64,000 bases of DNA from Arenicellales bacterium (GTDB taxonomy: Bacteria > Pseudomonadota > Gammaproteobacteria > Arenicellales > CBDCFT01): positions 92,779 to 156,778 of the forward strand of contig CBDCFT010000070.1 in assembly GCA_965216365.1 (NCBI GenBank), written 5' to 3'. This document shows positions 1 through 64,000 of this stretch, piece by piece. The first letter of the stretch is position 1, and every line of letters starts with the position of its first letter. Under the pieces are notes generated by a model. That model had not been told where the DNA came from, did not search any database, and saw only the letters and a list, made by a program, of their open reading frames with translations. Both the position numbers and the translations under genes were made by a program.

Positions 1-96
1 GAGGCGAAAGCGAGGGCCTCCGGAGCAATCGGGTTTTTAGTTAAACCCTACCGCAGCGAACAGCTTATCGAGTTAATCCAGCAAGCGCTGGCATAA
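1..96 (+). CDS. 3' end of a response-regulator receiver-domain protein (partial)
   Basis: Frame 1 reads EAKARASGAIGFLVKPYRSEQLIELIQQALA*, matching the GAxxFLxKP beta5/alpha5 end of receiver domains; not in the ORF track. Confidence 0.75.
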   Translation, partial: EAKARASGAIGFLVKPYRSEQLIELIQQALA

Positions 97-131
97 GGAA
101 TTAGTCTTAAGTGTTTAGTTATCAGCCGACA

Positions 132-153
132 GTAGGGCGGAACGTGTTCCGCC
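132..153. repeat. GTAG-type REP-like palindrome
   Basis: GTAG followed by the perfect hairpin GGCGGAAC-GT-GTTCCGCC, between convergent genes. Confidence 0.6.
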
Positions 154-170
154 GACATAACCTCGCGGTC

Positions 171-2276
171 TTATGTTTTATTGGAATTCAAATCCGCAAA
201 GGATTGACCGTTTTCCTGCATACGTTTTAGTAACGGCGATAAACGCCAAAAGTAACTGTCTTGTTGAGCAAATGTTTTAATCTTGGCGATGACGTTTTCC
301 AAACCAACGTTGTCGGCATAAAACAACGGGCCGCCACGCCAGCGTGGAAATCCATAGCCGTGAATTTTCACAATGTCGATATCCAGCGGGCGTCGCGCAA
401 TGCCTTCATCAATAATATTGCACGCCTCGTTTATCATGGCAAAAATCAAACGATTTTGAATCTCTTCACTGGAAAAGTTTCTACGGTGGATATTTCGCCT
501 ACTTGATTCTGCAAGGATGATGGATTCTGCATCCGGGTTTGGTGCCGGTTGCGCATTGTCAGCGTACACATACCAGCCACGCCCGCTCTTACGGCCAAAC
601 CAGCCGCGTTCGCATAGCTGATCGGCGATGGACACGTAGCGCTCGTTCGGATCACGGACAGGTGCGAGACGTTTGCGCATTGCCCAGCCGATGTCCAATC
701 CGCTGAGATCATTTACTTTGAATGGCCCCATGGCCAGACCGAATGCTTCCATGGCATGATCGATTTCCCACGGTAAAGCACCATCCTCCAGCAGGTAGTC
801 CGCCTGTTTGCGCATATGGGCGAGCAGGCGATTGCCGATAAACCCCTCGCAAACACCACTCAGGACGCCGATCTTGCCCAAGCGTTTAGCGATGGAAAAG
901 CCAGTCGCAGTAACTTCCGGCACGGTATGGTCACCTTTGACAATCTCAAGGAGACGCATGACATGAGCCGGTGAGAAAAAATGTAAACCCAGCACATTTT
1001 GTGGATGGTTTGTAGCCTGGGCAATTTCATTAATATCCAGATACGATGTATTGGTCGCGAGAATCGCGTCATGCCTTGCAGCTTTATCGAGTTGCGCGAA
1101 CACATTTTTCTTGAGTTCCATGTTTTCAAATACAGCCTCGATTATGAGATCGGCTTCCCCGGTATTTTCATAGTGTGTTGTTCCTTTGAGATTTTTGAGC
1201 GCCCTGATCTTTTCATCTTTATCCATGCGCCCGCGGTTAACAAAACCTTGTAAATTATTACCGACATTTTCCAGGCTGGTAGTCAACGCACAGTCATCGC
1301 GTTCAAGCAAAGTTACCGGCAAACCGGCCTTCAAAAATGCTGCGGCAATACCCGCACCCATGGTGCCGCCGCCGATTACTGCGGCAGAATTAACATCGCG
1401 TGACTTGACGTTCGCGTACTCCGGCACCGTGGATACTACACGTTCCGCAAAAAACACATGCCGTAGTGCGCGCGCTTGATCTGAATTGCGTAACTTTGAG
1501 AATATCTTTCGCTCTTTAGCTAACCCTTCATCGAAGGATAGTTCCATTGAGGCCTGAATAGCATCAAGCGCCCGAAGCGGACTTTGTTGTCTGCGATACT
1601 TTTTTTGCAATCGGGCTTTTTGTTCGCTGAAAAAATTCGCGGAGACGGGTGGTTTTAGTTGTCTTTCCGACAATCGTGAGAACGGTTTGCCGATGTGATT
1701 TTGCGCGAACCGAATGGCGTAGTCTTTAAGGTTTGTGTCTGCGATACCATTTATCAAACCGATTTTCAATGCTTCAGACGCATTGATGTGTCGTCCGGAC
1801 GTTATCATGTCTGTCGCTATTTCTAGTCCAACCAGGCGAGGTAGCCGTTGGGTTCCACCCGCACCGGGAATAATGCCGATGGTGACTTCGGGCAAACCCA
1901 GTCTGGCGTGTTTTTCCGCGACGCGGTAATGACAACCCAGCGCCAATTCCAACCCACCGCCTAATGCTGTCTCGTGAATTGCCGCAACTACCGGTTTACT
2001 CAATTGCTCGATTGCAGCGATCAGCTCCGGTAACAAAGGTTCGTTTGCGGGTTTGTCAAACTCGCGCACGTCCGCGCCGGCGCAAAAGTGTTTTCCCTTG
2101 CCGATAATCACTATCGCTTTAACGGTGTCCTCTTGCACTAAAGTATGCAGAGCTTCATGCAGGGATACACGTAAGCCATGCGACAAAGCGTTAACCGGCG
2201 GATTGTTAAGGTAAACAACGGCTGTGTTTTCAACTTTATCCAGTTCTATCGATGTCATTTTGGGTTTCGCGTACAA
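171..2276 (-). CDS. Bifunctional enoyl-CoA hydratase / 3-hydroxyacyl-CoA dehydrogenase (likely start ATG 2258)
   Basis: Crotonase motifs FCAGAD, GGGLELAL, PGAGGTQRLPR; Rossmann GGGTMG; EAVFE, TNTS, HFFSP. Confidence 0.93.
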   Translation of the reverse strand: MYAKPKMTSIELDKVENTAVVYLNNPPVNALSHGLRVSLHEALHTLVQEDTVKAIVIIGKGKHFCAGADVREFDKPANEPLLPELIAAIEQLSKPVVAAIHETALGGGLELALGCHYRVAEKHARLGLPEVTIGIIPGAGGTQRLPRLVGLEIATDMITSGRHINASEALKIGLINGIADTNLKDYAIRFAQNHIGKPFSRLSERQLKPPVSANFFSEQKARLQKKYRRQQSPLRALDAIQASMELSFDEGLAKERKIFSKLRNSDQARALRHVFFAERVVSTVPEYANVKSRDVNSAAVIGGGTMGAGIAAAFLKAGLPVTLLERDDCALTTSLENVGNNLQGFVNRGRMDKDEKIRALKNLKGTTHYENTGEADLIIEAVFENMELKKNVFAQLDKAARHDAILATNTSYLDINEIAQATNHPQNVLGLHFFSPAHVMRLLEIVKGDHTVPEVTATGFSIAKRLGKIGVLSGVCEGFIGNRLLAHMRKQADYLLEDGALPWEIDHAMEAFGLAMGPFKVNDLSGLDIGWAMRKRLAPVRDPNERYVSIADQLCERGWFGRKSGRGWYVYADNAQPAPNPDAESIILAESSRRNIHRRNFSSEEIQNRLIFAMINEACNIIDEGIARRPLDIDIVKIHGYGFPRWRGGPLFYADNVGLENVIAKIKTFAQQDSYFWRLSPLLKRMQENGQSFADLNSNKT

Positions 2277-2332
2277 TCAAATAGAAATTAATACAAATGG
2301 TAACAACTGGCACTCACGCAGAGGAGAATAAA

Positions 2333-3307
2333 ATGAAAGCTCATTGCACAAAGCTTTTACTGAGTTTGTTTGTTACATGCATGCTGATTTCCGGCAACAC
2401 GCATGCACAGGCACAGATCGAATCCATCCATTTCCTGATACCTGGCGGCGCAGGTGGCGGCTGGGATGGCACCGCGCGCGGTACGGGTGAGGCGCTAACT
2501 AAGGCTGGGTTGGTCGGCTCGGCGACGTATGAAAACATGTCCGGCGGTGGCGGCGGTAAAGCCATCGGTTATTTATTCGAAAACGCGGACAGTAATCATG
2601 GCACGTTAATGGTGAATTCCACACCCATTGTTATTCGTTCGTTGACGGGTCGCTTCCCGCAAAGTTTTCGTGATCTGACCATGATAGCGGGCACGATTGG
2701 TGACTATGCGGCGTTGGTTGTTAAGGCAGACAGCGATATTAATAGTTTCAATGATCTGGTCGATATTTATAACAAAGATCCGCAAGAACTTGCCATAGCC
2801 GGCGGTTCCGTACCCGGCGGTATGGATCACCTGGTACCGGCGTTGGCATTTAAGGCTGCCGGTGCCGACCCTACCCAAGTCGTGTACTTGCCTTTTGATG
2901 CGGGTGGTGAAGCGATGGCGGCATTATTGTCCGGTGAAGCGGATGCATTATCAACCGGATTTGGCGAAGCGATTGAGTTGGCAAAAGCGGGTGAAGTGCG
3001 TGTGTTGGCGGTGACCGCCGAGGAGCGTTTGCCCGATGCACCGGATGTCTCGACGTTTAAGGAACAAGGTATAGACGCAACCTTTGTCAACTGGCGTGGC
3101 TTTTTTGCTGCACCGGGGTTACCCGATGACCAGCGCGATGCCTATATCAAAGTTCTGGGCGACATGTATGACACGCAGGAGTGGGAAACCGTGCGCGCCC
3201 GCAATGGTTGGGTGAATATTTATAATCCTGGTGACGAGTTCACGACGTTTCTCGAGCAGCAGGAAAAGATCCTTAAAGACTTGATGACAGAGTTGGGTTT
3301 TCTTTAA
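2333..3307 (+). CDS. tctC: Tripartite tricarboxylate transporter substrate-binding protein (Bug/TctC)
   Basis: Signal peptide, PGGAGGGWDGTAR and ENMSGGGG motifs; RBS GAGGAG before ATG 2333; followed by tctB/tctA. Confidence 0.92.
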   Translation: MKAHCTKLLLSLFVTCMLISGNTHAQAQIESIHFLIPGGAGGGWDGTARGTGEALTKAGLVGSATYENMSGGGGGKAIGYLFENADSNHGTLMVNSTPIVIRSLTGRFPQSFRDLTMIAGTIGDYAALVVKADSDINSFNDLVDIYNKDPQELAIAGGSVPGGMDHLVPALAFKAAGADPTQVVYLPFDAGGEAMAALLSGEADALSTGFGEAIELAKAGEVRVLAVTAEERLPDAPDVSTFKEQGIDATFVNWRGFFAAPGLPDDQRDAYIKVLGDMYDTQEWETVRARNGWVNIYNPGDEFTTFLEQQEKILKDLMTELGFL

Positions 3308-3377
3308 GAGAATCTCATACTTGTGTATCGACCGGTACCCGCAACACGCCGCTGGTCGTCGGTACTGACACAACGTT

Positions 3378-3872
3378 GTGATTAAACTGGATCGCATTAT
3401 CGCACTGGCGCTGCTCGCGTTCTCGTCAGCGTATGCCTGGCTGGCGTATAACTACGAGTTACTGCCCTTCGAGCGCAACCTGCCCTTCAAACCCAACACG
3501 ATGCCGATTGGTTTGTCCGTTATCGGCATTGTGTTGTCGTTCGCGGTTTTGGTTTTGCCGCAACGTGCTGATGCCGCCGTTATGGATGAGTCGACGGTTG
3601 ATACAAAAGAGCAAGAAGCGGTGCGCATTCAATACGACTGGCTTCGCCCGATCTTGTTGATCGTTCTAATGATTGCCTATGCCTTGTCGCTGCGCCCGTT
3701 TGGATTTATCGTCGCTACCGCTGCATTTCTGGTGCTGGGTTCATCAGTGCTTGGCGAGCGCAAATTTCATATCCTGGTTCCGGTCGCGCTGACAGGTGCG
3801 TTTTCTATCTGGTACATCGTGCAGGAGCTGTTGGGGATTTATATGAATCCCTGGCCGCTGGTTTTTGGTTAG
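3378..3872 (+). CDS. tctB: Tripartite tricarboxylate transporter small membrane subunit
   Basis: About 4 hydrophobic helices; lies between tctC and tctA. Confidence 0.88.
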   Translation: MIKLDRIIALALLAFSSAYAWLAYNYELLPFERNLPFKPNTMPIGLSVIGIVLSFAVLVLPQRADAAVMDESTVDTKEQEAVRIQYDWLRPILLIVLMIAYALSLRPFGFIVATAAFLVLGSSVLGERKFHILVPVALTGAFSIWYIVQELLGIYMNPWPLVFG

Positions 3873-3877
3873 TCATC

Positions 3878-5386
3878 GTGCTGGAGGGATTGCTGCTCGG
3901 TCTGGGAACCGCTTTTTCGCTTAACAATCTGCTCATGGTGATGGCGGGCGTATTGATTGGCACGTTTATCGGCATGTTGCCGGGACTCGGTCCCATGACC
4001 ATTATTGCCATCATGATTCCGGTCGCCATCAAGCTGGGCGATCCGGCAGCAGCGCTGATATTGTTGGCGGGTGTTTATTATGGCGCGATCTTCGGTGGTT
4101 CCACATCGTCTATACTGATTAACGCGCCCGGTGTTGCCGGTACCGTGGCGACCTCTTTCGATGGTTATCCATTGGCGCGTCAGGGCAAAGCGGGTAAGGC
4201 GTTGACGGTAGCTGCCATCGCATCTTTTGGCGGTGGCACCATTGGCGCGATATTGCTAATTTTCTTCGCACCCGCTTTAGCTAAACTCGCGTTGCTGTTT
4301 CAATCACCGGAATACTTTGCATTGATGGTATGCGGTTTGACTGCGATTGCCACGTTCGCCGGTAAAGGCCAGGTATTGAAAGCGTTGCTAATGACTGTAT
4401 TCGGGTTGATGCTGGCGACAGTCGGTGAAAGCGCATTGCACAACGCACCGCGTTTCACGCTGGGAGTGATGGACCTGCAATCGGGAATTTATTTTGTCAC
4501 CCTGGTTATGGGTTTGTTCGCCATACCGGAAGCGTTGTTTCTGGTGTTTGATCCATCACGTGGTAAACAGCCAAGGAAAGGCGATGGTGCCATTAAAGAT
4601 TTACGTATTACCAAGAGCGAAGCTAAACATATTTCACCGGTAATCGGGCGCCAATCCATTATCGGTTTTCTGATTGGCGTGATGCCGGGCGCAGGCGCGA
4701 CGATTGCTTCGTTCCTGGGTTATGCAATGGAGCGTAACATCGCACCGCAAAAAGACCGTGCCGAATTTGGCAAAGGCTCGATAAAAGGCCTGGCTGCACC
4801 GGAGACTGCTAATAATGCCGCCTGCACAGGTTCCTTTGTACCCCTGTTGACTTTGGGCATACCGGGTTCGGGCACTACGGCCATATTGCTCGGTGCGTTA
4901 ATTGCGCTGAATGTGAACCCCGGCCCGCGCCTGATGTTGGACCGCCCGGAAGTGTTTTGGTCGGTTATCATTTCAATGTACATCGGCAATATCGTATTGC
5001 TTGTACTGAATCTGCCGTTGATTCCGTATATCGCGAAGCTGTTGGCGGTGCCGCGAAATTATTTGGTGCCGTTTGTCCTGTTTTTCGCCTTGATCGGTGC
5101 ATACATCGGACAAAACAATTCTACGGAACTGCTCATCATGGTCGGACTCGGCGTCATGGCAACATTGTTTCGCTTCGCACATTACCCGCTGCCGCCATTG
5201 ATTATCGGTTTCATCCTGGGCGGTATGCTGGAAGACAACCTGGGTCGCGCTATCCGCAAGTCAAATGGATTTGATTTTCTATGGGAGCGGCCGCTAACGT
5301 TATCTCTGCTGGTTGTTGCTGTCTTATTTCTGGTTGTCCCGTTGATTAATGATTGGCGGGCAGCCAGGAAAACGATTTCGAATTAG
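3878..5386 (+). CDS. tctA: Tripartite tricarboxylate transporter large permease
   Basis: GMLPGLG, YGAIFGGSTSSIL, APETANNA, LLTLGIPGS TctA motifs. Confidence 0.95.
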   Translation: MLEGLLLGLGTAFSLNNLLMVMAGVLIGTFIGMLPGLGPMTIIAIMIPVAIKLGDPAAALILLAGVYYGAIFGGSTSSILINAPGVAGTVATSFDGYPLARQGKAGKALTVAAIASFGGGTIGAILLIFFAPALAKLALLFQSPEYFALMVCGLTAIATFAGKGQVLKALLMTVFGLMLATVGESALHNAPRFTLGVMDLQSGIYFVTLVMGLFAIPEALFLVFDPSRGKQPRKGDGAIKDLRITKSEAKHISPVIGRQSIIGFLIGVMPGAGATIASFLGYAMERNIAPQKDRAEFGKGSIKGLAAPETANNAACTGSFVPLLTLGIPGSGTTAILLGALIALNVNPGPRLMLDRPEVFWSVIISMYIGNIVLLVLNLPLIPYIAKLLAVPRNYLVPFVLFFALIGAYIGQNNSTELLIMVGLGVMATLFRFAHYPLPPLIIGFILGGMLEDNLGRAIRKSNGFDFLWERPLTLSLLVVAVLFLVVPLINDWRAARKTISN

Positions 5387-6693
5387 AATACCGAACTAAA
5401 ACGTTTATACATGTTACGTTGACAGCCAATCAATATATTTCCTTGTGGGACGAGACCGCACCGCCGGCTCTTGACGTGGACCCTTTACCCGGCGACGCGG
5501 ATATTGATGTGCTCATTGTTGGCGGCGGATTCACCGGTTGTTCCGCCGCCTTGTACCTCGCGAAGCGAAGCGTTGGAACAATTTTGCTTGAGGCGAACAA
5601 ATTCGGCTACGGTGGTTCGGGTCGTAACGTGGGTCTGGTGAATGCCGGTGTGTGGTTGCCTCCGCTAACAGTCATCGAACAATTGGGCGAACAAAAGGGC
5701 CGGCGTTTGATTGCCGAGTTGGGCGCGGGCCCCAAACTTGTATTTTCCCTTATCGAGCAATATGACATCGACTGTGAAGCGCGTCGCAACGGTACGATTC
5801 ATGCCGCGCATTCTGCAGCCGGGTTCAAAGATTTGGCACAACGCGCTGAACAATGGCATGCGCTTGATGCGCCAGTCGAATTGCTGGATGAGCATGAGAC
5901 ACGGGAGAGAATTCAATCGGATATATTTCACGGCGGATTACTGGATAAACGCGCCGGCACCATCAACCCGATGGGTTATGTGCGCGGGCTGGCACGGGCA
6001 GCGGCCAATGCCGGCGCGCGACTGCATACCGGCACCCGCGTTACCGGACTTGCGCGTAAAGATGGTCAATGGATGGTTCAAACGACTCACGGATCGATCA
6101 ATGCGCAACGCGTCATTGTCGCGACTAATGCGTATGGCGATAACTTATGGCCGGAATTGCCAAAGACATTTACGCCGATGAATTATTATCAAGTGGCCAG
6201 CAAGCCGCTTGGGGATCGTATTAAAAATATCGTGCCCCGGCGTGAGGGCATTTGGGATACTGCTCCAATCATGTCGTCGCTGCGTATTGATATGCAAGAT
6301 CGGTTAATACTGGGAAGCATGGGCAAGATTATAGGTGGAAGCGGCGGACTCAGCCGCCGTTGGGCCAACAGGACTCGGGAGCGTATGTTCCCTCAGCTCG
6401 GTGATGTTGAGTGGGAACATTGCTGGCATGGAACTATCGCGTTAACGCCGAGTCACACACCATCCATATACAATCCGGCGCCGGGACTGTTTTGTCCTAT
6501 GGGTTACAACGGTCGTGGCATCGCACCGGGAACGGTGTTTGGCAAGGGCGTTGCGGAGTATATTGCGAGCGGCGATGAATCGGTTTTGCCGCAGCCTTTG
6601 ACAAAACCCGTGGCCGATACTTTTCGCGGAGTAAAGTTTATAGCGATGGAGGTTGCTTTTAAAGCCCGGCAGATTATGCGTGGCTTTATCTAA
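5353..6693 (+). CDS. FAD-dependent oxidoreductase, DAO/PuuB family, L-pipecolate oxidase-like (start probably TTG 5419)
   Basis: SLWDETAP N-terminus, GGGFTG, GGSGRNVGLVNAG, GYNGRGIAPGTVFG. Confidence 0.8.
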   Translation: MAGSQENDFELEYRTKTFIHVTLTANQYISLWDETAPPALDVDPLPGDADIDVLIVGGGFTGCSAALYLAKRSVGTILLEANKFGYGGSGRNVGLVNAGVWLPPLTVIEQLGEQKGRRLIAELGAGPKLVFSLIEQYDIDCEARRNGTIHAAHSAAGFKDLAQRAEQWHALDAPVELLDEHETRERIQSDIFHGGLLDKRAGTINPMGYVRGLARAAANAGARLHTGTRVTGLARKDGQWMVQTTHGSINAQRVIVATNAYGDNLWPELPKTFTPMNYYQVASKPLGDRIKNIVPRREGIWDTAPIMSSLRIDMQDRLILGSMGKIIGGSGGLSRRWANRTRERMFPQLGDVEWEHCWHGTIALTPSHTPSIYNPAPGLFCPMGYNGRGIAPGTVFGKGVAEYIASGDESVLPQPLTKPVADTFRGVKFIAMEVAFKARQIMRGFI

Positions 6694-6735
6694 AAAGTAA
6701 GAACTCGATAAAAATTTTCCTGGGCAAAGTATGTT

Positions 6736-7464
6736 TCAGGATCGGTTAAACGTCGTTGTTGAGTTGGATACTCCAAACACTTCCAGCAGCGATTGTTCGC
6801 CTTTGGGGAAAAAATGCACTACCCGGGTTCCATCAATTCTTTTAGCCCATTTTTTCTGGTAACAGTGATTCAGGATAGCTGCCCCCAATGAACCAGCCAG
6901 ATGATGTCGACGAACACTCCAATCCAGGCACGGTCGGCACAAGGGGCGTTTTGATTTTGGGGTCGTCTGAATATCGATATTGAGGCCTTTAATAAACTCC
7001 CGGCCCTTTCTTGTTAAATCGATAGTGGGTGCCTTTTGATCTTTATTCCGATGGACTCGTATGAAACGCTGTTTCAGAAAAGAGTCATAGATCGCAACAC
7101 CGAGGTCACCAGCCAAATGGTCGTAACACACCCTGGCTTTTCTCAGTGCCGGTTCCCGTGGTCCTGGCCGAACCCTTGTAGCCCCTGTACGTTGCGCGAC
7201 GCCCATCAGACTTTCCAGTAACTGAGCGACATCCGGTGCGGCCAAACGAAAATAACGGTGTCTACCCTGACTTTCTACAGCTACTAATCCTGCGTCTTCG
7301 AGTTTGGCGAGATGTGAACTCGCAGTTTGTTTCGTAATATTGGCTTCCGTGGCGAGTTCCGTCGCCGTTAGCGCCTCTCCGGACATTAGAGCGGTCAGCA
7401 TGGCGCACCTGGCGTGATCGCCGATCAATGCGGCAATACCAACAATGTTAGGACCATCTTTCAT
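6736..7464 (-). CDS. ArsR/SmtB family winged-helix regulator with C-terminal Cys-containing extension
   Basis: TASSHLAKL and QGRHRYFRLA HTH; CYDHLAG and CLDWSVRRHHLAG motifs. Confidence 0.9.
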   Translation of the reverse strand: MKDGPNIVGIAALIGDHARCAMLTALMSGEALTATELATEANITKQTASSHLAKLEDAGLVAVESQGRHRYFRLAAPDVAQLLESLMGVAQRTGATRVRPGPREPALRKARVCYDHLAGDLGVAIYDSFLKQRFIRVHRNKDQKAPTIDLTRKGREFIKGLNIDIQTTPKSKRPLCRPCLDWSVRRHHLAGSLGAAILNHCYQKKWAKRIDGTRVVHFFPKGEQSLLEVFGVSNSTTTFNRS

Positions 7465-7465
7465 A

Positions 7466-7483
7466 GTTCGATCCTAATCGAAC
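7466..7483. promoter_or_regulatory. Palindromic operator, probably bound by the adjacent ArsR protein
   Basis: GTTCGAT-ccta-ATCGAAC directly next to the ArsR start codon in the divergent intergenic region. Confidence 0.6.
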
Positions 7484-7542
7484 CGTTGCTGACTTGCAAG
7501 CTGCTATCGTTTCGACTCCTAAACTAACTTGGAGACAAATCG

Positions 7543-7875
7543 ATGAGCATTACTTGTTTTATCCGTTATGAAATTGATCCGACTAAAAAAACGGCATTCG
7601 AGGAATACGCTCGTAGCTGGGGGCAAGTCATACCAGAGTGTGGCGCAGACTTAATCGGTTATTTCGCGCCCCACGAAGGATCAAGTACGACGGCCTACGG
7701 CGTATATAACATTGCCAGCCTGGCGGAATACGAAACCTATCGTACCCGGCTTTCGGAACACCCTGGTGGCAAGGCCAATTACGAATTCGCTCAACAAGAA
7801 AAATTCCTGTTGCGTGAGGATCGTATTTTTCTGCGTCTAGCCTCAGCCCCTCATGCGGAGGTTATCCAGCGATGA
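7543..7875 (+). CDS. NIPSNAP family protein
   Basis: ITCFIRYEIDP, LIGYFAPHEG, SLAEYETYR; RBS GGAG. Confidence 0.85.
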   Translation: MSITCFIRYEIDPTKKTAFEEYARSWGQVIPECGADLIGYFAPHEGSSTTAYGVYNIASLAEYETYRTRLSEHPGGKANYEFAQQEKFLLREDRIFLRLASAPHAEVIQR

Positions 7876-8216
7876 TTGCTATGATGTTTGAAGTGTGGCC
7901 GAAGGCTGAGCATAAACAAGGTTATCTCGACGAAGCAGCTAAACTTAAAAGTCTCCTTGAAAGTATCGATGGATTCATTTCCATTGAACGCTTCGAAAGT
8001 TTATATGAGCCGGGCAAAATTCTATCTTTGGGCTTTTTCCGCGATGAAGAAGCCGTTTTCGCGTGGCGCAATACAACCGAGCACCGAAAAGCCCAGATGT
8101 TAGGACGCGAAACATATTTTTCGGATTACCGGTTACGGATTGCCGATGTAACGCGGGACTACAGCATGCAAAACCGCGATCAGGCGCCACCCGACAGTCA
8201 GCAGTTTCACGGGTGA
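7872..8216 (+). CDS. Antibiotic biosynthesis monooxygenase (ABM) family protein
   Basis: DGFISIERFESL, WRNxxEHRxAQ, DYRLRIA; ATGA overlap with the upstream gene. Confidence 0.88.
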   Translation: MIAMMFEVWPKAEHKQGYLDEAAKLKSLLESIDGFISIERFESLYEPGKILSLGFFRDEEAVFAWRNTTEHRKAQMLGRETYFSDYRLRIADVTRDYSMQNRDQAPPDSQQFHG

Positions 8217-8234
8217 TTATCGAACAGGCACCCC

Positions 8235-9173
8235 TTGGCGCTATCGATTCGCTGGGTGACGAAGTTGAGCAGTGCATACGATAGTCCGCCATTGACAGAG
8301 TACGCGTTACTCGTACTCCTCGCATTATTGTGGGGCGTGTCCTATTCGCTCATCAAGATTGCGCTGGTCTCGTTTCCACCGGTTACGCTAATGGCAATCC
8401 GCGTCTCCATTGCCGCTGTTATTCTAACGATTGTGGTTTTGCGCGCGGGGCATCAATTTCCATCTGATTTAAACACCTGGAGGGCGTTACTACTACAAGC
8501 GTTTTTTAACAGTATTGGCGCCTGGACGGTGTTAGCCTGGGGTCAACAGTATGTCGATAGCGGTTTGGCCGGTGTTTTGAATTCGACATCGCCTGTATTT
8601 GTGTTCTTTATGACATTACTATGGACACGTCATGAATCCATCGACATAGCAAAGTTTTTTGGGGCGATGCTGGGTATGGTCGGGGTAATCCTGCTGATGG
8701 GGGTTGATACACTGTATGGACTTGGACGCGAAGGATTGGCGCAGTTCGCGATACTGTTAGGGGCGCTCCTGTATGCTTGTGCGGCAGTTTATGGGAAACG
8801 ATTTAAAGACTTGTCACCCGCTACTTCCGCAGCCGGAACCATGATTTGGGCTTCGCTATGTCTGATACCCATCGCATGTATATTAGATCGACCGTGGCAG
8901 CTAACTATTGAATATCCTGCACTATTGGCAGCACTGATTCTGTCAGTCTTCTCAACCGCCGGTGCTCTACTCATCTATTTCAGATTGGTAAAGACAATCG
9001 GCTCGATGGGTGTTGCCAGTCAAAGCTATTTAAGATCTGCAGTCGCCATATGTGTCGGTATTCTATTGCTGGGAGAAAGCTTGTCCTGGTCGCTGGCAAG
9101 CGGGATTTGTGCGGTAATCGTTGGAATGTTCTTTATAAATGGAGGATTGACCGCGTTTCAGAAAAGGGTTTGA
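8235..9173 (+). CDS. DMT/EamA family transporter
   Basis: About 10 TM helices; LWGVSY, DSGLAGVLNSTSP, LLGE. Confidence 0.88.
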   Translation: MALSIRWVTKLSSAYDSPPLTEYALLVLLALLWGVSYSLIKIALVSFPPVTLMAIRVSIAAVILTIVVLRAGHQFPSDLNTWRALLLQAFFNSIGAWTVLAWGQQYVDSGLAGVLNSTSPVFVFFMTLLWTRHESIDIAKFFGAMLGMVGVILLMGVDTLYGLGREGLAQFAILLGALLYACAAVYGKRFKDLSPATSAAGTMIWASLCLIPIACILDRPWQLTIEYPALLAALILSVFSTAGALLIYFRLVKTIGSMGVASQSYLRSAVAICVGILLLGESLSWSLASGICAVIVGMFFINGGLTAFQKRV

Positions 9174-9237
9174 ACAGCACTTTGTGGTAGATTAGGATGA
9201 TCTTAGACACAAGATTCTACTGGTATCAATAGTTTCA

Positions 9238-9873
9238 GTGATCGGTAATTCCGAACATCGATACATTGTCGAGGTCGACCTCAGACGACAACCGTTGTCG
9301 CAAAACGATATCAATGAGAAAGTCAGACTCTTAAAATCGACTTACAAAACCAACATCAATTTCGTAGTGGCGTCCTTGGTTCTTGCGTCGGGTGTCACGT
9401 ATCGTGCCATTAGTTTGAACTTCGATGGCAATCTGGAATTATTCAAAATATGTATCTACGTTGGTGTGTGGTTTGGCGTATTTACCGGAATGATGATCGA
9501 CGGAAACGGCAAACGAAAACTTCAACTGATAACGATTGGGGTGTTAACAAGCAGTTCGTGCGGTTTGTTTGCATCAATGATTGTGATGCTGTTTACGGAA
9601 CAAGCGAGTAACTGGATAGCAAGCGTCACCATACTGGCCAGCGCCCTAAGCAGTATGTGGTTGTTAACTTACTATGACGAGGTATTAAAAGGTCTGGAGT
9701 TGTTGAGGGTTGTAAACAAAAGACAACTCGCATACATAAAAAAAGCATCCAGTCATTTTGAAGAATTAAATACCTTCTTCGATAAAATCAAGCGACAGGG
9801 TAGAGCGCCACTCACTGCCGAATATTGGGCATTCCGCGATTGGGTTTCAAAAAAAGCGAACCCGACCGTATGA
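9238..9873 (+). CDS. Hypothetical membrane protein (about 4 TM)
   Basis: 211 aa ORF with four hydrophobic segments; no recognised motif. Confidence 0.6.
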   Translation: MIGNSEHRYIVEVDLRRQPLSQNDINEKVRLLKSTYKTNINFVVASLVLASGVTYRAISLNFDGNLELFKICIYVGVWFGVFTGMMIDGNGKRKLQLITIGVLTSSSCGLFASMIVMLFTEQASNWIASVTILASALSSMWLLTYYDEVLKGLELLRVVNKRQLAYIKKASSHFEELNTFFDKIKRQGRAPLTAEYWAFRDWVSKKANPTV

Positions 9874-9954
9874 TCGAACTCTGAATGCCCTGAAACCAGT
9901 CAACTCTCTCGCTGGGCAACGCTGTAAATCAACCATGTAAGGCAGCTTATAAAG

Positions 9955-9985
9955 AAAAGGGCGGAGTTTGCACTCCGCCCTTTTT
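9955..9985. terminator. Bidirectional intrinsic terminator
   Basis: AAAAGGGCGGAGT-ttgc-ACTCCGCCCTTTTT between convergent genes. Confidence 0.9.
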
Positions 9986-9998
9986 AGTACCTGACTTG

Positions 9999-11357
9999 TT
10001 ACTGTTTATCGTGAGTCGCTTCTATCGCTTTTGCGAGTTCCGCTTCGACTGTTTCGTCAATATGGATTTCTTCATCCGTATCCAAAACTCCCGCTTCCGG
10101 ATCCTGGTAAACGGATAAATCGAGTTTACCTTCGCTTTTGGCGACAATGCTTGAAACGGTCGCATCACCGGAAACATTAACGGCCGTTCTAATCATGTCC
10201 ATCAAACGATCAACACCAAGAACGAGACCAATACCTTCGACCGGCAGGCCAACTTGGGTAAACACCATGGACAACATTATCAAACCCACGCCAGGTACGC
10301 CGGCCGTACCAATCGATGCCAGCACGGACATCAGAATTACAGTCAAATAGCCGCCAATCCCAAGTTCTACACCGTAGACGTTGGCAATAAAAACCGTTGC
10401 CACGCCTTGCATTATCGCGGTTCCGTCCATATTGATCGTGGCGCCAAATGGAACGGTAAAAGATGCGACTGAATTGTTAACGCCAAATCGTTCTGTTACT
10501 GTTCTCATGGTGACAGGGATAGTTGCATTAGAACTCGCGGTACTAAACGCAAAAACCTGTACGTTTCTTATTTTCTTAAGAAACATTGCAGGACTGAGTC
10601 CCGAGAAAACTTTCAACACAATCATCAAAGTGACGAATAGATGAAACATCAGGGCGCCCACCAAGACTCCAACGTAACCTGCTAAAGACGCGAGTAAGCC
10701 GAGTCCCAGTGTGGCCACTGCTTTCGCGATAAGAGCAAAAACGGCGTAAGGCGCGACCGACATCACGATAGTCACCATTTTCATCATAATTTCGTTGGCA
10801 ATTTCAGCGCCTTCAACAAAACTCTTCGCTTTGGTGCCCACAATCAACATGCTGATACCGACCAGAATTGCAAAGAAAATAATGGGTAACATGTCACCGT
10901 TCGCCATTGAAGCAATGGGGTTCTTCGGAATGATGTCAATCAACACCTGGGATAACGGGGGTGACTCTTTACCGGTAAAAGCAGCGTCGGTCGCCTGATT
11001 CATACCCTTGCCAATTCCGAAAGTCACCGCAATGATGATTGCGGTTGCGATCGCAATAGCGGTGGTCATCATGTACAAGGCGAATGATTTTCCACCGACG
11101 CGCCCCAACATGCGGATATCTCCAATACCGCAAACACCGCAAATGAGGGAGAAAAATACCAGTGGTACAACTAGCATTTTTAATGCGTTAACAAACATTG
11201 TTCCTACAACATGGAATAATCCGTTAACAATGTATTGATCTACAAAACCGCCGGACGCATTCAAGCCTGTCAGGTTAATGATTAGCCCGACGACGATTCC
11301 TAACGCCATGCCTAACAGAACTTTTACCGTGAGACTCATTTTCTTTTCTTCGCTCAT
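9999..11357 (-). CDS. Dicarboxylate/amino acid:cation symporter (DAACS, GltP-like)
   Basis: AFSTASSNATIP, GATINMDGTA, DRLMDMIRTAVNVSGD. Confidence 0.95.
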   Translation of the reverse strand: MSEEKKMSLTVKVLLGMALGIVVGLIINLTGLNASGGFVDQYIVNGLFHVVGTMFVNALKMLVVPLVFFSLICGVCGIGDIRMLGRVGGKSFALYMMTTAIAIATAIIIAVTFGIGKGMNQATDAAFTGKESPPLSQVLIDIIPKNPIASMANGDMLPIIFFAILVGISMLIVGTKAKSFVEGAEIANEIMMKMVTIVMSVAPYAVFALIAKAVATLGLGLLASLAGYVGVLVGALMFHLFVTLMIVLKVFSGLSPAMFLKKIRNVQVFAFSTASSNATIPVTMRTVTERFGVNNSVASFTVPFGATINMDGTAIMQGVATVFIANVYGVELGIGGYLTVILMSVLASIGTAGVPGVGLIMLSMVFTQVGLPVEGIGLVLGVDRLMDMIRTAVNVSGDATVSSIVAKSEGKLDLSVYQDPEAGVLDTDEEIHIDETVEAELAKAIEATHDKQ

Positions 11358-11697
11358 TAGCTTTACTCCCTGAATTTGGTGTGGTTGTTACTGTCGTATA
11401 TATCCGTACTGCTTTGGCTTTCCTCTTGGTTAATACCAATACCAGTTTATTACACTAAGTATTTGATTTCCACAGAACTATTCAATCTCGAAACCGTTTT
11501 ATTTCAAGGGTTTCAGGGGGATACGCCAGGATGTTGTCGGCGCATAGCAGATTATTGGGAGAATTTAACGGGACGAACTTTGGGGTAGCGTTCCTTTGTG
11601 TTACGAAGCTTTTAGGTGCTATGTATACTCGATACCATATTCATAGGCTAGGTAATTTTCCTCAGTGGTGTCACTGGCGATAATCACAAAAAGATTT

Positions 11698-13365
11698 CTA
11701 TTTATTTTCGCCTGAATTGCGTATCTCACTCAGTGTTTGTCTTGGCGTGATGGCTTCTGCATCAATTATCAATTCAATTAATGTTCCGCTTTTTACGGCA
11801 AGTGCATTTTGAAACGCAGTTTCGAAGTCCGCAGTCCTTGATACGCGTTCAAAGTGAAATCCATAGGCCTGGGCGAGCAAACCAAAATCCGGATTGACAA
11901 TCTCCGTGCCATGTACGCGATTCGGATAATGGCGCTCCTGGTGCATACGAATGGTGCCGTACATGCTGTTATTCAAAAGCAATACAATAGGTTGCGCATC
12001 GTATTGCGCAGCAGTGGCGAGTTCCTGTCCATTCATTTGGAAATCACCGTCGCCGGCGAAACAAACGACTGTTTTATCCGGATAGGACAGTTTGGCTGCG
12101 ATGGCCGCCGGCACTCCATAACCCATGGCGCCGCTTTCCGGCGCAATCAATCGTGCATTTTCACCGTACTGAAAAAACTTGTTTGGCCACACGGAAAAAT
12201 TTCCCGCGCCGTTAGTAACAATGACATCGTCGGGCAGGTGTTCGCGCAACCACGCCATGATCGCGCCCATGTCGACATTGCCGGGTTGCTGCGGAATCGC
12301 CAGCGACTGTAAGTATCCCTTGCGTGCATCGCTGGTCCATTTAGTCCATGATGGTTTTTTTATTGGAGAGAATCGAACCGCGGCCTGTACAAAAGAATTT
12401 GCTCCACAGTGGACACCCAAAATAGGTTGATACACTTTGCCAATCTCGGTTTCGCTGGCATGGACATGAATCAGTTTTTGTCGTGGCGCCGGAACATCGA
12501 GTAGTTGATAACTGTTGGTGGTGATTTCACTCAAATCGAGTCCGATGGCGAGTATTAAATCCGCTTCGCCAAAAAGTTTTTTTGTTTGTTCCGTGACACC
12601 GACACCTGCATCGCCCACATAACATTGGCTGTGGTTATCCATGCGGTCCTGGCAGCGAAAACCGGCAACGACGGGTAGGTTATTTTGTTCGGCAAATTGT
12701 TTAAGATTTTTTCTGCCTAGACCTGTCCAGCCACCGCCGCCTGCCATAACTATAGGTTTGTTTGCGTCGGCTAAATGTTCAAATACTTCGTTTAGTGTTC
12801 GCGGGCTAATTTCAGGTTCTTTCACTTGAACCGCAGGCGTGGGCATCGCGTTCGTGGTATCGACCAGCATATCCTCCGGTAGAGAAATGACGACCGGGCC
12901 GGGCCGGCCGGACAGTGCAACGGAAAATGCACGCGCAACGATTTCCGGCATCCGGTCTGTTTCATTTATTTCCACCGACCATTTAGCGGTAGCAGCGAAA
13001 AATGTTGTGTAATCGATTTCCTGAAACGCATCGCGTCCACGGTCGTTGCGCGCCACCTGGCCAACGAACAAGATCATGGGCGATGAATCCTGTTGCGCGG
13101 TATGCACACCGATGGACGCATTGGTCGCGCCGGGACCACGGGTGACGAAACAAACACCCGGTCTGCCAGTGAGTTTGCCATAGGCCGCAGCCATAAAACC
13201 GGCACCGCCTTCCTGTCGGCACATGACGGTTTTTATGTTTTCTTTTGCCCCGTACAACGCATCTAGAACGGCGAGGTAACTTTCACCAGGGACGCCAAAA
13301 ACAATCGATGTTTGCTGTGCAAGCAAGCAGTCGATTAATAATTCTCCGCCGGTTCTGGTTTTCAA
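11698..13365 (-). CDS. Thiamine diphosphate-dependent enzyme (acetolactate synthase-like)
   Basis: GVPGESYL, RQEGGA, GAMGYG, GDGDFQM...NN ThDP motif. Confidence 0.9.
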   Translation of the reverse strand: MKTRTGGELLIDCLLAQQTSIVFGVPGESYLAVLDALYGAKENIKTVMCRQEGGAGFMAAAYGKLTGRPGVCFVTRGPGATNASIGVHTAQQDSSPMILFVGQVARNDRGRDAFQEIDYTTFFAATAKWSVEINETDRMPEIVARAFSVALSGRPGPVVISLPEDMLVDTTNAMPTPAVQVKEPEISPRTLNEVFEHLADANKPIVMAGGGGWTGLGRKNLKQFAEQNNLPVVAGFRCQDRMDNHSQCYVGDAGVGVTEQTKKLFGEADLILAIGLDLSEITTNSYQLLDVPAPRQKLIHVHASETEIGKVYQPILGVHCGANSFVQAAVRFSPIKKPSWTKWTSDARKGYLQSLAIPQQPGNVDMGAIMAWLREHLPDDVIVTNGAGNFSVWPNKFFQYGENARLIAPESGAMGYGVPAAIAAKLSYPDKTVVCFAGDGDFQMNGQELATAAQYDAQPIVLLLNNSMYGTIRMHQERHYPNRVHGTEIVNPDFGLLAQAYGFHFERVSRTADFETAFQNALAVKSGTLIELIIDAEAITPRQTLSEIRNSGENK

Positions 13366-13384
13366 GTCTGTGTGTCTTGGTCGA

Positions 13385-14416
13385 TCAATTCATTATGGCA
13401 TCGAGTAACTCGCCCGCACCATAACGTACCGCGTCAGTTGTCGGAAGCCCGGTTATTTTTTCGGTGTGTTCGATTTGTTGTCGCGCTTGTTCTTCGTTCA
13501 TGTCGTAAGTATTTAACGCAACACCTACCGTTTTGGCGCGTTCATAACTACCGCAAACTGAAGATAGGTCTTCATACAGTTTTATCAACTGATCGAGTGG
13601 CGGGATAGCGACATCGCCGTCTTCCGCCCATAGTTTGTTCGCTCCCGCCTGATGACAAAGAATAAAATGCGTTGGGCAACTACCACGAATCAAGGGCAGG
13701 TTGGATGTGCTGCCCGGATGCACCAACGAACCCTGGCCTTCGATAATGACCAGATCGTTGTCCGCCGCATCCAGCACCATTTGTTCGACCGCGCCACAGG
13801 CATAGTCTACTCTGATCGCATCCAGCGGTATGCCTTTGCCCGCGATAGTGATACCGATTTGTCCCGTCGCGAGAAAGTCGCTCTTAATACCGCGTTGCCG
13901 TGCGAGTTTCCAGATTTCCAATCCCACCGTCATTTTACCGATGGCCATGTCCGTGCCGACAATGACAACGCGTTTGTTATTCAGTGCCGACGCACGGGCA
14001 CGGGCGATGTTGATGCCTTCGGGTTCGGTTCGAATATCCCACACCCATTGTCCGGGTTCCAGCTCGGGGTAGTTTTGTGCCATCAATTCATGCAGCCCGT
14101 TGACCACGCACATACCCTGTGCAACCGCAGAATCGATCTCCGATTTCAAGTGAGACGGTAAGCGTCCCCCGGAAGGGGCCATACCCAGTATCAGAACCCG
14201 CGCGCCGAGTTTGGCCGCTGCATCAACATTGCCGACGACAGGGCAATCGTTGCCAAAGTCGACGATGTCATGCAGGCGTTTTCCGTTGTGACGCGTATCG
14301 ATAACGCAGGTGACTGGGTTTGGCGAATACCGCAATACACCGTGACCCATCTTGCCATTCAATTCACCGAGTTGATCGTTAAACAAAATGGCGATGGGCA
14401 GATCGGGATTTAACAC
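13385..14416 (-). CDS. DUF1611 protein, DgcN-like (D-glutamate N-acetyltransferase family)
   Basis: GTDMAIGKMT, ATGQIGI, IEGQGSLVHP; overlaps the upstream epimerase. Confidence 0.85.
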   Translation of the reverse strand: MLNPDLPIAILFNDQLGELNGKMGHGVLRYSPNPVTCVIDTRHNGKRLHDIVDFGNDCPVVGNVDAAAKLGARVLILGMAPSGGRLPSHLKSEIDSAVAQGMCVVNGLHELMAQNYPELEPGQWVWDIRTEPEGINIARARASALNNKRVVIVGTDMAIGKMTVGLEIWKLARQRGIKSDFLATGQIGITIAGKGIPLDAIRVDYACGAVEQMVLDAADNDLVIIEGQGSLVHPGSTSNLPLIRGSCPTHFILCHQAGANKLWAEDGDVAIPPLDQLIKLYEDLSSVCGSYERAKTVGVALNTYDMNEEQARQQIEHTEKITGLPTTDAVRYGAGELLDAIMN

Positions 14417-15450
14417 CTTAATCGGCCCCCGTGTCCGGGTGTATCGGTGGGCGTCACGATACCGTTTTTTAAAACTGCGCCTTCAGCAGGGTCGGGCGCC
14501 AAATTGAGTTGCGAATCAAGATCAATATAGTCGAATAACGAACCAATGGCTGCGCCGGCGGAAATCGAAACCGACGATTCACCCATGCAACCAATCATGG
14601 TTTTGAGTCCGTGTGCACGCGCGGTTGCGACAATTCTCAGCGCCTCGGTGATACCACCGCATTTCATTAGTTTTAAATTAACGCCATCAACTGCATGGGC
14701 AAGTCGTGCAACATCGGTTTTGAAGTTGCACGATTCATCGACATAAATCGGCAACGCGCGGTCACGAAATAATTCAGGCAATTGATCGTCACAGGATTGA
14801 TGCAGCGGTTGTTCGACATATTCTGTACCGTGATTCGCAAGCCATGACACCATGTGCCGGGAATCTTCAAGTGACCAGCCACCGTTGGCATCGACCCGAA
14901 TCCCAACGTCAGAATCCTTCACCGTTTCTATGATGGCATTAAACATGGTTTTGTCGGCGTCAATGCCTTCGGGTGAACCGAGTTTTACCTTCAAATAGCG
15001 CGCACCGGTACGCGTGATAATTTCCGGCACACGTTCACGCACCACCTCAGGTGGCACAATACCGATGGTCAAAGATGTGGGAACACTTTGCTTGGATAAA
15101 CCGAGTAGTTTATACAACGGCATAGCTGCTTGTTTAGCTAACAAGTCCCACCATGCGATGTCGAGACCCGCATAGGCACAGGGTGCGACATTAGCGTCAT
15201 GTGCCGCCTGCCATGCTGCATGTGGGTTGCTGTCAGCAAGATCGTAGTTGTCAGCAAAATCATTCAGCTGTTGCGCGCATTCGGTAGCAGTCGATGCGCC
15301 TGTGGTTTCGCCTGGTGCGCATTCGCCTAGTCCTGTGTTTCCATCGTTACTTAAAGAAACGAATAAATTAACCGAACCCCAGTATTCACCGCGGCTAATA
15401 CGCAGTGGGTAACGTTTTTTGAGTTCAATTTCCGAACAGCCGAGTTGCAT
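14410..15450 (-). CDS. Dipeptide epimerase / DgcA-like racemase (enolase superfamily)
   Basis: KVK, DAN, EQP, DES, NLKLMKCGG, GCMGES, DLD motifs. Confidence 0.88.
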   Translation of the reverse strand: MQLGCSEIELKKRYPLRISRGEYWGSVNLFVSLSNDGNTGLGECAPGETTGASTATECAQQLNDFADNYDLADSNPHAAWQAAHDANVAPCAYAGLDIAWWDLLAKQAAMPLYKLLGLSKQSVPTSLTIGIVPPEVVRERVPEIITRTGARYLKVKLGSPEGIDADKTMFNAIIETVKDSDVGIRVDANGGWSLEDSRHMVSWLANHGTEYVEQPLHQSCDDQLPELFRDRALPIYVDESCNFKTDVARLAHAVDGVNLKLMKCGGITEALRIVATARAHGLKTMIGCMGESSVSISAGAAIGSLFDYIDLDSQLNLAPDPAEGAVLKNGIVTPTDTPGHGGRLRC

Positions 15451-15629
15451 CGGTCAGTGTTGTTTATTCTTATATCGAATGCGCAATTGTAAATACATCT
15501 ACATATAAACTGTAGTAGTTACCGAACTACAATTTGGAACTTCTTCGGGTATTAGTATGAAACAAACAGAAAAATGATGCGGTACAGTGCAGTAATAACT
15601 CCACAGAATAGAAAAAAGTGTAGCAAATC

Positions 15630-15980
15630 ATGAAAATATTTCTCAAAGTAATATTGATTATTTTGGTTTTTCTAGCCGTCGCCTCGGGAGTTACAAAAGT
15701 CATGCTGTTACCGCAGGATGTGGAGTTCTTCGGTCGATATGGATTCACTAATCCCATCCTCGTTGCTTATGGCGCGGTTCAGATCATCGGTGGCATCTTG
15801 TTGGTCATTCCAAAAACAAGATTCGTTGGCGCGATTATTGTGGCTATTACGTTTTTGATCTCGCTGGTTGTACTTGTCATGGACGGAAATATCTTATTTT
15901 CAATTTTTACCGTAGTCGCCACGCTTTTATTGGGGGCGATTATGCAGCATAGTCATGCAAAACACCGACCCATTGGATAA
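15630..15980 (+). CDS. DoxX-like small membrane protein
   Basis: 4 TM helices, SGxxK motif in helix 1, FFGRYG. Confidence 0.7.
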   Translation: MKIFLKVILIILVFLAVASGVTKVMLLPQDVEFFGRYGFTNPILVAYGAVQIIGGILLVIPKTRFVGAIIVAITFLISLVVLVMDGNILFSIFTVVATLLLGAIMQHSHAKHRPIG

Positions 15981-16009
15981 ACAGACGGGCTGACAAAGGG
16001 GATTAAATC

Positions 16010-16636
16010 GTGACTTTAAAAGTAATTGGTGCGGGATTCGGGCGCACCGGTACGGAATCAATGAAGCAGGCGTTTGAGATATTGGGTTTTGGACCCTGTC
16101 ATCACATGAAAGAAGTGTTGGCGAATCCGCAACAGAAAGATTTATGGAGGTCGGTCGCGAGCGGCAAGACGCCGGAGTGGGATGTGTTGTTTGCCGGTTA
16201 CAACTCGGCCGTCGATTGGCCCGCGGCCTACTTCTGGCGTGAGTTGAGCGAGTATTATCCCGATGCCAAAATATTGCTCACCATACGCAGTTCGGAAAGC
16301 TGGTACGCAAGCATGGTGAAAACCATTTTCAAGGTTTTGCAAGAGAGTGATGACCCCGCTTCGGTCGGGGTAAAGTTGATTGGAGAACGTGTCTTTGGTG
16401 GTAATCTGGATAATCGTGACCATGCGATTGCGGTGTACGAACAGAATATTGCTGAAGTACGGAGTGCATTCAGCAAGGATCGTCTGCTCGAATACAATTT
16501 GGGCGACGGCTGGCAACCTTTGTGTCGATTTTTTGGCAAGCCGGTGCCTGACGTTGCCTATCCGCGCAGTAATTCGACCCAGGAATTCACGCAAGCGATG
16601 AATAAAACTAATACACCAACGCGTGAATACGAATAA
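16010..16636 (+). CDS. Sulfotransferase family protein (Sulfotransfer_4-like)
   Basis: VIGAGFGRTGT, GPCHHM, VDWP, YPDAKILLT, DGWQPLC. Confidence 0.85.
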   Translation: MTLKVIGAGFGRTGTESMKQAFEILGFGPCHHMKEVLANPQQKDLWRSVASGKTPEWDVLFAGYNSAVDWPAAYFWRELSEYYPDAKILLTIRSSESWYASMVKTIFKVLQESDDPASVGVKLIGERVFGGNLDNRDHAIAVYEQNIAEVRSAFSKDRLLEYNLGDGWQPLCRFFGKPVPDVAYPRSNSTQEFTQAMNKTNTPTREYE

Positions 16637-16678
16637 GGAAATTTCCGTCGGTAATTTGAAACAATAGGTAAGTATTAT

Positions 16679-17842
16679 TTGACGATGAATTACGAACTTG
16701 ACCATCAGGAAATTCGTGCAAGCGTTGCCCGTTTGTGTGCGGATTATCCTGGCAAATATTGGCGTAAATGCGACAAAGAGCAGGCTTATCCCAAGGCCTT
16801 TGTTGATGCATTGACCGAAAGCGGGTTTCTCGGCGCGCTTGTTCCCGAGGAGTATGGCGGTTCGGGTTTACCGATTTCGGCCGCGGCGGCTATCCTTGAA
16901 GAGATTCATCGATCCGGTGGCAATGCCGGTGCGTGTCATGCGCAGATGTACACGATGGGTACTGTTTTGCGGCACGGTTCACCGGAACAAAAGCAAAAAT
17001 ACCTGCCGGGTATTGCCGATGGCAGTCTGCGCCTGCAGGCGTTCGGCGTTACCGAACCCACAAGCGGTACGGATACGACGGCGTTGCGCACGACGGCTAA
17101 ACTTGAAGGCGCAAACTATATCGTTAACGGGCAAAAGATCTGGACATCGCGTGCGGCGTATTCGGATCTAATGTTATTGCTGTGTCGCACCACACCACGC
17201 GATCAGGTCGACAAAAAAACCAACGGACTTTCAGTGTTACTGGTCGATATGCGTGACACGCGCGATAAGACACTGACCATTCGACCTATTCGCACCATGA
17301 TGAACCATGCGACCACGGAAGTGTTTTTCGACAACATGCCGGTGCCGGCAGAAAACCTGATTGGTGAGGAGGGCAAGGGTTTTCGCTATATTTTGTCCGG
17401 CATGAACGCCGAACGCATTTTGATTGCTGCAGAATGTATCGGCGATGCGAAGTGGTTTATTGAAAAAGCATCCGGCTATGCGAAAGAACGCACAGTGTTT
17501 GATCGCCCGATCGGACAAAATCAGGGTGTGCAGTTTCCGATTGCAAAAGCCTATGGGCAAATGCGTGCGGCGGAATTGATGTTGCGCGAAGCAATCAGGC
17601 TTTATGAAGATGGTAAAAATCCGGGCGAAGAAGCCAACCTGGCTAAGATGCTGGCGGCGGAAGCGTCATGGGCAGCGGCCGAGGCTTGTCTGCAAACCCA
17701 TGGTGGATTCGGTTTTGCCGAAGAATATGATATTGAACGAAAGTTCCGCGAAACACGGCTGTATCAAGTTGCACCGATCTCTACCAACTTGATTTTGAGT
17801 TACATTGCGGAACATGTTTTGGGAATGCCACGATCGTATTAA
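16679..17842 (+). CDS. Acyl-CoA dehydrogenase
   Basis: FGVTEPTSGTD, NGQKIWTS, QTHGGFG, ERKFRE. Confidence 0.93.
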   Translation: MTMNYELDHQEIRASVARLCADYPGKYWRKCDKEQAYPKAFVDALTESGFLGALVPEEYGGSGLPISAAAAILEEIHRSGGNAGACHAQMYTMGTVLRHGSPEQKQKYLPGIADGSLRLQAFGVTEPTSGTDTTALRTTAKLEGANYIVNGQKIWTSRAAYSDLMLLLCRTTPRDQVDKKTNGLSVLLVDMRDTRDKTLTIRPIRTMMNHATTEVFFDNMPVPAENLIGEEGKGFRYILSGMNAERILIAAECIGDAKWFIEKASGYAKERTVFDRPIGQNQGVQFPIAKAYGQMRAAELMLREAIRLYEDGKNPGEEANLAKMLAAEASWAAAEACLQTHGGFGFAEEYDIERKFRETRLYQVAPISTNLILSYIAEHVLGMPRSY

Positions 17843-17854
17843 TATTGCGCACAG

Positions 17855-17880
17855 TAGAACCGCGAAATAGAACCGCGAAA
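17855..17880 (+). repeat. 13 bp tandem duplication (TAGAACCGCGAAA x2)
   Basis: Exact tandem copy ending 4 nt before the Rieske start codon. Confidence 0.85.
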
Positions 17881-17884
17881 TAAA

Positions 17885-19015
17885 ATGATGAACAGAAAAT
17901 TGGACAAAAGCGATCTCGGTCGTTTCGTTGACGATCCGGAAAAATCTTGGACCTTGCCGGGGCATTTTTACTATGACCCGGATATTTATGCTAAGGAGTT
18001 GAAGGCCATTTTTTATCGCACCTGGCAATACGTTTGTCATGGTTCACGCCTGAGCGAGCCGGGCAGCTACTTCGTGCGCGAAATTGGTGACCAAAGCATT
18101 GTCGTGATTAAAGACAACGACAATGTTATTCGCGCCTATCACAATGTCTGCCAGCATCGTGCACACCGATTGCTGGAAGGTGAAGGACAGATCAATCAGC
18201 GTATCGTGTGTCCGTATCATGCCTGGTGCTACGGTCTTTCGGGCGAGTTGCAATTCGCCCGTGGCAGTGATCAGGTACGGGATTTCCCGGAAAGCGATAT
18301 TCGATTGCAGGCGGTGCGTGTCGATAGTCTGTGTGGTTTCGTATTCGTGAATCTCGACCCGGACGCTAGGCCGATGCGCGAGACATATAAATCCTTAGAA
18401 GATGAAATACTCGCACTGGCACCCAATGCCGCAAAGCTGACGCGCTCACACGTACAGAGCTTCCCGCTGGCGGCGAACTGGAAGAACTCCGTGGAAAACT
18501 ATTCCGAGTGTTATCACTGCCCCAATCGTCATCCATCCCTGGTGAACGGTGCACTCGATATCACCAAATACAAAATTAACGTTTACCCCGGTTATCATCG
18601 TCACGTCACCAGTGATGTGGGCGAGCAACAGGGATATAAAATAGAATCGAACGGCGCACCGGCGAATCACGAATTCGGCAGTTGGTTGCTGTGGCCGAAC
18701 ATGGTGTTTGAAGTTTATCCCGGCGGTAATCTGACTATATTCAACCATGTGCCTGTGGGGCCGGAGCGCACGCTGCAGGAAACCGAGTGGTATTTCCCCA
18801 ACGAGACACCGACAAAGCAGGAACGCGAGGTGATCGATTTCATTAACGTCGTGCGCGAAGAAGACATTCCGATTTGCGAAAATGTGCAACGTGGATTACA
18901 CAGCCAGGGTTATACACAAGGTCGTTTTATTGTTGATGCAGGTCGAACCGATGTAAGCGAACATGCTGTGCACGATTTCCAGTTACGCGTCGTGCGTGCG
19001 TTAAAAGCGAACTAG
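17885..19015 (+). CDS. Rieske oxygenase alpha subunit, CntA/choline monooxygenase-like
   Basis: CQH...CPYH Rieske motif; NWKxxxENxxECYHCxxxH iron motif; EEDIPICENVQRG. Confidence 0.9.
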   Translation: MMNRKLDKSDLGRFVDDPEKSWTLPGHFYYDPDIYAKELKAIFYRTWQYVCHGSRLSEPGSYFVREIGDQSIVVIKDNDNVIRAYHNVCQHRAHRLLEGEGQINQRIVCPYHAWCYGLSGELQFARGSDQVRDFPESDIRLQAVRVDSLCGFVFVNLDPDARPMRETYKSLEDEILALAPNAAKLTRSHVQSFPLAANWKNSVENYSECYHCPNRHPSLVNGALDITKYKINVYPGYHRHVTSDVGEQQGYKIESNGAPANHEFGSWLLWPNMVFEVYPGGNLTIFNHVPVGPERTLQETEWYFPNETPTKQEREVIDFINVVREEDIPICENVQRGLHSQGYTQGRFIVDAGRTDVSEHAVHDFQLRVVRALKAN

Positions 19016-19147
19016 AATTTTGTGCATCACACGCGCGGGGTTTTAATTATGCCTGATTTTTCAACGATTTCACTGCCAGCCGCGTATTTCGACATGCAAT
19101 CGGAGACCGCGCAATTTCGGCGCCAGGACTGCACTTTTTGCAAAAAA

Positions 19148-19169
19148 ATAACAATTCCGGTTTTGTTAT
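19148..19169. promoter_or_regulatory. Inverted repeat, candidate operator upstream of the ABC SBP
   Basis: ATAACAA-N8-TTGTTAT about 100 nt before the start codon. Confidence 0.4.
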
Positions 19170-19269
19170 AGAATCCATATCCGGCAGGTTATACTGCTTA
19201 CGCACCCTTCTGGGGGGATAATAATCCGACCAACGGGTAGTAACTATTTAAAACTGATGAGGAGTTTGT

Positions 19270-20919
19270 ATGTCAAAGAAAACAGATTGGATAACAAGTA
19301 GTATTTCGGATCGGGAAGCAGTTGAGAAAGTGCAAAAACTGCAGACCGCATTCGAAAGTGGCAAGATGAGCCGCCGCAATTTTATGGCCGCGACTTTTGC
19401 GTTAGGTGTATCAATGACCGCGGCGTCGGGATTTCTGACCAAGGCGCAAGCCGCGACACCGAAAAAAGGTGGCCGGCTTCGTGTCGGTTTGACCGGTGGT
19501 GCAACCAGCGATGTCATGGATCCGGGTCAGATTCTCGACCTTTACATGATCCATTTGCAGTTTGGTCAATTGCGTAACAATTTGACTGAATTCAATGCAA
19601 ACGGCGAACTGATTCCAGAACTGGCGGAAAGCTGGGAATCGTCACCCGACGCAAAAATCTGGACATTTAACATCCGGCAAGGTGTCGAATTCCACAATGG
19701 CAAGACACTCGACTCCCAGGACGTTGTCGATTCATTGAATCATCATCTGGGTGAAGAATCGACTTCGGCGGCAAAGGGAATTTTGGATGGTATCGTGTCA
19801 GTCAAAGCGGATGGCAACAACGTCGTGGTTGAGTTAAGCGGTGGTGACGCCGACTTCCCATACCTGATGAGTGACTATCACCTCAATATTTGTCCGTCTA
19901 ATGGTGACGGTACTATTGACTGGCAATCGGGTGTTGGCACGGGTGGATATACACTGGTTGAACATGATCCTGGCGTGCGTTCGTTTACGAAGCGCAATCC
20001 CAATTACTGGAAAGAGGGCATGGCTCACTTCGACGAAGTGGAAATCCTGCAAATCGCCGATGCGAGTGCGCGGGTTAATGCGTTACGCACCGATTCGCTG
20101 GATTGCATGAACAACGTCGAAGTCAAAACCGTTAACCGGCTGAAAAAAGTTCCCGGTATCGTTGTGCGCGCAACCACGGGCAACAAACAAATCACCATGC
20201 CCATGCGTACCGACACCGCGCCGTTCGATAACAACGATTTTCGTCTTGCTGTTAAACATATCGTCGATCGTGAACAGTGGCTGGAGAAAATCGTTTACGG
20301 TTATGGCGAATTGGGTAACGACAATCCTATCGGTCCGGCTAATATTTATCGTGCGACAACGGATGAACTTCCGCAACGTATGTACGATCCGGACAAGGCC
20401 AAGCATCATCTAAAGAAAGCGGGTCATGACAGCATCAAGATCCAGTTCCATGCTGCTGAAACTGGTTTTGGTGGTGCGATAGATGCCGGACAGCTAATGC
20501 GTGAAACAGCGGCCCCGGCGGGTATCGACATCGAAGTGGTGCGCGAACCTGACGATGGTTATTGGTCCAATGTCTGGATGCAAAAAGCGTTCAGCGCCTG
20601 TTACTGGAGTGGACGCCCGACCGAGAACTGGATTTTCTCGCAAATTTACGCTTCTGACGCGAGTTGGAATGACACCTACTGGAAGCATGACAAATTTAAC
20701 GAGTTGCTGGTGCAGGCGCGTGCTGAACTGGATACCGGTAAACGCCGTGAACTGTATGTCGAGATGCAACGCATCGTTAACGAAGAAGGCGGCGTTTGTC
20801 TGCCGCTGTTCCAGAGCGATGTCATGGCGGCAAACGATAAACTTCACATGCCGGAAGTTGTCGGTGCTAACTGGGAACTCGATGGCGCAAAGAACGCTGA
20901 GCGCTGGTGGTTCGCTTAA
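19270..20919 (+). CDS. ABC transporter family-5 substrate-binding protein with Tat signal
   Basis: SRRNFM twin-arginine motif; PELAESW, GVEFHNG, GTGGY; RBS GAGGAG. Confidence 0.92.
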   Translation: MSKKTDWITSSISDREAVEKVQKLQTAFESGKMSRRNFMAATFALGVSMTAASGFLTKAQAATPKKGGRLRVGLTGGATSDVMDPGQILDLYMIHLQFGQLRNNLTEFNANGELIPELAESWESSPDAKIWTFNIRQGVEFHNGKTLDSQDVVDSLNHHLGEESTSAAKGILDGIVSVKADGNNVVVELSGGDADFPYLMSDYHLNICPSNGDGTIDWQSGVGTGGYTLVEHDPGVRSFTKRNPNYWKEGMAHFDEVEILQIADASARVNALRTDSLDCMNNVEVKTVNRLKKVPGIVVRATTGNKQITMPMRTDTAPFDNNDFRLAVKHIVDREQWLEKIVYGYGELGNDNPIGPANIYRATTDELPQRMYDPDKAKHHLKKAGHDSIKIQFHAAETGFGGAIDAGQLMRETAAPAGIDIEVVREPDDGYWSNVWMQKAFSACYWSGRPTENWIFSQIYASDASWNDTYWKHDKFNELLVQARAELDTGKRRELYVEMQRIVNEEGGVCLPLFQSDVMAANDKLHMPEVVGANWELDGAKNAERWWFA

Positions 20920-20944
20920 TCGCGTAAGTTCTACTTCCTAAACG

Positions 20945-20973
20945 AAAAGGGCCGGTTTTACCGGCCCTTTTTT
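20945..20973. terminator. Bidirectional intrinsic terminator
   Basis: AAAAGGGCCGG-tttta-CCGGCCCTTTTTT. Confidence 0.9.
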
Positions 20974-20981
20974 GAGCAAGT

Positions 20982-22094
20982 TTATTCGTAAACCGCTACC
21001 GCATCGCCCAAAACATCTGCCAGCGGTTCTATACCAAGACCTGGGCGGTCGTGCGCCTGCATGGTACCGTTAATTTGCGCGATGGGATTTTCAACAGTAT
21101 TAAAACTAACCAGATCGCCGATATCCCAGATCCATAACAACCGGTTGGCCGGTGTCGCCTGCGCGAGATGCACTATCGCTGCCTGGGTGATATTGCTGCC
21201 GCCGGAACACTGGACATGCACCGGTATCCCTAAATCGATACATAGATTGCGCATTTCCAGCGCCGGGGTCAGTCCGCCGACACGGCCAATTTTCAGATTC
21301 ACCGCATCACATACGCCGTCATTCCATGCGCGAACAACAGTGCTCAAATCAAGTGCGCATTCGTCGAGTACGATAGGCCGTCCACAGGTTTGCCGAACGG
21401 TTTTGCACTCTTCGTAGCTATTACACGGTTGTTCGAAATAAATATCGACGTCTTTGGTAACTTGCATAATGCGAATGGCTTCGTCCACGCGCCAATCGCC
21501 GTTGGCATCGATCTTGACGGATTCGCCAGGCAACATTTTTTCGCCCAATTCAGTTATAAAAGCAACGTCGGTTGCCACATCGCCACTGACTTTAGTCGAA
21601 AACTGCGTGCATTGGTTGGTGCGGTTTTGTTCGATGCGTTGATCCATCAGTTCGCTGTGGGTGACGGGAATCCATCCTGCCGTCTGAACGTTCTGGTTTA
21701 ACTTTCCACCCAGCAGCATGTAAAGCGGCGCGTCCGCAACCTTACCCAGGATATCCCAGCACGCCATGTCGATGCCGTGCTTGACATAAGGGTGGCCCAA
21801 CATATTGTGATCCATCAGGTCATAGATAACTTTGGGCCGGCTCGGGTCTTGTCCCAGCAATGATGGTGCGAGTTCCCCGATACCCGCTCGCGCGCCAAGC
21901 GCGAAAGCCTCCAAATAGTTCGGACCAAACGGACAGGTTTCGCCCCAGCCGACGATACCTGCGTCCGTATCGATGCGAACAATCGTGTTGTCCAGAGAAT
22001 TCCAGGTGCGCCCGCCAGACAATTTATAAGTTCCCCGGTCGAAAGGCAGGTTGACTTGATAAACGGATATTCTTGTTATTTTCATGCTGTTCAT
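20982..22094 (-). CDS. Mandelate racemase/muconate lactonizing family enzyme (HpbD / hydroxyproline dehydratase-like)
   Basis: YKLSGGR, GWGETCPFGPNYL, DAN/EQP/DE metal ligands, NLKIGRVGG. Confidence 0.88.
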   Translation of the reverse strand: MNSMKITRISVYQVNLPFDRGTYKLSGGRTWNSLDNTIVRIDTDAGIVGWGETCPFGPNYLEAFALGARAGIGELAPSLLGQDPSRPKVIYDLMDHNMLGHPYVKHGIDMACWDILGKVADAPLYMLLGGKLNQNVQTAGWIPVTHSELMDQRIEQNRTNQCTQFSTKVSGDVATDVAFITELGEKMLPGESVKIDANGDWRVDEAIRIMQVTKDVDIYFEQPCNSYEECKTVRQTCGRPIVLDECALDLSTVVRAWNDGVCDAVNLKIGRVGGLTPALEMRNLCIDLGIPVHVQCSGGSNITQAAIVHLAQATPANRLLWIWDIGDLVSFNTVENPIAQINGTMQAHDRPGLGIEPLADVLGDAVAVYE

Positions 22095-22098
22095 CAGG

Positions 22099-23199
22099 CT
22101 AATGGTAAACCGCTATCGGTTCGCCCAGCGCGTCCATGCGTGGCGTGACGCCTAAGCCGGGTTCGTCGTTTAAATGAAGTATTCCGTTTTTTACCTCCGG
22201 TGCGCCGTCGGCTACAGGCGCCATATCGTTGATAAAACTGTATGAACCCAGTTGCATTCCGATTGGTGTGTTCGCAGCAAGCTGTGCTTGTGCCGCCCGC
22301 GTGATTTCAGTTCCCGCGGTGTCTTCGATGCGCATAAGAATACCGTGGCGAAGACAAAGATCACGCATGCGACGGGCGCGGCTGAGTCCACCCGCATGAG
22401 TCACTTTGATAACCAAACCATCCAGTGCGTCGTCGGCAATAGCACGGGCAAGATCGGTTGTATTGTCTATCACTTCATCCAGGATCAGGGGGCGGCGGCA
22501 ACGCGAACGTACGGTCCGACACTCTTGATACGTGGCGCAGGGTTGTTCGACGTAACAATCGATTTCGTTTAACCCCGCAACCGCCCGCAGGGCGTCCGCC
22601 TTGGACCAGCCGCGATTGGCGTCGGCCATGAAAATATCGCCTGGTTTGCCCGCTTCGACTACGGCTCTGACCCGCTGAACATCTTCAACTGGATCATCGC
22701 CAATTTTTATCTGAAAGCGGCTAAAGCCTTCCTCCCTTTTCGTCGCGAGGGTTGCTGTCATCGCATCCGGAGTATCGAGCGCGATGGAGGCATAAGCTGG
22801 AATCGTACTCTGGAAGCGTCCGCCGAGTAATGCGCTGACCGGTAATCCCGTGCGTTTGCCCAGCACATCCCAACAGGCAATATCAATGGCCGCTTTGGCA
22901 TAGCCATGTCCAAACAACGCTTCGTCCATGCATTGTGCAATCCTGTCAAGCTGGGTTGCATCCTGACCCAGTAAAGCGGGAGCCATCTCTTCGATACCGG
23001 CGCGCACGCCATCAGCAAAAGCGGGCAGGTAGATCGAACCGATAGGACAGCTCTCGCCAACGCCTGAAAGTCCGGATTGTGTTTCGATAATAACAACAGT
23101 GCTGTCGAGGTGGCTGGGTTTGTGTCGTCCAACCCATTTGCTGCCGAGTGGCTTGAACGGAATTTTCACCTGATAGACAGAGATACTTGCAATCTTCAT
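22099..23199 (-). CDS. Mandelate racemase/muconate lactonizing family enzyme (second paralogue)
   Basis: GESCPIGSIYLPA, FQIK, DAN/EQP/DE, IEDT. Confidence 0.88.
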   Translation of the reverse strand: MKIASISVYQVKIPFKPLGSKWVGRHKPSHLDSTVVIIETQSGLSGVGESCPIGSIYLPAFADGVRAGIEEMAPALLGQDATQLDRIAQCMDEALFGHGYAKAAIDIACWDVLGKRTGLPVSALLGGRFQSTIPAYASIALDTPDAMTATLATKREEGFSRFQIKIGDDPVEDVQRVRAVVEAGKPGDIFMADANRGWSKADALRAVAGLNEIDCYVEQPCATYQECRTVRSRCRRPLILDEVIDNTTDLARAIADDALDGLVIKVTHAGGLSRARRMRDLCLRHGILMRIEDTAGTEITRAAQAQLAANTPIGMQLGSYSFINDMAPVADGAPEVKNGILHLNDEPGLGVTPRMDALGEPIAVYH

Positions 23200-23408
23200 T
23201 AGCTGCTATGCGATACATCCTCAGATAGGTGGCCATGCTGCCACACGCATCACAACTATGACAACACATCTACAAACAAGTGATAAGCTTTTACCAACAA
23301 CAACCGCGAGACCAGCAAACATGAATGACGCAGTCAGTGCGAAAGACTTGAAAAATGTACAAAGCGTAATCGCCGGGCGCTAACAACACCGGCGCTATGT
23401 CCGGCGAA

Positions 23409-23789
23409 TTATTGAAAGTACGCTTTTAATGGTTGCCAATACATTTTCTGCCAGCCGCCTGCAAGATGTTCAGCCGATTCTTCAGGGAATCCCGTGTGCT
23501 CCAGAGTGACTTCAGTTGAGTCACCTGATGCATTGATATCGAATTTCACAACCGAGTAAGTTCCTTCCGGCCACGGGCCGGCACGCCAGGCCTGAACGAT
23601 TCGCTCGTTGGGTTTTAACTCTATGTGACGACCGGTGATCTGACCGCCAAAGCAGGAGAATGCGCCGCCTTCATCCTGTGCAATTTCCGCCGGCGCCCCG
23701 GTCACTTTGCCGAATTCTTCTGCGGACATTAACGCGTTGTAGACTTTTTCGGGACTGGCCTTGATCGTGATTGTCTGATTGATCGCCAT
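23409..23789 (-). CDS. SRPBCC/AHSA1 domain protein
   Basis: Start MAINQTITIKASPEKVY with AGGAG RBS; RIVQAWR, GWQKMYW. Confidence 0.88.
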   Translation of the reverse strand: MAINQTITIKASPEKVYNALMSAEEFGKVTGAPAEIAQDEGGAFSCFGGQITGRHIELKPNERIVQAWRAGPWPEGTYSVVKFDINASGDSTEVTLEHTGFPEESAEHLAGGWQKMYWQPLKAYFQ

Positions 23790-23818
23790 GATGAATTCGC
23801 TCCTGATGGGTCGATTGA

Positions 23819-23844
23819 AATAGTAAACCACATGGTTTACTATT
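23819..23844. promoter_or_regulatory. Perfect 12 bp inverted-repeat operator
   Basis: AATAGTAAACCA-ca-TGGTTTACTATT between the divergent SRPBCC and ArsR genes. Confidence 0.8.
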
Positions 23845-23850
23845 GACGGT

Positions 23851-24231
23851 ATGTTGTCAACTGTCAAAGCAGCCGGTGTCGCTTCGGACAAAGACCTCGA
23901 CTGCATTTTTCGCGCTTTGGCGGACCCAACTCGACGCGAGATTCTTTCCCGGCTCGCCGATGGCTCGGCAATGGTTACCGAGCTTGCCGAGCCGTTTGAT
24001 ATGTCATTACCCGCGGTGGGTAAACATCTCAAGGTTCTCGAACAGGCCGGCTTGGTCAAACGTACCGTGAATGGACGGGTGCACCGCTGCTCTCTTAATG
24101 CAACGCCATTAAAAGATGCTACCCAATGGTTGGCGCACTATGAAAAATTCTGGGATGAGACCCTCGATGCTTTAATCGACTACGTCGAGGACGATTCGAC
24201 GCATACCGCGAACCGGCAAAAAAGACGTTAA
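23851..24231 (+). CDS. ArsR/SmtB family regulator
   Basis: FRALADPTRREIL, KHLKVLEQAGLV. Confidence 0.92.
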   Translation: MLSTVKAAGVASDKDLDCIFRALADPTRREILSRLADGSAMVTELAEPFDMSLPAVGKHLKVLEQAGLVKRTVNGRVHRCSLNATPLKDATQWLAHYEKFWDETLDALIDYVEDDSTHTANRQKRR

Positions 24232-24690
24232 ATGACTAACGATAAAGACGCTGCAAACCCAAATAGTCTGTCCGTCAAGAGATTGATTCCAGCGACGCCG
24301 GAACGTGTGTTTCGTGCCTGGACGAGTCCCGATGAATTACAAAAGTGGTGGGGGCCTGTTGGTGTTCGTTGTCTGTCGGCGGATGTCGATTTACAAGTAG
24401 GTGGTCAATACCGAATTTCGAATGAACTCCCCGACGGAAAAATCTTATTGATATCAGGCGTGTTTGAAACGATTCAGATACCCCGTTTATTGATCTATAC
24501 ATGGACTGTTGAAACGGAATCTCCAAATATGGAACGTGTTTGCGTGGAATTTAAAGAACACGAACAGGGAACGGAGATTATTCTCAATCACGAATTGATT
24601 TCTACGAGCTTGTTACGCGACCAACACGAACAAGGTTGGTTTGGTTGCCTCGATGGATTGATTAAGTTTCTAACCTACAAGTTGAGTTAA
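24232..24690 (+). CDS. SRPBCC/AHSA1 domain protein
   Basis: PERVFRAWT, WWGP, DLQVGG, HEQGW. Confidence 0.9.
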   Translation: MTNDKDAANPNSLSVKRLIPATPERVFRAWTSPDELQKWWGPVGVRCLSADVDLQVGGQYRISNELPDGKILLISGVFETIQIPRLLIYTWTVETESPNMERVCVEFKEHEQGTEIILNHELISTSLLRDQHEQGWFGCLDGLIKFLTYKLS

Positions 24691-24694
24691 TTGG

Positions 24695-25477
24695 TCACCA
24701 CAATGCGCCAGCATTCACCTGAATGTCTTCCATGGTCAGGCCCGCGGCAGCATCCGAGCAGCAAAATGCGGCGAGGGCGGCGATTTCTTCCGGTTGAATG
24801 AGTCGGTTTTGCGGGTTGCTGGCACCCATTGCCGCAATTTCTTCAGCCTGAGTGCGCCCGGATTTTTTCGCCATAGTGCGTGCGCTTGCGCGCAACATTT
24901 CCGTTTCCACCCAGCCCGGGCTGATGGCAACGCAGGTGATACCGTGCGGACCGCCTTCCAAGGCAACGGCACGGGTCAATCCGATCAAACCGGTCTTAGA
25001 AGCACAATAAGCGGCATGGGTCGGCGCGGCGACACGGGCTGCGGTCGATGCGATGTTAACGATGCGTCCCCAGCCTTGTTCTTTCATATGCGGCAGACAG
25101 GCGCGAATCATGCGAAACGGGCCGCATAGATTCGTATCGATAACAGCATCCCAATCTTCGTCGGAATGACCCGAGACGGTTTGGTGAACGGAAACACCTG
25201 CGGCGTTGATCAGTATATCGGGTGCGCCCATCGAATCTCTAACCTTGTTAACGAAGCCGTCAACGGACTCGGTTGATTGCACATCGAGGGGCGCGATCAG
25301 GCACTCATCACCGATTTCCGATTTCGCTTTCGCGGCTAATTCGGCGTCTGCACCACGCCGCGCACCGACTGCAACTCTAATACCCTTCCGGGAAAGTTCT
25401 GCAGCGATGGCCAGACCAATTCCCTGCAACCCACCGGTCACTATCGCTGTTCGATCTTTGTTCATATCAATTTTCAT
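24695..25477 (-). CDS. Short-chain dehydrogenase, 3-hydroxybutyrate dehydrogenase-like
   Basis: TGGLQGIG, NAAG, YCASK, PGWVETEM. Confidence 0.9.
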   Translation of the reverse strand: MKIDMNKDRTAIVTGGLQGIGLAIAAELSRKGIRVAVGARRGADAELAAKAKSEIGDECLIAPLDVQSTESVDGFVNKVRDSMGAPDILINAAGVSVHQTVSGHSDEDWDAVIDTNLCGPFRMIRACLPHMKEQGWGRIVNIASTAARVAAPTHAAYCASKTGLIGLTRAVALEGGPHGITCVAISPGWVETEMLRASARTMAKKSGRTQAEEIAAMGASNPQNRLIQPEEIAALAAFCCSDAAAGLTMEDIQVNAGALW

Positions 25478-25485
25478 GTTTGAAT

Positions 25486-26655
25486 TTAATACGTCATGCC
25501 CGAGGCTAAAATTTGATTCGCTTCATCGGTATAGCCCAGTTGGTTGGCTAACAGGCGCAGCTTCTCATGAAAACTTTCGCGCGGCACGTTGCATATCTGT
25601 AAAAAACGATTCGGGTCAGTGAATTCGCTACGGGCGTGAAGCACGCGATGATTGTCGAACAATACCGTGTCACCAGCATTTAACTTAAAGCGCGCCTGGT
25701 TGGCGGGTTCCATCATTAAATTACACAGGTAATGATGCGCGGCGTAGTAAGGTTCGACTAATTCTTCGGCAAGATCCAATGGCGCAGAGGCGCGGGTGTG
25801 AATACGCACGCCGCTGACTTCACCCCGGTCATCCAGCGCGATCATGCGTTGTCGTGCGCGTTGGTCAATTTCTCCATCGTGAATCCGATGAAACGACTGT
25901 GAGTAATTGGTGAGTAGATTAAAGGCATCGGGATTTTCTTTGCGCAGTTTTTCAGCGAGATGAAACCCATCGACCAGAATCGAATCGCCACCGTCATTCG
26001 CCGGTTGAATACACGATAAGACATTGATACCGGGTGGTGAATAACGAAATGCTTCGTCTGTATGTGGAGGCACGGGGCGTGTCGTGTTACCCAGAACCTG
26101 TATATTACTGGCCGGCGCGAGATCAAAGATTTTTGTATAAGCCGATTCACCCATCTCCCCGATCAGATTCGCAACCGACGTAATCGAACCCGGCGTCCCC
26201 GGCCCGTTTGTAACGATGACAAAACCAAAATCGCGCAGTTTTCGGCAAACGTCTAACCGTACTTCGTCGTTTTTACAAGCGTCGTCATAGTTCGCCAGCG
26301 GCAGCGATTCCGATATGTCGGCGTTCCATAGCACGGGTTTATGAAAGCGCGCCGCACGTGAATCTTTGTCGTAACAATGTTGACGCAGCCACGTAGAACC
26401 GTATTGCGAGATATGATTGTCCGGCAGCCACCGGATTACCAGCCGCCCGTCTATCGAGACTTCAACTGAAGCAGGCTTGATTTCCAGTGGAATTTCGCTG
26501 GGCACGATATAGCGTTTACTGGAATAACTGTCTCCGCAGTGTTCGCAATAACAGCAATCCCGCAGCCAGATAAAATGAAAAAAACTCGTGTAATTATCGG
26601 CCCAGCTTATTTCCAGGCCGTTGTCCTGCTGGTTAAAGCCGGCAATTTCCATCAC
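25486..26655 (-). CDS. Fe(II)/2-oxoglutarate dioxygenase, gamma-butyrobetaine/trimethyllysine hydroxylase family
   Basis: N-terminal WLRDCCYCEHC Zn domain; HTD; FDNHRVLHAR. Confidence 0.88.
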   Translation of the reverse strand: MMEIAGFNQQDNGLEISWADNYTSFFHFIWLRDCCYCEHCGDSYSSKRYIVPSEIPLEIKPASVEVSIDGRLVIRWLPDNHISQYGSTWLRQHCYDKDSRAARFHKPVLWNADISESLPLANYDDACKNDEVRLDVCRKLRDFGFVIVTNGPGTPGSITSVANLIGEMGESAYTKIFDLAPASNIQVLGNTTRPVPPHTDEAFRYSPPGINVLSCIQPANDGGDSILVDGFHLAEKLRKENPDAFNLLTNYSQSFHRIHDGEIDQRARQRMIALDDRGEVSGVRIHTRASAPLDLAEELVEPYYAAHHYLCNLMMEPANQARFKLNAGDTVLFDNHRVLHARSEFTDPNRFLQICNVPRESFHEKLRLLANQLGYTDEANQILASGMTY

Positions 26656-26888
26656 GATATGTAAGCGTGTTTAAAGTTCATCGTCAGATTGCATTATAGA
26701 TCGCATCGAGCCAGGATTAAGTGTAAAAAATGGACATCTGAACTTCTTTCATCATTGCAAGACCGGGGGTGACGTGGCAAGCTGCGCCGGCGATTTTAGA
26801 CGCGGAAATTCAACAACTCGTTCACGGTATTTTTTTGAATCCCGCGCAATCGGTTTGTGCTCAACACATTTCGGGACCTGACTATATT

Positions 26889-28142
26889 ATGTTTAAGGAA
26901 TCTTTGCTCGGTGAAATACGCGATAAATTTCACCATGTCGATAGCTGTCCTTACCAGGGGCCACGGGCTTTTTTCGAAAACGCCGGTGGCTCGCTGACTT
27001 TGAAGTCGGTGGTTGAAGTGAATACGCATTTGTCGTCCATCCCTGATAATCAGGGTCGCGATAATCCTGCATCCCATGAGTTGGTGCGCATTATTGATAA
27101 AGCGCGCCAGGACATGATGTTGTTTCTTGGTGCGCAGGACGGTCTGGTATTCGTTGGAGAGAGTGGCACCGAATTATTGTTTCGCTTGATACGTGCCGCG
27201 GCATTGGGTGTGGAAAAAGATGGTGAAGTGTTGGGCAGTACGCTGGAACATCCGGCGACGGTGAGTGCCTGCAAACGTTGGGCGGGTATTACGGACAAAA
27301 AATATGTGTCTATTCCGCATTGCAATGATACGGCGACGGTGACAGCAGAGGATTACCGAAAATACGTTACGCCAGATACGCGTGTCGCCACCATTATTCA
27401 AACCAGTCCAGTCACCGGCATGGCGGTGGATGTCAAGGCTGTGGTCGATGTGATTCGTGCCGTGTCGCCGGATTGTTTTATTGTTGTCGACGGTATTCAA
27501 CATGCGGCGCACGGTGCGCTGGATATCGATAGTTACAACATCGATGCGTTTGCGGTTTCCGCTTATAAAGTGTTTTCCAAACACAACTATGGTGTTGCCT
27601 GGGTGTCACCACGCATGAGCACGCTGGCCCACGATAAACTGGATGGTACGGCAGATGATTTTTGGGAGTTGGGTACGCGCGATACATCGGCGTTTGCGAC
27701 GTTTTCGGAAGTGGTTAATTATTTGGATTGGTTAGGGTCAAAGTTCACTGAATCAAATGACCGGCGCGAACGGCTGGTTGCGGCAGGCAAAGCCATGAAC
27801 GAACAGGAAGAACACCTCGTTAATGCCATGATCGATGGTGTGGAAGGGCAAAAAGGCTTGCGTGACATGCCTGAGGTGTTCGTCATCGGCGGTTTGGATA
27901 ACCCGCGCCGCGAAGGGCTTGTCTCCATTGTCGTTGAGGGTGTAGCGTCAGCCGACGTTGTCGGAAAACTCAACGCAGGCGGCGTTCGCACCCACGTTAG
28001 AAAGAACGATTATTTCTCCGGCAATATTCTAACGCCACTCGGGTTGGATGCCTGTGTGCGCGTGTCCATGTGTCACTATAATTCCGTTGACGAAGTAAAA
28101 CGATTTTTGCAATTAATCGAATCGATGATTGCTGAGCGGTAA
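26889..28142 (+). CDS. Class V aminotransferase (cysteine desulfurase-like PLP enzyme)
   Basis: FENAGG, EHPA, DGIQH, SAYK PLP lysine, RVSMCHYNS; start ATG 26889 preferred. Confidence 0.85.
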   Translation: MFKESLLGEIRDKFHHVDSCPYQGPRAFFENAGGSLTLKSVVEVNTHLSSIPDNQGRDNPASHELVRIIDKARQDMMLFLGAQDGLVFVGESGTELLFRLIRAAALGVEKDGEVLGSTLEHPATVSACKRWAGITDKKYVSIPHCNDTATVTAEDYRKYVTPDTRVATIIQTSPVTGMAVDVKAVVDVIRAVSPDCFIVVDGIQHAAHGALDIDSYNIDAFAVSAYKVFSKHNYGVAWVSPRMSTLAHDKLDGTADDFWELGTRDTSAFATFSEVVNYLDWLGSKFTESNDRRERLVAAGKAMNEQEEHLVNAMIDGVEGQKGLRDMPEVFVIGGLDNPRREGLVSIVVEGVASADVVGKLNAGGVRTHVRKNDYFSGNILTPLGLDACVRVSMCHYNSVDEVKRFLQLIESMIAER

Positions 28143-28186
28143 ATTTACCCAACAGGTTGGCGGCTCGTTAAAGACGGGGGAGGACT

Positions 28187-29146
28187 TCATGCGTTTTCCT
28201 CCGCCAGGTGATCACTCAACGCTTGAATGTGTGAGACGGTCAGGCCGCAACAGCCTCCTAACACCTGCACGTCGTGTTGCTTCCAGTTATGACAGTAGTC
28301 AACGAACGTCCGTTCATCGATAACGTTGCCGAGATTCAGGTTTTTTTCGTTCTCGTTTTCGCGATAGTCTACGGAATCAGGATAAGCCATCAACGGCCCC
28401 GACCAGTGTTCTCTTAACAGTTGCAATGCGGGCAGAGTCGTCTCAGGTTTGGAATGCATAATGCCCATCACATCAGCGCCGGCGCCCACTCCGGCCGCGA
28501 CAATAGGTTCGAAGGCATCGTTCAGTGGTATGGGTTCAGGATCGAAGGTGATTAATGAGCCGTCTGTGTTGCGTATAGCCGATATACCGATCCAAATCGG
28601 GAGTTCATTCGCTTTTGCAGCACGAAATACACAGGTTGCGTAAATCGGGTCGCCCATCATCTCCGCCAATATCAAATCACAACCTGCTGCTTTGTGAATG
28701 GCCGCCATCTCCGTGCAATCGGCTTCAAATTTTTCGGGGTCACTGTAGTACGTCATTCCCCTGGCGCGCGCGCTGGGGGTGATGTGAGTAATTGAACCGG
28801 CGACGAGAATATCTTTTTGCGTCGGTACGTGCTCCCTGGCTTCGACCGCTAACTCGACTGATCGTTTATTTAATTCTATAAACTTGTCGCCAAGCCCCAC
28901 GGGTTCCAGTATTTCCCTGGTTGAGGCAAATGTGTTGGCCGTTATCACGCGAGCGCCGGCTTTAATATAATCCTCGTGAATCTCGCGCAAAATTTGCGGG
29001 TGAGACTCCGTGCCTAGCGCGCACCAGGCTTCCCGTTCCATGGATGCGCCACGTCGTTGCAGCTCGGAGCCGGTTCCAGCATCGATAACCAGCGTGTCAC
29101 CGGCTTTTATCTCAGCCATTACATTTTGATAACGCGAAGTTGTCAT
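28187..29146 (-). CDS. Homocysteine S-methyltransferase family protein
   Basis: DAGTGSEL, AGARVITANTF, GGCCG. Confidence 0.88.
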   Translation of the reverse strand: MTTSRYQNVMAEIKAGDTLVIDAGTGSELQRRGASMEREAWCALGTESHPQILREIHEDYIKAGARVITANTFASTREILEPVGLGDKFIELNKRSVELAVEAREHVPTQKDILVAGSITHITPSARARGMTYYSDPEKFEADCTEMAAIHKAAGCDLILAEMMGDPIYATCVFRAAKANELPIWIGISAIRNTDGSLITFDPEPIPLNDAFEPIVAAGVGAGADVMGIMHSKPETTLPALQLLREHWSGPLMAYPDSVDYRENENEKNLNLGNVIDERTFVDYCHNWKQHDVQVLGGCCGLTVSHIQALSDHLAEENA

Positions 29147-29175
29147 TTTGTGAGGTTCTTAAATGTACAAAAAAT

Positions 29176-29958
29176 TTAGCTCACGGCGTATCCGCCGTCG
29201 GCCATGTACACGCCGCCGGTGCAATAGCTTGATGCATCTGAGGCGAGATACACTGCAAGGCCGGCGATATCATCGGGTGTTCCCAGCCGACCAAGCGGAA
29301 TATTTTTCACAAATCGGTCAAGAATTTCGTTGTTGCTCCACAGGGCTTCGCTAAATTTGGTTTTAATCAAGCCAGGACAAATGGCGTTGACCCTAATGTT
29401 ATCAGCCCCCCAGTCCTGAGCCATTGCCTTGGTGAGGTTGATGATCGCAGCCTTACTCACGCTATAAATGCCAATGCCGGTTTCAGGAGTCAAGCCACCG
29501 ATCGAGCTGATGTGAATAATCGATCCACCGCCCCGTTGCTTAAGAATCGGGTGAGCCTTTTTACATAACTCGAACGGGCCTTTTAAGTTTACGTCGATAA
29601 TCTTGTCAAAAGCGCGTTCGTCCGTATTTTGTATTGGCCCGAACACCGGGTTAGCCGCGGCGTTATTAACGACAATATCGATGCCGCTGTAGGTTTCGAC
29701 AGTTTTATCGACCAGTGTATGAATGTGTTCCGCATTTCCCATGTTTGCGGCGATGCCGGTCGCCTCCAAACCGTCGGCGTTAAACGAATTAGCTACCGCG
29801 TCCACGGCTTCCTGTTTGCGGCTACTGACAACAACTTTAGCACCAAACTCTGCCAGACCGCGTGCTATTGCTTCGCCAATGCCTTTGCTTGCACCGGTGA
29901 CCAGTGCAACTTTTCCATCCAGCTCAAACATCGGTGGTATACGTTTTGAACTCGTCAT
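29176..29958 (-). CDS. Short-chain dehydrogenase (DHRS4-like)
   Basis: TGASKGIG, SSRKQ, NNAAANP, YSVSK, PGLIKTKFS. Confidence 0.92.
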   Translation of the reverse strand: MTSSKRIPPMFELDGKVALVTGASKGIGEAIARGLAEFGAKVVVSSRKQEAVDAVANSFNADGLEATGIAANMGNAEHIHTLVDKTVETYSGIDIVVNNAAANPVFGPIQNTDERAFDKIIDVNLKGPFELCKKAHPILKQRGGGSIIHISSIGGLTPETGIGIYSVSKAAIINLTKAMAQDWGADNIRVNAICPGLIKTKFSEALWSNNEILDRFVKNIPLGRLGTPDDIAGLAVYLASDASSYCTGGVYMADGGYAVS

Positions 29959-30023
29959 TGTTGTATGTGGGTTTTTCGTCTCGCCAAAGTTCTGTGGTTC
30001 ACAAAAAGTGTATCACCCGACAG

Positions 30024-30854
30024 TCACCGTGTGTTGCGACAAAGATTCGCGCGCAGAAAATCAACAATCGGCTCGATAAACAACGCTGGTTGTTCCATCA
30101 TTCCAAGATGTTGCAGGTGCGGAATAATAATGGTTTTTGCGTTTTTAATTTCTTTGGCGATGGCTCGTGTCATTGCCGGCGTACTGCCGCTGTCGTTTTC
30201 GCAGGTGATGACCAACGTGGGTTGAGCGATGGGCGGTTGCGGGCGGATCAGTTCGACAACGCCCGTGGCTAATACGTGACGGCTTTGCGTGTAGGTGTCC
30301 GGATCGTTGCTGAGTATCCATTGTGTCACTTCGTTAATCACATCTGTTTGCGTCACAAGAAACTCAGGCGTAAACCAGCGTTCGAGGGATGTTTGCAAAG
30401 TCGCTGCCGGACCGCCATCGGCGGTTTGTGCGAGTCGCTGTTCCACCAGTTTTTGTGCTTCCGGGCTGCGTTCATGTGGCGAGTTTAGAATGATCAAGGC
30501 ACTCACGCGCCCGGGACAGTCCATGGCGAAACGGCGGTTAATCATGCCACCCATGGAGAATCCCACCAGTGCGCAGCGCTCGATGTTAAGTTCGTCGAGT
30601 AGCTCGCGAAGTTGATTCGCGAAAACGGTTAACGACAATTTCACGCATGCAGGCGTGCTTTCGCCGTGACCGCATAAGTCATAGTTGAGGACACGGTAAT
30701 TTTTCGATAATATGGATTCGTAGTCACGCCAGACGTGTCGGTTAAGGCCGATGCCGTGAATGAGGGTGACAACCGGCGCGTTATCCGGGCCGCTTAATTG
30801 ATACGCGGTTCCGTTACGTGATATAGGCATTAAAAATTTTCCCACCATAGGCAT
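30024..30854 (-). CDS. Alpha/beta hydrolase, 3-oxoadipate enol-lactonase-like
   Basis: HGIG, GFSMGG nucleophile elbow, ERWFT. Confidence 0.85.
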   Translation of the reverse strand: MPMVGKFLMPISRNGTAYQLSGPDNAPVVTLIHGIGLNRHVWRDYESILSKNYRVLNYDLCGHGESTPACVKLSLTVFANQLRELLDELNIERCALVGFSMGGMINRRFAMDCPGRVSALIILNSPHERSPEAQKLVEQRLAQTADGGPAATLQTSLERWFTPEFLVTQTDVINEVTQWILSNDPDTYTQSRHVLATGVVELIRPQPPIAQPTLVITCENDSGSTPAMTRAIAKEIKNAKTIIIPHLQHLGMMEQPALFIEPIVDFLRANLCRNTR

Positions 30855-30935
30855 TTAACAACGGTTCGCCGACCTGCAGGCTGTCACCATAAGTATCGAA
30901 TAAATCGCCGGTTTTATGAGACATGGGGTTTTTGA

Positions 30936-31868
30936 TTAAAAGTCTTCTTCCCGTGCTCTGACAACGGCACTGACCACTTCGTTATAAGGTGCCTGGGTAC
31001 CTATTTCTTGTGCGATAACGGGAACCATACCGTTAATTGCATCGATTTCGGAGCGGCGTTTAGCCAAGTGATCCAGCAGCATCGATGGCCGTGCATTCGG
31101 CATTCGTTCACCGAATGCGGTGACATAGGCTATCGGATCATCGAAAGTGATATTGATGTTTTTTGCGCGGCCGGCGGCGTAGGCTTCCAGTGCGCATTGT
31201 TGCGCGATGTTCCAGGCATCAGGATTGGCCATGAGTTCACCCAGCGTTTTATTAAATACGGTACAAGGCGCGCTGAAAGTGACATTGCAGATGAATTTTT
31301 CCCAGATCAGTTGGTTGATGTCGGCATAGGACTCGGCGTTGAAACCGGCATCGCGCCATAGCTTGACGACATTTTCAACACGACCATTATTATCATTGCC
31401 TGTTTGCATAGCGCCTATTCGAATCAAACTCATGTCCTCATGCCGTACATGACCGGGTCCTTTCATTGCCGCGCCGAAACCTTGCGCCACGCCCAGCAAG
31501 ACATTGTCAGTGGGCATGCATTGCGCGATGCGTTCGCCGGAACCCAAACCGTTTTGTATGGTCAGCACAAGTGTTTTATCGTCTAACAGTGGCGTAATTG
31601 ATTTTGCCGCCGCTGCGACGCCCGACGCCTTGGTAGCGATAATCACCAGTTCACAAACGCCGATGTTTTCGATATCGGCGTTTGTCGAAACCTGAATCTT
31701 GGTTACCGTACGATTGCCGCTTGCACCCTCGATACGCAGGCCGTGGTCGTGTATTGTGGTCAAGTGTTCCTGCCATAGATCCGTAACCCACACTTCGTTG
31801 CCGGCGTCTGCCAGTAACCCGGCGTAAATCGACCCCATTGCCCCGGCGCCTATGACTGCAATTTTCAT
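30936..31868 (-). CDS. Ketopantoate reductase family protein (PanE/ApbA)
   Basis: GAGAMG, QNGLG, WEKFICN, SMLLD, EIDAING. Confidence 0.88.
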   Translation of the reverse strand: MKIAVIGAGAMGSIYAGLLADAGNEVWVTDLWQEHLTTIHDHGLRIEGASGNRTVTKIQVSTNADIENIGVCELVIIATKASGVAAAAKSITPLLDDKTLVLTIQNGLGSGERIAQCMPTDNVLLGVAQGFGAAMKGPGHVRHEDMSLIRIGAMQTGNDNNGRVENVVKLWRDAGFNAESYADINQLIWEKFICNVTFSAPCTVFNKTLGELMANPDAWNIAQQCALEAYAAGRAKNINITFDDPIAYVTAFGERMPNARPSMLLDHLAKRRSEIDAINGMVPVIAQEIGTQAPYNEVVSAVVRAREEDF

Positions 31869-31975
31869 TCTGAGACTTTTGCAGTAGGCTTCTGTTGTTT
31901 ATGTGTAAGTAAAATCATGATTTGACCAATGATTTCGTAATTGAGTGACTTTATACTAATTCATATCTGAATTAT

Positions 31976-32064
31976 TTGTCATTTCGAGCAACGCGAGAAA
32001 TCTTTTCCAGCATAGAAGACTGCTCAACAACAAATAAGATTTCTCCCTTCGGTCGAAATGACAA
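31976..32064. repeat. REP/RPE-like palindromic element (TGTCATTTCG...CGAAATGACA)
   Basis: 12 bp terminal inverted repeat TTGTCATTTCGA/TCGAAATGACAA plus an inner pair GAGAAATCTT/AAGATTTCTC. Confidence 0.75.
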
Positions 32065-32094
32065 GATGGGTGTAAATCCGGTATTCAAACTCCC

Positions 32095-33243
32095 ATGTTA
32101 ACGAAAATATTTTGCATAGACGATGCTCGCAACGCCGCCAAGCGGCGGCTGCCACGCATGATATTCGATTATATCGACGGTGCGACGGGCGCGGAGAATT
32201 TAAAACACCACAACACCGCATTGATCGATCAGATTCGTTTGCAGCCGCGTGTTTTAGTCAACGTTGAAAACCGTAGTTTGCGTAAAGCCTTTCTTGGGCG
32301 TGAATGGGATTTGCCCATAGGCATTGCCCCTATGGGTATGTGTAACCTGACTTGGCCGGATGCGGATGCGATGCTCGCCGCCGCCGCATCGCGTCATGAT
32401 ATTCCACTGTGTATGTCGACAGCGGCATCGAGCACGTTGGAGGATACACGCAAACGCGCAGGCGACAATACCTGGTTTCAACTCTATGTCGGGCAGTCGG
32501 AAGAGTTAGCGCTGGATTTTATACGCCGTGCTGAAACCGCAGGCTATCAAGTCCTGGTTCTTACCGTTGATGTGCCCCAAGTCGCGCCGCGTTTGCGTGA
32601 TTTACGCAATGGCTTTGAGACACCGTTCAAAATTCGCCCAAAACAGTTTTTGGATTTCGCATTACATCCGCAGTGGTCGATTTCAACACTATTAAAAGGC
32701 ATTCCGCGCACAGCGAATTATCCGGCGGACAGTGGCGACAAGGCTTTCGTGCGCGGCGAAAGTCGGGGCCACGTTGATTGGGATTTTCTTAAACGATTGC
32801 GCGATCGTTGGTCACGAAAACTGATCGTCAAAGGTGTGTTGTCGCCGGAGGATGCGGTGGGGGTTCGTGATGCCGGAGTTGACGCGGTTTATGTGTCGAA
32901 TCACGGTGGTCGCCAACTCGACAGCGGCCCGCCAGCGATTCAAATGTTGCCCTTGATTCGCGCGGCGGTCGGCAAAGATTATCCGTTACTATTCGATAGC
33001 GGCGTACGCAACGGTGAAGGTGTTATTAAGGCGCTGGCGTTGGGCGCGGATTTCGTTATGCTGGGCCGACCATTTTTATATGGCATTGGCGCGGCGGGAA
33101 CACAAGGTTTAGCAAGGATCATCGATATTCTCGCATCCGAAATGAGTCTGACGCTTGCACAACTGGGCAAACCGGATATAAATGACATTGATCGCAGCGT
33201 GATTGTTGATACTGACCTGCGATCATTCGGGTCATTGATATAG
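32095..33243 (+). CDS. FMN-dependent alpha-hydroxy acid dehydrogenase (LldD/MdlB family)
   Basis: FDYIDG, WFQLY, LTVD, KG, SNHGGRQLD, DSGVR, GRP. Confidence 0.93.
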   Translation: MLTKIFCIDDARNAAKRRLPRMIFDYIDGATGAENLKHHNTALIDQIRLQPRVLVNVENRSLRKAFLGREWDLPIGIAPMGMCNLTWPDADAMLAAAASRHDIPLCMSTAASSTLEDTRKRAGDNTWFQLYVGQSEELALDFIRRAETAGYQVLVLTVDVPQVAPRLRDLRNGFETPFKIRPKQFLDFALHPQWSISTLLKGIPRTANYPADSGDKAFVRGESRGHVDWDFLKRLRDRWSRKLIVKGVLSPEDAVGVRDAGVDAVYVSNHGGRQLDSGPPAIQMLPLIRAAVGKDYPLLFDSGVRNGEGVIKALALGADFVMLGRPFLYGIGAAGTQGLARIIDILASEMSLTLAQLGKPDINDIDRSVIVDTDLRSFGSLI

Positions 33244-33283
33244 TTAAACATAGAACAAATTAGTGAATGCGGGGAAAACAACA

Positions 33284-35005
33284 ATGAAAATTCGTGGTGG
33301 TGCGTTGCTTGCGCGCGCATTTAAAGAGAAAGGCGTCGAGCAGGTTTTCACATTAAGCGGCGGATTTTGTAACCCGGCGCTGGAAGGATTCATGCAATGT
33401 GGCATTCCCGTCATCAACGCCCCGCATGAACAGGTAGCAGGTCATCTTGCGGATGGTTACACGCGAATCACGCGTAAACCCGCAGTTTGTCTGGTTGGCC
33501 CGGAAGGTTTCGCCAATGCCGTGCCGTCGATGATGGAAGCCTGGGGCGAACGTTCACCGGTTATTTTTGTCACGGGTTCGAGCACCTTGAAACGCCAGGG
33601 CGCGGGCGGGTTTAAGGAAATAGACGATGTCGCCATCGCCGCACCGCTGACCAAGTACAGCGCATCGGTGACGGACGGCGAACGCATTCCCGAGTTTGTT
33701 GATCGTGCCTTCAAAATCGCGATCAGCGGTTATCCCGGACCGGTGCATCTGAGTATTCCGGTGGACATCATGTTCAGCTCGTTTGAGGAAGACGTGCAAC
33801 GTGACGAACGGCCTTTTAACCGAGCGGCGACCCAACCGGCGCGGGCATGGCCGTGTCCGGATGATCTTGTGGATGTTCTTGACCTTATAAAAAATGCGCA
33901 ACGCCCTGTGTTAATTGGCGGTCATGGTGTTTGGTGGTCGGGTGCGGAACACAAACTGGAGGAGGTCGGGATAAAAATGGGTATTCCGGTGTTTAATGTT
34001 CCCTATCATCAAAAACTATTAGGCGAGGAATGCGAAGCCTACATGGGTTTGGCGGATATTCACCAGTATGCGCCATCGCAGTACGCGTTACAGGAATCCG
34101 ATGTTGTGATTATGGTGGGTTGCCGGTTGGACAATCAGATGAATTTCGGTAACCCGCCGTTTATCCCTAAATCAACGCAACTGATTTGCGTTAACGGCTC
34201 GCATGAGGAGGTTGATCTTAATCGCGCGGCGGATAAAACGTTGCTCAGTGATCCGGGTGCGTTTCTTGATGCGTTGCTGCAGCTAAAAGATGATGGGCAG
34301 TGGCAGTTGGATAGAACATGGTTTGATACGAATAGATTGAAGCGTGGCGAATGGGTCGACCAGACGCTGCAAGACTTGCCGAGCGTTGATGAAACCGAAG
34401 GCAAGCTGCATCCGTTGCAACTCGCACTCGATGTGCAGGCGGCGATGGGCGATAGCGATTGGTTGGTAATCGACGGCGGCAATACGCATTTCTGGTCGGA
34501 GATTGCCGTTAATATTGCCGGTTGGAAAGGCCAAAAGCTTGGCAACATTTTGCATCCCGGCACATTCAGTATGCTCGGCGTCGGCGTATCTTTCGCAACG
34601 ACAGCAAAACTCACGCATCCAAATGCTAATGTGGTTGTCATCAGCGGTGACGGCGCATTTTTATCCGGTGGACTCAGTATCGAGGCGGCGTTTCAGGAGA
34701 ATCTTCCTATCGTTGTCGTGATCGATAACAATGGCGGGCTGGATTGTATTTCTCAGCAACAGGAACGTATGTTTGAAAGCGAAAAACACTTCGCCACCGA
34801 CTTTCGTGATATCCCGTTTCACAGTATGTTCGAAAGTCTGGGTGGGCATGGCGAGTTGGTCGAAACACGCGAACAATTAGCGCCGGCTTTGCGACGGGCT
34901 ATCGCCAGTGGCAAGACGGCTTGTGTGAATGTAAAAACGAAAGGGTATATTAGTCCCATCGTATTAGCGACCACCAGTAAGCGTGACAAAGCGTCGATAG
35001 AATAA
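33284..35005 (+). CDS. ThDP-dependent enzyme (IlvB-like / 2-hydroxyacyl-CoA lyase-like clade)
   Basis: PHEQ catalytic Glu; GDGAF...NNGG ThDP motif. Confidence 0.85.
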   Translation: MKIRGGALLARAFKEKGVEQVFTLSGGFCNPALEGFMQCGIPVINAPHEQVAGHLADGYTRITRKPAVCLVGPEGFANAVPSMMEAWGERSPVIFVTGSSTLKRQGAGGFKEIDDVAIAAPLTKYSASVTDGERIPEFVDRAFKIAISGYPGPVHLSIPVDIMFSSFEEDVQRDERPFNRAATQPARAWPCPDDLVDVLDLIKNAQRPVLIGGHGVWWSGAEHKLEEVGIKMGIPVFNVPYHQKLLGEECEAYMGLADIHQYAPSQYALQESDVVIMVGCRLDNQMNFGNPPFIPKSTQLICVNGSHEEVDLNRAADKTLLSDPGAFLDALLQLKDDGQWQLDRTWFDTNRLKRGEWVDQTLQDLPSVDETEGKLHPLQLALDVQAAMGDSDWLVIDGGNTHFWSEIAVNIAGWKGQKLGNILHPGTFSMLGVGVSFATTAKLTHPNANVVVISGDGAFLSGGLSIEAAFQENLPIVVVIDNNGGLDCISQQQERMFESEKHFATDFRDIPFHSMFESLGGHGELVETREQLAPALRRAIASGKTACVNVKTKGYISPIVLATTSKRDKASIE

Positions 35006-35007
35006 AA

Positions 35008-35358
35008 ATGGCAATAGTCTCATCACATATTCTGGATTCAGTCGCGGGGACACACGCTGGTGGTATCAGGGTTGAATTGTTTTGTTTGCATGATGATGGA
35101 ACCAAAGAACTCGTGTTCGAAGTCATTGCAAACGAAGAAGGTCGCATTGCCGAAACGATTGACATTGATAATTCGAATTCGACCGAACAATACGAGTTGG
35201 TTTTTCACACTGCGGATTATTTCCCATCGCCTGCAATGGGTTCCAGGCAAGTGATGGATTTAGTCGTCGTGCGTTTGACGCTGGACAATCCCGAGGCGCG
35301 TTATCACATACCGCTGGTGCTGTCTCCGCATTCCTATACAATCTGGTGGTCCAGTTAG
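35008..35358 (+). CDS. Transthyretin-like / hydroxyisourate hydrolase family protein, non-canonical C-terminus
   Basis: SSHILD, GRI, YHIPL are present; ends YTIWWSS instead of YRGS. Confidence 0.8.
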   Translation: MAIVSSHILDSVAGTHAGGIRVELFCLHDDGTKELVFEVIANEEGRIAETIDIDNSNSTEQYELVFHTADYFPSPAMGSRQVMDLVVVRLTLDNPEARYHIPLVLSPHSYTIWWSS

Positions 35359-36512
35359 TGGACGATGTTGTGGTATCCGCGCCGCGTTTGACGGTTTCGC
35401 GCCGCCAGCGTTCGACGCCGTACACACCACGTATCGAAGCGTTGGGCGTTTCCGATTATTCCATCGTTAATCGAACCATTTTGCCCAAGGGTTTTGGCCG
35501 TTCGGTCGAAGACGACTATTGGCATCTGCGCGAGCATGTGCAGTTGTGGGATGTCAGTTGTCAGCGCCAGGTTGAACTGAAAGGAAAAGATGCCGAGCGA
35601 TTAATGCAGATGATGACGCCGCGTGATTTACGCAACGCAACAGTTGGGCAGTGTTTATATGCGCCGTTGATTGATCAAAACGCGGGCATGATAAACGATC
35701 CGGTTATTTTGAAACTGGCGCAAGATCATTATTGGTTGTCCATTGCTGATGCCGATGTATTATTGTGGGCTAAAGGTCTTGCAGTTGGCTTTGGTTTTGA
35801 CGTCACAATCGATGAACCCGACGTGTCGCCACTTGCGGTGCAAGGTCCGAAGTCAGATGCATTGATGGCAAAGGTGTTTGGCGAAGCGGTGCGAAAGATA
35901 CGATTTTTCCGCTTCGAAAAGCTAAACTTCAATGACCATCCGCTCATCGTCGCGCGTTCGGGTTACAGCATGCAAGGTGGTTTTGAAATTTATCTCGACG
36001 ACAGCGCATTGGGTCTGGATCTTTGGGATGCTCTTTGGCAGGCAGGTTTGGAATTGAACATGCGAGCAGGTTGCCCTAATCTGATTGAACGGATAGAAGG
36101 CGGCCTGTTGTCCTACGGCAATGAAATGACGTGTGCGAATAATCCGCTGGAATGCGGGTTGGCACGGTATTGCCAACTGGACGGTTCGATAGATTTCATT
36201 GGCAAAGAAGCGTTGTTGGAAATTAACAAATCCGGGCCAGAGCGACAAATACGCGGCGTACTATTCGATGGCGAACCTTGCCCGCCTTGCGCAACACCCT
36301 GGCCAATAAACGTTGACGATAATGTCGTTGGTCATGTCACCAGCGCCATCTGGTCGCCGCGCTTCAAACGTAATGTCGCGCTAGGCATGGTTGATCGTGG
36401 TTATTGGCAAGCAGGTCAGAAAGTCTCAGTGGAAAGCAGCGATTGCTTACCGCGTAATGGCAACGTGGTTTCGCTTCCGTTTGACGACGTAAATATCGGC
36501 ACCGCGATGTAG
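35346..36512 (+). CDS. dmdA: DMSP demethylase-like GcvT family aminomethyltransferase
   Basis: HLREHVQLWDV, NDPVILKL, EPDVSPLAVQGP, IRFF, ARSG.S.QGGFEIY, RAGCPNLIERIEGGLLSYGN match DmdA as recalled. Confidence 0.75.
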   Translation: MVQLVDDVVVSAPRLTVSRRQRSTPYTPRIEALGVSDYSIVNRTILPKGFGRSVEDDYWHLREHVQLWDVSCQRQVELKGKDAERLMQMMTPRDLRNATVGQCLYAPLIDQNAGMINDPVILKLAQDHYWLSIADADVLLWAKGLAVGFGFDVTIDEPDVSPLAVQGPKSDALMAKVFGEAVRKIRFFRFEKLNFNDHPLIVARSGYSMQGGFEIYLDDSALGLDLWDALWQAGLELNMRAGCPNLIERIEGGLLSYGNEMTCANNPLECGLARYCQLDGSIDFIGKEALLEINKSGPERQIRGVLFDGEPCPPCATPWPINVDDNVVGHVTSAIWSPRFKRNVALGMVDRGYWQAGQKVSVESSDCLPRNGNVVSLPFDDVNIGTAM

Positions 36513-36513
36513 T

Positions 36514-37413
36514 GTGATAAATAGCTGGTTTTTGGAATCAACTCAAATTATGACTTCAATTTCGAATATCTTGGGTAAATTTGGTGAAATAGTTCAACCA
36601 ATTGTTGACGGTGTTTCACACGATGTGGTTGGAAGTTGTTATCGATTTACAGACGAACATGAATTTAAACGACTGCTACCAGAAGAAATGGCTCGCGTCT
36701 ACTGGAGTGAATTACTTTATCGTGCACACTGGGCTGCGTCTTCCAATATATTACGTCACAAGCGTTGGGCGGATGCTTGCGTTACACTTTACGAGCACAA
36801 CGCTAATTATTTGGCGTTTTGTGTCGCATTGCGCGGACTAACAGAATCATCCGCAGACGCAGCACACTCCCTTGGTGCGGTTGCTTTAACACTGGCCGAG
36901 AATCATCAATACATATCTACGGCCTTGAACGGCACGGCGACCGGTGTCGGTCTGTGCAAAGACTTAGAAGATATGCTAATTCACTTTCAGTATGCTCGAA
37001 AGTTAAAAAAAGATGAATTCGCGCCTGTGCAACATAAAGCAGAAAATCTGACAACTTATATTAAATCGATCGAACTACAAGTCGATCCAATAGTTATGCC
37101 TCTCTACCAACACTTATGTGGAATCGTTCATCCGGCTGCAGACTCGTTGCACTGGTTGTCAACGAATGTTGATGGTGCTGCCTCACCTTCTCCTGGTGAC
37201 GATAAGGAATGGGTTCGTGCGTTGTGTGATAAACATTGCGATGCAATTGAACATGTGCAGATGATGAGTGTTAATACATCGATACTTATACTGAAGACCA
37301 TTAATTTCTTTGACTTATCGGGGCTTCGTACAGAGAGCGTAGAGCGAATTAACACGAGCACTATCGAGATGTGGAATAAAATAGATCGTGTGCTGAACAA
37401 AAATACGCGATAA
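36514..37413 (+). CDS. Hypothetical protein
   Basis: 299 aa ORF with AT-richer codons; no confident family. Confidence 0.65.
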   Translation: MINSWFLESTQIMTSISNILGKFGEIVQPIVDGVSHDVVGSCYRFTDEHEFKRLLPEEMARVYWSELLYRAHWAASSNILRHKRWADACVTLYEHNANYLAFCVALRGLTESSADAAHSLGAVALTLAENHQYISTALNGTATGVGLCKDLEDMLIHFQYARKLKKDEFAPVQHKAENLTTYIKSIELQVDPIVMPLYQHLCGIVHPAADSLHWLSTNVDGAASPSPGDDKEWVRALCDKHCDAIEHVQMMSVNTSILILKTINFFDLSGLRTESVERINTSTIEMWNKIDRVLNKNTR

Positions 37414-37521
37414 CGTATATTTATTGCAGGAAGTAGACCTTACACATTTTTTCGAGGAAAAACTTAGTCTCCGCACGATGTAGTAAGTTTCCAATCTCAT
37501 CAATCGAGGATTTACAAATTC

Positions 37522-38061
37522 ATGGATGCACTAGGTCGGTCATTGTTAGTTTTGAGTGTCGGTATTTTTGGATCCGTCTACGCCGATTCATGGATGTTTG
37601 ATAAAGAGATTAAAAAAGATACGTTTACTCTTGGAGAAATCGAAGTCGTCAGAATAATTGATACTACAGAAAATCAGATTCATCCTGAGTACAAGTTACA
37701 AGTCAACCGTGACGGAAAACAAGTCGCGCTACATAAGACCCTTACGTTTGATGCAGTGACGTCATTTGACAAAGGTAACTATCTACTTGGTGTTTCAAAC
37801 TCGGGTTTATCGACGTTTGCGTACTTCATTTTAGATTCATCGGGAAAGTTAGTTAAAACAGCGAATCACTCAGATAAACTTCACTACTGCAAGCATTCTG
37901 TAACTTTGGTAAGAAAATGGGTTAACGATCAAAGTCTCAATATCGAAGAAAAATACAAAACACTCCAGAACGATTCCGATCCCAGTAATCCTTCTGTCAC
38001 GTTGGAAAGTGTGACGGTTGACGGTTGCAATGGAGAGAAGGTAGAGGTGTGGGCACAGTAA
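37522..38061 (+). CDS. Hypothetical secreted protein
   Basis: Signal peptide ending VYA-D; GAGG RBS; two Cys. Confidence 0.7.
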   Translation: MDALGRSLLVLSVGIFGSVYADSWMFDKEIKKDTFTLGEIEVVRIIDTTENQIHPEYKLQVNRDGKQVALHKTLTFDAVTSFDKGNYLLGVSNSGLSTFAYFILDSSGKLVKTANHSDKLHYCKHSVTLVRKWVNDQSLNIEEKYKTLQNDSDPSNPSVTLESVTVDGCNGEKVEVWAQ

Positions 38062-38174
38062 TCGTTAGCTCGCCTGATTTACTCATTCGTTGTTTGTAAA
38101 ACACCGACATTGACGGGTCGAGATTCAGGTTAAAAGAATGTTTTAACTGTACGTCTTAGTTTTATCCGCAACGT

Positions 38175-38196
38175 AAGTGTTTGCGAACAAACACTT
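38175..38196. terminator. Hairpin, probable terminator between convergent genes
   Basis: AAGTGTTTG-cgaa-CAAACACTT. Confidence 0.55.
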
Positions 38197-38217
38197 TCTG
38201 TTGATTATTCAATTGGG

Positions 38218-39867
38218 TTAATTCTGAAAATCGAATCGCGCATGAAATTCGGGTAGCGGCTCTCGACCAAGAATAAAATCGGCGGCACGTAATGCAATCA
38301 TCTGCGTCGGGGCGTTCAAATTACCGCTAATAATGTCTGGCATGACGGAGGCATCGACCACACGTAATCCATCGATGCCATGCACGCGCATTTCTTCGTC
38401 AACCACAGCGCCGTCATCCGTTCCCATACGGCAGGTGCAACTGGGATGATAATCCGTAGTCGCCTCTGCCCTGACATAACGCTCAATATCGCTGTCCGAT
38501 ACCACTCCGGTTCCCGGTTGTAGCTCTTTGCCACGAAATTCGTCGAACGCGGTTTGTGAGATTAACTCGCGTATTTTCTTGACCGCTTCGACCATTTCCC
38601 CTGTATCGAAAGAATCGGACAAATAATTAAAATGTGCTGCGGGGCGATGTGCCGGGTTAGCGGAAATTAATTTGATTTCACCGCGACTGCGTGGCCGCAG
38701 TTGGTCCAGTTGTGTAGTGAAGCCCTGGAACAGGTTTATTTTTGTGCCGTGATATTCATAATGAACGGGAGCAAAGTGATATTGCAGGTTGGGGAATTCG
38801 ACTTCCGAAAAACCATGAATATAACCACCGGCTTCCCACACATTAGACGCAACAAAACCTTTGCGGGTAAATATCCATTGCAAACCAACAGCCAGTTGTC
38901 GCAACGGATTTGCATAACGGTCAAAGGTGACCGGTTTGGTGCATTCATGAACAACAGGGATGTTCAAATGATCCTGCAGATTCTGACCGACGCCGGGGAG
39001 GTGGTGTACAGGTTCGATGTCAAATTCTTTGATGTGATCGCGTGGCCCGATGCCGGACAACATTAAAATCTGTGGTGATTTAATAGCGCCTGCGCAAACG
39101 ATGATTTCCTTTGCCGCTTGCGCTGTTTGGACGTTTCTCTTGTATTCAAACATGACTGACTTCGCGCGATTATTCTCTATGACAATGCGATGCACCAGCG
39201 CTCTCGTTCGCAGTGTTAAGTTTAGTCTTGAAAGCGCGGGTTTTAGATGCGCAACGGCGGCACTGGATCGTCGACCATTCTTGGTTGTACTATCGAGCCG
39301 GGCCAGGCCTTCCGGTTTGAACCCATTGAGATCTTCAGAATAACCTTGCCCTGACTGTTCACCCGCGGCAAAGAATGCATCATAAAGCGGATTTTCCAGT
39401 TTACCTTTGGTAACACCGAGTCGACCGTCCGCACCACGCCAGTCGTTCGCGCCGCGATCTGACGATTCGCATTTCTTGAAGTAGGGCAAGCAATGAGCAT
39501 AGGTCCATCGTGGCAAATTGTGGTTGTTGGCCCAGTAGTCGTAGTCTTTGGGATGACCACGCATATAAACCATCGAGTTGATCGACGAAGATCCGCCAAT
39601 GACCTTACCCCGAGGCAGAGTAATATTGCGGTTGTTTAGTTCGGACTCGCTTTCGCTGTCGTAATTCCAGTTGATACTCGGATCTTTGTAGGCACGGTGT
39701 ACACCTGCGGGCATGTGCACCATGAGTTTGTAATCCATCGGCCCCGCTTCAAGAATTAATACCTTGTTATTCGAATCCTGACTGAGTTCGTTCGCCAGTA
39801 CACAACCCGCGGAACCCGCACCCAGAATAATGTAGTCGTATTCGTTGTTATCGTGCATGACAGACAA
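38218..39867 (-). CDS. betA: GMC oxidoreductase, choline dehydrogenase-like
   Basis: GAGSAG, GGSSSINSMVYMRG, NLQDHL, YHPSCTCRMG, GNLNAPT. Confidence 0.75.
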   Translation of the reverse strand: MSVMHDNNEYDYIILGAGSAGCVLANELSQDSNNKVLILEAGPMDYKLMVHMPAGVHRAYKDPSINWNYDSESESELNNRNITLPRGKVIGGSSSINSMVYMRGHPKDYDYWANNHNLPRWTYAHCLPYFKKCESSDRGANDWRGADGRLGVTKGKLENPLYDAFFAAGEQSGQGYSEDLNGFKPEGLARLDSTTKNGRRSSAAVAHLKPALSRLNLTLRTRALVHRIVIENNRAKSVMFEYKRNVQTAQAAKEIIVCAGAIKSPQILMLSGIGPRDHIKEFDIEPVHHLPGVGQNLQDHLNIPVVHECTKPVTFDRYANPLRQLAVGLQWIFTRKGFVASNVWEAGGYIHGFSEVEFPNLQYHFAPVHYEYHGTKINLFQGFTTQLDQLRPRSRGEIKLISANPAHRPAAHFNYLSDSFDTGEMVEAVKKIRELISQTAFDEFRGKELQPGTGVVSDSDIERYVRAEATTDYHPSCTCRMGTDDGAVVDEEMRVHGIDGLRVVDASVMPDIISGNLNAPTQMIALRAADFILGREPLPEFHARFDFQN

Positions 39868-39970
39868 GACGAGAATTGTGCGGCTATTCTAGCTTACAAT
39901 CAGTTGTTCGAATTACGCGTTTCAGCGGAGCATCCGTTCAAACGCGGCAATCAATTAAGGGAACGGATAA

Positions 39971-40827
39971 ATGAAACTGCTGCGTTACGGGGACAATGGC
40001 CAAGAGAAACCGGGTTTGCTGGATGGTGAAGGTAATATCCGTGATCTGTCGGGCGAGGTATCCGACATCGACGGCTCGGTTCTGAATCCAGAATCCCTAT
40101 CAAGGTTGGCAGCGCTTGATTCTGAAAGTCTGCCCCTAGTGCCGGGTTCGCCGCGACTCGGTTCTTGTGTGGCGACACCGGGAAAGTTTGTCGCGATCGG
40201 TCTTAACTATTCCGATCATGCTAAAGAAACAGGAATGCCGGCTCCGCAAGAACCTATCGTTTTCTTTAAAACCGATACCTGCGTTTGCGGGCCTGACGAC
40301 GACCTGATTCAACCGCCCGAATCCACCAAGCTCGATTGGGAGATTGAAATTGCCATTGTCATTGGCAGCAAGGCGCAGTATGTCGTGGAAGGCGAGGCTG
40401 AAAAATGTATTGCCGGTTATTGTATTGTTAACGACATTTCCGAGCGCTCGTTTCAAATTGACCGTGGCGGCAGTCAATGGGGTAAAGGCAAGGGGTGCGA
40501 TACTTTTGGTCCGATTGGGACCGTGGCTGGTTACCGGTGACGAAATTGATGATGTGCAAAATCTGGACATGTGGTTGGACGTTAACGGCGAACGCAAACA
40601 GACCGGCAATACGAAGAACCATGATATTCAGTTGCGCTTTTCTGGTGAGTTATCTCAGCCGTTTCATGACGCTGATGCCGGGCGACGTGATTACTACCGG
40701 AACACCACCGGGTGTGGGTATGGGTATGAATCCGCAACAATGGTTGCAGCCGGGTGATGTAATCACTTGCGGTATACAATCCCTTGGCGAACAACGGCAA
40801 ACCGTAGTAGCCTGTTCAAATAGATAA
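39971..40827 (+). pseudogene. Fumarylacetoacetate hydrolase family protein with two +1 frameshifts (probably sequencing errors)
   Basis: GLNYSDH, DWEIE, NDISER, GKGCDTFGPIG / PWLVT...GNTK / MIF...GDVITTGTPPGVG run across three frames; shifts near 40518 and 40619. Confidence 0.85.
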
Positions 40828-40855
40828 ATTGAAGATTGTGCTCATGGGTAACGCG

Positions 40856-41728
40856 ATGTCGAAACTTGATGTAACCGTATTTGATCGTGACGGGATAGTT
40901 TGGCCGATAGTTGCGATGTCTCAAGGAGAAACGACAGATCTGGAACAAAAATATCGCCACTTTCAGCAACAAGTAAGCAAAGTAAGAGGACGTGAGTGTC
41001 ATTTGAAACCGCATCTGGTGTCGACCTGGCTGGACGGCATAGTGCATAACCCGATTATTCTGGATGCGGTCGAAGCTGCCATTGGCCCGGATATTTTGTT
41101 GTGGAGCAGCGATTTTGCCGTTAAAGCTGCAGGCCAGGGAACCTGGATTCCCTGGCATCAGGATACGCCTTACTGGAATCTTTCCACGACTAAAGTTGTC
41201 AGCGTGTGGTTTGCGATAACTCCGGCGACGGTTGCCAATGGTGCGATGAAAGTATTCCCCGGGACACATAAGTCCGGTGCGTTAGGCAAAATAAATCATG
41301 ACGGCGATCCCCATGAAGGCGTCGCGAAAGGCAATAGAAAATCATCCGAAGGCAATTTATTTTTTTACGATCACATAATGAACAAGCCGGTGGATGAATC
41401 GCAGGCTCTGGACGTTGAACTGCAACCGGGCGAATTTTCTATTCACAATATTGAACTATTGCACGGCGGTGGGCCAAACGAATCGGATCATGATCGCATA
41501 GGGTTTGTGATGCGTTTCATATCCGCCGATACTTATTGCAAATCGTCTAAAGATTCCGCCATGCTGGTTCGGGGTCAATATCACGGTGATCAGTTTGAAC
41601 TGGAACCCAGACCCACACAAGATTTCAGTCCTGAAGCGATGGCGGCATTGGAACACGCAGTGTCATTCCCCAGCGGATTTGGTGATCGCGATATGACGCG
41701 GGGCGACCCACAAAAGCAAGCGCATTAG
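40856..41728 (+). CDS. Phytanoyl-CoA dioxygenase (PhyH) family protein
   Basis: PWHQD, NGAMKVFPGTH, LLHGG..N...R. Confidence 0.88.
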   Translation: MSKLDVTVFDRDGIVWPIVAMSQGETTDLEQKYRHFQQQVSKVRGRECHLKPHLVSTWLDGIVHNPIILDAVEAAIGPDILLWSSDFAVKAAGQGTWIPWHQDTPYWNLSTTKVVSVWFAITPATVANGAMKVFPGTHKSGALGKINHDGDPHEGVAKGNRKSSEGNLFFYDHIMNKPVDESQALDVELQPGEFSIHNIELLHGGGPNESDHDRIGFVMRFISADTYCKSSKDSAMLVRGQYHGDQFELEPRPTQDFSPEAMAALEHAVSFPSGFGDRDMTRGDPQKQAH

Positions 41729-41981
41729 AATTCATCTCAAAATGCTTGTGCTTTGGTCGAGGGGTCATAACTGGGACGAAATAGTAAAGTATTTGACGGC
41801 GGCGTGCTTACGCCGGTTCTGGATCATGCCACCCGCCATTTTCAGCGTTGGTTTGCACGGCAGGTTGACCAAAGAGCAAACCCATCGAGCACACACTGTT
41901 TCTTGCATTTGTCTGACACGGGATCCAAATGGTTGGTTCATTGGCGGCAATGTACTTGTTATTGATGCCGTGTAACCATAC

Positions 41982-42911
41982 ATGATCAGTGAGGAAGCAA
42001 AAAAATACTTGGCAGAAAATTTGCCGGTGCGGGAAGGCCCTCTACCTGCAACGGATAATATAGTGGAGCTGCGCCGCGAAATTTTTGCAGAATGTGAATC
42101 CGCCGTGGACCCAATACGCGAAGAACTGCAACCGCAGCTCAACGATATAGAAATCGGTGGCGTCGCATGTCTCGAAATCACACCGGCAAGCACTAACAAA
42201 AAATTAGATGACGTTGCATTGCTGTATTTTTTCGGTGGTGGCTACATTACCGGTAGTCCCGAGGAAGACCTGCCCATTGCGGCTGTCATCGCTGATCGGT
42301 TGGGCGTACGAACCGTGTGTCCTAGATACCGTCTGGCGCCGGAATACCCATATCCTGAGGCCATTGAAGACGGTATGGCGGTGTATGAGTCACTGCTTTT
42401 GAAGCTTTCGCCGCATCGCCTTTTGCTATGCGGTGAATCCGCCGGCGGTAATCTGACCATGCAAACCCTGTTGCGTGGTAATGCCAAAGGACTTCCTATG
42501 CCTGCGGGCATCGCGTTGCTTTCGCCTTGGGTTGATCTAAGCAATAGTGGAGACTCGCTGGCATTTAATGACGGACGCGATCCATCTTTGACTGCTGAAT
42601 GGGTGGCGGCGGGTTCCGCTATGTTTGCACCGGGTCAGGATTTAACCAGTCCCGATTTATCTCCCTTGTATGCAACGTTTCCGGATAATTTCCCACCGGC
42701 GTTGATTACCAGCGGCAGTCGCGATTTGCTTTTAAGTCATTGCACCAATCTTTCGCGCCAAATGCGTCGTGCAAAAATCGATGTGGAGCTGCGCGTGTGG
42801 GAAGAAATGTGGCATGTGTTCGAGTGGTATCCACAGTTACCCGAAGCCCGCGAGTCATTGGTTGAGATCAGTGACTTTTTGGGGAGCTGTCTCGATAAGA
42901 CAGTAAGTTAG
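41982..42911 (+). CDS. HSL-family esterase (alpha/beta hydrolase)
   Basis: YRLAPEYPYP, GESAGG, SPWVDL, MWHVF. Confidence 0.9.
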   Translation: MISEEAKKYLAENLPVREGPLPATDNIVELRREIFAECESAVDPIREELQPQLNDIEIGGVACLEITPASTNKKLDDVALLYFFGGGYITGSPEEDLPIAAVIADRLGVRTVCPRYRLAPEYPYPEAIEDGMAVYESLLLKLSPHRLLLCGESAGGNLTMQTLLRGNAKGLPMPAGIALLSPWVDLSNSGDSLAFNDGRDPSLTAEWVAAGSAMFAPGQDLTSPDLSPLYATFPDNFPPALITSGSRDLLLSHCTNLSRQMRRAKIDVELRVWEEMWHVFEWYPQLPEARESLVEISDFLGSCLDKTVS

Positions 42912-43924
42912 TAACCCAATTCCGGCCGCACCGGATTCAATAAGGATTTTCCAGCTTTAAACAATTTCAGATTTTCAAAAAACAGATTCAAGGTCAAAGG
43001 AATATAAGCATCGCCATCGTCCGCCGAAACGTGCGGTGTAATAATCAAATTTTTTGTCGCCCACAATCGCGATTTGGCGGGAATCGGTTCTGGATTAAAA
43101 ACGTCGAGTATGGCACCAGCTAGCGATCCTTTATCAAGCTTGTCACACAAGGCGTTGTAATCCATAACGCCTTCACGACCAATGTTAATAATTCCTGCCG
43201 TGTTTTTCATTAGATCGAGACGGCGCTTGTCCAGTAACCCCCTGGTTTCAGGCGTATCCGGCGTCGCCGCGACCAGATAATCGACCTGCGGTAGAACTTC
43301 GTCCAGATTATTTGTTGTTACAACCTCATCACAACCGTCAACTTCACGACCACTGCGATTAATGCCAATAACACGGGCACCAAACGGACGAATCTGCCTT
43401 GCGATAGCACCACCCAGGCTTCCGGTGCCGAGTATGGCGACGGTTTTTCCTTTTATCGGTGACGCGTAAAGCGAATCATAAACGTTATTGCGTTGGTTGG
43501 TGAAGATCGCCGGTATGTGGGAATGCAGCATTAGTATAGCCATAACACCAAATTCCCCTGCCTTAGCGGAATGCACGCCTTTATTATTAGTCAGACAAAC
43601 GTCGTCAGGAATCCAGTCCATCGGCAACAGGTGTTCGACGCCGGCGCCAATGCAGTGAATCCATCTTAGATTTGGTGCAACGGATGACAGATTCTCCGTC
43701 GGCAGATTCCAGGTGAGAAGGACATCGGCGTTAGCCATGGAACTTTCAAAATTATCCGTATCCCAGTCGATAAATACATCAAGTCCGGTTGCCAGATCGG
43801 GAAACGCAGCACGGGTTTTATCGAATCGTTCCTGGGTAATGGTGAAAACCGCTTCGCCTTCAGGTGTGTTGGGAAATGAACCCGGTGCCCAACGGTTGTT
43901 TTTTACGTGAATTTTTATCGGCAT
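42908..43924 (-). CDS. D-2-hydroxyacid dehydrogenase family protein
   Basis: GAGVE, GTGSLG, NIGR, LDVFNPEP, TPHVS. Confidence 0.9.
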   Translation of the reverse strand: MPIKIHVKNNRWAPGSFPNTPEGEAVFTITQERFDKTRAAFPDLATGLDVFIDWDTDNFESSMANADVLLTWNLPTENLSSVAPNLRWIHCIGAGVEHLLPMDWIPDDVCLTNNKGVHSAKAGEFGVMAILMLHSHIPAIFTNQRNNVYDSLYASPIKGKTVAILGTGSLGGAIARQIRPFGARVIGINRSGREVDGCDEVVTTNNLDEVLPQVDYLVAATPDTPETRGLLDKRRLDLMKNTAGIINIGREGVMDYNALCDKLDKGSLAGAILDVFNPEPIPAKSRLWATKNLIITPHVSADDGDAYIPLTLNLFFENLKLFKAGKSLLNPVRPELGY

Positions 43925-43945
43925 CTTGTTCTGAAGTGGAGTTAA

Positions 43946-45319
43946 TCAAGCCAGAGTCTTTATTGACTGAATGATTTCACTGTCGCGTTCTGCCCCAACC
44001 AGGTGATCGTTGGCAAACAGTATATTCATTACTTGTTCATTAGTTTGCTTAAGCACGAGCGAATCATCTTGAGTAGAATCCTTTGAAATATTCAAAACTG
44101 TGTCACTTCCGTAGGTGGGAATCACATCTTTCGCGAGATCTATAGGTTGTGGTGGGCGTTTGCCCTTTTGCAGACTACGGCAGTGTTTTCTGATTTGATT
44201 CCGATACATGGTGACACCGCGATCACCCGATACCAGATATTCTTTTTCGTGATCGGATATCGCACCCATTCCTTCAACCGCTTCCACATCGCCGGGGCTT
44301 ATTTGTTTTTGTTCGTAACTGCGGTCAATCAATTCGCCTTGTTCAATAAGTTGCATGCCTTCTTTGGTGTTGTATTCATGCGGATCGCCACGCTCGCCGA
44401 AATTACCCCATGCGTAAGCAATACAGTGTTCATCATCCACTGGTACCACCCATCGGGTAAATGCGCTGCGGCCAAAGTAGCGTGGTTTTGTTCCATCGGT
44501 AGCAAACGCTGATCCTGCCTGGGTAAAATTTGGCAGAATAAGCTCGTTAACTCTCACCCAAATGTTTTCGCCGACTCTTCGGGTCGCTGTACCAAGAAAA
44601 CGGATTTTCTCCCGGTGATAAAATGCGAGTTCACCCATCTTCCCGAAGCCGTCGGAGAACTGGGACTGGTGAAGAAATGCAGTGTGTACCGGATCAACAA
44701 TGGCATCCAGGACCTGTATCCAGTTGCAATTAAAAGGCGCAGCATATGGCGTCATGGTCATGCCCGGAATATTGAAAGTATCGTAAATGGGAAACTCGGG
44801 TAATTCCCGTTGCGGGCCAAGATAAGCAAATAACAATCCTTTATATTCCTTAACCGGGTAGGCGCCAAGACGCAATTTACTTTTAACATTGCTGACAGAA
44901 ATTGAATCCGCCGGTTCCCCGGGAACTTCCAGCACTGTACCGTCAACATCAAACACCCAGCCGTGATAGCAACAACGTATACCTCGCTCCTCACACCGCC
45001 CAAACTCCAGTGATGCGCGTCGGTGCGGGCATTTCTTGTGTACCAGGCCGTATTGCGCTGATTTATCGTGGAACAGCACGAGTTCTTCACCAAGTACTTT
45101 GACTAATCTCGGTCTGTCGCCAAGTTCGTTAGCGATAAAAACAGGATGCCAGTAACGTCTGAGATATTCTCCACACAACGTCCCCGGTCCGGTATGTACA
45201 AGGTCGAGAATTGACTTTCCTTCCCAGGTCTGGTGATAACCACAGTACGCTTCGAAGTTTCCCCTGTCTGGATTTTGTACTTCAGTCATAATTTTTTGAT
45301 CATTCAGGTTCAACGACAC
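43946..45319 (-). CDS. Rieske oxygenase alpha subunit (phthalate 4,5-dioxygenase-like clade)
   Basis: GPGT.CGEYLRRYWHP, CPH...CCYH, DPVHTAFLH. Confidence 0.88.
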   Translation of the reverse strand: MSLNLNDQKIMTEVQNPDRGNFEAYCGYHQTWEGKSILDLVHTGPGTLCGEYLRRYWHPVFIANELGDRPRLVKVLGEELVLFHDKSAQYGLVHKKCPHRRASLEFGRCEERGIRCCYHGWVFDVDGTVLEVPGEPADSISVSNVKSKLRLGAYPVKEYKGLLFAYLGPQRELPEFPIYDTFNIPGMTMTPYAAPFNCNWIQVLDAIVDPVHTAFLHQSQFSDGFGKMGELAFYHREKIRFLGTATRRVGENIWVRVNELILPNFTQAGSAFATDGTKPRYFGRSAFTRWVVPVDDEHCIAYAWGNFGERGDPHEYNTKEGMQLIEQGELIDRSYEQKQISPGDVEAVEGMGAISDHEKEYLVSGDRGVTMYRNQIRKHCRSLQKGKRPPQPIDLAKDVIPTYGSDTVLNISKDSTQDDSLVLKQTNEQVMNILFANDHLVGAERDSEIIQSIKTLA

Positions 45320-45647
45320 TAGTTAATGAGTTCGTTAATTGTATTATCAAGATAGTTTGCAAATTCGGTTCCATTACCGGGCGATGCAATGCAATGTCCC
45401 CAGGGGGTATTCATAAATCCGCAACTCGCCATTCTTTATCCAAATTCACTTCCAAGGCATTATCGACTGGTTGGAAATAAAGATCGTTTCGCAAATGTGA
45501 ACCGGTGTAAAATGTCGGCAACAATACAGCATTGTCCCGTGGTACATTTAGCTTGCCATAGGTTTTATAAACGAGTCGTGCGTTTGGCAGTACTCCGCCT
45601 TTGTGCAAATCAATATCACCGAGTTTATAAGTTTCAAATTCGGACAC
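45320..45647 (-). pseudogene. Internally deleted homoserine acetyltransferase-like alpha/beta hydrolase
   Basis: N-terminus (LVYKTYGKLN..DNAVLLPTFY) is joined directly to the C-terminal DLYF.P.DNALEV; PWGHCIASPG follows in a shifted frame; the nucleophile region is missing. Confidence 0.75.
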
Positions 45648-45679
45648 CGCGATAATACCTTTTTGATTTTTTGACTACA

Positions 45680-46087
45680 TCACTCTGGATTCAGCTCCAA
45701 ATGCGGTTTATCGACTTTCATATAAGCCATTTTCTTCGCTAGCTTGTTGTCTTTAAACTCCAGCACGTCCAAACCGCGAATCATCGATATATCTCCATCC
45801 TTATCTATGTTGAGTCGCCAACGGGTCAGTACTTTTCCAGTTTCGACTTCAGTGAACATATCTTCTCCGTCAAATTGAATCTTTCCACGTGACCCGCACA
45901 CAAGTGGTTCGAAAGCCGCTCTGATCGCGTCATGGCCGACGTGTCTTCCACCTTGGGAGTCCTCATAAACTCCATCTTCAGAAAAAGTTGAAACAACATC
46001 ATCAAGATTCATCCGATTAAACGCATCGACAAATTGATTGGTAAGTTCTAGTAATTCTTTTCGTCGGTCGGTCATGGCTTTGTTCAC
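45680..46087 (-). CDS. SnoaL/NTF2-like protein
   Basis: FVDAFN, FSEDGVYED, GHDAIRAAF, RGLDV. Confidence 0.85.
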   Translation of the reverse strand: MNKAMTDRRKELLELTNQFVDAFNRMNLDDVVSTFSEDGVYEDSQGGRHVGHDAIRAAFEPLVCGSRGKIQFDGEDMFTEVETGKVLTRWRLNIDKDGDISMIRGLDVLEFKDNKLAKKMAYMKVDKPHLELNPE

Positions 46088-46145
46088 AGGTTGGAAAGTG
46101 TGTTTTATACTGACAGTATAGATTCTAATTCAAGGTAATCTGGAA

Positions 46146-46445
46146 ATGCACATACTAATTCATCAGGACGGCGCATTATCATTGGAAGAACATGAAGAGA
46201 TGAAAAGCTTTTCCATAGTCGATAATACGAGTAACAACAATCGATCAGCACTAGAGAACATATCTGTGCCGGATGAAGATGATCACTACTGGGTCGACGC
46301 ACAAGCCGTAGTTGACTTGTCGCCACAAGCTCAGGATAAACAGTGGGTTGATAATTTCTGGAAAATGTTAAAAGCGGTAGAACCTTACGGTTATTTCGAC
46401 AGTAAGAACAAGCGCGTCAAAGCGCATGTTGAAAACAAAGCATGA
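46146..46445 (+). CDS. Small acidic hypothetical protein
   Basis: 99 aa ORF, AAGG RBS, protein-like composition. Confidence 0.6.
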   Translation: MHILIHQDGALSLEEHEEMKSFSIVDNTSNNNRSALENISVPDEDDHYWVDAQAVVDLSPQAQDKQWVDNFWKMLKAVEPYGYFDSKNKRVKAHVENKA

Positions 46446-46639
46446 TCGGCAATGGACTAAAGTCAATTGCACGAATCGGCGATTGCAAAGCGCCAGCTAT
46501 TATTGCCGGCGCCATATTCTCCGGTCATCGTTATGCCCGCGCACTGGACGCGGAAATCGATGCCGATAATCGAATCAAGTATGACCGGGTATTTTTTGTA
46601 GACCAATATAACGATATACCGGATATCGGCAGACGGTGA
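46442..46639 (+). pseudogene. C-terminal remnant of a trimethylamine dehydrogenase-type NADH:flavin oxidoreductase
   Basis: GLKSIARIGDCKAPAIIAGAIFSGHRYARALD matches the terminal IGD..AP..IA.A...GH..AR motif of the TMADH/histamine dehydrogenase family. Confidence 0.7.
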
Positions 46640-47631
46640 GTAATATGGAATTAACAAAAGAACAATTGGATGCATTTGACCAAAACGGATTTTTAGCCAT
46701 TGAGCGGGTGTTAGACGAGGAAGATTTATTGCCACTGGAAGGCGAATACCGCGTATTGCTCGATACTGTTGCCAAAAAACTTTTTCAACAAGGACGCATC
46801 TCGTCAACTTTTGAGGCGTATTCTTTCGATGAGCGCTTTGCATTAGTGGTATCGGCGTATCCGGATAGCATCAATCATTTCAACATATCGCTGCCGCTAA
46901 TCAACGGCGAGATAGATGCCTCAAATTATCATGCGCATACCGGGCCGGCAGTTTTCGGGTTATTGCGTAACAGTAAAATTCTGGATGTGGTCGAATCCGT
47001 CATTGGGCCTGAGATCGCTTCCAGTCCTGTACAGCAAATGCGAATGAAACCACCGCAGAAAAAATTGTCGCAGGAAAACGTGGCGCACTCCGGTGTTGGC
47101 CTGACGACCTGGCACCAGGATACTGTTGCGGTTTTACCCGAGGCGGATGACACAAATCAATTAACGGTTTGGGTTGCCGTTACCGATGCCAATGAAAACA
47201 ACGGATGTCTGGTATCCATTCCCGGCAGTCATCGAGAGGGAGCGCATCAACATGTGCCCGGCATCATTCCCAGGGAGCCTACGGTTCCTGCTGCTATTAT
47301 AGATGGCCGTGAAGGTGTCGTCCTGCCGGTAAAGCGCGGTGGGGTTGTTATATTTGATAAAAACAATATTCACTGCTCCTTACCCAATCGATCAAACCAA
47401 TTGCGCTGGAGTGTTGACATCAGATACCACCCCATCGGACAGCCCAGCGGTCGTCCTGCATTTCCGGGTTTTATCGCGCGCAGCCGGGCGAACCCGGCGA
47501 CCGAGCTAAAAGATGCGCAGCGCTGGAATCGGATGTGGCAGGAATCGAGACAACGCATCATACGCGGTGAATACAAGGGTCCTGTTTTTAGAGATTGGGA
47601 AGATCGAGCCACAAATTTCGTTGATTCGTAG
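46636..47631 (+). CDS. Phytanoyl-CoA dioxygenase (PhyH) family protein
   Basis: TWHQD, NGCLVSIPGSH, IHCSLPN, RWSVDIRY. Confidence 0.88.
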   Translation: MSNMELTKEQLDAFDQNGFLAIERVLDEEDLLPLEGEYRVLLDTVAKKLFQQGRISSTFEAYSFDERFALVVSAYPDSINHFNISLPLINGEIDASNYHAHTGPAVFGLLRNSKILDVVESVIGPEIASSPVQQMRMKPPQKKLSQENVAHSGVGLTTWHQDTVAVLPEADDTNQLTVWVAVTDANENNGCLVSIPGSHREGAHQHVPGIIPREPTVPAAIIDGREGVVLPVKRGGVVIFDKNNIHCSLPNRSNQLRWSVDIRYHPIGQPSGRPAFPGFIARSRANPATELKDAQRWNRMWQESRQRIIRGEYKGPVFRDWEDRATNFVDS

Positions 47632-47639
47632 GATGACCG

Positions 47640-47669
47640 GGGCGGCAGAAAATTCGCTTCTGACCGCCC
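47640..47669. terminator. Hairpin between convergent genes
   Basis: GGGCGG-CAGAA-N7-TTCTG-a-CCGCCC; no U-tract. Confidence 0.45.
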
Positions 47670-47695
47670 ACATCTCAAACACTAATTAGTTCATA

Positions 47696-48904
47696 TCATT
47701 TTTCAAATACGAACTGTTTCTTTTTCGCTTCATCGCGCACGGCGGAGAGGATGGCGTCGTTAAAAGTTGCCACACCTGACGGAGTTGCCTGGCGGCGTTT
47801 TTCAGCAACATACCGGTTGCGTTCCTTGGTCAGTTTTGCGATTTCTTCTTGCACAGCTTTTCTTTCCTTTGTTTTTTGCGCGACATAATTTTCCCGCTCG
47901 GTTTTATCCATTTTCTTCATTTCGTTTGGTAAGGATTCCTCTCCCACACTATCCAGTGACATAGAGCCGGTTTCCAGTGCGTCCACCAAATCCCAATTCT
48001 CGTTGCGGTACATAGGGCTAGCCTTGGATCCAATTCTTTGTGACAACAAACCGGTAGATATTTCGCTACTTTGTTTATCCTGCTCCGTTTGTCGCACGAG
48101 TGCTTGCGCGCCTTCAGTGCCATACGGAATGTATGTCTCGTTCAGTTGTTGATTGAGTCGGGTGAGTTGGTCGTCTTGGGGCGCATCGAAATGCACGATC
48201 TGTTGATTGTGATCAATGCTCATGTAACTGCCCTGTGCCAGCATCGCGCCGCGTTTCCATGCCGCACTCGCAGTATCGTCACGATGACCGGCGAATATGG
48301 TATTGACGGTAACGCCGCGTTCGATGGCTGAGCGAATAGCTCTTTGGTACGCAACCGGACCTTGATTAAACGGTTCGTTACCGGCAATAAAGATCGACTT
48401 GATGTCGTGATCGGTATTGCTCCAGTCGAGACCGGTTATCGCTTTGTCGATAACATAACCGCAGTATTCGCTGCCACCATTGGTGGTCAGGGAAAATAGT
48501 GCTTCGGACACTTTATCCAGCTCCTGCGTAAAACCAAGCACCTCTCTAACAAAACCGTCCTGGTGTGCGAGATCGCTATTGCCGTACTCGAACAAAGCCA
48601 CTTCGAGTAGTGGGCGAACACCGAAGCGCGTTGAATGGGAAAATTCGTTAACCGCAGCCCATAATTGGTTTCTTGCCTGGTCGATCAAACCGTCCATGCT
48701 GTTACTGGTGTCGAGCAGAATGGCCAGTTGAATCTTGGGTAAGTAAACCCGTTGTGCCAACGGGTTGCTCGATTGCACGTTACTTTGTCCGTTGTCGAAT
48801 GTGACAACTTCGTTGGCGTTACTGGCAACAGACGGGGTTAGCATTGCCGTGCTAAGGCAAGCGCCAAGTAGTATTTGAGGTAAACATTTACTATGAAATT
48901 TCAT
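47696..48904 (-). CDS. Secreted VWA-domain protein
   Basis: Signal peptide; MIDAS DTSNS; IAGNE; charged coiled C-terminus. Confidence 0.85.
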   Translation of the reverse strand: MKFHSKCLPQILLGACLSTAMLTPSVASNANEVVTFDNGQSNVQSSNPLAQRVYLPKIQLAILLDTSNSMDGLIDQARNQLWAAVNEFSHSTRFGVRPLLEVALFEYGNSDLAHQDGFVREVLGFTQELDKVSEALFSLTTNGGSEYCGYVIDKAITGLDWSNTDHDIKSIFIAGNEPFNQGPVAYQRAIRSAIERGVTVNTIFAGHRDDTASAAWKRGAMLAQGSYMSIDHNQQIVHFDAPQDDQLTRLNQQLNETYIPYGTEGAQALVRQTEQDKQSSEISTGLLSQRIGSKASPMYRNENWDLVDALETGSMSLDSVGEESLPNEMKKMDKTERENYVAQKTKERKAVQEEIAKLTKERNRYVAEKRRQATPSGVATFNDAILSAVRDEAKKKQFVFEK

Positions 48905-48977
48905 TTGTTTGACTCCTGGTGTTTACGTTGGAGCCAAAAGGGTATATCCGTGGAAATCCGGATATCAGGCATGAGTG

Positions 48978-49015
48978 TGTAAAAACCGAGTGGCAGGTTT
49001 TACATAGGATTTACA
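48978..49015. promoter_or_regulatory. Candidate OmpR-family binding repeats between the VWA gene and cphB
   Basis: TTTACA direct repeats at an 11 bp period (48999, 49010) plus an inverted TGTAAAA at 48978. Confidence 0.35.
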
Positions 49016-49239
49016 AATAGATCTATCACATAACCCGAAAAATATTTTGCGTAGTTGTTGATATGCAAAAGAACGTCTTCAGTGCGATGGTGCGGTAGCC
49101 TGACAACGATGCTTTTACATGGTAAAACACTGCGAATCGAGAGCGGATTTACGATGCTATACCTCAATTCATACTTGACACTGGTTCATCTATCCGCGAT
49201 GTTCGCGGCCAAATCATCATTTCGGAGAATTAAACAATA

Positions 49240-50076
49240 GTGTGTCCTGCAAAAGTTACCGGCCCGGGGCAACGCGGCTGGATCATTCCTATTGGTGGTG
49301 GCGAGAAAAAAGTTCGCTCATCCACTATTTTGAACAGGTTTGTGCAACTATGCGGTGCCGGTGAGGCGCGTATTGCAGTAATTCCAACCGCCTCTCAATT
49401 AGACGATACCGGTGAACGTTATGACACGGTTTTTCGCGAATTAGGTGCCGGGCACGTCGATATCATCGATTTGGAAACGCGCGCGGATTGTGAGGACGCC
49501 AGGCGACTGGAGCTTTTAGAGCGGGCAAGCGGAATCTTTTTCACCGGCGGCAACCAGTTGCGACTGGCGACAATAACCGGAGGAACTCGCGCTTCGAGAG
49601 TTATCCGGCACGGTAATGCGAGAGGCATTCACGTCGCGGGCACATCGGCCGGAGCCGCGTTTGTATGCGAACACATGATTGCATTTGGGAAAGGAGGCCC
49701 GACACCTAAAGGCGGCATGGCGACGTTGTCGCCCGGACTCGGGCTGACCAATCGCGTTATCATTGACCAACACTTTCGCGAACGTGACCGACATGGCCGG
49801 CTGCTGACTGCGCTAGCTTACAATCCTTTTGCAACCGGAATCGGTGTTGATGAAAACACCGCTGCCTTTATTAGCCCCGACGATATTATTGAGGTGCTGG
49901 GGTCCGGCGCACTCACTGTTATCGATGTATCAGATCTGGAATATTCTTCAATGGCGGCAACTAAACAGGGAAAACCGGTCAGCTTGATTGGCGTGAAACT
50001 GCATATTCTGATCGAAGGTGGCCGCTACGACCTGACAACCCATATTGCACAATCCGGTACCGGTCAAACTGGATAG
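49240..50076 (+). CDS. cphB: Cyanophycinase (intracellular)
   Basis: IGGGE, IPTAS, FTGGNQLRL, AGTSAGA, IDQHF, GVDENT; upstream of cphA. Confidence 0.93.
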   Translation: MCPAKVTGPGQRGWIIPIGGGEKKVRSSTILNRFVQLCGAGEARIAVIPTASQLDDTGERYDTVFRELGAGHVDIIDLETRADCEDARRLELLERASGIFFTGGNQLRLATITGGTRASRVIRHGNARGIHVAGTSAGAAFVCEHMIAFGKGGPTPKGGMATLSPGLGLTNRVIIDQHFRERDRHGRLLTALAYNPFATGIGVDENTAAFISPDDIIEVLGSGALTVIDVSDLEYSSMAATKQGKPVSLIGVKLHILIEGGRYDLTTHIAQSGTGQTG

Positions 50077-50115
50077 ACAGGGACCGGGCCACACGGCAAA
50101 TTAAAGAGGGGAATT

Positions 50116-52983
50116 ATGAAAATCCTAGAGACATCCGTATTCCGCGGGCCAAACATCTACGCCCTGTTTCCAGTCATCCGGCACCGGATAGACATCGGCA
50201 TTCTAGAGGAATGGCCGACCGGTCGGCTCGGTGCCGAATTTATCGATCCGTTACTCGAAGCGTTACCGGGCTTGCACGAACACGGGTGTTCCTACGGAGA
50301 ACCGGGTGGGTTCGTGCGCCGTCTGCGTGAAGATGAGGGCACCTGGATAGGTCACGTCTGGGAGCATGTTGCCCTCGAATTACAAAATGTGGCTGGGGCC
50401 AATGTCACTTTTGGCAAAACCCGTGGTGCCGGTGAAACCGGCATTTACAATATGATTTACGAATATGAGCAGGAGCAAGTGGGGTTACAAGCGGGTGAGC
50501 TCGCGATCAATCTTCTGCGACACCTTTTACCGGATGATTTGGTTGAAGCCGAACAGCGAATTGAAGACTTCAACTTCGACGAGGAACGCGACAGTTTTAT
50601 CCGTGCCGCGCAACGTCGTGCGCTGGGTCCCAGCACAGCTTCGCTTGTCAGAGCTGCGCGTGAACGCGACATCCCCTGGCTGCGCCTTAACGAATACAGC
50701 TTGATCCAACTAGGTCACGGGCGCTACCAGAAGCGTATCCAGGCGACCATTACCAGTGAAACACACTACATAGCGGTTGAACTCGCGTCGGACAAGGAAG
50801 CGACCAATAAAATCCTCGCCGACCTTGGCCTGCCCGTGCCACAACAACGCATGGTCTACGATCAAAAAAACGCGGTTCGAACAGCGGAACGCATCGGCTA
50901 TCCCGTCGTCATCAAGCCACTCAACGCGAACCATGGTCGCGGCATATCCGTTGGTGTAGAAGACCCGGATTCGGTCATAGCCGCCTTCGATTTCGCTCAG
51001 CAAAGCAACCGCAGTGGTCACGGAGTGATTATTGAATCGCTTATTCAAGGACTCGATCACCGTATGCTGGTAGTGAACGGCACACTGGTTGCGGTATCCA
51101 AACGGGTGCCGGGCCACGTGGTCGGCGACGGTAAACAAACGGTGGAACAACTCGTTGATGAGGTCAACTCCGATCCGCGTCGTGGCGTCGGACATGAAAA
51201 AGTGCTAACCCGTATCGAGCTGGATGCCAAGGCAATTCAACATCTGGAGGAACTGGGCTACACCAGGGGCACGGTTCCGCCTGCTGGTGAAGTGGTGTTT
51301 CTGCGTTCAACGGCCAACTTGTCGACAGGTGGGACGGCAATCGATGTTACTGATATCGTCCATCCCGACAACCGCGACATGGCGGTGCGCGCGGTCAAAG
51401 CGATCGGACTCGACATTGGCGGTGTCGATTTCCTGTCCGCGGATATTTCGAAATCATACAAAGAAAACGGCGCGGCAATTTGCGAGATAAATGCAGCACC
51501 GGGGTTTCGCATGCACGTCGCACCCAGCGAAGGGAAACCACGCGATGTTGCCAATGCGGTTATGGACATGTTGTTTCCGGTCAATGCGCCGAGTCGAATA
51601 CCGATCATCTCTATTACGGGTACGAATGGTAAAACTACCACCGCGCGGATGGTTGCGCACATCTACAAGTTGAGTGGCAATACGGTCGGATTAGCCACCA
51701 CCGATGGTGTTTATATAGATGGCAACCTGAGTGTTAAGGGCGACCTGACCGGCCCCATGGCGGCGCAAATGATATTGCGCGATCCCACCATTGATGCGGC
51801 AGTGCTTGAAACCGCCCGTGGTGGCTTGTTGCGGCGTGGTTTGGGTTATGAAGGATGCGATACCGGCGCCGTACTCAACATCGCTGCCGATCACCTTGGA
51901 TTGCGTGGCATTGATACGCTGGAAGAAATGGCACGAGTAAAACAGATTGTCGTAGAAGTAGCTAAAGACACCGCCGTACTCAACGCCGATGACGAGCTTT
52001 GCCTGCGCATGGCCGAACGTACCAAGGCGGAGAACCTGTGTTATGTGACGATGAACGCCGGTCATCCGTTAGTGCGTGAACACGTTCGCGCCGGCGGGCG
52101 TGCGGTCGTTTTAGAGCAGGGCATGAATGGGCAGATGATCACCATTTATGACAATAGCGCGCACATTCCATTGATGTGGACTCATCTGATCCCCGCCACG
52201 CTGGACGGTAAGGCGATGCACAACGTTCAGAACGCCTTGTTTGCGACTGCCATCTGTTTCAGCATGGGCAAGAGTCTGGAGGATATCCGTCAAGGTTTGC
52301 GCACCTTTGCCAGTTCCTACTTCCAGGCGCCGGGCAGGATGAATGTGTTTGACGAACACCCGTTTAAGGTCATTCTCGACTACGGGCACAACCCGTCTGC
52401 CATTGAAGCGATGTGCCGGCTGGTCGATCAGTTGGAGCCGGAGGGCAAACGCATTTGCGTGTTTACTTTGCCCGGTGACCGGCGCGACGAAGACATCGTC
52501 GAGGCCGCGCGAATCGTGACTGGTCATTTTGACCACTATATTTGCCGGCGTGACGATAATTTGCGCGGACGTGGCAACGAAGAGGTGCCGCTCATTCTGA
52601 AAACGGCGTTACTTGAGGGTGGCGTGGCGCAGGATGCAATCAGTGTTATTCCGGATGAAACCGAAGCTGTCGACGCCGCGTTACGCTTGGCTGATGCGGG
52701 CGATTTGATATTGATTTTTGGCGATAATATTTCGCGTTGCTGGAAGCAGATCATTTATTTTAATCGGCCGCAGGAAGGAATCGCGGAAACAGATGCTTCT
52801 GAACCAGAATCCGCCGTGGTTCAGATTGTGCAGACCGAAGATGCACCGGACGATCCGCTGGCCGAGGCGACCCCGGTACCCGATGCACCCGAGGTGCCTG
52901 AGTCCGTATTGCTGCAAGGCATGCGAATGGTGCGTGACAGTCGCGGTGTGCGATTGGCGAATGAGCCAGAAGAAGCAGACTGA
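50116..52983 (+). CDS. cphA: Cyanophycin synthetase CphA1
   Basis: N domain HGCS...GHVWEHVALELQ; ATP-grasp KPLNANHGRG, ANLSTGG, EINAAPG; Mur module ITGTNGKTT, ETARGG, DYGHN. Confidence 0.96.
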   Translation: MKILETSVFRGPNIYALFPVIRHRIDIGILEEWPTGRLGAEFIDPLLEALPGLHEHGCSYGEPGGFVRRLREDEGTWIGHVWEHVALELQNVAGANVTFGKTRGAGETGIYNMIYEYEQEQVGLQAGELAINLLRHLLPDDLVEAEQRIEDFNFDEERDSFIRAAQRRALGPSTASLVRAARERDIPWLRLNEYSLIQLGHGRYQKRIQATITSETHYIAVELASDKEATNKILADLGLPVPQQRMVYDQKNAVRTAERIGYPVVIKPLNANHGRGISVGVEDPDSVIAAFDFAQQSNRSGHGVIIESLIQGLDHRMLVVNGTLVAVSKRVPGHVVGDGKQTVEQLVDEVNSDPRRGVGHEKVLTRIELDAKAIQHLEELGYTRGTVPPAGEVVFLRSTANLSTGGTAIDVTDIVHPDNRDMAVRAVKAIGLDIGGVDFLSADISKSYKENGAAICEINAAPGFRMHVAPSEGKPRDVANAVMDMLFPVNAPSRIPIISITGTNGKTTTARMVAHIYKLSGNTVGLATTDGVYIDGNLSVKGDLTGPMAAQMILRDPTIDAAVLETARGGLLRRGLGYEGCDTGAVLNIAADHLGLRGIDTLEEMARVKQIVVEVAKDTAVLNADDELCLRMAERTKAENLCYVTMNAGHPLVREHVRAGGRAVVLEQGMNGQMITIYDNSAHIPLMWTHLIPATLDGKAMHNVQNALFATAICFSMGKSLEDIRQGLRTFASSYFQAPGRMNVFDEHPFKVILDYGHNPSAIEAMCRLVDQLEPEGKRICVFTLPGDRRDEDIVEAARIVTGHFDHYICRRDDNLRGRGNEEVPLILKTALLEGGVAQDAISVIPDETEAVDAALRLADAGDLILIFGDNISRCWKQIIYFNRPQEGIAETDASEPESAVVQIVQTEDAPDDPLAEATPVPDAPEVPESVLLQGMRMVRDSRGVRLANEPEEAD

Positions 52984-52993
52984 CACGTACGGT

Positions 52994-54712
52994 ATGAAAT
53001 TGACAAATGTACGCCGGTTAACCGGTGTCAATTTCTTTTCGAAACTGCCCGGTGCAGCCGCCGATGCTGCAGTGCCGGATGAACATAAAGGTTTTGCGGT
53101 CGCGATCTGGCGCAGATACATGCGGCAATTATTAGACGCCATTGGCTGGACGCATGAGAACATCGTCGCGCGGTCTTATCCCGGAGGGGTAAGTCTGATG
53201 ACGACGGCGCCGATCGATGCGCTGTACGCTGCGACCGACCTGATCGAGCGTGCCTGGGAGTTAACCTGTGACGAATTGCGTGGTCAATCCGATTTCAATA
53301 TTGATACCGTAGCTGAAGAAATCACCGACAAGATCAGTGCCGAAAGCAATTCAAATCTGATGGCGTTGGCGAACGCGGCTAGTACACGCGACATGACGTT
53401 TCTCGGTGACGATGGAAAGATTTCGCTGGGTCTTGGTGCCGGTTGCAAGGTTTGGCCGGATAACGATGCACCGCAGGAGGACGACATCGATTGGAGCGAA
53501 ATTCACGATGTCCCCGTTGCTATGGTCACGGGTACAAACGGCAAATCGACGACTGTGCGTTTAACCGCTGCCATCGGTGCTGCCGCGGGCTTGACCGTCG
53601 GCTTGTCGTCAAGTGACTGGGTGCGTGTTGGTAAGGAGATTATTGATGAAGGCGATTACTCCGGGCCTGCTGGCGCCCGTCTGGCCGTGCGCGACACACG
53701 CGTCAACCTTGCCATTATCGAAACGGCGCGTGGCGGTCTGATGCGACGCGGATTGCCACTACCCCAGACGGATGCTTGCCTCATTACCAATATCGCTGCC
53801 GATCATCTGGGTGATTATGGAATAACGGATGTCGCCGCCTTGGCGGATGCTAAATTTTTATTGACGCATGCTGTAAAGCCTGATGGCCGCATGGTGTTGA
53901 ATGGCGATGATCCTGAACTCGTCAGCCGCAGTGTCCGATTCGGCGGTGACATCACGTGGTACGGCCTGTCGCTGGACGAACAAGCGCTGAACTGTTGGAC
54001 CGATGCCGGTGGCCATGCGGTATTTGTAAAAGATGGCGTAATGACGCTTGCACGGCAGCGCGAACACATACCTGTTTTGCCGGTAGTGGATTTTGCACCT
54101 GCTTTACACGGCGCTGCGAAATTCAATATTTCCAATGCGCTGGGTGCGATTGCGCTGGCTTCGGCACTGGACTTGCCCGTATCGGCGATGACCCGGGCGT
54201 TGTCTGATTTCAAAGGGACGCCGGAGGAGAATCCGGGGCGCGGGAATTTTATGGAAATCGGTGGTGTTAATATTTTGATCGACTTTGCCCATAACCCGCA
54301 TGGTTTAGCCGCGTTGGTTGAGGCAACAAATGGGATATCTGCCAAACGACGACTGTTTCTGCTTAGTCAGGCTGGGGATCGCAGTGATGACGATATCCGT
54401 GAAATGACGCGAATCGTTTGGCGCGTTCAACCGGATATGATCATCGTTAAGGAACTCGAAAGTAAGTTGCGTGGACGAAAGGTCGGTGAAATACCAGCCA
54501 TCTTTTTAGATGAGCTGCGTGTGCTCGGCGTTTCCACAGATAGAATTATGCAGGCCGATGATGAAATGCAATCTGTTTATCAGGCGTTGGAGTGGGCGCA
54601 GCCCGGCGATTTTCTCGTATTGCTGGTTTACGACGATCGGAATCGGGTGCTCGCTTTGTTGCAGGATTTGAAAAACAAAAACTGGCAGGTCGGCGAGCGT
54701 ATAGATCGCTAA
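52994..54712 (+). CDS. CphA-like Mur-ligase protein lacking the ATP-grasp core
   Basis: CphA-like N-terminus (VRRLTGVN); VTGTNGKSTT follows about 180 aa in; ETARGG, ADHLG, DFAHNP, AGDRSD present; no ATP-grasp motifs. Confidence 0.85.
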   Translation: MKLTNVRRLTGVNFFSKLPGAAADAAVPDEHKGFAVAIWRRYMRQLLDAIGWTHENIVARSYPGGVSLMTTAPIDALYAATDLIERAWELTCDELRGQSDFNIDTVAEEITDKISAESNSNLMALANAASTRDMTFLGDDGKISLGLGAGCKVWPDNDAPQEDDIDWSEIHDVPVAMVTGTNGKSTTVRLTAAIGAAAGLTVGLSSSDWVRVGKEIIDEGDYSGPAGARLAVRDTRVNLAIIETARGGLMRRGLPLPQTDACLITNIAADHLGDYGITDVAALADAKFLLTHAVKPDGRMVLNGDDPELVSRSVRFGGDITWYGLSLDEQALNCWTDAGGHAVFVKDGVMTLARQREHIPVLPVVDFAPALHGAAKFNISNALGAIALASALDLPVSAMTRALSDFKGTPEENPGRGNFMEIGGVNILIDFAHNPHGLAALVEATNGISAKRRLFLLSQAGDRSDDDIREMTRIVWRVQPDMIIVKELESKLRGRKVGEIPAIFLDELRVLGVSTDRIMQADDEMQSVYQALEWAQPGDFLVLLVYDDRNRVLALLQDLKNKNWQVGERIDR

Positions 54713-54956
54713 CGATTTTTCTGTCGTCATGCGCAAAACCCGCTCTCGGAAGGGCAACAACAGTTTTTTGTTCTCTGCTTGTCCAAAGCGCATAACTACT
54801 TAGTCGATCAGATACTAAAACCTGACATTCAGTGAATATTTAGTGAACGTGGTACGCAACGCATAGCGGTCATTTCAATCATCAAGCAAATCTGTGTCTG
54901 AAAAACACGAACTGTAAATTACCGCTGACGCCTAACCACAGAACGTTATGTTGGCG

Positions 54957-55886
54957 TCACGTTTTGTACTGGCGAGCATTTAGTTCGTAAGTAGAGAAGA
55001 ACCTTTTGCTGTGATCAACGAATGTGCTTAGTAATCGCGTCGGACGTAACTTTCCTTGGCGAACGATTACGATGTCCATTGATGGAACTATGTCCTTGAT
55101 CTCTCGTTCTATCACATGGTTAGCGTCATAGCTCAGATTATGATGTGGGCGAGTGACAAGTACCGAAAATCCAGCGCCGTTAGCAACAAGTGCCCGAACT
55201 GTTTCGAATGATGGCGAACGCAAACTGATTTGCGGGCTTAGTCCCTTGCTTTCGAATAAGGCGGAGAAGTATTCGCGGCTGCGTGGTAAATCCAATAACA
55301 CCATTGGATATCGAGCAAGTTGCTTTAATCGTAGGGCGCTTTTTTCAACGAGCGGGTGTTCTGCAGGGAGTATCACGTAAGGTCTTAAACTCGCGAGTGG
55401 TTCCAATTCGAGTGCAGGGGGTACATCAAGCTTATACACGATGACAACATCGTATCGGTTGCCCTCTAAGCCCGCAATGAGGGTCTCCGTATTTTCTTCA
55501 TAGAGCTGTATTTCGACATCAGGGTAGTGTTTTAGAAACTGCGTGACTAGCGCCGGGATATACATAGACGCGATTGGCCCGAAACAACCGATGTGCAAAC
55601 GACCTCGCATTTGTTTGCCCAACCCTAGCGCGTTTTGACGGAAGTCTTCGGTATGGGCCAATAAACCATTAACCTCGGCGAATACACGTCCGCCGGCGGA
55701 AGTTAACGACACGCCCTGTGCGTGATGTCGCACAAACAATTGAACGTTTAGGGCATTTTCGAGCTTGGCGATAGCCGCAGAAATCGATGGTTGTGAAATA
55801 TGCAGCTCACGTGCGGCAACGGCAAGGCTGCCGGATTCGGCGACTTTAGCGAAGTATTCAAGTTGTTTGAGTGAAAAATTAAACAA
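54957..55886 (-). CDS. LysR family transcriptional regulator
   Basis: QLEYF...AARELHISQPSIS HTH; effector domain with PMVLLDLPRSREYF. Confidence 0.95.
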   Translation of the reverse strand: MFNFSLKQLEYFAKVAESGSLAVAARELHISQPSISAAIAKLENALNVQLFVRHHAQGVSLTSAGGRVFAEVNGLLAHTEDFRQNALGLGKQMRGRLHIGCFGPIASMYIPALVTQFLKHYPDVEIQLYEENTETLIAGLEGNRYDVVIVYKLDVPPALELEPLASLRPYVILPAEHPLVEKSALRLKQLARYPMVLLDLPRSREYFSALFESKGLSPQISLRSPSFETVRALVANGAGFSVLVTRPHHNLSYDANHVIEREIKDIVPSMDIVIVRQGKLRPTRLLSTFVDHSKRFFSTYELNARQYKT

Positions 55887-55895
55887 GTTAAAAAC

Positions 55896-55928
55896 TATCT
55901 AAATATAAGATAAATAATATTTTATCTT
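55896..55928. promoter_or_regulatory. LysR-type T-N11-A box with an overlapping palindrome
   Basis: TATCT-N7-AGATA (55896-55912) and AAGATAAA-N6-TTTATCTT (55907-55928) in the divergent promoter. Confidence 0.6.
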
Positions 55929-55983
55929 CTATCGGGTCATATGCAAAATTAATACTTAATTCACCTGATACCTGGAGACGAGG

Positions 55984-57435
55984 ATGCTTAAAACCGGCGA
56001 CGAATACCGTGAATCAATACGTGATGGGCGCGAAGTATGGATTGACGACGAACGTGTTGAGGATGTGCCTTCGCACCCGGCATTTAAGCCGATTGTTGAT
56101 ATTCGCGCACGTATCTACGATATGGCGCACGAATCCAGGTATCGTGACACCATGAGTTACCTTGATGGTGACGAACGATTTGCCATCGGTTTGAAGCTAC
56201 CAAAGACACAGGAGGATTGGGCGCTCAAACGCGAATCGGTAGCAACGGTGATGAGAGATATCGGTGGTGTAGTGACCCGTGTTGGCGACGAGACAGCAGG
56301 TGAAATGTGGTCGTTGTATGATGGCAGCGATATGCTGGCGGAGGTTGACCCACGGTTTAGTGAGAATATCGCTAGACATATTGATAAAGTCATTGTCAGC
56401 GATACGTTTCATGTATCGGCTAATACCGATCCCAAGGGTGATCGATCTAAACGGCCACAAGATCAAGATCCGGACATGTTGTTGCACGCGGTTAAAGAAA
56501 CCGACGCTGGAATTGTGGTACGCGGTGCAAAATTCGAAACGGCTGCTGCTTATGCGAATCAGGCGTTTGTAAAACCGACCATTGCCAACTGGGGTGACGC
56601 CAAACTTTCCGACTATGCTGTGGGATTTATATGCCCAATGAATGCTCGAGGATTGAAGCATATCTGTCGCAGTGGGTTTGCTGGAGTAAAAAGACAGGAG
56701 GACTACCCACTCAGTAACGGTTTTGATGAGGTCGATACATTGTTGATTTTCGATAATGTCTTGATTCCCTGGGAAGATGTATTGTTCTACCAACACACGA
56801 AAGCAGCCTCCTTCATTCGAGGAACGCTGCATCGCTATAGCGCCTATGCGTTTGTGTTACGCATCTTACATATTGCAGATCTGATGATTGGAACTGCATT
56901 ATTCAATGTCCGCCAGACCGGCCTGGATAACCAGCCTGCCGTGAGGGAAAAAATCGCACAGCTTGTGTGTTACCGCGAGGGTATTAATGCACATTTAACG
57001 GCAGCGATCGCCACCGCAGAACGAAGCCCACGTGATTTGCTCATGCCAAACCAATCGTTACTCTATACGGGTAGAGTACTCGCCTGTAGTCAATTACCGG
57101 CGATGGTTCATTTGGCACGTGAGCTGTGCGGTGGTCAGGTATGTGTAACACCAAATGCAGCGGCCTTTGAAGGGCAAGGGTCGAGCGAATGGCTGCAGAA
57201 GTACTACAACATTAATGAATTTTGGAACGCTACCGACCGACGGAAATTACTCGCGTTTGGTCGAGATTTACTTAACTCTGACTATGCCGGTCACAAAATA
57301 ACGTTCCAACTCTTCGCACAATCTCCACCGTTCGCTCATCTAAATGCCGTGTATAACAATTTTGACTTTTCAGAGACTTTGGGGTTTGTACGAACTGCCG
57401 CGGGTCTCTCCGACAAAGTTATGCAGCAAAAATAA
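55984..57435 (+). CDS. 4-hydroxyphenylacetate 3-hydroxylase family flavin monooxygenase (oxygenase component)
   Basis: TGDEYRESIRDGREVW, DPKGDRS, GIVVRGAK, FDE.D...IFDNVLIPWE. Confidence 0.88.
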   Translation: MLKTGDEYRESIRDGREVWIDDERVEDVPSHPAFKPIVDIRARIYDMAHESRYRDTMSYLDGDERFAIGLKLPKTQEDWALKRESVATVMRDIGGVVTRVGDETAGEMWSLYDGSDMLAEVDPRFSENIARHIDKVIVSDTFHVSANTDPKGDRSKRPQDQDPDMLLHAVKETDAGIVVRGAKFETAAAYANQAFVKPTIANWGDAKLSDYAVGFICPMNARGLKHICRSGFAGVKRQEDYPLSNGFDEVDTLLIFDNVLIPWEDVLFYQHTKAASFIRGTLHRYSAYAFVLRILHIADLMIGTALFNVRQTGLDNQPAVREKIAQLVCYREGINAHLTAAIATAERSPRDLLMPNQSLLYTGRVLACSQLPAMVHLARELCGGQVCVTPNAAAFEGQGSSEWLQKYYNINEFWNATDRRKLLAFGRDLLNSDYAGHKITFQLFAQSPPFAHLNAVYNNFDFSETLGFVRTAAGLSDKVMQQK

Positions 57436-57467
57436 AGCTGTTTCTAAACTACTAAGGAGACACAAAA

Positions 57468-57889
57468 ATGGTACACACAAGAATTCGAAGGTTTAACACA
57501 GCGGATATGTACCCGGGTAAACAGATGAGTAATGACGTTTGCATGGCTGTTCGTGCTGGCAATCATGTATTCTTGCGTGGTCAAACTGGCTTTGACCTCG
57601 ATGGCAAGTTTCATGGTGTCGGTGATCCTTCGGCAACAGGCAGAAATGGCGATGCAGTGCGTCCGAAACACTTCTTAAGGAAGCGGGTGCGGAACTCGAA
57701 CACATATGTAAAACTACTATATACCTAACAGATCGAGCTTATCGAGAAGAAGTGTATACAGTTATTGGAAAATGGCTAAAGGGAGTGTTTCCTTGTTCGA
57801 CGGGCCTGATCATTGACGGTCTGGCGCTTCCCGAAATGGTCATGGAAATCGATGTTGAAGCGATAATCCCTGACGATGCTTGCAAATAA
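57468..57889 (+). pseudogene. RidA/Rid family protein with two +1 frameshifts (probably errors)
   Basis: HTRIRRFNT, LRGQ, then QAEMAMQCV, then LKEAGAELEHICK...PCSTGL...EIDVEA in successive frames. Confidence 0.8.
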
Positions 57890-57929
57890 ATTTCCCAATA
57901 GTAGGAACTGGAAAAGCCTGTCGGTTCCA

Positions 57930-59079
57930 ATGTCTGATCTGAACACGATACTGGGTAATCTAAAGAAACTCGCTGCTCTGCCACTCGAACAAGCGACAGC
58001 GATGTTCTCCGAGATGTACACCTCAGCGGGATTGCTTGAGTTGGAGAAAGAGCGAATATTTAATGATCAGTGGTTGTGCGCGGGGCGTGTCGATGCAATC
58101 CCCAATCCAGGTGACTACTTAACCTACTTTATTGGGGCGCAACCCATTGTGATCATTCGCCAGGTCGATGGCGAAATTCTCGCCTTTGCTAATGTGTGTC
58201 GTCACCGAATGATGCAATTGTTATTCCGGCAGTGGTACGTGTCCACGCAAACGCATTATTTGTCCCTACCATGCCTGGACCTACTCTATTGACGGCAATC
58301 TTGTAGCTGCTCCGTATATGCAGGACCGCCCCGGCTTTAGTAAGTCTGCCTATCCGCTGCCGCGTGTGCGTTGCGAACAATGGGAAGGGTGGATTTACAT
58401 CACACTTAACCAGGGAAATATGTCGGTAGCAGTACTCTTGTCTGAGTTACAAGGATGTGGTCGCCCGACTATGGTATGACCAACTATGTGCAGATCGTAC
58501 AGGAAGACCATGTTTGGAACACCAATTGGAAGTTGCTAACTGAAAATTTCATGGAGGGTTATCATTTACCAATTGCTCATCGAGAAACTGTGGGTGGTCA
58601 TTTCCCGGTTAAAGACACACGCTTCTCGTCATTACCCCCGAATCCCGCGTTCATTTATCAGTACTTTACCAAGCAGGAAACGGCACCGGTTGGAAATGCA
58701 CATCCAGACAATACTCGACTTGCAGGAGATCAGCGCCGCACGTCTATTTTGCCCACTGTGTTTCCTTCACATATGTATGCATTAGCGCCGCGATCATCTT
58801 TGGTATTTGTCATTGCAGCCTGTGGACTGTGATCATGTGCATATTCGTTACGGAGCTGCGTTGGCACCTGAAGTACTAGCTGCGAGCGATAACCCGGATA
58901 AATTGAAGAATGACGTTATCGAGTTCCTTACAAAGGTTAATGCAGAAGACCGTTACGTAGTCGAAGGGATCGCAAGAGGTCTTAAAGCACCTTTATCGGT
59001 ATCCGGTCCGTTGTGTTGGCTAGAACGCGAAAATCATGAGTTTACTCAGTACCTGGCCCGGCAACTTTGTAACGAGTAG
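57930..59079 (+). pseudogene. Rieske oxygenase alpha subunit split by frameshifts (probably errors)
   Basis: NVCRH / CPYHAW / NWK...ENFMEGYHL..AH / NAEDR spread over frames; shifts near 58225, 58453-58466 and 58791. Confidence 0.8.
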
Positions 59080-59190
59080 CCGCTTAACTCTACTATCCGT
59101 TGTATTCCGGATAATGTAGTTTTCCACGTGGTGAAGTACGCCTCGAGCGATATCCGAAAATCTGGTAACCAATTGAATGATGGAGTCAAT

Positions 59191-60336
59191 GTGGAGCGTA
59201 ACGAGTTCTTAGAGGGTATGAGTCACGCTGCGTGTACGGTTTCGGTAATAACGACCGATGGCGTACAGGGTCGTGCCGGGCTAACGGTTAGTGCGATGTG
59301 TTCTGTATCTGCCGATCCACCCTCATTGTTGGTGTGTGTACACCATCAGAGTAAAGCCTGCGAAGCGTTGATTAAAAATGGTGTACTGTGTCTGAATGTG
59401 TTGCGCGATGATCAGTCGGACATCTCGGATACTTTTGCTGGTCGCATGAAAGCGCCTGATGAGGATCGGTTTTCCTGTGGAGACTGGGCACGTTTGACTA
59501 CAGGAGCGCCCGCGCTGAAAGGGGCGCTGGTTAGCTTTGATTGCCTGATCAGCGAACATTTTCAGTTTGGATCACACTATATTTTTATCGGCGAGGTCAA
59601 AGACATTTGCTATCGTAAAAGCGGACGTGCATTAGTCTACGCCAATCGTGCTTACGGTCGTTTGCTCGAGCTTGACAGTTTTATCGCAACATCCAAGGCA
59701 GAAAATGAACGCCAATGTTTACGTCTTGGCTGCTTTGTTACTTTAGGGCCATTCTTTCTGCCACGCCTGATCGCGGATTTTTCGCGAAAACACAGCGCTG
59801 TTTTCCAGTTGTTCGAGGGCACGCAAAAACAGCTTCTCCGCGGCCTGCAGAACAACGATTTTGACATTGCCTTAATGTACGATTTCAATATAAGTGACTT
59901 TGTATCTACACATTCGCTCGCAAAGGTTTTACCTCACGTTTTGTTGCCAGCAGCTCATCCATTGGCACAATCGACACAAATTTCACTACATGAACTCGCG
60001 AACGAACCTATGGTATTACTGGATATTCCCCCCAGCCGAGATTACTTCTGTTCTTTGTTTGAGGAAATAGGAATCATGCCGCACATCGCATTTCGTTCGC
60101 CCTCTTTCGAGATGGTGCGTGGCATGGTCGGCAATGGCTTAGGATATACGTTATTGGTTTCAAAACCAGCAAACAGTATGAGTTATGATGGTTCGGCTTT
60201 GGTGTCGCGACCAATCAAAGAGAACACCATGCCCGGTCACATTGTGCTGGCGCACAGAAAAGATGGCGTCTTATCGGAGTTGCATGACCATTTTATATCT
60301 CACTGTTCCACATTTTTTTCGCAATGGCGCAACTAA
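59191..60336 (+). CDS. Flavin reductase (HpaC-like) fused to a LysR effector-binding domain, no HTH
   Basis: GLTVSAMCSVSADPPSLLVC and GSHYIFIG, then LRLGCF, PMVLLDIPPSRDYF and RSPSFE in one open frame; GGAG RBS before GTG 59191. Confidence 0.85.
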   Translation: MERNEFLEGMSHAACTVSVITTDGVQGRAGLTVSAMCSVSADPPSLLVCVHHQSKACEALIKNGVLCLNVLRDDQSDISDTFAGRMKAPDEDRFSCGDWARLTTGAPALKGALVSFDCLISEHFQFGSHYIFIGEVKDICYRKSGRALVYANRAYGRLLELDSFIATSKAENERQCLRLGCFVTLGPFFLPRLIADFSRKHSAVFQLFEGTQKQLLRGLQNNDFDIALMYDFNISDFVSTHSLAKVLPHVLLPAAHPLAQSTQISLHELANEPMVLLDIPPSRDYFCSLFEEIGIMPHIAFRSPSFEMVRGMVGNGLGYTLLVSKPANSMSYDGSALVSRPIKENTMPGHIVLAHRKDGVLSELHDHFISHCSTFFSQWRN

Positions 60337-60640
60337 GGATAGGGGTGCCGAGAATGTTCGCGTAGTGTACCTGATCGGAATTAAGTTGGACTTGAAGGCG
60401 TAGTTGAATAAGGGAGAGACACTATGCAATACCACCACATTCTGTTATGCAGTGTGTACGTCGTCAAAATTATTTGGGTTAATGGGGATTTTGAATTACA
60501 AGATAGTTCAGTTCATCGGGTTAGAGTTAGTTGGTTATCGTAATACAATGGTTCGATCACAAGCCCTGTAAAAATAACGCTAAATATTTTCTCCACAGAT
60601 GTAGTAAGCTTGCAAACCCAATCGATGGGGGTGTTTATTT

Positions 60641-61243
60641 ATGAGTTCCTCGAACAAAGTCATTGGAATTGTTGGTAGTTACCGAAAAGATGGTATCGTA
60701 GATCAAGCGATCACCGAGGTGCTAGATGCGGCCGCACTTGAAGGAGCAAGTACAAAAAAGTTTTACCTGATCGATAAGCGCATCGAGTTTTGTACAAATT
60801 GCCGTGCGTGCATGCAGGTAGCAGGTTCAGACAGAGGCAAATGTGTTCTCGAGGATGATATGGAAGTCATGCTTCAAGAAATAGAAAGTGCTACGAGTAT
60901 TGTATTAGGATCGCCAGTGAATTTCGGAAACGTAACGGCCGTTATGCGTATGTTTATGGAACGGTGCGTTGGTTATGCCTACTGGCCATGGGAACGCACC
61001 GAGCCAGAGATCAGGGACCCAAAGATCCACAAGAAGGCTGTGCTTGTCTCTGCAAGCGGTGCGCCAGCGCGAAGGCGCAGAACTTTTCGAGAAGCAACCC
61101 ATGCGCTGAAATATTTAACCTGGCTTCTGGGCGCACACCCCATTGGATTTCTTTGGGCGCATAACATAAACAAAGAAGATATGAGGTTGCCTGACAAGGT
61201 CGTTCGAAAGGCAAAAAGGCTAGGACGGAAGCTGGCAACTTAG
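60641..61243 (+). CDS. Flavodoxin-like iron-sulfur flavoprotein / NADPH-dependent FMN reductase family
   Basis: GSYRKDG, CxxCxxC...C, GSPVNFG. Confidence 0.85.
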   Translation: MSSSNKVIGIVGSYRKDGIVDQAITEVLDAAALEGASTKKFYLIDKRIEFCTNCRACMQVAGSDRGKCVLEDDMEVMLQEIESATSIVLGSPVNFGNVTAVMRMFMERCVGYAYWPWERTEPEIRDPKIHKKAVLVSASGAPARRRRTFREATHALKYLTWLLGAHPIGFLWAHNINKEDMRLPDKVVRKAKRLGRKLAT

Positions 61244-61329
61244 AATATGTTTGTTCATCTACCAAGCGAGTTGCGTGACATAGAAAGTCCGTCTGGTTAA
61301 TGCTTAACCTTACTAGCGTGAACTCACAT

Positions 61330-62210
61330 TTATTCCGGATCGTTCGGTTCGAACACTCGTACCTGCGCCGGTTTTGTGGCTGACACCGCCGCTCGTTTCA
61401 TGCCTTGTGAGTTAAAAGGCATGACGAAATGACCTGATTTGTCGATTGCGATAAGGCCTCCATCCCCTCCAAGTTGTTTTACTTGCGCTAGTGTCGCCTG
61501 CGCCGCCGATTCAAGCGATGCATCGCCGTAACGCACGTGGGCGGCAACATCGTATGCCGCGTTGGTTCTGATAAACGCTTCGCCAATGCCGGTACAGGAT
61601 ACGGCGACCAGATCGTCCGCCCATGTACCTGCACCAATCAGGGGAGTGTCGCCTACGCGGCCGGGTCGTTTGTTGAACGTGCCGCCGGTAGACGTTGCTG
61701 CGGCAAGTCTGCCGTTTGTATCCAGCGCAACAGCGCCGACGGTGCCGTGGCCGGCCGCAGACTCGCCTGAACCGTGATCTTTATGTTCAATATAATAAGT
61801 GTCTGCATTAGTTACCGCATCCAGACCATTGGCCAGCGCGAAATCCGGGCGCCTTGAGCGGTCAGCATAACGTGCCTGCCATCTTCCAATACGCAAAGCG
61901 CGGCTTTTACCGGATTCACGATATTACACACTGCGGATACCGCACCGGCTTTGCGTGTACTGCCGTCCATGATGCTCGCGTCGAGTTCCACGATGCCGTC
62001 GGTATTAGGTGCTGACCCTTTGCCCGCGACATACAGGCCTGAAACCTCCATCGCAGCAACCATCTCAGTAACAGTTTCCAACGCGCTCTGACCGGACTTC
62101 AACATTTGTTCTCCATTAGAGATTAGTTCAGCCAAGTGTTGGCGTTGTTGCGCGTAGTCGATGTGAGGCTGGGCGCCCGCGCCGCCGTGAATTGCCAGAG
62201 TGTAAGTCAT
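61330..62210 (-). pseudogene. iaaA: Isoaspartyl peptidase/L-asparaginase with one -1 frameshift near 61847 (probably an error)
   Basis: AIHGGAG, ELDASIMDG / GTVGAVA, ATSTGG, GRVGDTP, SCTGIGE. Confidence 0.85.
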
Positions 62211-62317
62211 CGTCAGTGTAATGGATTTGCAGCGTGCGGAAACCACACCGATTTTAGAAGAAGAAAGCGATTGCAGCGTTTTGCTATGGACGTCATTGCG
62301 AGTATTTTCCAGTACTC

Positions 62318-63449
62318 TTACTCAGGCCCATTAAACGAGGCTGTGCTACTAAAGCACTTATTTGTCTCACTAGCGGATTTAGGAAAAATGCTCACGGACG
62401 AATTTGTAACCGCGCCGGTTTGTGAAATAAAAGAATTGTTTTCGAGACATCGTACTATCTCATAAAGATAGTCTTTGCCAAAATCGATTATGTCGTCAAA
62501 AGTTGAAACAGTAGATGTCACATTCGAATTGAGCAAAGCCGTTCCCGTTTGCGGATTGAATTGATCGCCTTGTTTCAAGTAATGATTTTCTACGTTGGTA
62601 ATTCTCCAGTTATTCTCGTGATCGACACTTGATGTGGCATCCAGTAAATCCACGATGTAGACCCCGTTAACGCCATAAACCGTCAACACCGGTTTGCCCG
62701 GTTCGCTTTCTTCCATGACCAGGCTAGTGTCTTCATCGATGCCAAAACCAAATCTTGATTTAGTATCCGATGCCAGACGAATCAAACGGCCCTGCCTGGG
62801 TACGTGCGCTAAGGTGGGTATCCAATATTCCGTGGGGAAAGAATCCAAAACCACCATGCGGGTTATAGGTCAGCCTACCGGGTTCGAGATTGTGCGCGAA
62901 AGGAACAGAGCCGTACAAAATGGATTTATGAGGCCAGCCGCCCGTAACCATTACGTGCGGAGTTCCAGACATAATTACCGCGCCTGCACTGGTTCCGCCA
63001 ATTGGCATTCCCAGCTCATGTTTTTTCCGGATCAATTTTAGTGCTTTGGAGTCTTTTCCTTCTTTATTCGTCAGCAATCTATATAAAAGCGATTGATCGC
63101 CACCGCCAAAAAAAATTCCGGTTAGGGGTCTGAGTTGCGCAAGAATTTCTTCGTTTTCAGCCGCATCAGGGTTATTAACATGAATTCCAATCCACTCCGC
63201 ACGAACACCGTACTGCGCAAAGGTTTCGATATAAGATTGTTGGGTCTTGTAGTAGTTTTCTCTCGAAGCTGCGGTAATAACTCCAACTCGCGCGTTATTG
63301 CCGCCAGCGAGACTGATAAATTTGCCGTATATCTCGTTGTTGTCGTCGCTCAGATTCCCGCCAACAAGTACTAAAGACCCTGACGCAGCGCACGACAGTG
63401 AGGCTAAGCAAAAAGTCAGTGTTGTGAAAAATTTAACCAGGTGTTTGAT
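62318..63449 (-). pseudogene. Probably secreted cyanophycinase (CphE-like) with a +1 frameshift near 62799; start codon unclear
   Basis: Signal-like KHLVKFFTTLTFCLASLSCAA; LVLVGG, FFGGGDQS, GGTSAGA, DTH / RQGRL, GIDEDT. Confidence 0.75.
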
Positions 63450-63571
63450 AGTGTTGATTTCGGTTTCTAGGGAATAAATTTTGATACTTGTTTTGCGCAG
63501 GTCATACCTAATAATTGAAAAAAGCCCAATCAGGTTTGTCCATTGAAGGTTAAATAGATCGCCTGAAGTTT

Positions 63572-64000
63572 TTACGTCTCCCGAATACTCCAATCCAGTC
63601 CCAATTTTGGCATTAGTTTCATAAAAGGGTCGGGGTCCAGTTCTTCGACGTTAGCCAGTCGGAGGACGTTCCAATCGCCTCTGGCTACGAGAATCGCGGC
63701 CGTCACCAATGGCACAGCGGTCGTATACGAAATGGCTTGGGAACCTATATCTTTGTAACACTCGGCGTGATCACAAAGAGTATAGATAAAGATCTCCTTT
63801 TCCTTTCCGTCTTGAGAGCCTTTCACAAGACAGCCGATACAAACCATACCGGAATAATCCTTGGCAAGAGTTGGCGGGTCTGGTAACACCGCTTTCAACA
63901 GTTTGATGGGCACCACAGGCTTGCCTTGCACTTGTACCGGCTCGCTTGATAAAAGACCAAGTTCTTTCAATACGTTGAAACAGTTAATGTATTGATCGTT
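63572..64000 (-). CDS. Carboxynorspermidine dehydrogenase / saccharopine dehydrogenase family, C-terminal part (runs off the window)
   Basis: LKAVLPDP, CIGCLVKG, SQAISYTTAVP, NVEELDPDPFM. Confidence 0.85.
   Translation of the reverse strand, partial: NDQYINCFNVLKELGLLSSEPVQVQGKPVVPIKLLKAVLPDPPTLAKDYSGMVCIGCLVKGSQDGKEKEIFIYTLCDHAECYKDIGSQAISYTTAVPLVTAAILVARGDWNVLRLANVEELDPDPFMKLMPKLGLDWSIRET

Follow-up and report, generated by a model that had tools for sequence, protein, structure and literature searches.

Accounts of cyanophycin synthesis have so far credited it to a single enzyme, CphA1, or to CphA2 where dipeptides are recycled. CphA1 (TIGR02068) is represented by several solved structures (7lg5/7lgj/7lgq, 7wac-7waf, 7lgm, and 7lgn), whereas CphA2 is described as keeping the N and G domains together with a truncated, inactive M domain (PMC10273328). 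The window analyzed here, a 64,000-nt stretch of an Arenicellales contig, encodes a protein with the reverse arrangement, a complete M domain and no G, which we named CphX. Like CphA2, it is a CphA-family protein minus one ligase activity, found in genomes that also carry CphA1. The sequence-only reading had called it a mirror image of CphA2; this holds as a fair analogy but not as a relationship, given the retained G and truncated M reported for CphA2 in the above source. Lacking G, CphX cannot polymerize by the CphA2 route. The gene stands third in a cphB-cphA-cphX operon, the features of which are as follows.

49240..50076, + strand: cphB, the operon's first gene, encoding cyanophycinase (TIGR02069, 239.1 bits, cut-off 126.6; Peptidase_S51, 87 bits)
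50116..52983, + strand: cphA, encoding a full-length, 955-aa cyanophycin synthetase 1 that comprises the N, ATP-grasp G, and Mur-type M domains (TIGR02068, 1157.9 bits, cut-off 850)
52771..52929, + strand: CphA residues 886-938, linker rich in Pro, Ala, Glu, and Asp that follows the M domain and differs in length and sequence from one partner-clade CphA to another
52930..52980, + strand: CphA residues 939-955, C-terminal motif VRDSRGVRLANEPEEAD-COOH, conserved in CphA1s with the partner gene (tail alignment)
52994-54712, + strand: cphX, translated ORF of 572 aa, stop-terminated
52994..53455, + strand: CphX residues 1-154, putative N-like head and remnant of the first G-core segment, without HxxEH (hhalign)
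53456..53509, + strand: CphX residues 155-172, linker to the M domain; P160 and W167 do not vary in alignment A1
53510..54223, + strand: CphX residues 173-410, M-core with the GTNGKS P-loop, E243, D270-H271, and K287 (Pfam Mur_ligase_M, 178-389)
54224..54712, + strand: CphX residues 411-572 and stop, M-lid with R416 and H433 (DFAHNP) (Pfam Mur_ligase_C, 415-543)

ORF translation and coordinates confirmed the 572-aa gene first noticed past the cphA stop: cphA ends at 52983 and cphX starts at 52994, leaving a 10-nt gap, and the cphX frame is intact. The start codon is taken as correct because homologs of 570 to 590 aa align from the same ATG at 99 to 100% coverage. A terminator and promoter scan at the locus returned nothing decisive. 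In Pfam, the neighboring CphA matched Cyanophycin_syn, eight ATP-grasp-type families, Mur_ligase_M, and Mur_ligase_C; the solved chains nearest to it are 7lgn and 7lgm.

Domain content and catalytic residues of CphX

Pfam detected only two domains in CphX, Mur_ligase_M (residues 178-389, 63.8 bits, cut-off 24) and Mur_ligase_C (residues 415-543, 40.5 bits, cut-off 28.4). No ATP-grasp family was found at E<=0.01, as opposed to the eight in the neighboring CphA, so that the HMM scan bears out the absence first read from the letters. TIGR02068 scored 329.6 bits on CphX, under its cut-off of 850, and aligned residues 171-558 with model positions 477-860 only. BLASTP paired CphX 173-552 with residues 495-875 of the neighboring CphA (32% identity, E 1e-45), and phmmer matched the M region to SuCphA1 (7lg5) with an E value of 2e-51. 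The expected Mur motifs GTNGKS (180-185), ETARGG (243-248), ADHLG (269-273), and DFAHNP (430-435) are all present in the translation. The searches support the architecture originally proposed, in which an N-like head would be followed by a short remnant of the G start and a complete Mur-type M, without ATP-grasp. CphX is accordingly not a CphA1 by whole-protein score or by possession of an ATP-grasp G domain, but it does carry the Mur-type M residues. Its M-core and M-lid are homologous to those of CphA1, with the mapped ATP, Mg, and catalytic residues in common; the heads of the two proteins show a weak colinear profile likeness, and both are encoded in the same operon. Conversely, the CphX head is shorter and devoid of Cx19-21HxxEH, and its M domain belongs to a separate clade. 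Fused forms were absent when the N-domain query met proteins of >1001 aa, which is weak evidence. Long upstream ORF extensions on two copies of the gene (L007 and L014) hold no Pfam domain and were read as ORF-calling artifacts.

With both domains above the Pfam gathering scores, CphX belongs to the Mur ligase superfamily. It shares with MurC-F (especially MurE), MurT, and FolC both Mur domains, the P-loop, the Mg-binding Glu, the DH pair, and the C-terminal R and H. It differs from MurC-F in that no Mur N-terminal UDP-binding domain was detected and in its genomic context, which is cyanophycin and not the cell wall. Source annotations, which read only "Mur ligase family protein" or "UDP-N-acetylmuramyl tripeptide synthase," would suit a cell wall enzyme placed here by chance, the alternative being a decaying cphA duplicate; we give these origins next to no credence. 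The best Mur models scored <=77.5 bits on CphX against cut-offs of 257 to 1023, and the CphA M domain was the best match by far (329.6 bits versus <=77.5 for MurE-type models), which contradicts a cell wall ligase. Chance position near cphA is contradicted by strict synteny. Decay is contradicted by the intact frame and by full-length conservation of a large family, and the concern that the gene might be a genome-specific decayed duplicate is dispelled on the same grounds.

Profile-profile comparison with hhalign aligned CphX 1-154 colinearly with CphA 1-206 (score 33.1, E 1.9e-4, probability 47%). None of 150 column-shuffled controls reached the real score (mean 13.5, maximum 23.7), and the reversed control scored 15.4. 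The alignment includes the segment previously assigned to the start of the G domain (CphX 98-149 versus CphA 149-203, E 1.3e-3). Other searches returned no such match: Pfam gave no hit to the Cyanophycin_syn N domain (PF18921) in CphX at E<=10; BLASTP of the head against CphA reached E 0.54 at best; a 19-sequence head profile run against PDB sequences yielded no N domain at E<=10 and chance metallo-beta-lactamase matches only (E 0.25); phmmer with the head against 1.84 billion representatives gave no protein of ~900 aa among the best 150 of 454 matches; and global hhalign produced a forced, uninformative alignment. What survives of the claimed CphA-like N terminus is thus one weak, shuffle-controlled hhalign match, unseen by the Pfam, BLASTP, PDB-profile, and phmmer searches. 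The head may distantly resemble the CphA N domain and first G-core segment, a likeness visible at the profile level only. R7, R8, G11, G65, and D75 of the head occurred in 62/62 independent homologs. The peptidase site of the neighboring CphA (C58-x21-H80xxE83H84) lies opposite a gap in the head alignment and CphX residues 1-172 contain no HxxEH, in agreement with the earlier remark that the C..H..EH hydrolytic site is missing.

Catalytic residues were mapped by phmmer alignment of CphX to SuCphA1 7lg5, with an offset of 315. The ATP/Mg residues listed for TeCphA1 in PMC9427784 (N497, K499, T500, T522, E558, F692, R731, and H748) correspond to N182, K184, S185, S207, E243, F377, R416, and H433 in CphX, and the M-inactivating pair D585/H586 given for SuCphA1 in PMC9262961 corresponds to D270/H271. 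Every ATP, Mg, or catalytic residue mappable from the CphA1 papers is present in the CphX M domain. Alignment A1, with 32 sequences, shows no variation at N182, K184, S185, E243, D270, H271, K287, R416, or H433, K287 being an "AAK"-type Lys that we take to be the equivalent of the carbamylated Lys in MurD-F. A further 62 full-length homologs from motif-seeded loci retain N182, K184, E243, D270, H271, K287, R416, and H433 without exception (62/62), with S or T at position 185, T at 207, and H or Y at 377. Conservation of all mapped catalytic residues makes a working ligase more likely than an inactive scaffold.

Several M-domain segments conserved in CphA1 read differently in CphX ("IPAT.eG" against "v.DF.P.lGG" and "DD..RGR" against "...lRGR"), so that CphX may use another carboxylate or amine than CphA1 does. 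These systematic differences, which sit beside the RGR loop and ahead of the NxxNAL motif, would be compatible with a CphX that loads Asp beta-carboxyls with a non-Arg amine such as Lys, ornithine, or citrulline to give a mixed, more soluble polymer. Natural CphA1 products are indeed reported to contain some Lys, which alters their solubility (bioRxiv 10.1101/2023.01.09.523336). Such a modifier of composition nevertheless seems unlikely to us; E487, the sole invariant acidic residue of the alphaproteobacterial subset, is kept in 21/62 homologs family-wide, which counts against it.

Spread, synteny, and ancestry of the CphX family

Searches recovered at least 120 CphX homologs with 53 to 68% identity and coverage of 87 to 100%, all but four of them at 99 to 100%; residues 1-172 are matched by 454 representatives at 50% identity. 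Defined as proteins of about 555 to 620 aa with an N-like head and M beside cphA, the family comprises hundreds of 50%-identity clusters from at least eight phyla and lies nearly always directly 3′ of one CphA1 clade. Carriers are found in Alpha- and Gammaproteobacteria, Bacteroidota/Rhodothermales, Planctomycetota, Gemmatimonadota, Acidobacteriota, Myxococcota, and Eisenbacteria. The gene under study fits this family by full-length similarity, including the family-specific residues 1-172, and by its adjacent cphA. One homolog, P0056, matches only clusters named "Mur ligase family protein."

Full-length relatives at 19 contig loci lay directly downstream of cphA in 17 cases, 2 kb downstream in one, and convergent to it in one. 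Seven of 41 related genomes carried a full-length CphX, with cphA directly upstream in 7/7, and a class sample added three new cases with the same order (5/300 genomes with CphX). The median cphA-CphX gap was 15 nt at 73 loci. CphX copies without cphA were broken remnants only, in genomes G017 and G034; the former has an internal stop, covers residues 91-563, and has no cphA within 4 kb upstream. The neighborhood survey called for at the outset thus found an architecture that recurs and is strictly tied to cphA.

CphX and partner CphA distances were correlated over 24 pairs (Mantel r = 0.70), a value that 0/2000 permutations equaled. The mean p-distance was 0.59 for CphX versus 0.36 for partner CphA, i.e., CphX evolves faster. 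In the M-domain tree, CphX forms one clade (bootstrap 96/SH-aLRT 99) outside a CphA clade (99/93). The AU test rejected a single clade of CphX and partner M domains (p 0.0039), and with it a recent duplication of the partner M domain. On this evidence, CphX appears as an old, separate lineage under selection. Fast evolution would be expected of a noncatalytic accessory subunit, which would do no more than bind CphA or cyanophycin granules in a regulatory, chaperone, or scaffolding role, its ligase site being vestigial, and the inactive M domain described for CphA2 (PMC10273328) is a precedent for the persistence of such a domain in a CphA-family protein. We find this role highly improbable: the 32 plus 62 sequences, drawn from across phyla, show no substitution at eight catalytic/ATP residues, and the M domain of CphX is complete, in contrast to the truncated one reported for CphA2.

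A second kind of cphA-linked protein, termed "type 2," was found in Chloroflexota, Methylomirabilota, and a Thermohalobaculum MAG (L023, L025, L027, and L029). It resembles CphX in size (541 to 600 aa), in having Mur_ligase_M and Mur_ligase_C without ATP-grasp, and in lying beside cphA, and its N-terminal LRVLDGPNRFFTRPAV is intermediate between VFRGPNIYALFPV of CphA and VRRLTGVNFFSKLPGA of CphX. However, it forms its own M-domain clade (100/100), is convergent to cphA, and accompanies CphAs without the DERGVR tail.

Side-chain ligation in trans as a proposed role

The reading that we favor, with middling confidence, is that CphX may be an ATP-dependent ligase acting in trans on the Asp beta-carboxyls of partner-made cyanophycin. 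It would amount to the "M half" of cyanophycin synthetase as a separate protein that is still able to catalyze, its reduced polymer-holding head (N-like domain and first G-core strand-helix) joined to a full Mur-type ligase made up of M-core and M-lid. Probably cotranscribed with cphB and cphA, CphX would bind ATP-Mg at its P-loop and phosphorylate a free Asp beta-carboxylate in the product of the partner CphA1, either cyanophycin or its intermediate without the Arg, (beta-Asp-Arg)n-Asp. The activated carboxylate would then receive an amine, for which L-Arg is the likeliest candidate and a different basic amino acid a further possibility. As an extra side-chain ligase, CphX would complete or alter the polymer and would not build the backbone. 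We infer the substrate, the amine, and any contact with CphA, possibly via the tail peptide. The activities suggested at the outset, namely ligation of Arg or a different amine to Asp beta-carboxyls, synthesis of beta-Asp-X dipeptides, and hetero-oligomerization with CphA, would likewise be hypothetical. The M-site substrate of CphA1 is placed between the N domain and M-core (PMC9427784), and a protein made of N and M parts would therefore retain those that hold this substrate. Against the favored reading, the partner's own M domain is apparently intact (GTNGKT, ETARGG, ADHLG, and DYGHNP), which makes a second Arg ligase look redundant; the faster evolution of CphX and its differing M segments would also count against it.

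An intact ligase site, together with the requirement of CphA1 for a primer of at least (beta-Asp-Arg)-Asp stated in PMC9262961, is also consistent with a CphX that synthesizes beta-Asp-Arg or (beta-Asp-Arg)-Asp-type primers for CphA from free Asp or short Asp peptides. We deem this very unlikely, as the peptidase motif in all partner CphAs already solves priming and the conserved N-like head suggests a polymer, not a free amino acid, as the substrate.

Literature searches found no published description of the CphX architecture or of the CphA tail motif, in line with the initial statement that no characterization was known; supplements (e.g., Table S2 and Fig. S3 of PMC3646047) may list the family. 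That Octadecabacter paper cites the groups of "cyanophycin ligases and ligase-like proteins" of Fuser and Steinbuchel 2007. CphX would be a third, widespread CphA-family protein, coinherited with one large CphA1 clade, and points to an unstudied step, be it side-chain completion, composition change, or priming, with a bearing on nitrogen storage by marine and soil bacteria. In engineering, CphA1s of the partner clade may need CphX or the tail for full activity or a given polymer composition in production hosts.

The C-terminal tail of partner CphA1s

Partner CphA1s end in a variable linker followed by [VI]xD[ED][RS]GVR[LIV], 7 to 10 further residues, and a final Asp. This motif, a new observation, was present in 27/28 CphA1s with CphX and in 0/9 without it. 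In genome G029, the tail appears to have decayed after loss of cphX. D31, R33, G34, V35, and the final D are invariant in alignment A2 (18 tails). When loci were seeded by the tail motif (n=80), the CphX gene lay downstream in 73/80. All 80 of these tails end in Asp, 7 to 10 residues after GVR, with acidic last residues, and the search pattern did not include the final Asp. Partner CphAs form one monophyletic clade and have all kept the Cx21HxxEH primer-releasing site.

Taken together, the constant final Asp outside the search pattern, its spacing and acidic surroundings, the distribution of the motif, the long variable linker before it, and the primer-releasing site argue for a CphX that would recognize the partner tail and ligate an amino acid, e.g., Arg, to the final Asp carboxylate. 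The product would be a tethered beta-Asp-Arg-like primer, to be extended by the G and M domains and later released by the N-domain peptidase. Mur ligases use C-terminal carboxylates of peptides as substrates, which also speaks for this tail-directed activity. Similarly, the substrate group of the CphA1 M site is a terminal Asp whose alpha- and beta-carboxylates are both free (PMC9427784), the type of group that the final tail Asp offers. Even so, we regard the proposal as doubtful. Both the tail and CphX characterize a single monophyletic CphA clade, so that one event in its ancestor may account for their being found together; moreover, partner CphAs come with a peptidase site that generates primers and is reported to make CphA1 primer independent (PMC9262961).

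In a more specific form, which we rate as decidedly unlikely, CphX would dock on the DERGVR core and ligate Arg to the final Asp, so that synthesis would start on the synthetase's own tail, a protein priming comparable to that of glycogen by glycogenin, and the N-domain peptidase would later free the chain. RimK, an ATP-grasp enzyme that extends the acidic C terminus of ribosomal protein S6, was compared for this protein-priming reading only. The likeness would be that of a ligase paired with a protein that has a conserved acidic C terminus; RimK is ATP-grasp and CphX is Mur type, and modification of the CphA tail is a proposal only. A complex prediction for CphX (A1) with the CphA tail (A2) scored 0.00, below the mark, a result with no bearing on binding either way. 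As a peptide of about 17 residues, the tail motif offers a cheap experimental handle. A search of the protein collection with the tail region, by a method that depends on shared words, returned 13 close relatives only. In two genomes, the tail has S in place of R.

Operon context and domain architecture of CphX

The target gene, cphX, belongs to a compact plus-strand operon, cphB-cphA-cphX, and both cphA and cphX occur as single copies in the window's own genome. The features of this region are as follows:

49240-50076, +, cphB, cyanophycinase (TIGR02069, 239 bits)
50116-52983, +, cphA, 955 aa, with N, ATP-grasp and Mur-type domains (TIGR02068, 1158 bits)
50287-50367, +, CphA residues 58-84, Cx21HxxEH motif region
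52994-54712, +, cphX, 572 aa, starting 10 nt past cphA
53011-53028, +, near-perfect palindrome ACGCCGGTTAACCGGTGT, then CAATTTCTTT, 17 nt into cphX, found by a terminator-like scan
54957-57435, LysR-family regulator (-) divergent from an HpaB-like 4-hydroxyphenylacetate 3-hydroxylase-type oxygenase (+), directly past the operon
61330-62246, -, IaaA-type isoaspartyl peptidase/Asparaginase_2 gene (PF01112, 168 and 111 bits)

The sequence-only reading had placed a 572-aa gene 10 nt past cphA; its coordinates agree, and every CphX motif quoted there is found in the translation. The proposed lack of an ATP-grasp domain was borne out: Mur_ligase_M (178-389) and Mur_ligase_C (415-543) are the only Pfam domains, no ATP-grasp model matches CphX at E<=0.01, and only the last 384 positions of the cyanophycin synthetase model are matched. 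Residues 173-552 are 32% identical to residues 495-875 of the neighboring CphA (BLASTP), and the closest solved relatives are CphA1 M domains (7lg5 at E 2e-51).

The region ahead of the M domain (the head) is family-specific at the sequence level, since its 172 residues have no Pfam match at E<=10, a 19-sequence head profile run against PDB sequences did not recover CphA1, and a phmmer search of 1.84 billion representatives gave 454 matches at E<=1e-3 (241 at E<=1e-10), the best 150 of which are proteins of ∼552-645 aa or shorter fragments, with no CphA1-length protein among them. Profile-profile comparison of CphX 1-154 with CphA 1-206 yielded one colinear alignment (score 33.1, E 1.9e-4, probability 47%), a score reached by 0/150 column shuffles (mean 13.5, sd 2.4, maximum 23.7; reversed, 15.4). 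This alignment starts at residue 1 in both proteins, skips the CphA stretch with the HxxEH helix and terminates in the segment previously likened to the start of the G domain (CphX 98-149 versus CphA 149-203), which holds up when aligned alone (E 1.3e-3). The claimed CphA-like N-terminus is thus partly supported, by the colinear profile match but not by Pfam, the PDB profile or the best 150 phmmer matches. Judging from these alignments, the head probably corresponds to a shortened CphA N domain followed by the first strand-helix of the G-core.

Genes of a second family, the Chloroflexota type, also lie next to cphA, in convergent orientation:

L023, 2667-4469, -, second-family gene
L025, 1884-3509, -, second-family gene
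L027, 8299-9999, -, second-family gene
L029, 5260-6966, -, second-family gene

Their hosts are Chloroflexota, Methylomirabilota and a Thermohalobaculum MAG. The 541- to 600-aa products carry Mur_ligase_M and C domains and no ATP-grasp; their N-terminus, LRVLDGPNRFFTRPAV, is intermediate between the CphA and CphX versions and looks like the start of the CphA N domain.

As for the surroundings, the LysR/HpaB-like pair has no apparent connection to cyanophycin. Isoaspartyl peptidase is the enzyme expected to complete cyanophycin breakdown. The IaaA-type gene, 6.6 kb downstream of the operon, reads as two overlapping frames (61812-62246 and 61330-61896), owing to a frameshift or to an error of assembly, and no IadA was found at cut-off in the window's genome.

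M-site residues and the proposed reaction

Residues were mapped by alignment to SuCphA1 (offset 315). The TeCphA1 ATP/Mg ligands named in PMC9427784 (N497, K499, T500, T522, E558, F692, R731 and H748) correspond, in this order, to CphX N182, K184, S185, S207, E243, F377, R416 and H433, and D585/H586, the M-inactivating pair of SuCphA1 according to PMC9262961, correspond to D270/H271. N182, K184, S185, E243, D270, H271, K287, R416 and H433 are invariant among 32 CphX members. A second, independent set comprises 62 full-length members from other phyla; all of these residues except position 185 (S or T) are conserved there in 62/62, as are the head residues R7, R8, G11, G65 and D75, with T at position 207 and H or Y at position 377. 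Such conservation is what an active enzyme whose head is functional would show, unlike the M domain of CphA2, which is described as truncated and inactive in PMC10273328.

In CphA1, the M-site substrate is a chain ending in Arg-free Asp, held between the N domain and the M-core (PMC9427784), so that an N-like head with an M-core and M-lid would amount to a complete side-chain-ligating half. This makes a side-chain ligase acting in trans the most likely role of CphX, a reading to which we give an even chance. Specifically, CphX would phosphorylate an Asp beta-carboxylate left free in cyanophycin or in its intermediate, then attach Arg or another amine to the activated Asp, working in trans on what its partner CphA (the CphA1 synthetase encoded beside cphX) produces. 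Against this reading, the partner's own M domain appears intact, and some CphX M-domain segments are systematically unlike CphA1. Alternatively, CphX may change the side-chain identity of cyanophycin, synthesize a primer or dipeptide, or serve as a noncatalytic partner of CphA.

Distribution and descent

The 120 CphX homologues listed, of 4063 matches, span 503-590 aa; identity is 53-68% and coverage 87-100%, with four of them below 99%. Those that carry a name in their source are called "Mur ligase family protein," "UDP-N-acetylmuramyl tripeptide synthase" or "cyanophycin synthetase." A profile scan that took a single genome from each species found 19 loci with full-length relatives in Alpha- and Gammaproteobacteria, Bacteroidota, Planctomycetota, Gemmatimonadota, Acidobacteriota and Myxococcota (Plesiocystis pacifica SIR-1). 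The neighborhood survey suggested in the sequence-only reading places cphX directly downstream of full-length cphA at 17 of these loci; in the other two, it lies 2 kb downstream (L014) or is convergent, 330 nt apart (L007). Of the 41 genomes searched from the window's order, seven hold full-length cphX, each with cphA directly upstream, three have cphA without cphX, and two, G017 and G034, have only cphX fragments:

G017 (L094, C1:7500-13300), residues 91-563, internal stop
G034 (C3:3276-4112), residues 283-562, internal stop

No cphA lies within 4 kb upstream of the G017 fragment, and these two broken genes are the sole cphX copies seen without adjacent cphA. An even class sample had the head domain in 5/300 genomes, the three new ones with cphA directly upstream. 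These counts indicate that cphX is rare per genome, yet widespread, patchy and tied to cphA, and full-length homologues beside cphA in several phyla counter the idea of a genome-specific decayed duplicate. Both cphA and cphX are absent from G001, the sole further genome of the genus in the search (97% complete, in one contig); the operon is thus part of the accessory genome and probably entered or left it as one block.

Maximum-likelihood M-domain trees, rooted on other Mur ligases, were built in a quick and a careful version, the latter omitting 15 of 31 database rows. CphX forms one clade (SH-aLRT 99 with 50 rows in the quick tree; bootstrap/SH-aLRT 96/99 with 35 rows in the careful one), as do CphA (27 rows, 93; careful, 99/93) and the Chloroflexota type (4 rows, 100); the trees left the branching order of the three groups unsettled. 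An AU test rejected the tree uniting CphX with partner M domains (delta lnL 63.6, p 0.0039, for a group named post hoc from the tree), meaning that CphX is not a recent partial duplicate of the neighboring CphA.

Partner CphAs are themselves one clade (19 rows, SH-aLRT 99), 59-85% identical to the window's CphA versus 44-49% for CphAs without a partner. Their N-domain metallopeptidase motif carries a two-residue insert (ED/GE), giving the Cx21HxxEH spacing in 18/19 members (L001-L035 set); the published Cx19 form occurs in L018a and all 8 CphAs without a partner. Distances of CphX and partner CphA are correlated over 24 pairs (Mantel r 0.70, 0/2000 permutations as high), indicating that they travel as a unit, with CphX diverging faster (mean p-distance, 0.59 versus 0.36).

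The conserved tail of partner CphAs

Partner-clade CphAs extend ∼70 residues past the M domain, first as a variable linker rich in Pro, Ala and Glu and then as a conserved end, the tail: [VI]-x-D-[ED]-[RS]-G-V-R-[LIV], 7-10 mostly acidic residues and a terminal Asp (VRDSRGVRLANEPEEAD, residues 939-955, in the window's CphA). It is present in 18/19 partner CphAs of the first set, the exception being L007, the sole convergent pair, in 6/6 from related genomes and in 3/3 divergent class members, with S in place of R. It is missing in 8/8 CphAs without CphX, in G019 and in all solved CphA1s. A partner-clade CphA in G029 (L093, C4:412800-417200; 60% identical) has a degenerate tail, VDKRGARLSKSDAFEDD, and a CphX profile search of this 99% complete genome was empty; the tail may have decayed following partner loss.

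In the reciprocal test, a genome scan seeded with the tail core pattern, terminus excluded, gave 170 confirmed stretches. Among the best 80 loci, 79 stretches lie at a CphA end, Asp is terminal in 80/80 although the pattern lacked the terminus, and a CphX N-terminus follows in 73, at a median gap of 15 nt (67 within 100 nt, 71 within 500 nt). The remainder comprise L105 (CphX residues 134-564, assembly with frameshifts), three loci with <260 nt of downstream sequence, and L157, L158 and L166, with no CphX in 1.3-3.0 kb downstream. Tail and CphX are both traits of one clade, so few independent events may underlie their association; the sole informative exceptions, L007 and G029, both point towards coupling.

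The Asp-terminated tail suggests that CphX could dock on, or even modify, its partner's own C-terminus, which we regard as unlikely; the full protein-priming version is slightly more doubtful still. Full-text literature searches returned no paper describing the CphX architecture or the tail, and the architecture does not come up in the passages searched of PMC10206079, a survey of cyanophycin gene clusters from 2023.

Two of the 73 tail loci followed by CphX, in Rhodothermales/Rubricoccaceae MAGs, have cphA and cphX 1.1 (L135) and 2.5 kb (L142) apart, behind an inserted antiporter gene:

L142, 2763-4984, separated cphA and cphX
L135, 3144-4278, separated cphA and cphX

In L142, the inserted stretch encodes a Na+/H+ antiporter family protein and a DUF1508 protein on the opposite strand, and both tails read ...GVRLV[RQ]DEEAD.

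Follow-up and report, generated by a model that had tools for sequence, protein, structure and literature searches.

A flavin reductase fused to a HinK-like LysR effector domain without the DNA-binding domain: a conserved bacterial architecture and a candidate ligand-gated enzyme

The window analysed here, a stretch of 64,000 nt from the genome of an Arenicellales bacterium, contains a cluster in which a gene encoding both a flavin reductase and a LysR effector domain follows two oxygenase genes, a RidA-family gene and a LysR regulator. The features of this cluster are as follows.

54957..55886, minus strand: full-length HinK-like LysR regulator, 309 aa (HTH_1 at residues 6-65, LysR_substrate at 92-295), divergent from the oxygenase gene
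55984..57435, plus strand: HpaB-family flavin-dependent oxygenase, 483 aa (HpaB_N and HpaB by Pfam)
57468..57883, plus strand: RidA-family gene, in two frames in this assembly (tblastn with the intact RidA of the complete genome G001 gave two pieces)
57930..59079, plus strand: Rieske (Ring_hydroxyl_A) oxygenase gene, GbcA-like, in several frames in this assembly (Pfam on the pieces)
59191..60336, plus strand: fusion gene, 381 aa, GTG start, stop included; flavin reductase plus LysR effector domain without HTH
59218..59664, plus strand: Flavin_Reduct domain (PF01613) of the HpaC/RutF/TftC type, Pfam E 1e-36
59665..59706, plus strand: flexible interdomain linker of ~20 residues; the low-confidence stretch of the structure model starts slightly earlier, at 59641
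59707..60309, plus strand: LysR_substrate domain (PF03466), HinK-like, no HTH, Pfam E 1.9e-33

The open frame of the fusion extends from 59128 to 60336 on the plus strand and gives 402 aa when counted from the first GTG. The true start is likely the GTG at 59191, which gives 381 aa, because the copy in the protein collection (P0004) has 381 aa and is 100% identical, the homologues open at the same M-x-R-x-x-F-L-x-G-M-S, and a GGAG at 59182-59185 lies 5 nt upstream. In the 402-aa form, Flavin_Reduct covers residues 31-179, scoring 126.8 bits (cut-off 27) over profile positions 1-152 of 153, and LysR_substrate covers residues 194-394, scoring 116 bits (cut-off 28) over profile positions 4-205 of 209. 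The sequence-only reading had described one uninterrupted frame with an HpaC-type reductase (~59191-59670) followed by an HTH-less LysR effector domain (~59716-60336); the Pfam search bore this out, with domain limits close to those first proposed. HTH_1 (PF00126) was not found in the fusion at E <= 0.01, nor among the precomputed Pfam domains of its best 120 homologues; the fusion has the effector domain of a LysR-type regulator (PF03466) and lacks its N-terminal winged-helix HTH_1. By sequence and by structure comparison alike, the part of HinK that is homologous to the fusion starts only at residue ~85-91, and the fusion thus lacks the winged helix-turn-helix (wHTH) and most of the linker helix. 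In the AF2 monomer of the fusion, pLDDT was below 50 at residues 151-172, which include the linker (pTM 0.57), and no defined contact was seen between the domains, so that occlusion of the reductase by the sensor domain would have no structural support in this model.

Several genes in this assembly read in two or more frames, so a reductase gene and a LysR fragment might in principle have been joined here through misassembly or through a deletion of recent date. The checks that the sequence-only reading had named included a domain-architecture search for Flavin_Reduct plus LysR_substrate and read support across the junction. PF01613 and PF03466 occur together in all of the 120 best matches in the protein collection (lengths 375-436 aa), and the fused frame is encoded at all 80 related genomic loci examined, one of which (L073) has a frameshift within the reductase domain and not at the junction. 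The orthologue in the complete genome G001 is 88% identical and has the same uninterrupted frame, with no indel across 1146 nt. Furthermore, a 190-nt contig of a public run, possibly the window's own source sample, matches 59647-59836 exactly and crosses the linker. A spurious joining of two genes is thus vanishingly improbable, and the fusion architecture is conserved in many bacteria. Patterns in the reductase domain matched 428 relatives, but this number may include unfused reductases and is not a count of fusions. Against the G001 orthologue, dN/dS was 0.106 overall, 0.114 in the sensor half and 0.092 in the reductase half, so that both halves are under purifying selection. In public annotation these proteins are labelled only as 'flavin reductase' or 'LysR substrate-binding domain-containing protein', and a literature search on this reductase plus LysR-effector architecture found no paper describing it.

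The RidA and Rieske genes differ from their G001 counterparts by net +2 and +4 bases, respectively. Pseudogenization of both genes in a decaying cluster was considered and rejected: contigs of other runs lack the extra bases at 58790 and 58223, and the frame breaks are therefore at least partly due to assembly error or strain variation. The Logan run contigs used here cover parts of 57400-60400 and none lies on ~57600-58000, where most of the RidA frameshifts are located. The intact 381-aa Rieske orthologue of G001 has GbcA as its best NCBIfam match, below the cut-off.

Comparison of the reductase domain with solved structures by sequence gave 2r0x (E 3.4e-35), CobR (3cb0, 2.8e-34) and TftC (3k86, 5.8e-29) as matches, and the C1 reductase 5zc2 at E 5.7e-07. 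Structural comparison by VIA gave Z of 21.8 to CobR and 21.5 to TftC over 142-147 residues. The N-terminal domain is, judged by its sequence, a complete member of Flavin_Reduct close to proven NADH:flavin oxidoreductases, and is predicted to be active. It scored 165.3 bits against the NCBIfam RutF equivalog (cut-off 254.75) and 127.1 bits against the HpaC equivalog (cut-off 205.95), so it is related to RutF and HpaC and belongs to neither equivalog. In the sister operon of Aminobacter sp. MSH1 (pUSP1), HpaB is adjoined by a stand-alone 187-aa flavin reductase that is 46% identical to the N-terminal domain of the fusion (E 4e-43). A similar layout was found on Bacillus badius pPM400, with a stand-alone reductase of 31% identity beside an orthologous HpaB.

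Among the solved LysR domains, HinK is clearly the one most similar to the sensor domain. Sequence search against HinK (6m5f/3fzv) gave E 6e-47, Foldseek gave 39% identity with an rmsd of 1.2 over 208 columns, and VIA gave Z 28.7 with an rmsd of 1.8 over 209 aligned residues, compared with Z 27.7 for 2ql3 and at most 23.9 for other LysR domains. The same structures, 3fzv/6m5f, are the best solved match of the LysR regulator in the window (E 4.7e-71, residues 3-294). BLASTP between the fusion and this regulator found 77 of 207 positions identical (37%, E 1e-51), and the motifs that had been noticed as common to the two proteins are all readable in the alignment: LGCF / IGCF, PHVLLPAAHPL / PYVILPAEHPL, PMVLLDIPPSRDYF / PMVLLDLPRSREYF, RSPSFEMVR / RSPSFETVR, and MSYDG / LSYDA (fusion / LysR). 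Both the sensor domain and the window LysR therefore belong to the HinK subfamily.

The claim that the fused domain mirrors the cluster's own LysR holds at this subfamily level, and fails if it is taken to mean a recent copy. Across 29 pairs, identity between fused domains and co-located LysRs ranges from 26 to 37% (median 31%), and in the tree the co-located regulators form a clade of their own apart from the fused domains. The two groups together split from three outgroup LysRs and the C12 LysR with an SH-aLRT of 97 (quick tree method). Additionally, a LysR on contig C3 of the same genome is slightly closer to the fused domain than the window LysR (40% versus 37%). Tree and identities thus argue against a recent copy of the neighbouring LysR, and the sensor domain and the window LysR are old paralogues. 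Despite this distance, 28 positions at least 80% conserved are identical in fused domains and co-located regulators, including T184, P187, E209, L276-L277-D278, S282, Y285-F286 and R310. The conserved positions of the fused domain may lie at ligand-contact sites of LysR domains.

To describe the surroundings of the fusion, neighbours within 8 kb were counted at the 80 loci from six-frame ORFs and BLASTP. An HpaB orthologue is near the fusion at 37 loci, at most 300 nt away in 21 of them; RidA is present at 26 loci, DUF1028 at 30 and an M20 deacylase at 32. At least three of these four genes occur together at 24 loci, and none of the four was detected at 27. Within the same 8 kb, 26 of the 80 loci have a full-length HinK-like LysR, which directly adjoins the fusion in 11, and 54 loci have none.

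LysR effector domains are oligomerisation modules, and a fused domain without HTH might form mixed dimers or tetramers with the cluster's HinK-like LysR, acting as a decoy or co-regulator by which operon transcription would respond to the level of the enzyme or to its redox or ligand state. Membership of the two proteins in one subfamily and the 26 loci with a HinK-like LysR, including the 11 where it is directly beside the fusion, are consistent with such pairing, as is the tree, in which the sub-clades of the fused domains and those of the co-located regulators comprise identical sets of loci, a sign of long co-inheritance. However, co-inheritance is equally expected for any two genes of one operon, the supposed partners share only 26-37% identity, and 54 loci have no such regulator within 8 kb. 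None of the five fusion-bearing genomes tested yielded a full-length HinK-like LysR, since the only match to the window LysR at E <= 1e-30 was the fusion's own domain, and the domain must therefore have some function that is independent of such a partner. The decoy reading is weakened by these results and we consider it improbable.

The LysR domain might alternatively serve as a structural module without ligand control, that is, as a dimerisation or tetramerisation scaffold or a solubility domain. The general role of LysR effector domains in oligomerisation fits this view, as do the orphan loci without pathway context and the missing interdomain contact in the AF2 model. On the other side, the positions in common with ligand-responsive regulators of the subfamily are strongly conserved, dN/dS is 0.11, and stand-alone reductases suffice in sister operons without any such scaffold. 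A purely structural role is, in our judgement, rather unlikely.

The HpaB-family enzyme at 55984-57435 is the likely acceptor of the reduced flavin; the promoter region of its gene contains an inverted repeat at 55907-55928. Its orthologues are 66-78% identical and adjoin the fusion across phyla, and it scores under the NCBIfam cut-offs for true 4-HPA hydroxylases; contig C3 of the same genome encodes a paralogue of 75% identity. That the fusion reductase serves an HpaB-family enzyme is, on this evidence, quite probable. The fusion family as a whole is not tied to this oxygenase, because an HpaB orthologue at E <= 1e-20 is absent throughout four Steroidobacteraceae-type genomes that carry the fusion. 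Conversely, only two of the five other genomes of the class with an HpaB orthologue carry the fusion.

Two annotated replicons from strains in culture, Paracoccus aminophilus pAMI6 and P. versutus pTAV3, have the gene order HpaB-RidA-DUF1028-ArgE-LysR-fusion. The available text of PMC6467879 gives hinFLHG as an FAD-monooxygenase (EC 1.14.13.5), an enamine deaminase, an amidase and a further amidase (EC 3.5.1.8), and HinI as an aspartate ammonia-lyase; an aspartate ammonia-lyase is also present in the Aminobacter sp. MSH1 locus. HinK (PA0218) of Pseudomonas aeruginosa is described, in the portions available, as a LysR regulator of histamine catabolism whose DNA binding responds to imidazole-4-acetate (PMC8231116, PMC10912698). 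Since HinK senses imidazole-4-acetate and many of the related loci resemble hinFLHG, imidazole-4-acetate or a related heterocyclic acid is a possible, tentative ligand for the fusion family, and a more doubtful one for the protein in this window. When compared with a hinFLHG-type cluster, the window has LysR, HpaB and RidA, and no DUF1028 or M20 was found in it by Pfam; contig C3 carries the one DUF1028 gene of the genome. The substrate of the window cluster may therefore differ from imidazole-4-acetate, since DUF1028 and M20 are lacking and a GbcA-like Rieske oxygenase is in place.

Taken together, we propose that the fusion serves as the NAD(P)H:flavin reductase in a two-component flavin monooxygenase system, with the sensor domain acting in cis as a ligand-responsive gate. 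Its oxygenase partner would be the HpaB-family enzyme of the window, perhaps also the paralogue on contig C3. The reductase domain would reduce free FMN or FAD and release it for capture by the oxygenase. In the absence of ligand, the sensor domain would keep the reductase in a low-activity state, and binding of a pathway metabolite in the cleft between the two subdomains of the sensor would accelerate flavin reduction. Reduced flavin would then be produced only when the substrate of the oxygenase is present, sparing the cell futile NADH oxidation and the formation of H2O2.

Four lines of evidence favour this gated reading. Both domains show the mark of purifying selection, the residues in common with full-length regulators of the subfamily are conserved, and the gene occupies the place of a plain flavin reductase in orthologous operons. 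The fourth is a precedent with a different sensor fold: the C1/HpaC reductase of A. baumannii carries a MarR-type autoinhibitory C-terminal domain, and binding of the oxygenase substrate relieves the autoinhibition, an arrangement that the accessible part of the source calls uncommon among flavin-dependent monooxygenases (PMC10816480). By analogy with C1, we give the fusion about an even chance of being a ligand-gated flavin reductase. The sequence-only reading had offered either a substrate-gated reductase or a decoy subunit, and the first of these appears to be the better supported.

All of the evidence for ligand binding applies equally if the sign of the response is the opposite or the signal is another one. 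The reductase might be inhibited or tuned when the domain binds a product, a later intermediate of the pathway or some unrelated metabolite, or the substrate might be captured for hand-over to the oxygenase, and in the orphan contexts the signal cannot be the substrate of an HpaB enzyme. The only characterised precedent, C1, is substrate-activated according to the available text (PMC10816480), which speaks against this possibility, and we regard it as unlikely. Much less probable is a dual role, in which the fusion gates the supply of reduced flavin by a pathway metabolite and also enters mixed oligomers with the HinK-like LysR at loci that encode one, such as the cluster in this window. If this were true, flux and transcription would be set jointly by a single ligand and by how abundant the enzyme is, a 'trigger-enzyme'-like link of a two-component monooxygenase to its own LysR, and LysR effector domains could leave transcription entirely to become plug-in allosteric sensors of enzymes.

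If the reductase of a two-component flavin monooxygenase turns over while the oxygenase is not loaded, NADH is wasted and H2O2 is formed. To our knowledge, C1 of Acinetobacter is the only reductase with a built-in substrate sensor against such waste. If the LysR-type domain does gate activity, the same solution would have arisen twice in evolution, the second time from another transcription-factor fold, and LysR effector domains, which are among the most abundant bacterial sensor modules, could function without DNA binding. The occurrence of the fusion family in cultured, tractable Paracoccus, along with a candidate ligand class suggested by kinship with HinK, makes the idea directly testable. 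In biocatalysis, a domain of this kind could also be of use for switching the flavin supply with a ligand.

Among known systems, HinK is the closest solved relative of both the fused domain and the window LysR. It has a wHTH, binds DNA and has no attached enzyme, whereas the fusion cannot bind DNA through a wHTH. Stand-alone reductases of the HpaC/RutF/TftC type resemble the fusion in fold, motifs and operon place beside an HpaB-family oxygenase, but they lack a sensor domain and terminate just a few residues past the R-A-Y motif, where the linker of the fusion begins. The functions and gene order of hinFLHG/hinK in Pseudomonas putida U and P. aeruginosa, as given in the available parts of the sources (PMC6467879, PMC8231116), fit HpaB-RidA-DUF1028-M20-LysR, which would make HinF an HpaB-family protein and HinH a DUF1028 protein, although the control genomes in a search for the DUF1028 family gave no help in tying HinH to it. 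A hinFLHG-like enzyme set, likened by function names and gene order only, is present at 24 of the 80 fusion loci and on the Paracoccus and Aminobacter replicons. A fused reductase is not mentioned in those parts of the published descriptions of the Pseudomonas hin genes (PMC6467879, PMC8231116), and the window cluster has a Rieske oxygenase where the hin-like loci have DUF1028 and M20. C1 (AbHpaC of p-hydroxyphenylacetate 3-hydroxylase, PDB 5ZC2) resembles the fusion in having a C-terminal ligand-binding domain derived from a transcription factor, and the reductase domains of the two are homologous (5zc2, E 5.7e-07). The two differ in partner oxygenase and in substrate, and gating was measured in C1 and is postulated for the fusion. 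The sensor of C1 is of the MarR type and that of the fusion is a LysR-type effector domain of unrelated fold; since its C-terminal domain is LysR_substrate and not MarR-type, the fusion at most works like C1 and stands outside the C1 family.

Pfam scanning bore out a single frame that joins a flavin reductase to a LysR effector domain without a helix-turn-helix: the N-terminal part of the fusion holds a complete Flavin_Reduct domain (E 1e-36), the C-terminal part a nearly full LysR_substrate domain (E 1.9e-33), and no HTH_1 was found in the fusion. The frame, the gene and the regulator compared with it are:

59128-60336, plus strand, one uninterrupted open frame
59191-60336, plus strand, likely fusion gene of 381 aa, start (GTG) placed by three criteria
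54957-55886, minus strand, the window's LysR (HTH_1 and LysR_substrate, Pfam), divergent from the HpaB-family oxygenase gene

GTG at 59191 is the most likely start because a collection protein is identical, homologues begin at equal residues and GGAG lies 5 nt upstream.

The fusion is a real architecture. PF01613 and PF03466 were both present in the best 120 of 1356 matches in the protein collection (375-436 residues, 47-100% identity). When one genome was scanned for each prokaryotic species, 428 stretches were found to encode a relative, a figure that is not a fusion count since the search patterns sit in the reductase domain, and the fused frame is encoded in all 80 of the best loci examined from these, one of which (L073) has a frameshift within the reductase domain. 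Carriers in the species-level scan were gammaproteobacterial (Arenicellales, Poriferihabitaceae, Steroidobacteraceae, Ectothiorhodospiraceae), alphaproteobacterial (Paracoccaceae, Roseobacteraceae, Hyphomicrobiales, Rhodospirillales, Kiloniellales) and three MAGs of Actinomycetota. In a 50%-identity representative library, 23 of the best 150 proteins matched continuously over both domains, with identities as low as 35%, and in the window's order 5/41 genomes had a full-length match. The window's genome (G000) has a single fusion. Its junction also held: a public-run contig matches 59647-59836 exactly across the linker (weak support alone, as the run may be the source sample), and the 88%-identical orthologue in G001, a complete genome of the same genus, shows zero indels along the entire gene, with dN/dS of 0.092 in the reductase half and 0.114 in the sensor half. 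The architecture is already in public databases under generic names; no published description of a reductase-LysR fusion was found in open-access papers and bioRxiv.

Among solved NADH:flavin oxidoreductases, the reductase domain matched 2r0x (E 3.4e-35), CobR (2.8e-34) and TftC (5.8e-29), and more distantly the reductase domain of C1 from Acinetobacter baumannii (5zc2, E 5.7e-07); by the NCBIfam cut-offs it scored too low for RutF or HpaC proper. The closest solved relative of the C-terminal domain is HinK of P. aeruginosa (6m5f/3fzv), by sequence (E 6e-47), by Foldseek (39% identity, rmsd 1.2, 208 columns) and by VIA-align (Z 28.7, rmsd 1.8, 209 residues), where 2ql3 reached Z 27.7 and other LysR effector domains at most 23.9. 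The fusion aligns with HinK only from about residue 85-91 of the latter onward and so lacks its wHTH and the greater part of its linker helix. AlphaFold models the two domains with confidence (mean pLDDT 87.3) and the joint at residues 151-172 with low confidence, and the pTM of 0.57 leaves the relative placement of the domains undefined. At 28 positions the fused domains and the co-located LysRs have the same residue, conserved at 80% or more in each group, among them T184, P187, E209, Y230, H256-P257-L258, L276-L277-D278, S282, Y285-F286, R310, G316, G318, P326 and G334. Judged by BenM/CatM-type structures, several of these would lie in loops lining the LysR ligand cleft.

The sequence-only reading held that the fused domain mirrors the cluster's own LysR, and the five motifs it listed can all be read in the alignment with that regulator's effector domain (37% identical, 207 residues, E 1e-51); the regulator itself matches HinK along its entire length (E 4.7e-71). 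A quick IQ-TREE of effector domains (SH-aLRT support only) was built from 81 fused domains, 32 rows labelled LysR, and three distant same-genome LysRs as outgroup; one "LysR" row is really a fusion fragment, the second ORF of frameshifted L073, which had been entered twice. Thirty full-length regulators formed a single clade (support 98), made up of 27 of the 28 co-located LysRs plus three more, namely the LysR on contig C3 of G000, the neighbour in the window and the G001 orthologue of that neighbour, while the 28th co-located row, the mislabelled L073 row, was placed among the fused domains. Fused domains and these regulators were split together from the outgroups and the C12 LysR (support 97), and the fused domains were not resolved as a single clade. 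Since sub-clades of fusion and LysR hold identical locus sets, the two have been co-inherited over a long time. Each fused domain is 26-37% identical to its co-located LysR (median 31%, n=29 pairs), and within G000 the contig C3 LysR is nearer to the fused domain (40%) than the window's neighbour (37%), so the resemblance reflects a common subfamily and not a recent copy.

At loci that also encode a LysR, such as the window's, the HTH-less domain could possibly partner it as a decoy, but this is not the family's general function: in 5/5 fusion-bearing genomes tested, no full-length match to the window's LysR was found at E <= 1e-30, only the fusion's own domain. Selection on the sensor half, residues common to ligand-responsive regulators and presence in genomes without a matching regulator indicate that it most probably acts on its own attached enzyme.

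Neighbours were counted by BLASTP (E <= 1e-10 with coverage thresholds) on every six-frame ORF at the 80 loci, and families were named by Pfam scanning of cluster representatives.

Table. Neighbours of the fusion, given as loci within 8 kb; loci within 300 nt. Counts are floors, because full 8-kb flanks exist in only 56/80 loci.
HpaB orthologue: 37/80; 21
Full-length HinK-like LysR: 26/80; 11
RidA: 26/80; 12
DUF1028: 30/80; 5
M20 (ArgE-like) deacylase: 32/80; 5
GbcA-like Rieske oxygenase: 12/80; 8

Of the four families HpaB, RidA, DUF1028 and M20, 24/80 loci have three or more and 27/80 have none. Across phyla, the HpaB orthologues share 66-78% identity with that of the window. In both Paracoccus aminophilus pAMI6 and P. 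versutus pTAV3 the gene order is HpaB-RidA-DUF1028-ArgE-LysR-fusion, and the HutD gene is divergent. The equivalent operon of Aminobacter sp. MSH1 pUSP1 (L102), with aspartate ammonia-lyase close by, has, immediately upstream of HpaB, a separate flavin reductase of 187 aa that shares 46% identity with the N-terminal domain of the fusion (E 4e-43), and in Bacillus badius pPM400 (L103) a stand-alone reductase adjoins HpaB. From these replicons of cultured strains, the fusion probably acts as the reductase in a two-component system of HpaB type. Orthologous HpaB-RidA-DUF1028 operons occur in three forms, in which the adjoining reductase is the fusion, is a stand-alone protein or is absent (L102, L103 and Parasedimentitalea marina pW43B, L104), a natural series usable to ask what the sensor domain contributes. 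In a sample of the class, 7/300 genomes had an HpaB orthologue, the window's among them; of the six others five were tested, two had the fusion, and in one it adjoined HpaB.

Steroidobacteraceae-type loci (L072, L083, L085, L087, L089-L091) place the fusion in a conserved housekeeping-like setting, in the order divergent MFS gene, GGDEF protein, fusion, RNase R, SpoU methylase, ribosomal protein L9, DnaB. Four such genomes (L072, L083, L085, L087), in which the fusion lies between the GGDEF and RNase R genes, were searched throughout at E <= 1e-20 and yielded no HpaB orthologue. Other orphan loci had mixed neighbours and no oxygenase (Pfam, 32 neighbour proteins from 18 orphan loci), two of the 32 being MttB (L015, L074), a neighbour that looks incidental.

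In the literature, the Pseudomonas hin genes are described as an FAD-monooxygenase, EC 1.14.13.5, imidazoleacetate 4-monooxygenase (hinF), an enamine deaminase (hinL), amidases (hinH; hinG, EC 3.5.1.8) and aspartate ammonia-lyase (hinI) (PMC6467879), with hinK a LysR regulator responsive to imidazole-4-acetate (PMC8231116, PMC10912698). As far as these descriptions go, the functions fit HpaB-RidA-DUF1028-M20 with the HinK-like LysR and aspartate ammonia-lyase of fusion-related operons, and by matching them we infer that the hin genes are orthologous to HpaB-RidA-DUF1028-M20.

The window's cluster (LysR, HpaB, RidA, Rieske oxygenase, fusion; arranged alike in G001) is a variant. G000 has a second cluster without a flavin reductase:

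Contig C3 (L095 3218-13476): arginase-family, DUF1028, histone-deacetylase-family, RidA, HpaB, DUF2390, then IS (DDE) transposase, PhyH, flavin monooxygenase, HinK-like LysR

Its HpaB is 75% identical to the window's, and the one fusion may serve both oxygenases. The 97-nt divergent LysR/HpaB spacer contains a perfect 8-bp inverted repeat, AAGATAAA-N6-TTTATCTT (55907-55928), a candidate LysR operator judging from sequence. The RidA and Rieske genes (57468-59079) show net +2 and +4 single-base insertions relative to the intact G001 genes; the window's LysR, HpaB and fusion have zero. The extra base at 58790 is missing in three contigs of two other public runs, one otherwise identical, and that at 58223 in one contig, so the insertions are at least partly assembly error or strain variation and not gene decay. 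Contig C12 holds an intact RidA-Rieske copy, which could have disturbed assembly or polishing here. Two overlapping frames were also seen in an FAA-hydrolase family gene, an Asparaginase_2 gene and a TonB-dependent receptor (window 39971-40827 and 61330-62246; L096 1872-3768 on contig C12), and frameshifts seem common in this draft (82 contigs, 5.2% contamination). An NADPH-dependent FMN reductase gene of the FMN_red/Flavodoxin_2 family (Pfam), an unrelated flavin reductase type, lies 300 nt downstream of the fusion (60641-61243), probably outside the cluster, as G001 synteny stops at 60338. Many catabolic-type oxygenase and hydrolase genes lie at 40829-47631 and 62760-63593 (three PhyH-family dioxygenases, a LigXa-like Rieske oxygenase, a SnoaL-like protein, an alpha/beta hydrolase, Peptidase_S51), and large ORFs at 50116-54712 look, by eye, like Mur-ligase/ATP-grasp enzymes.

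The reductase half would supply reduced free flavin to the HpaB-type oxygenase. In C1 of A. baumannii, the characterised precedent, p-hydroxyphenylacetate binds the C-terminal MarR domain, autoinhibition is lifted and flavin reduction rises at least 30-fold (PMC10816480). We propose that the sensor of the fusion may gate flavin reduction in the same way: ligand binding to a LysR-type sensor in place of MarR would relieve autoinhibition of the reductase, and in hin-like operons the ligand would be of the imidazole-4-acetate class. The fusion would be a variant of the sensor-gated flavin reductase type; both it and C1 are sensor-bearing flavin reductases, C1 with a MarR sensor whose gating was measured, and the fusion with a LysR-type sensor whose gating is proposed.
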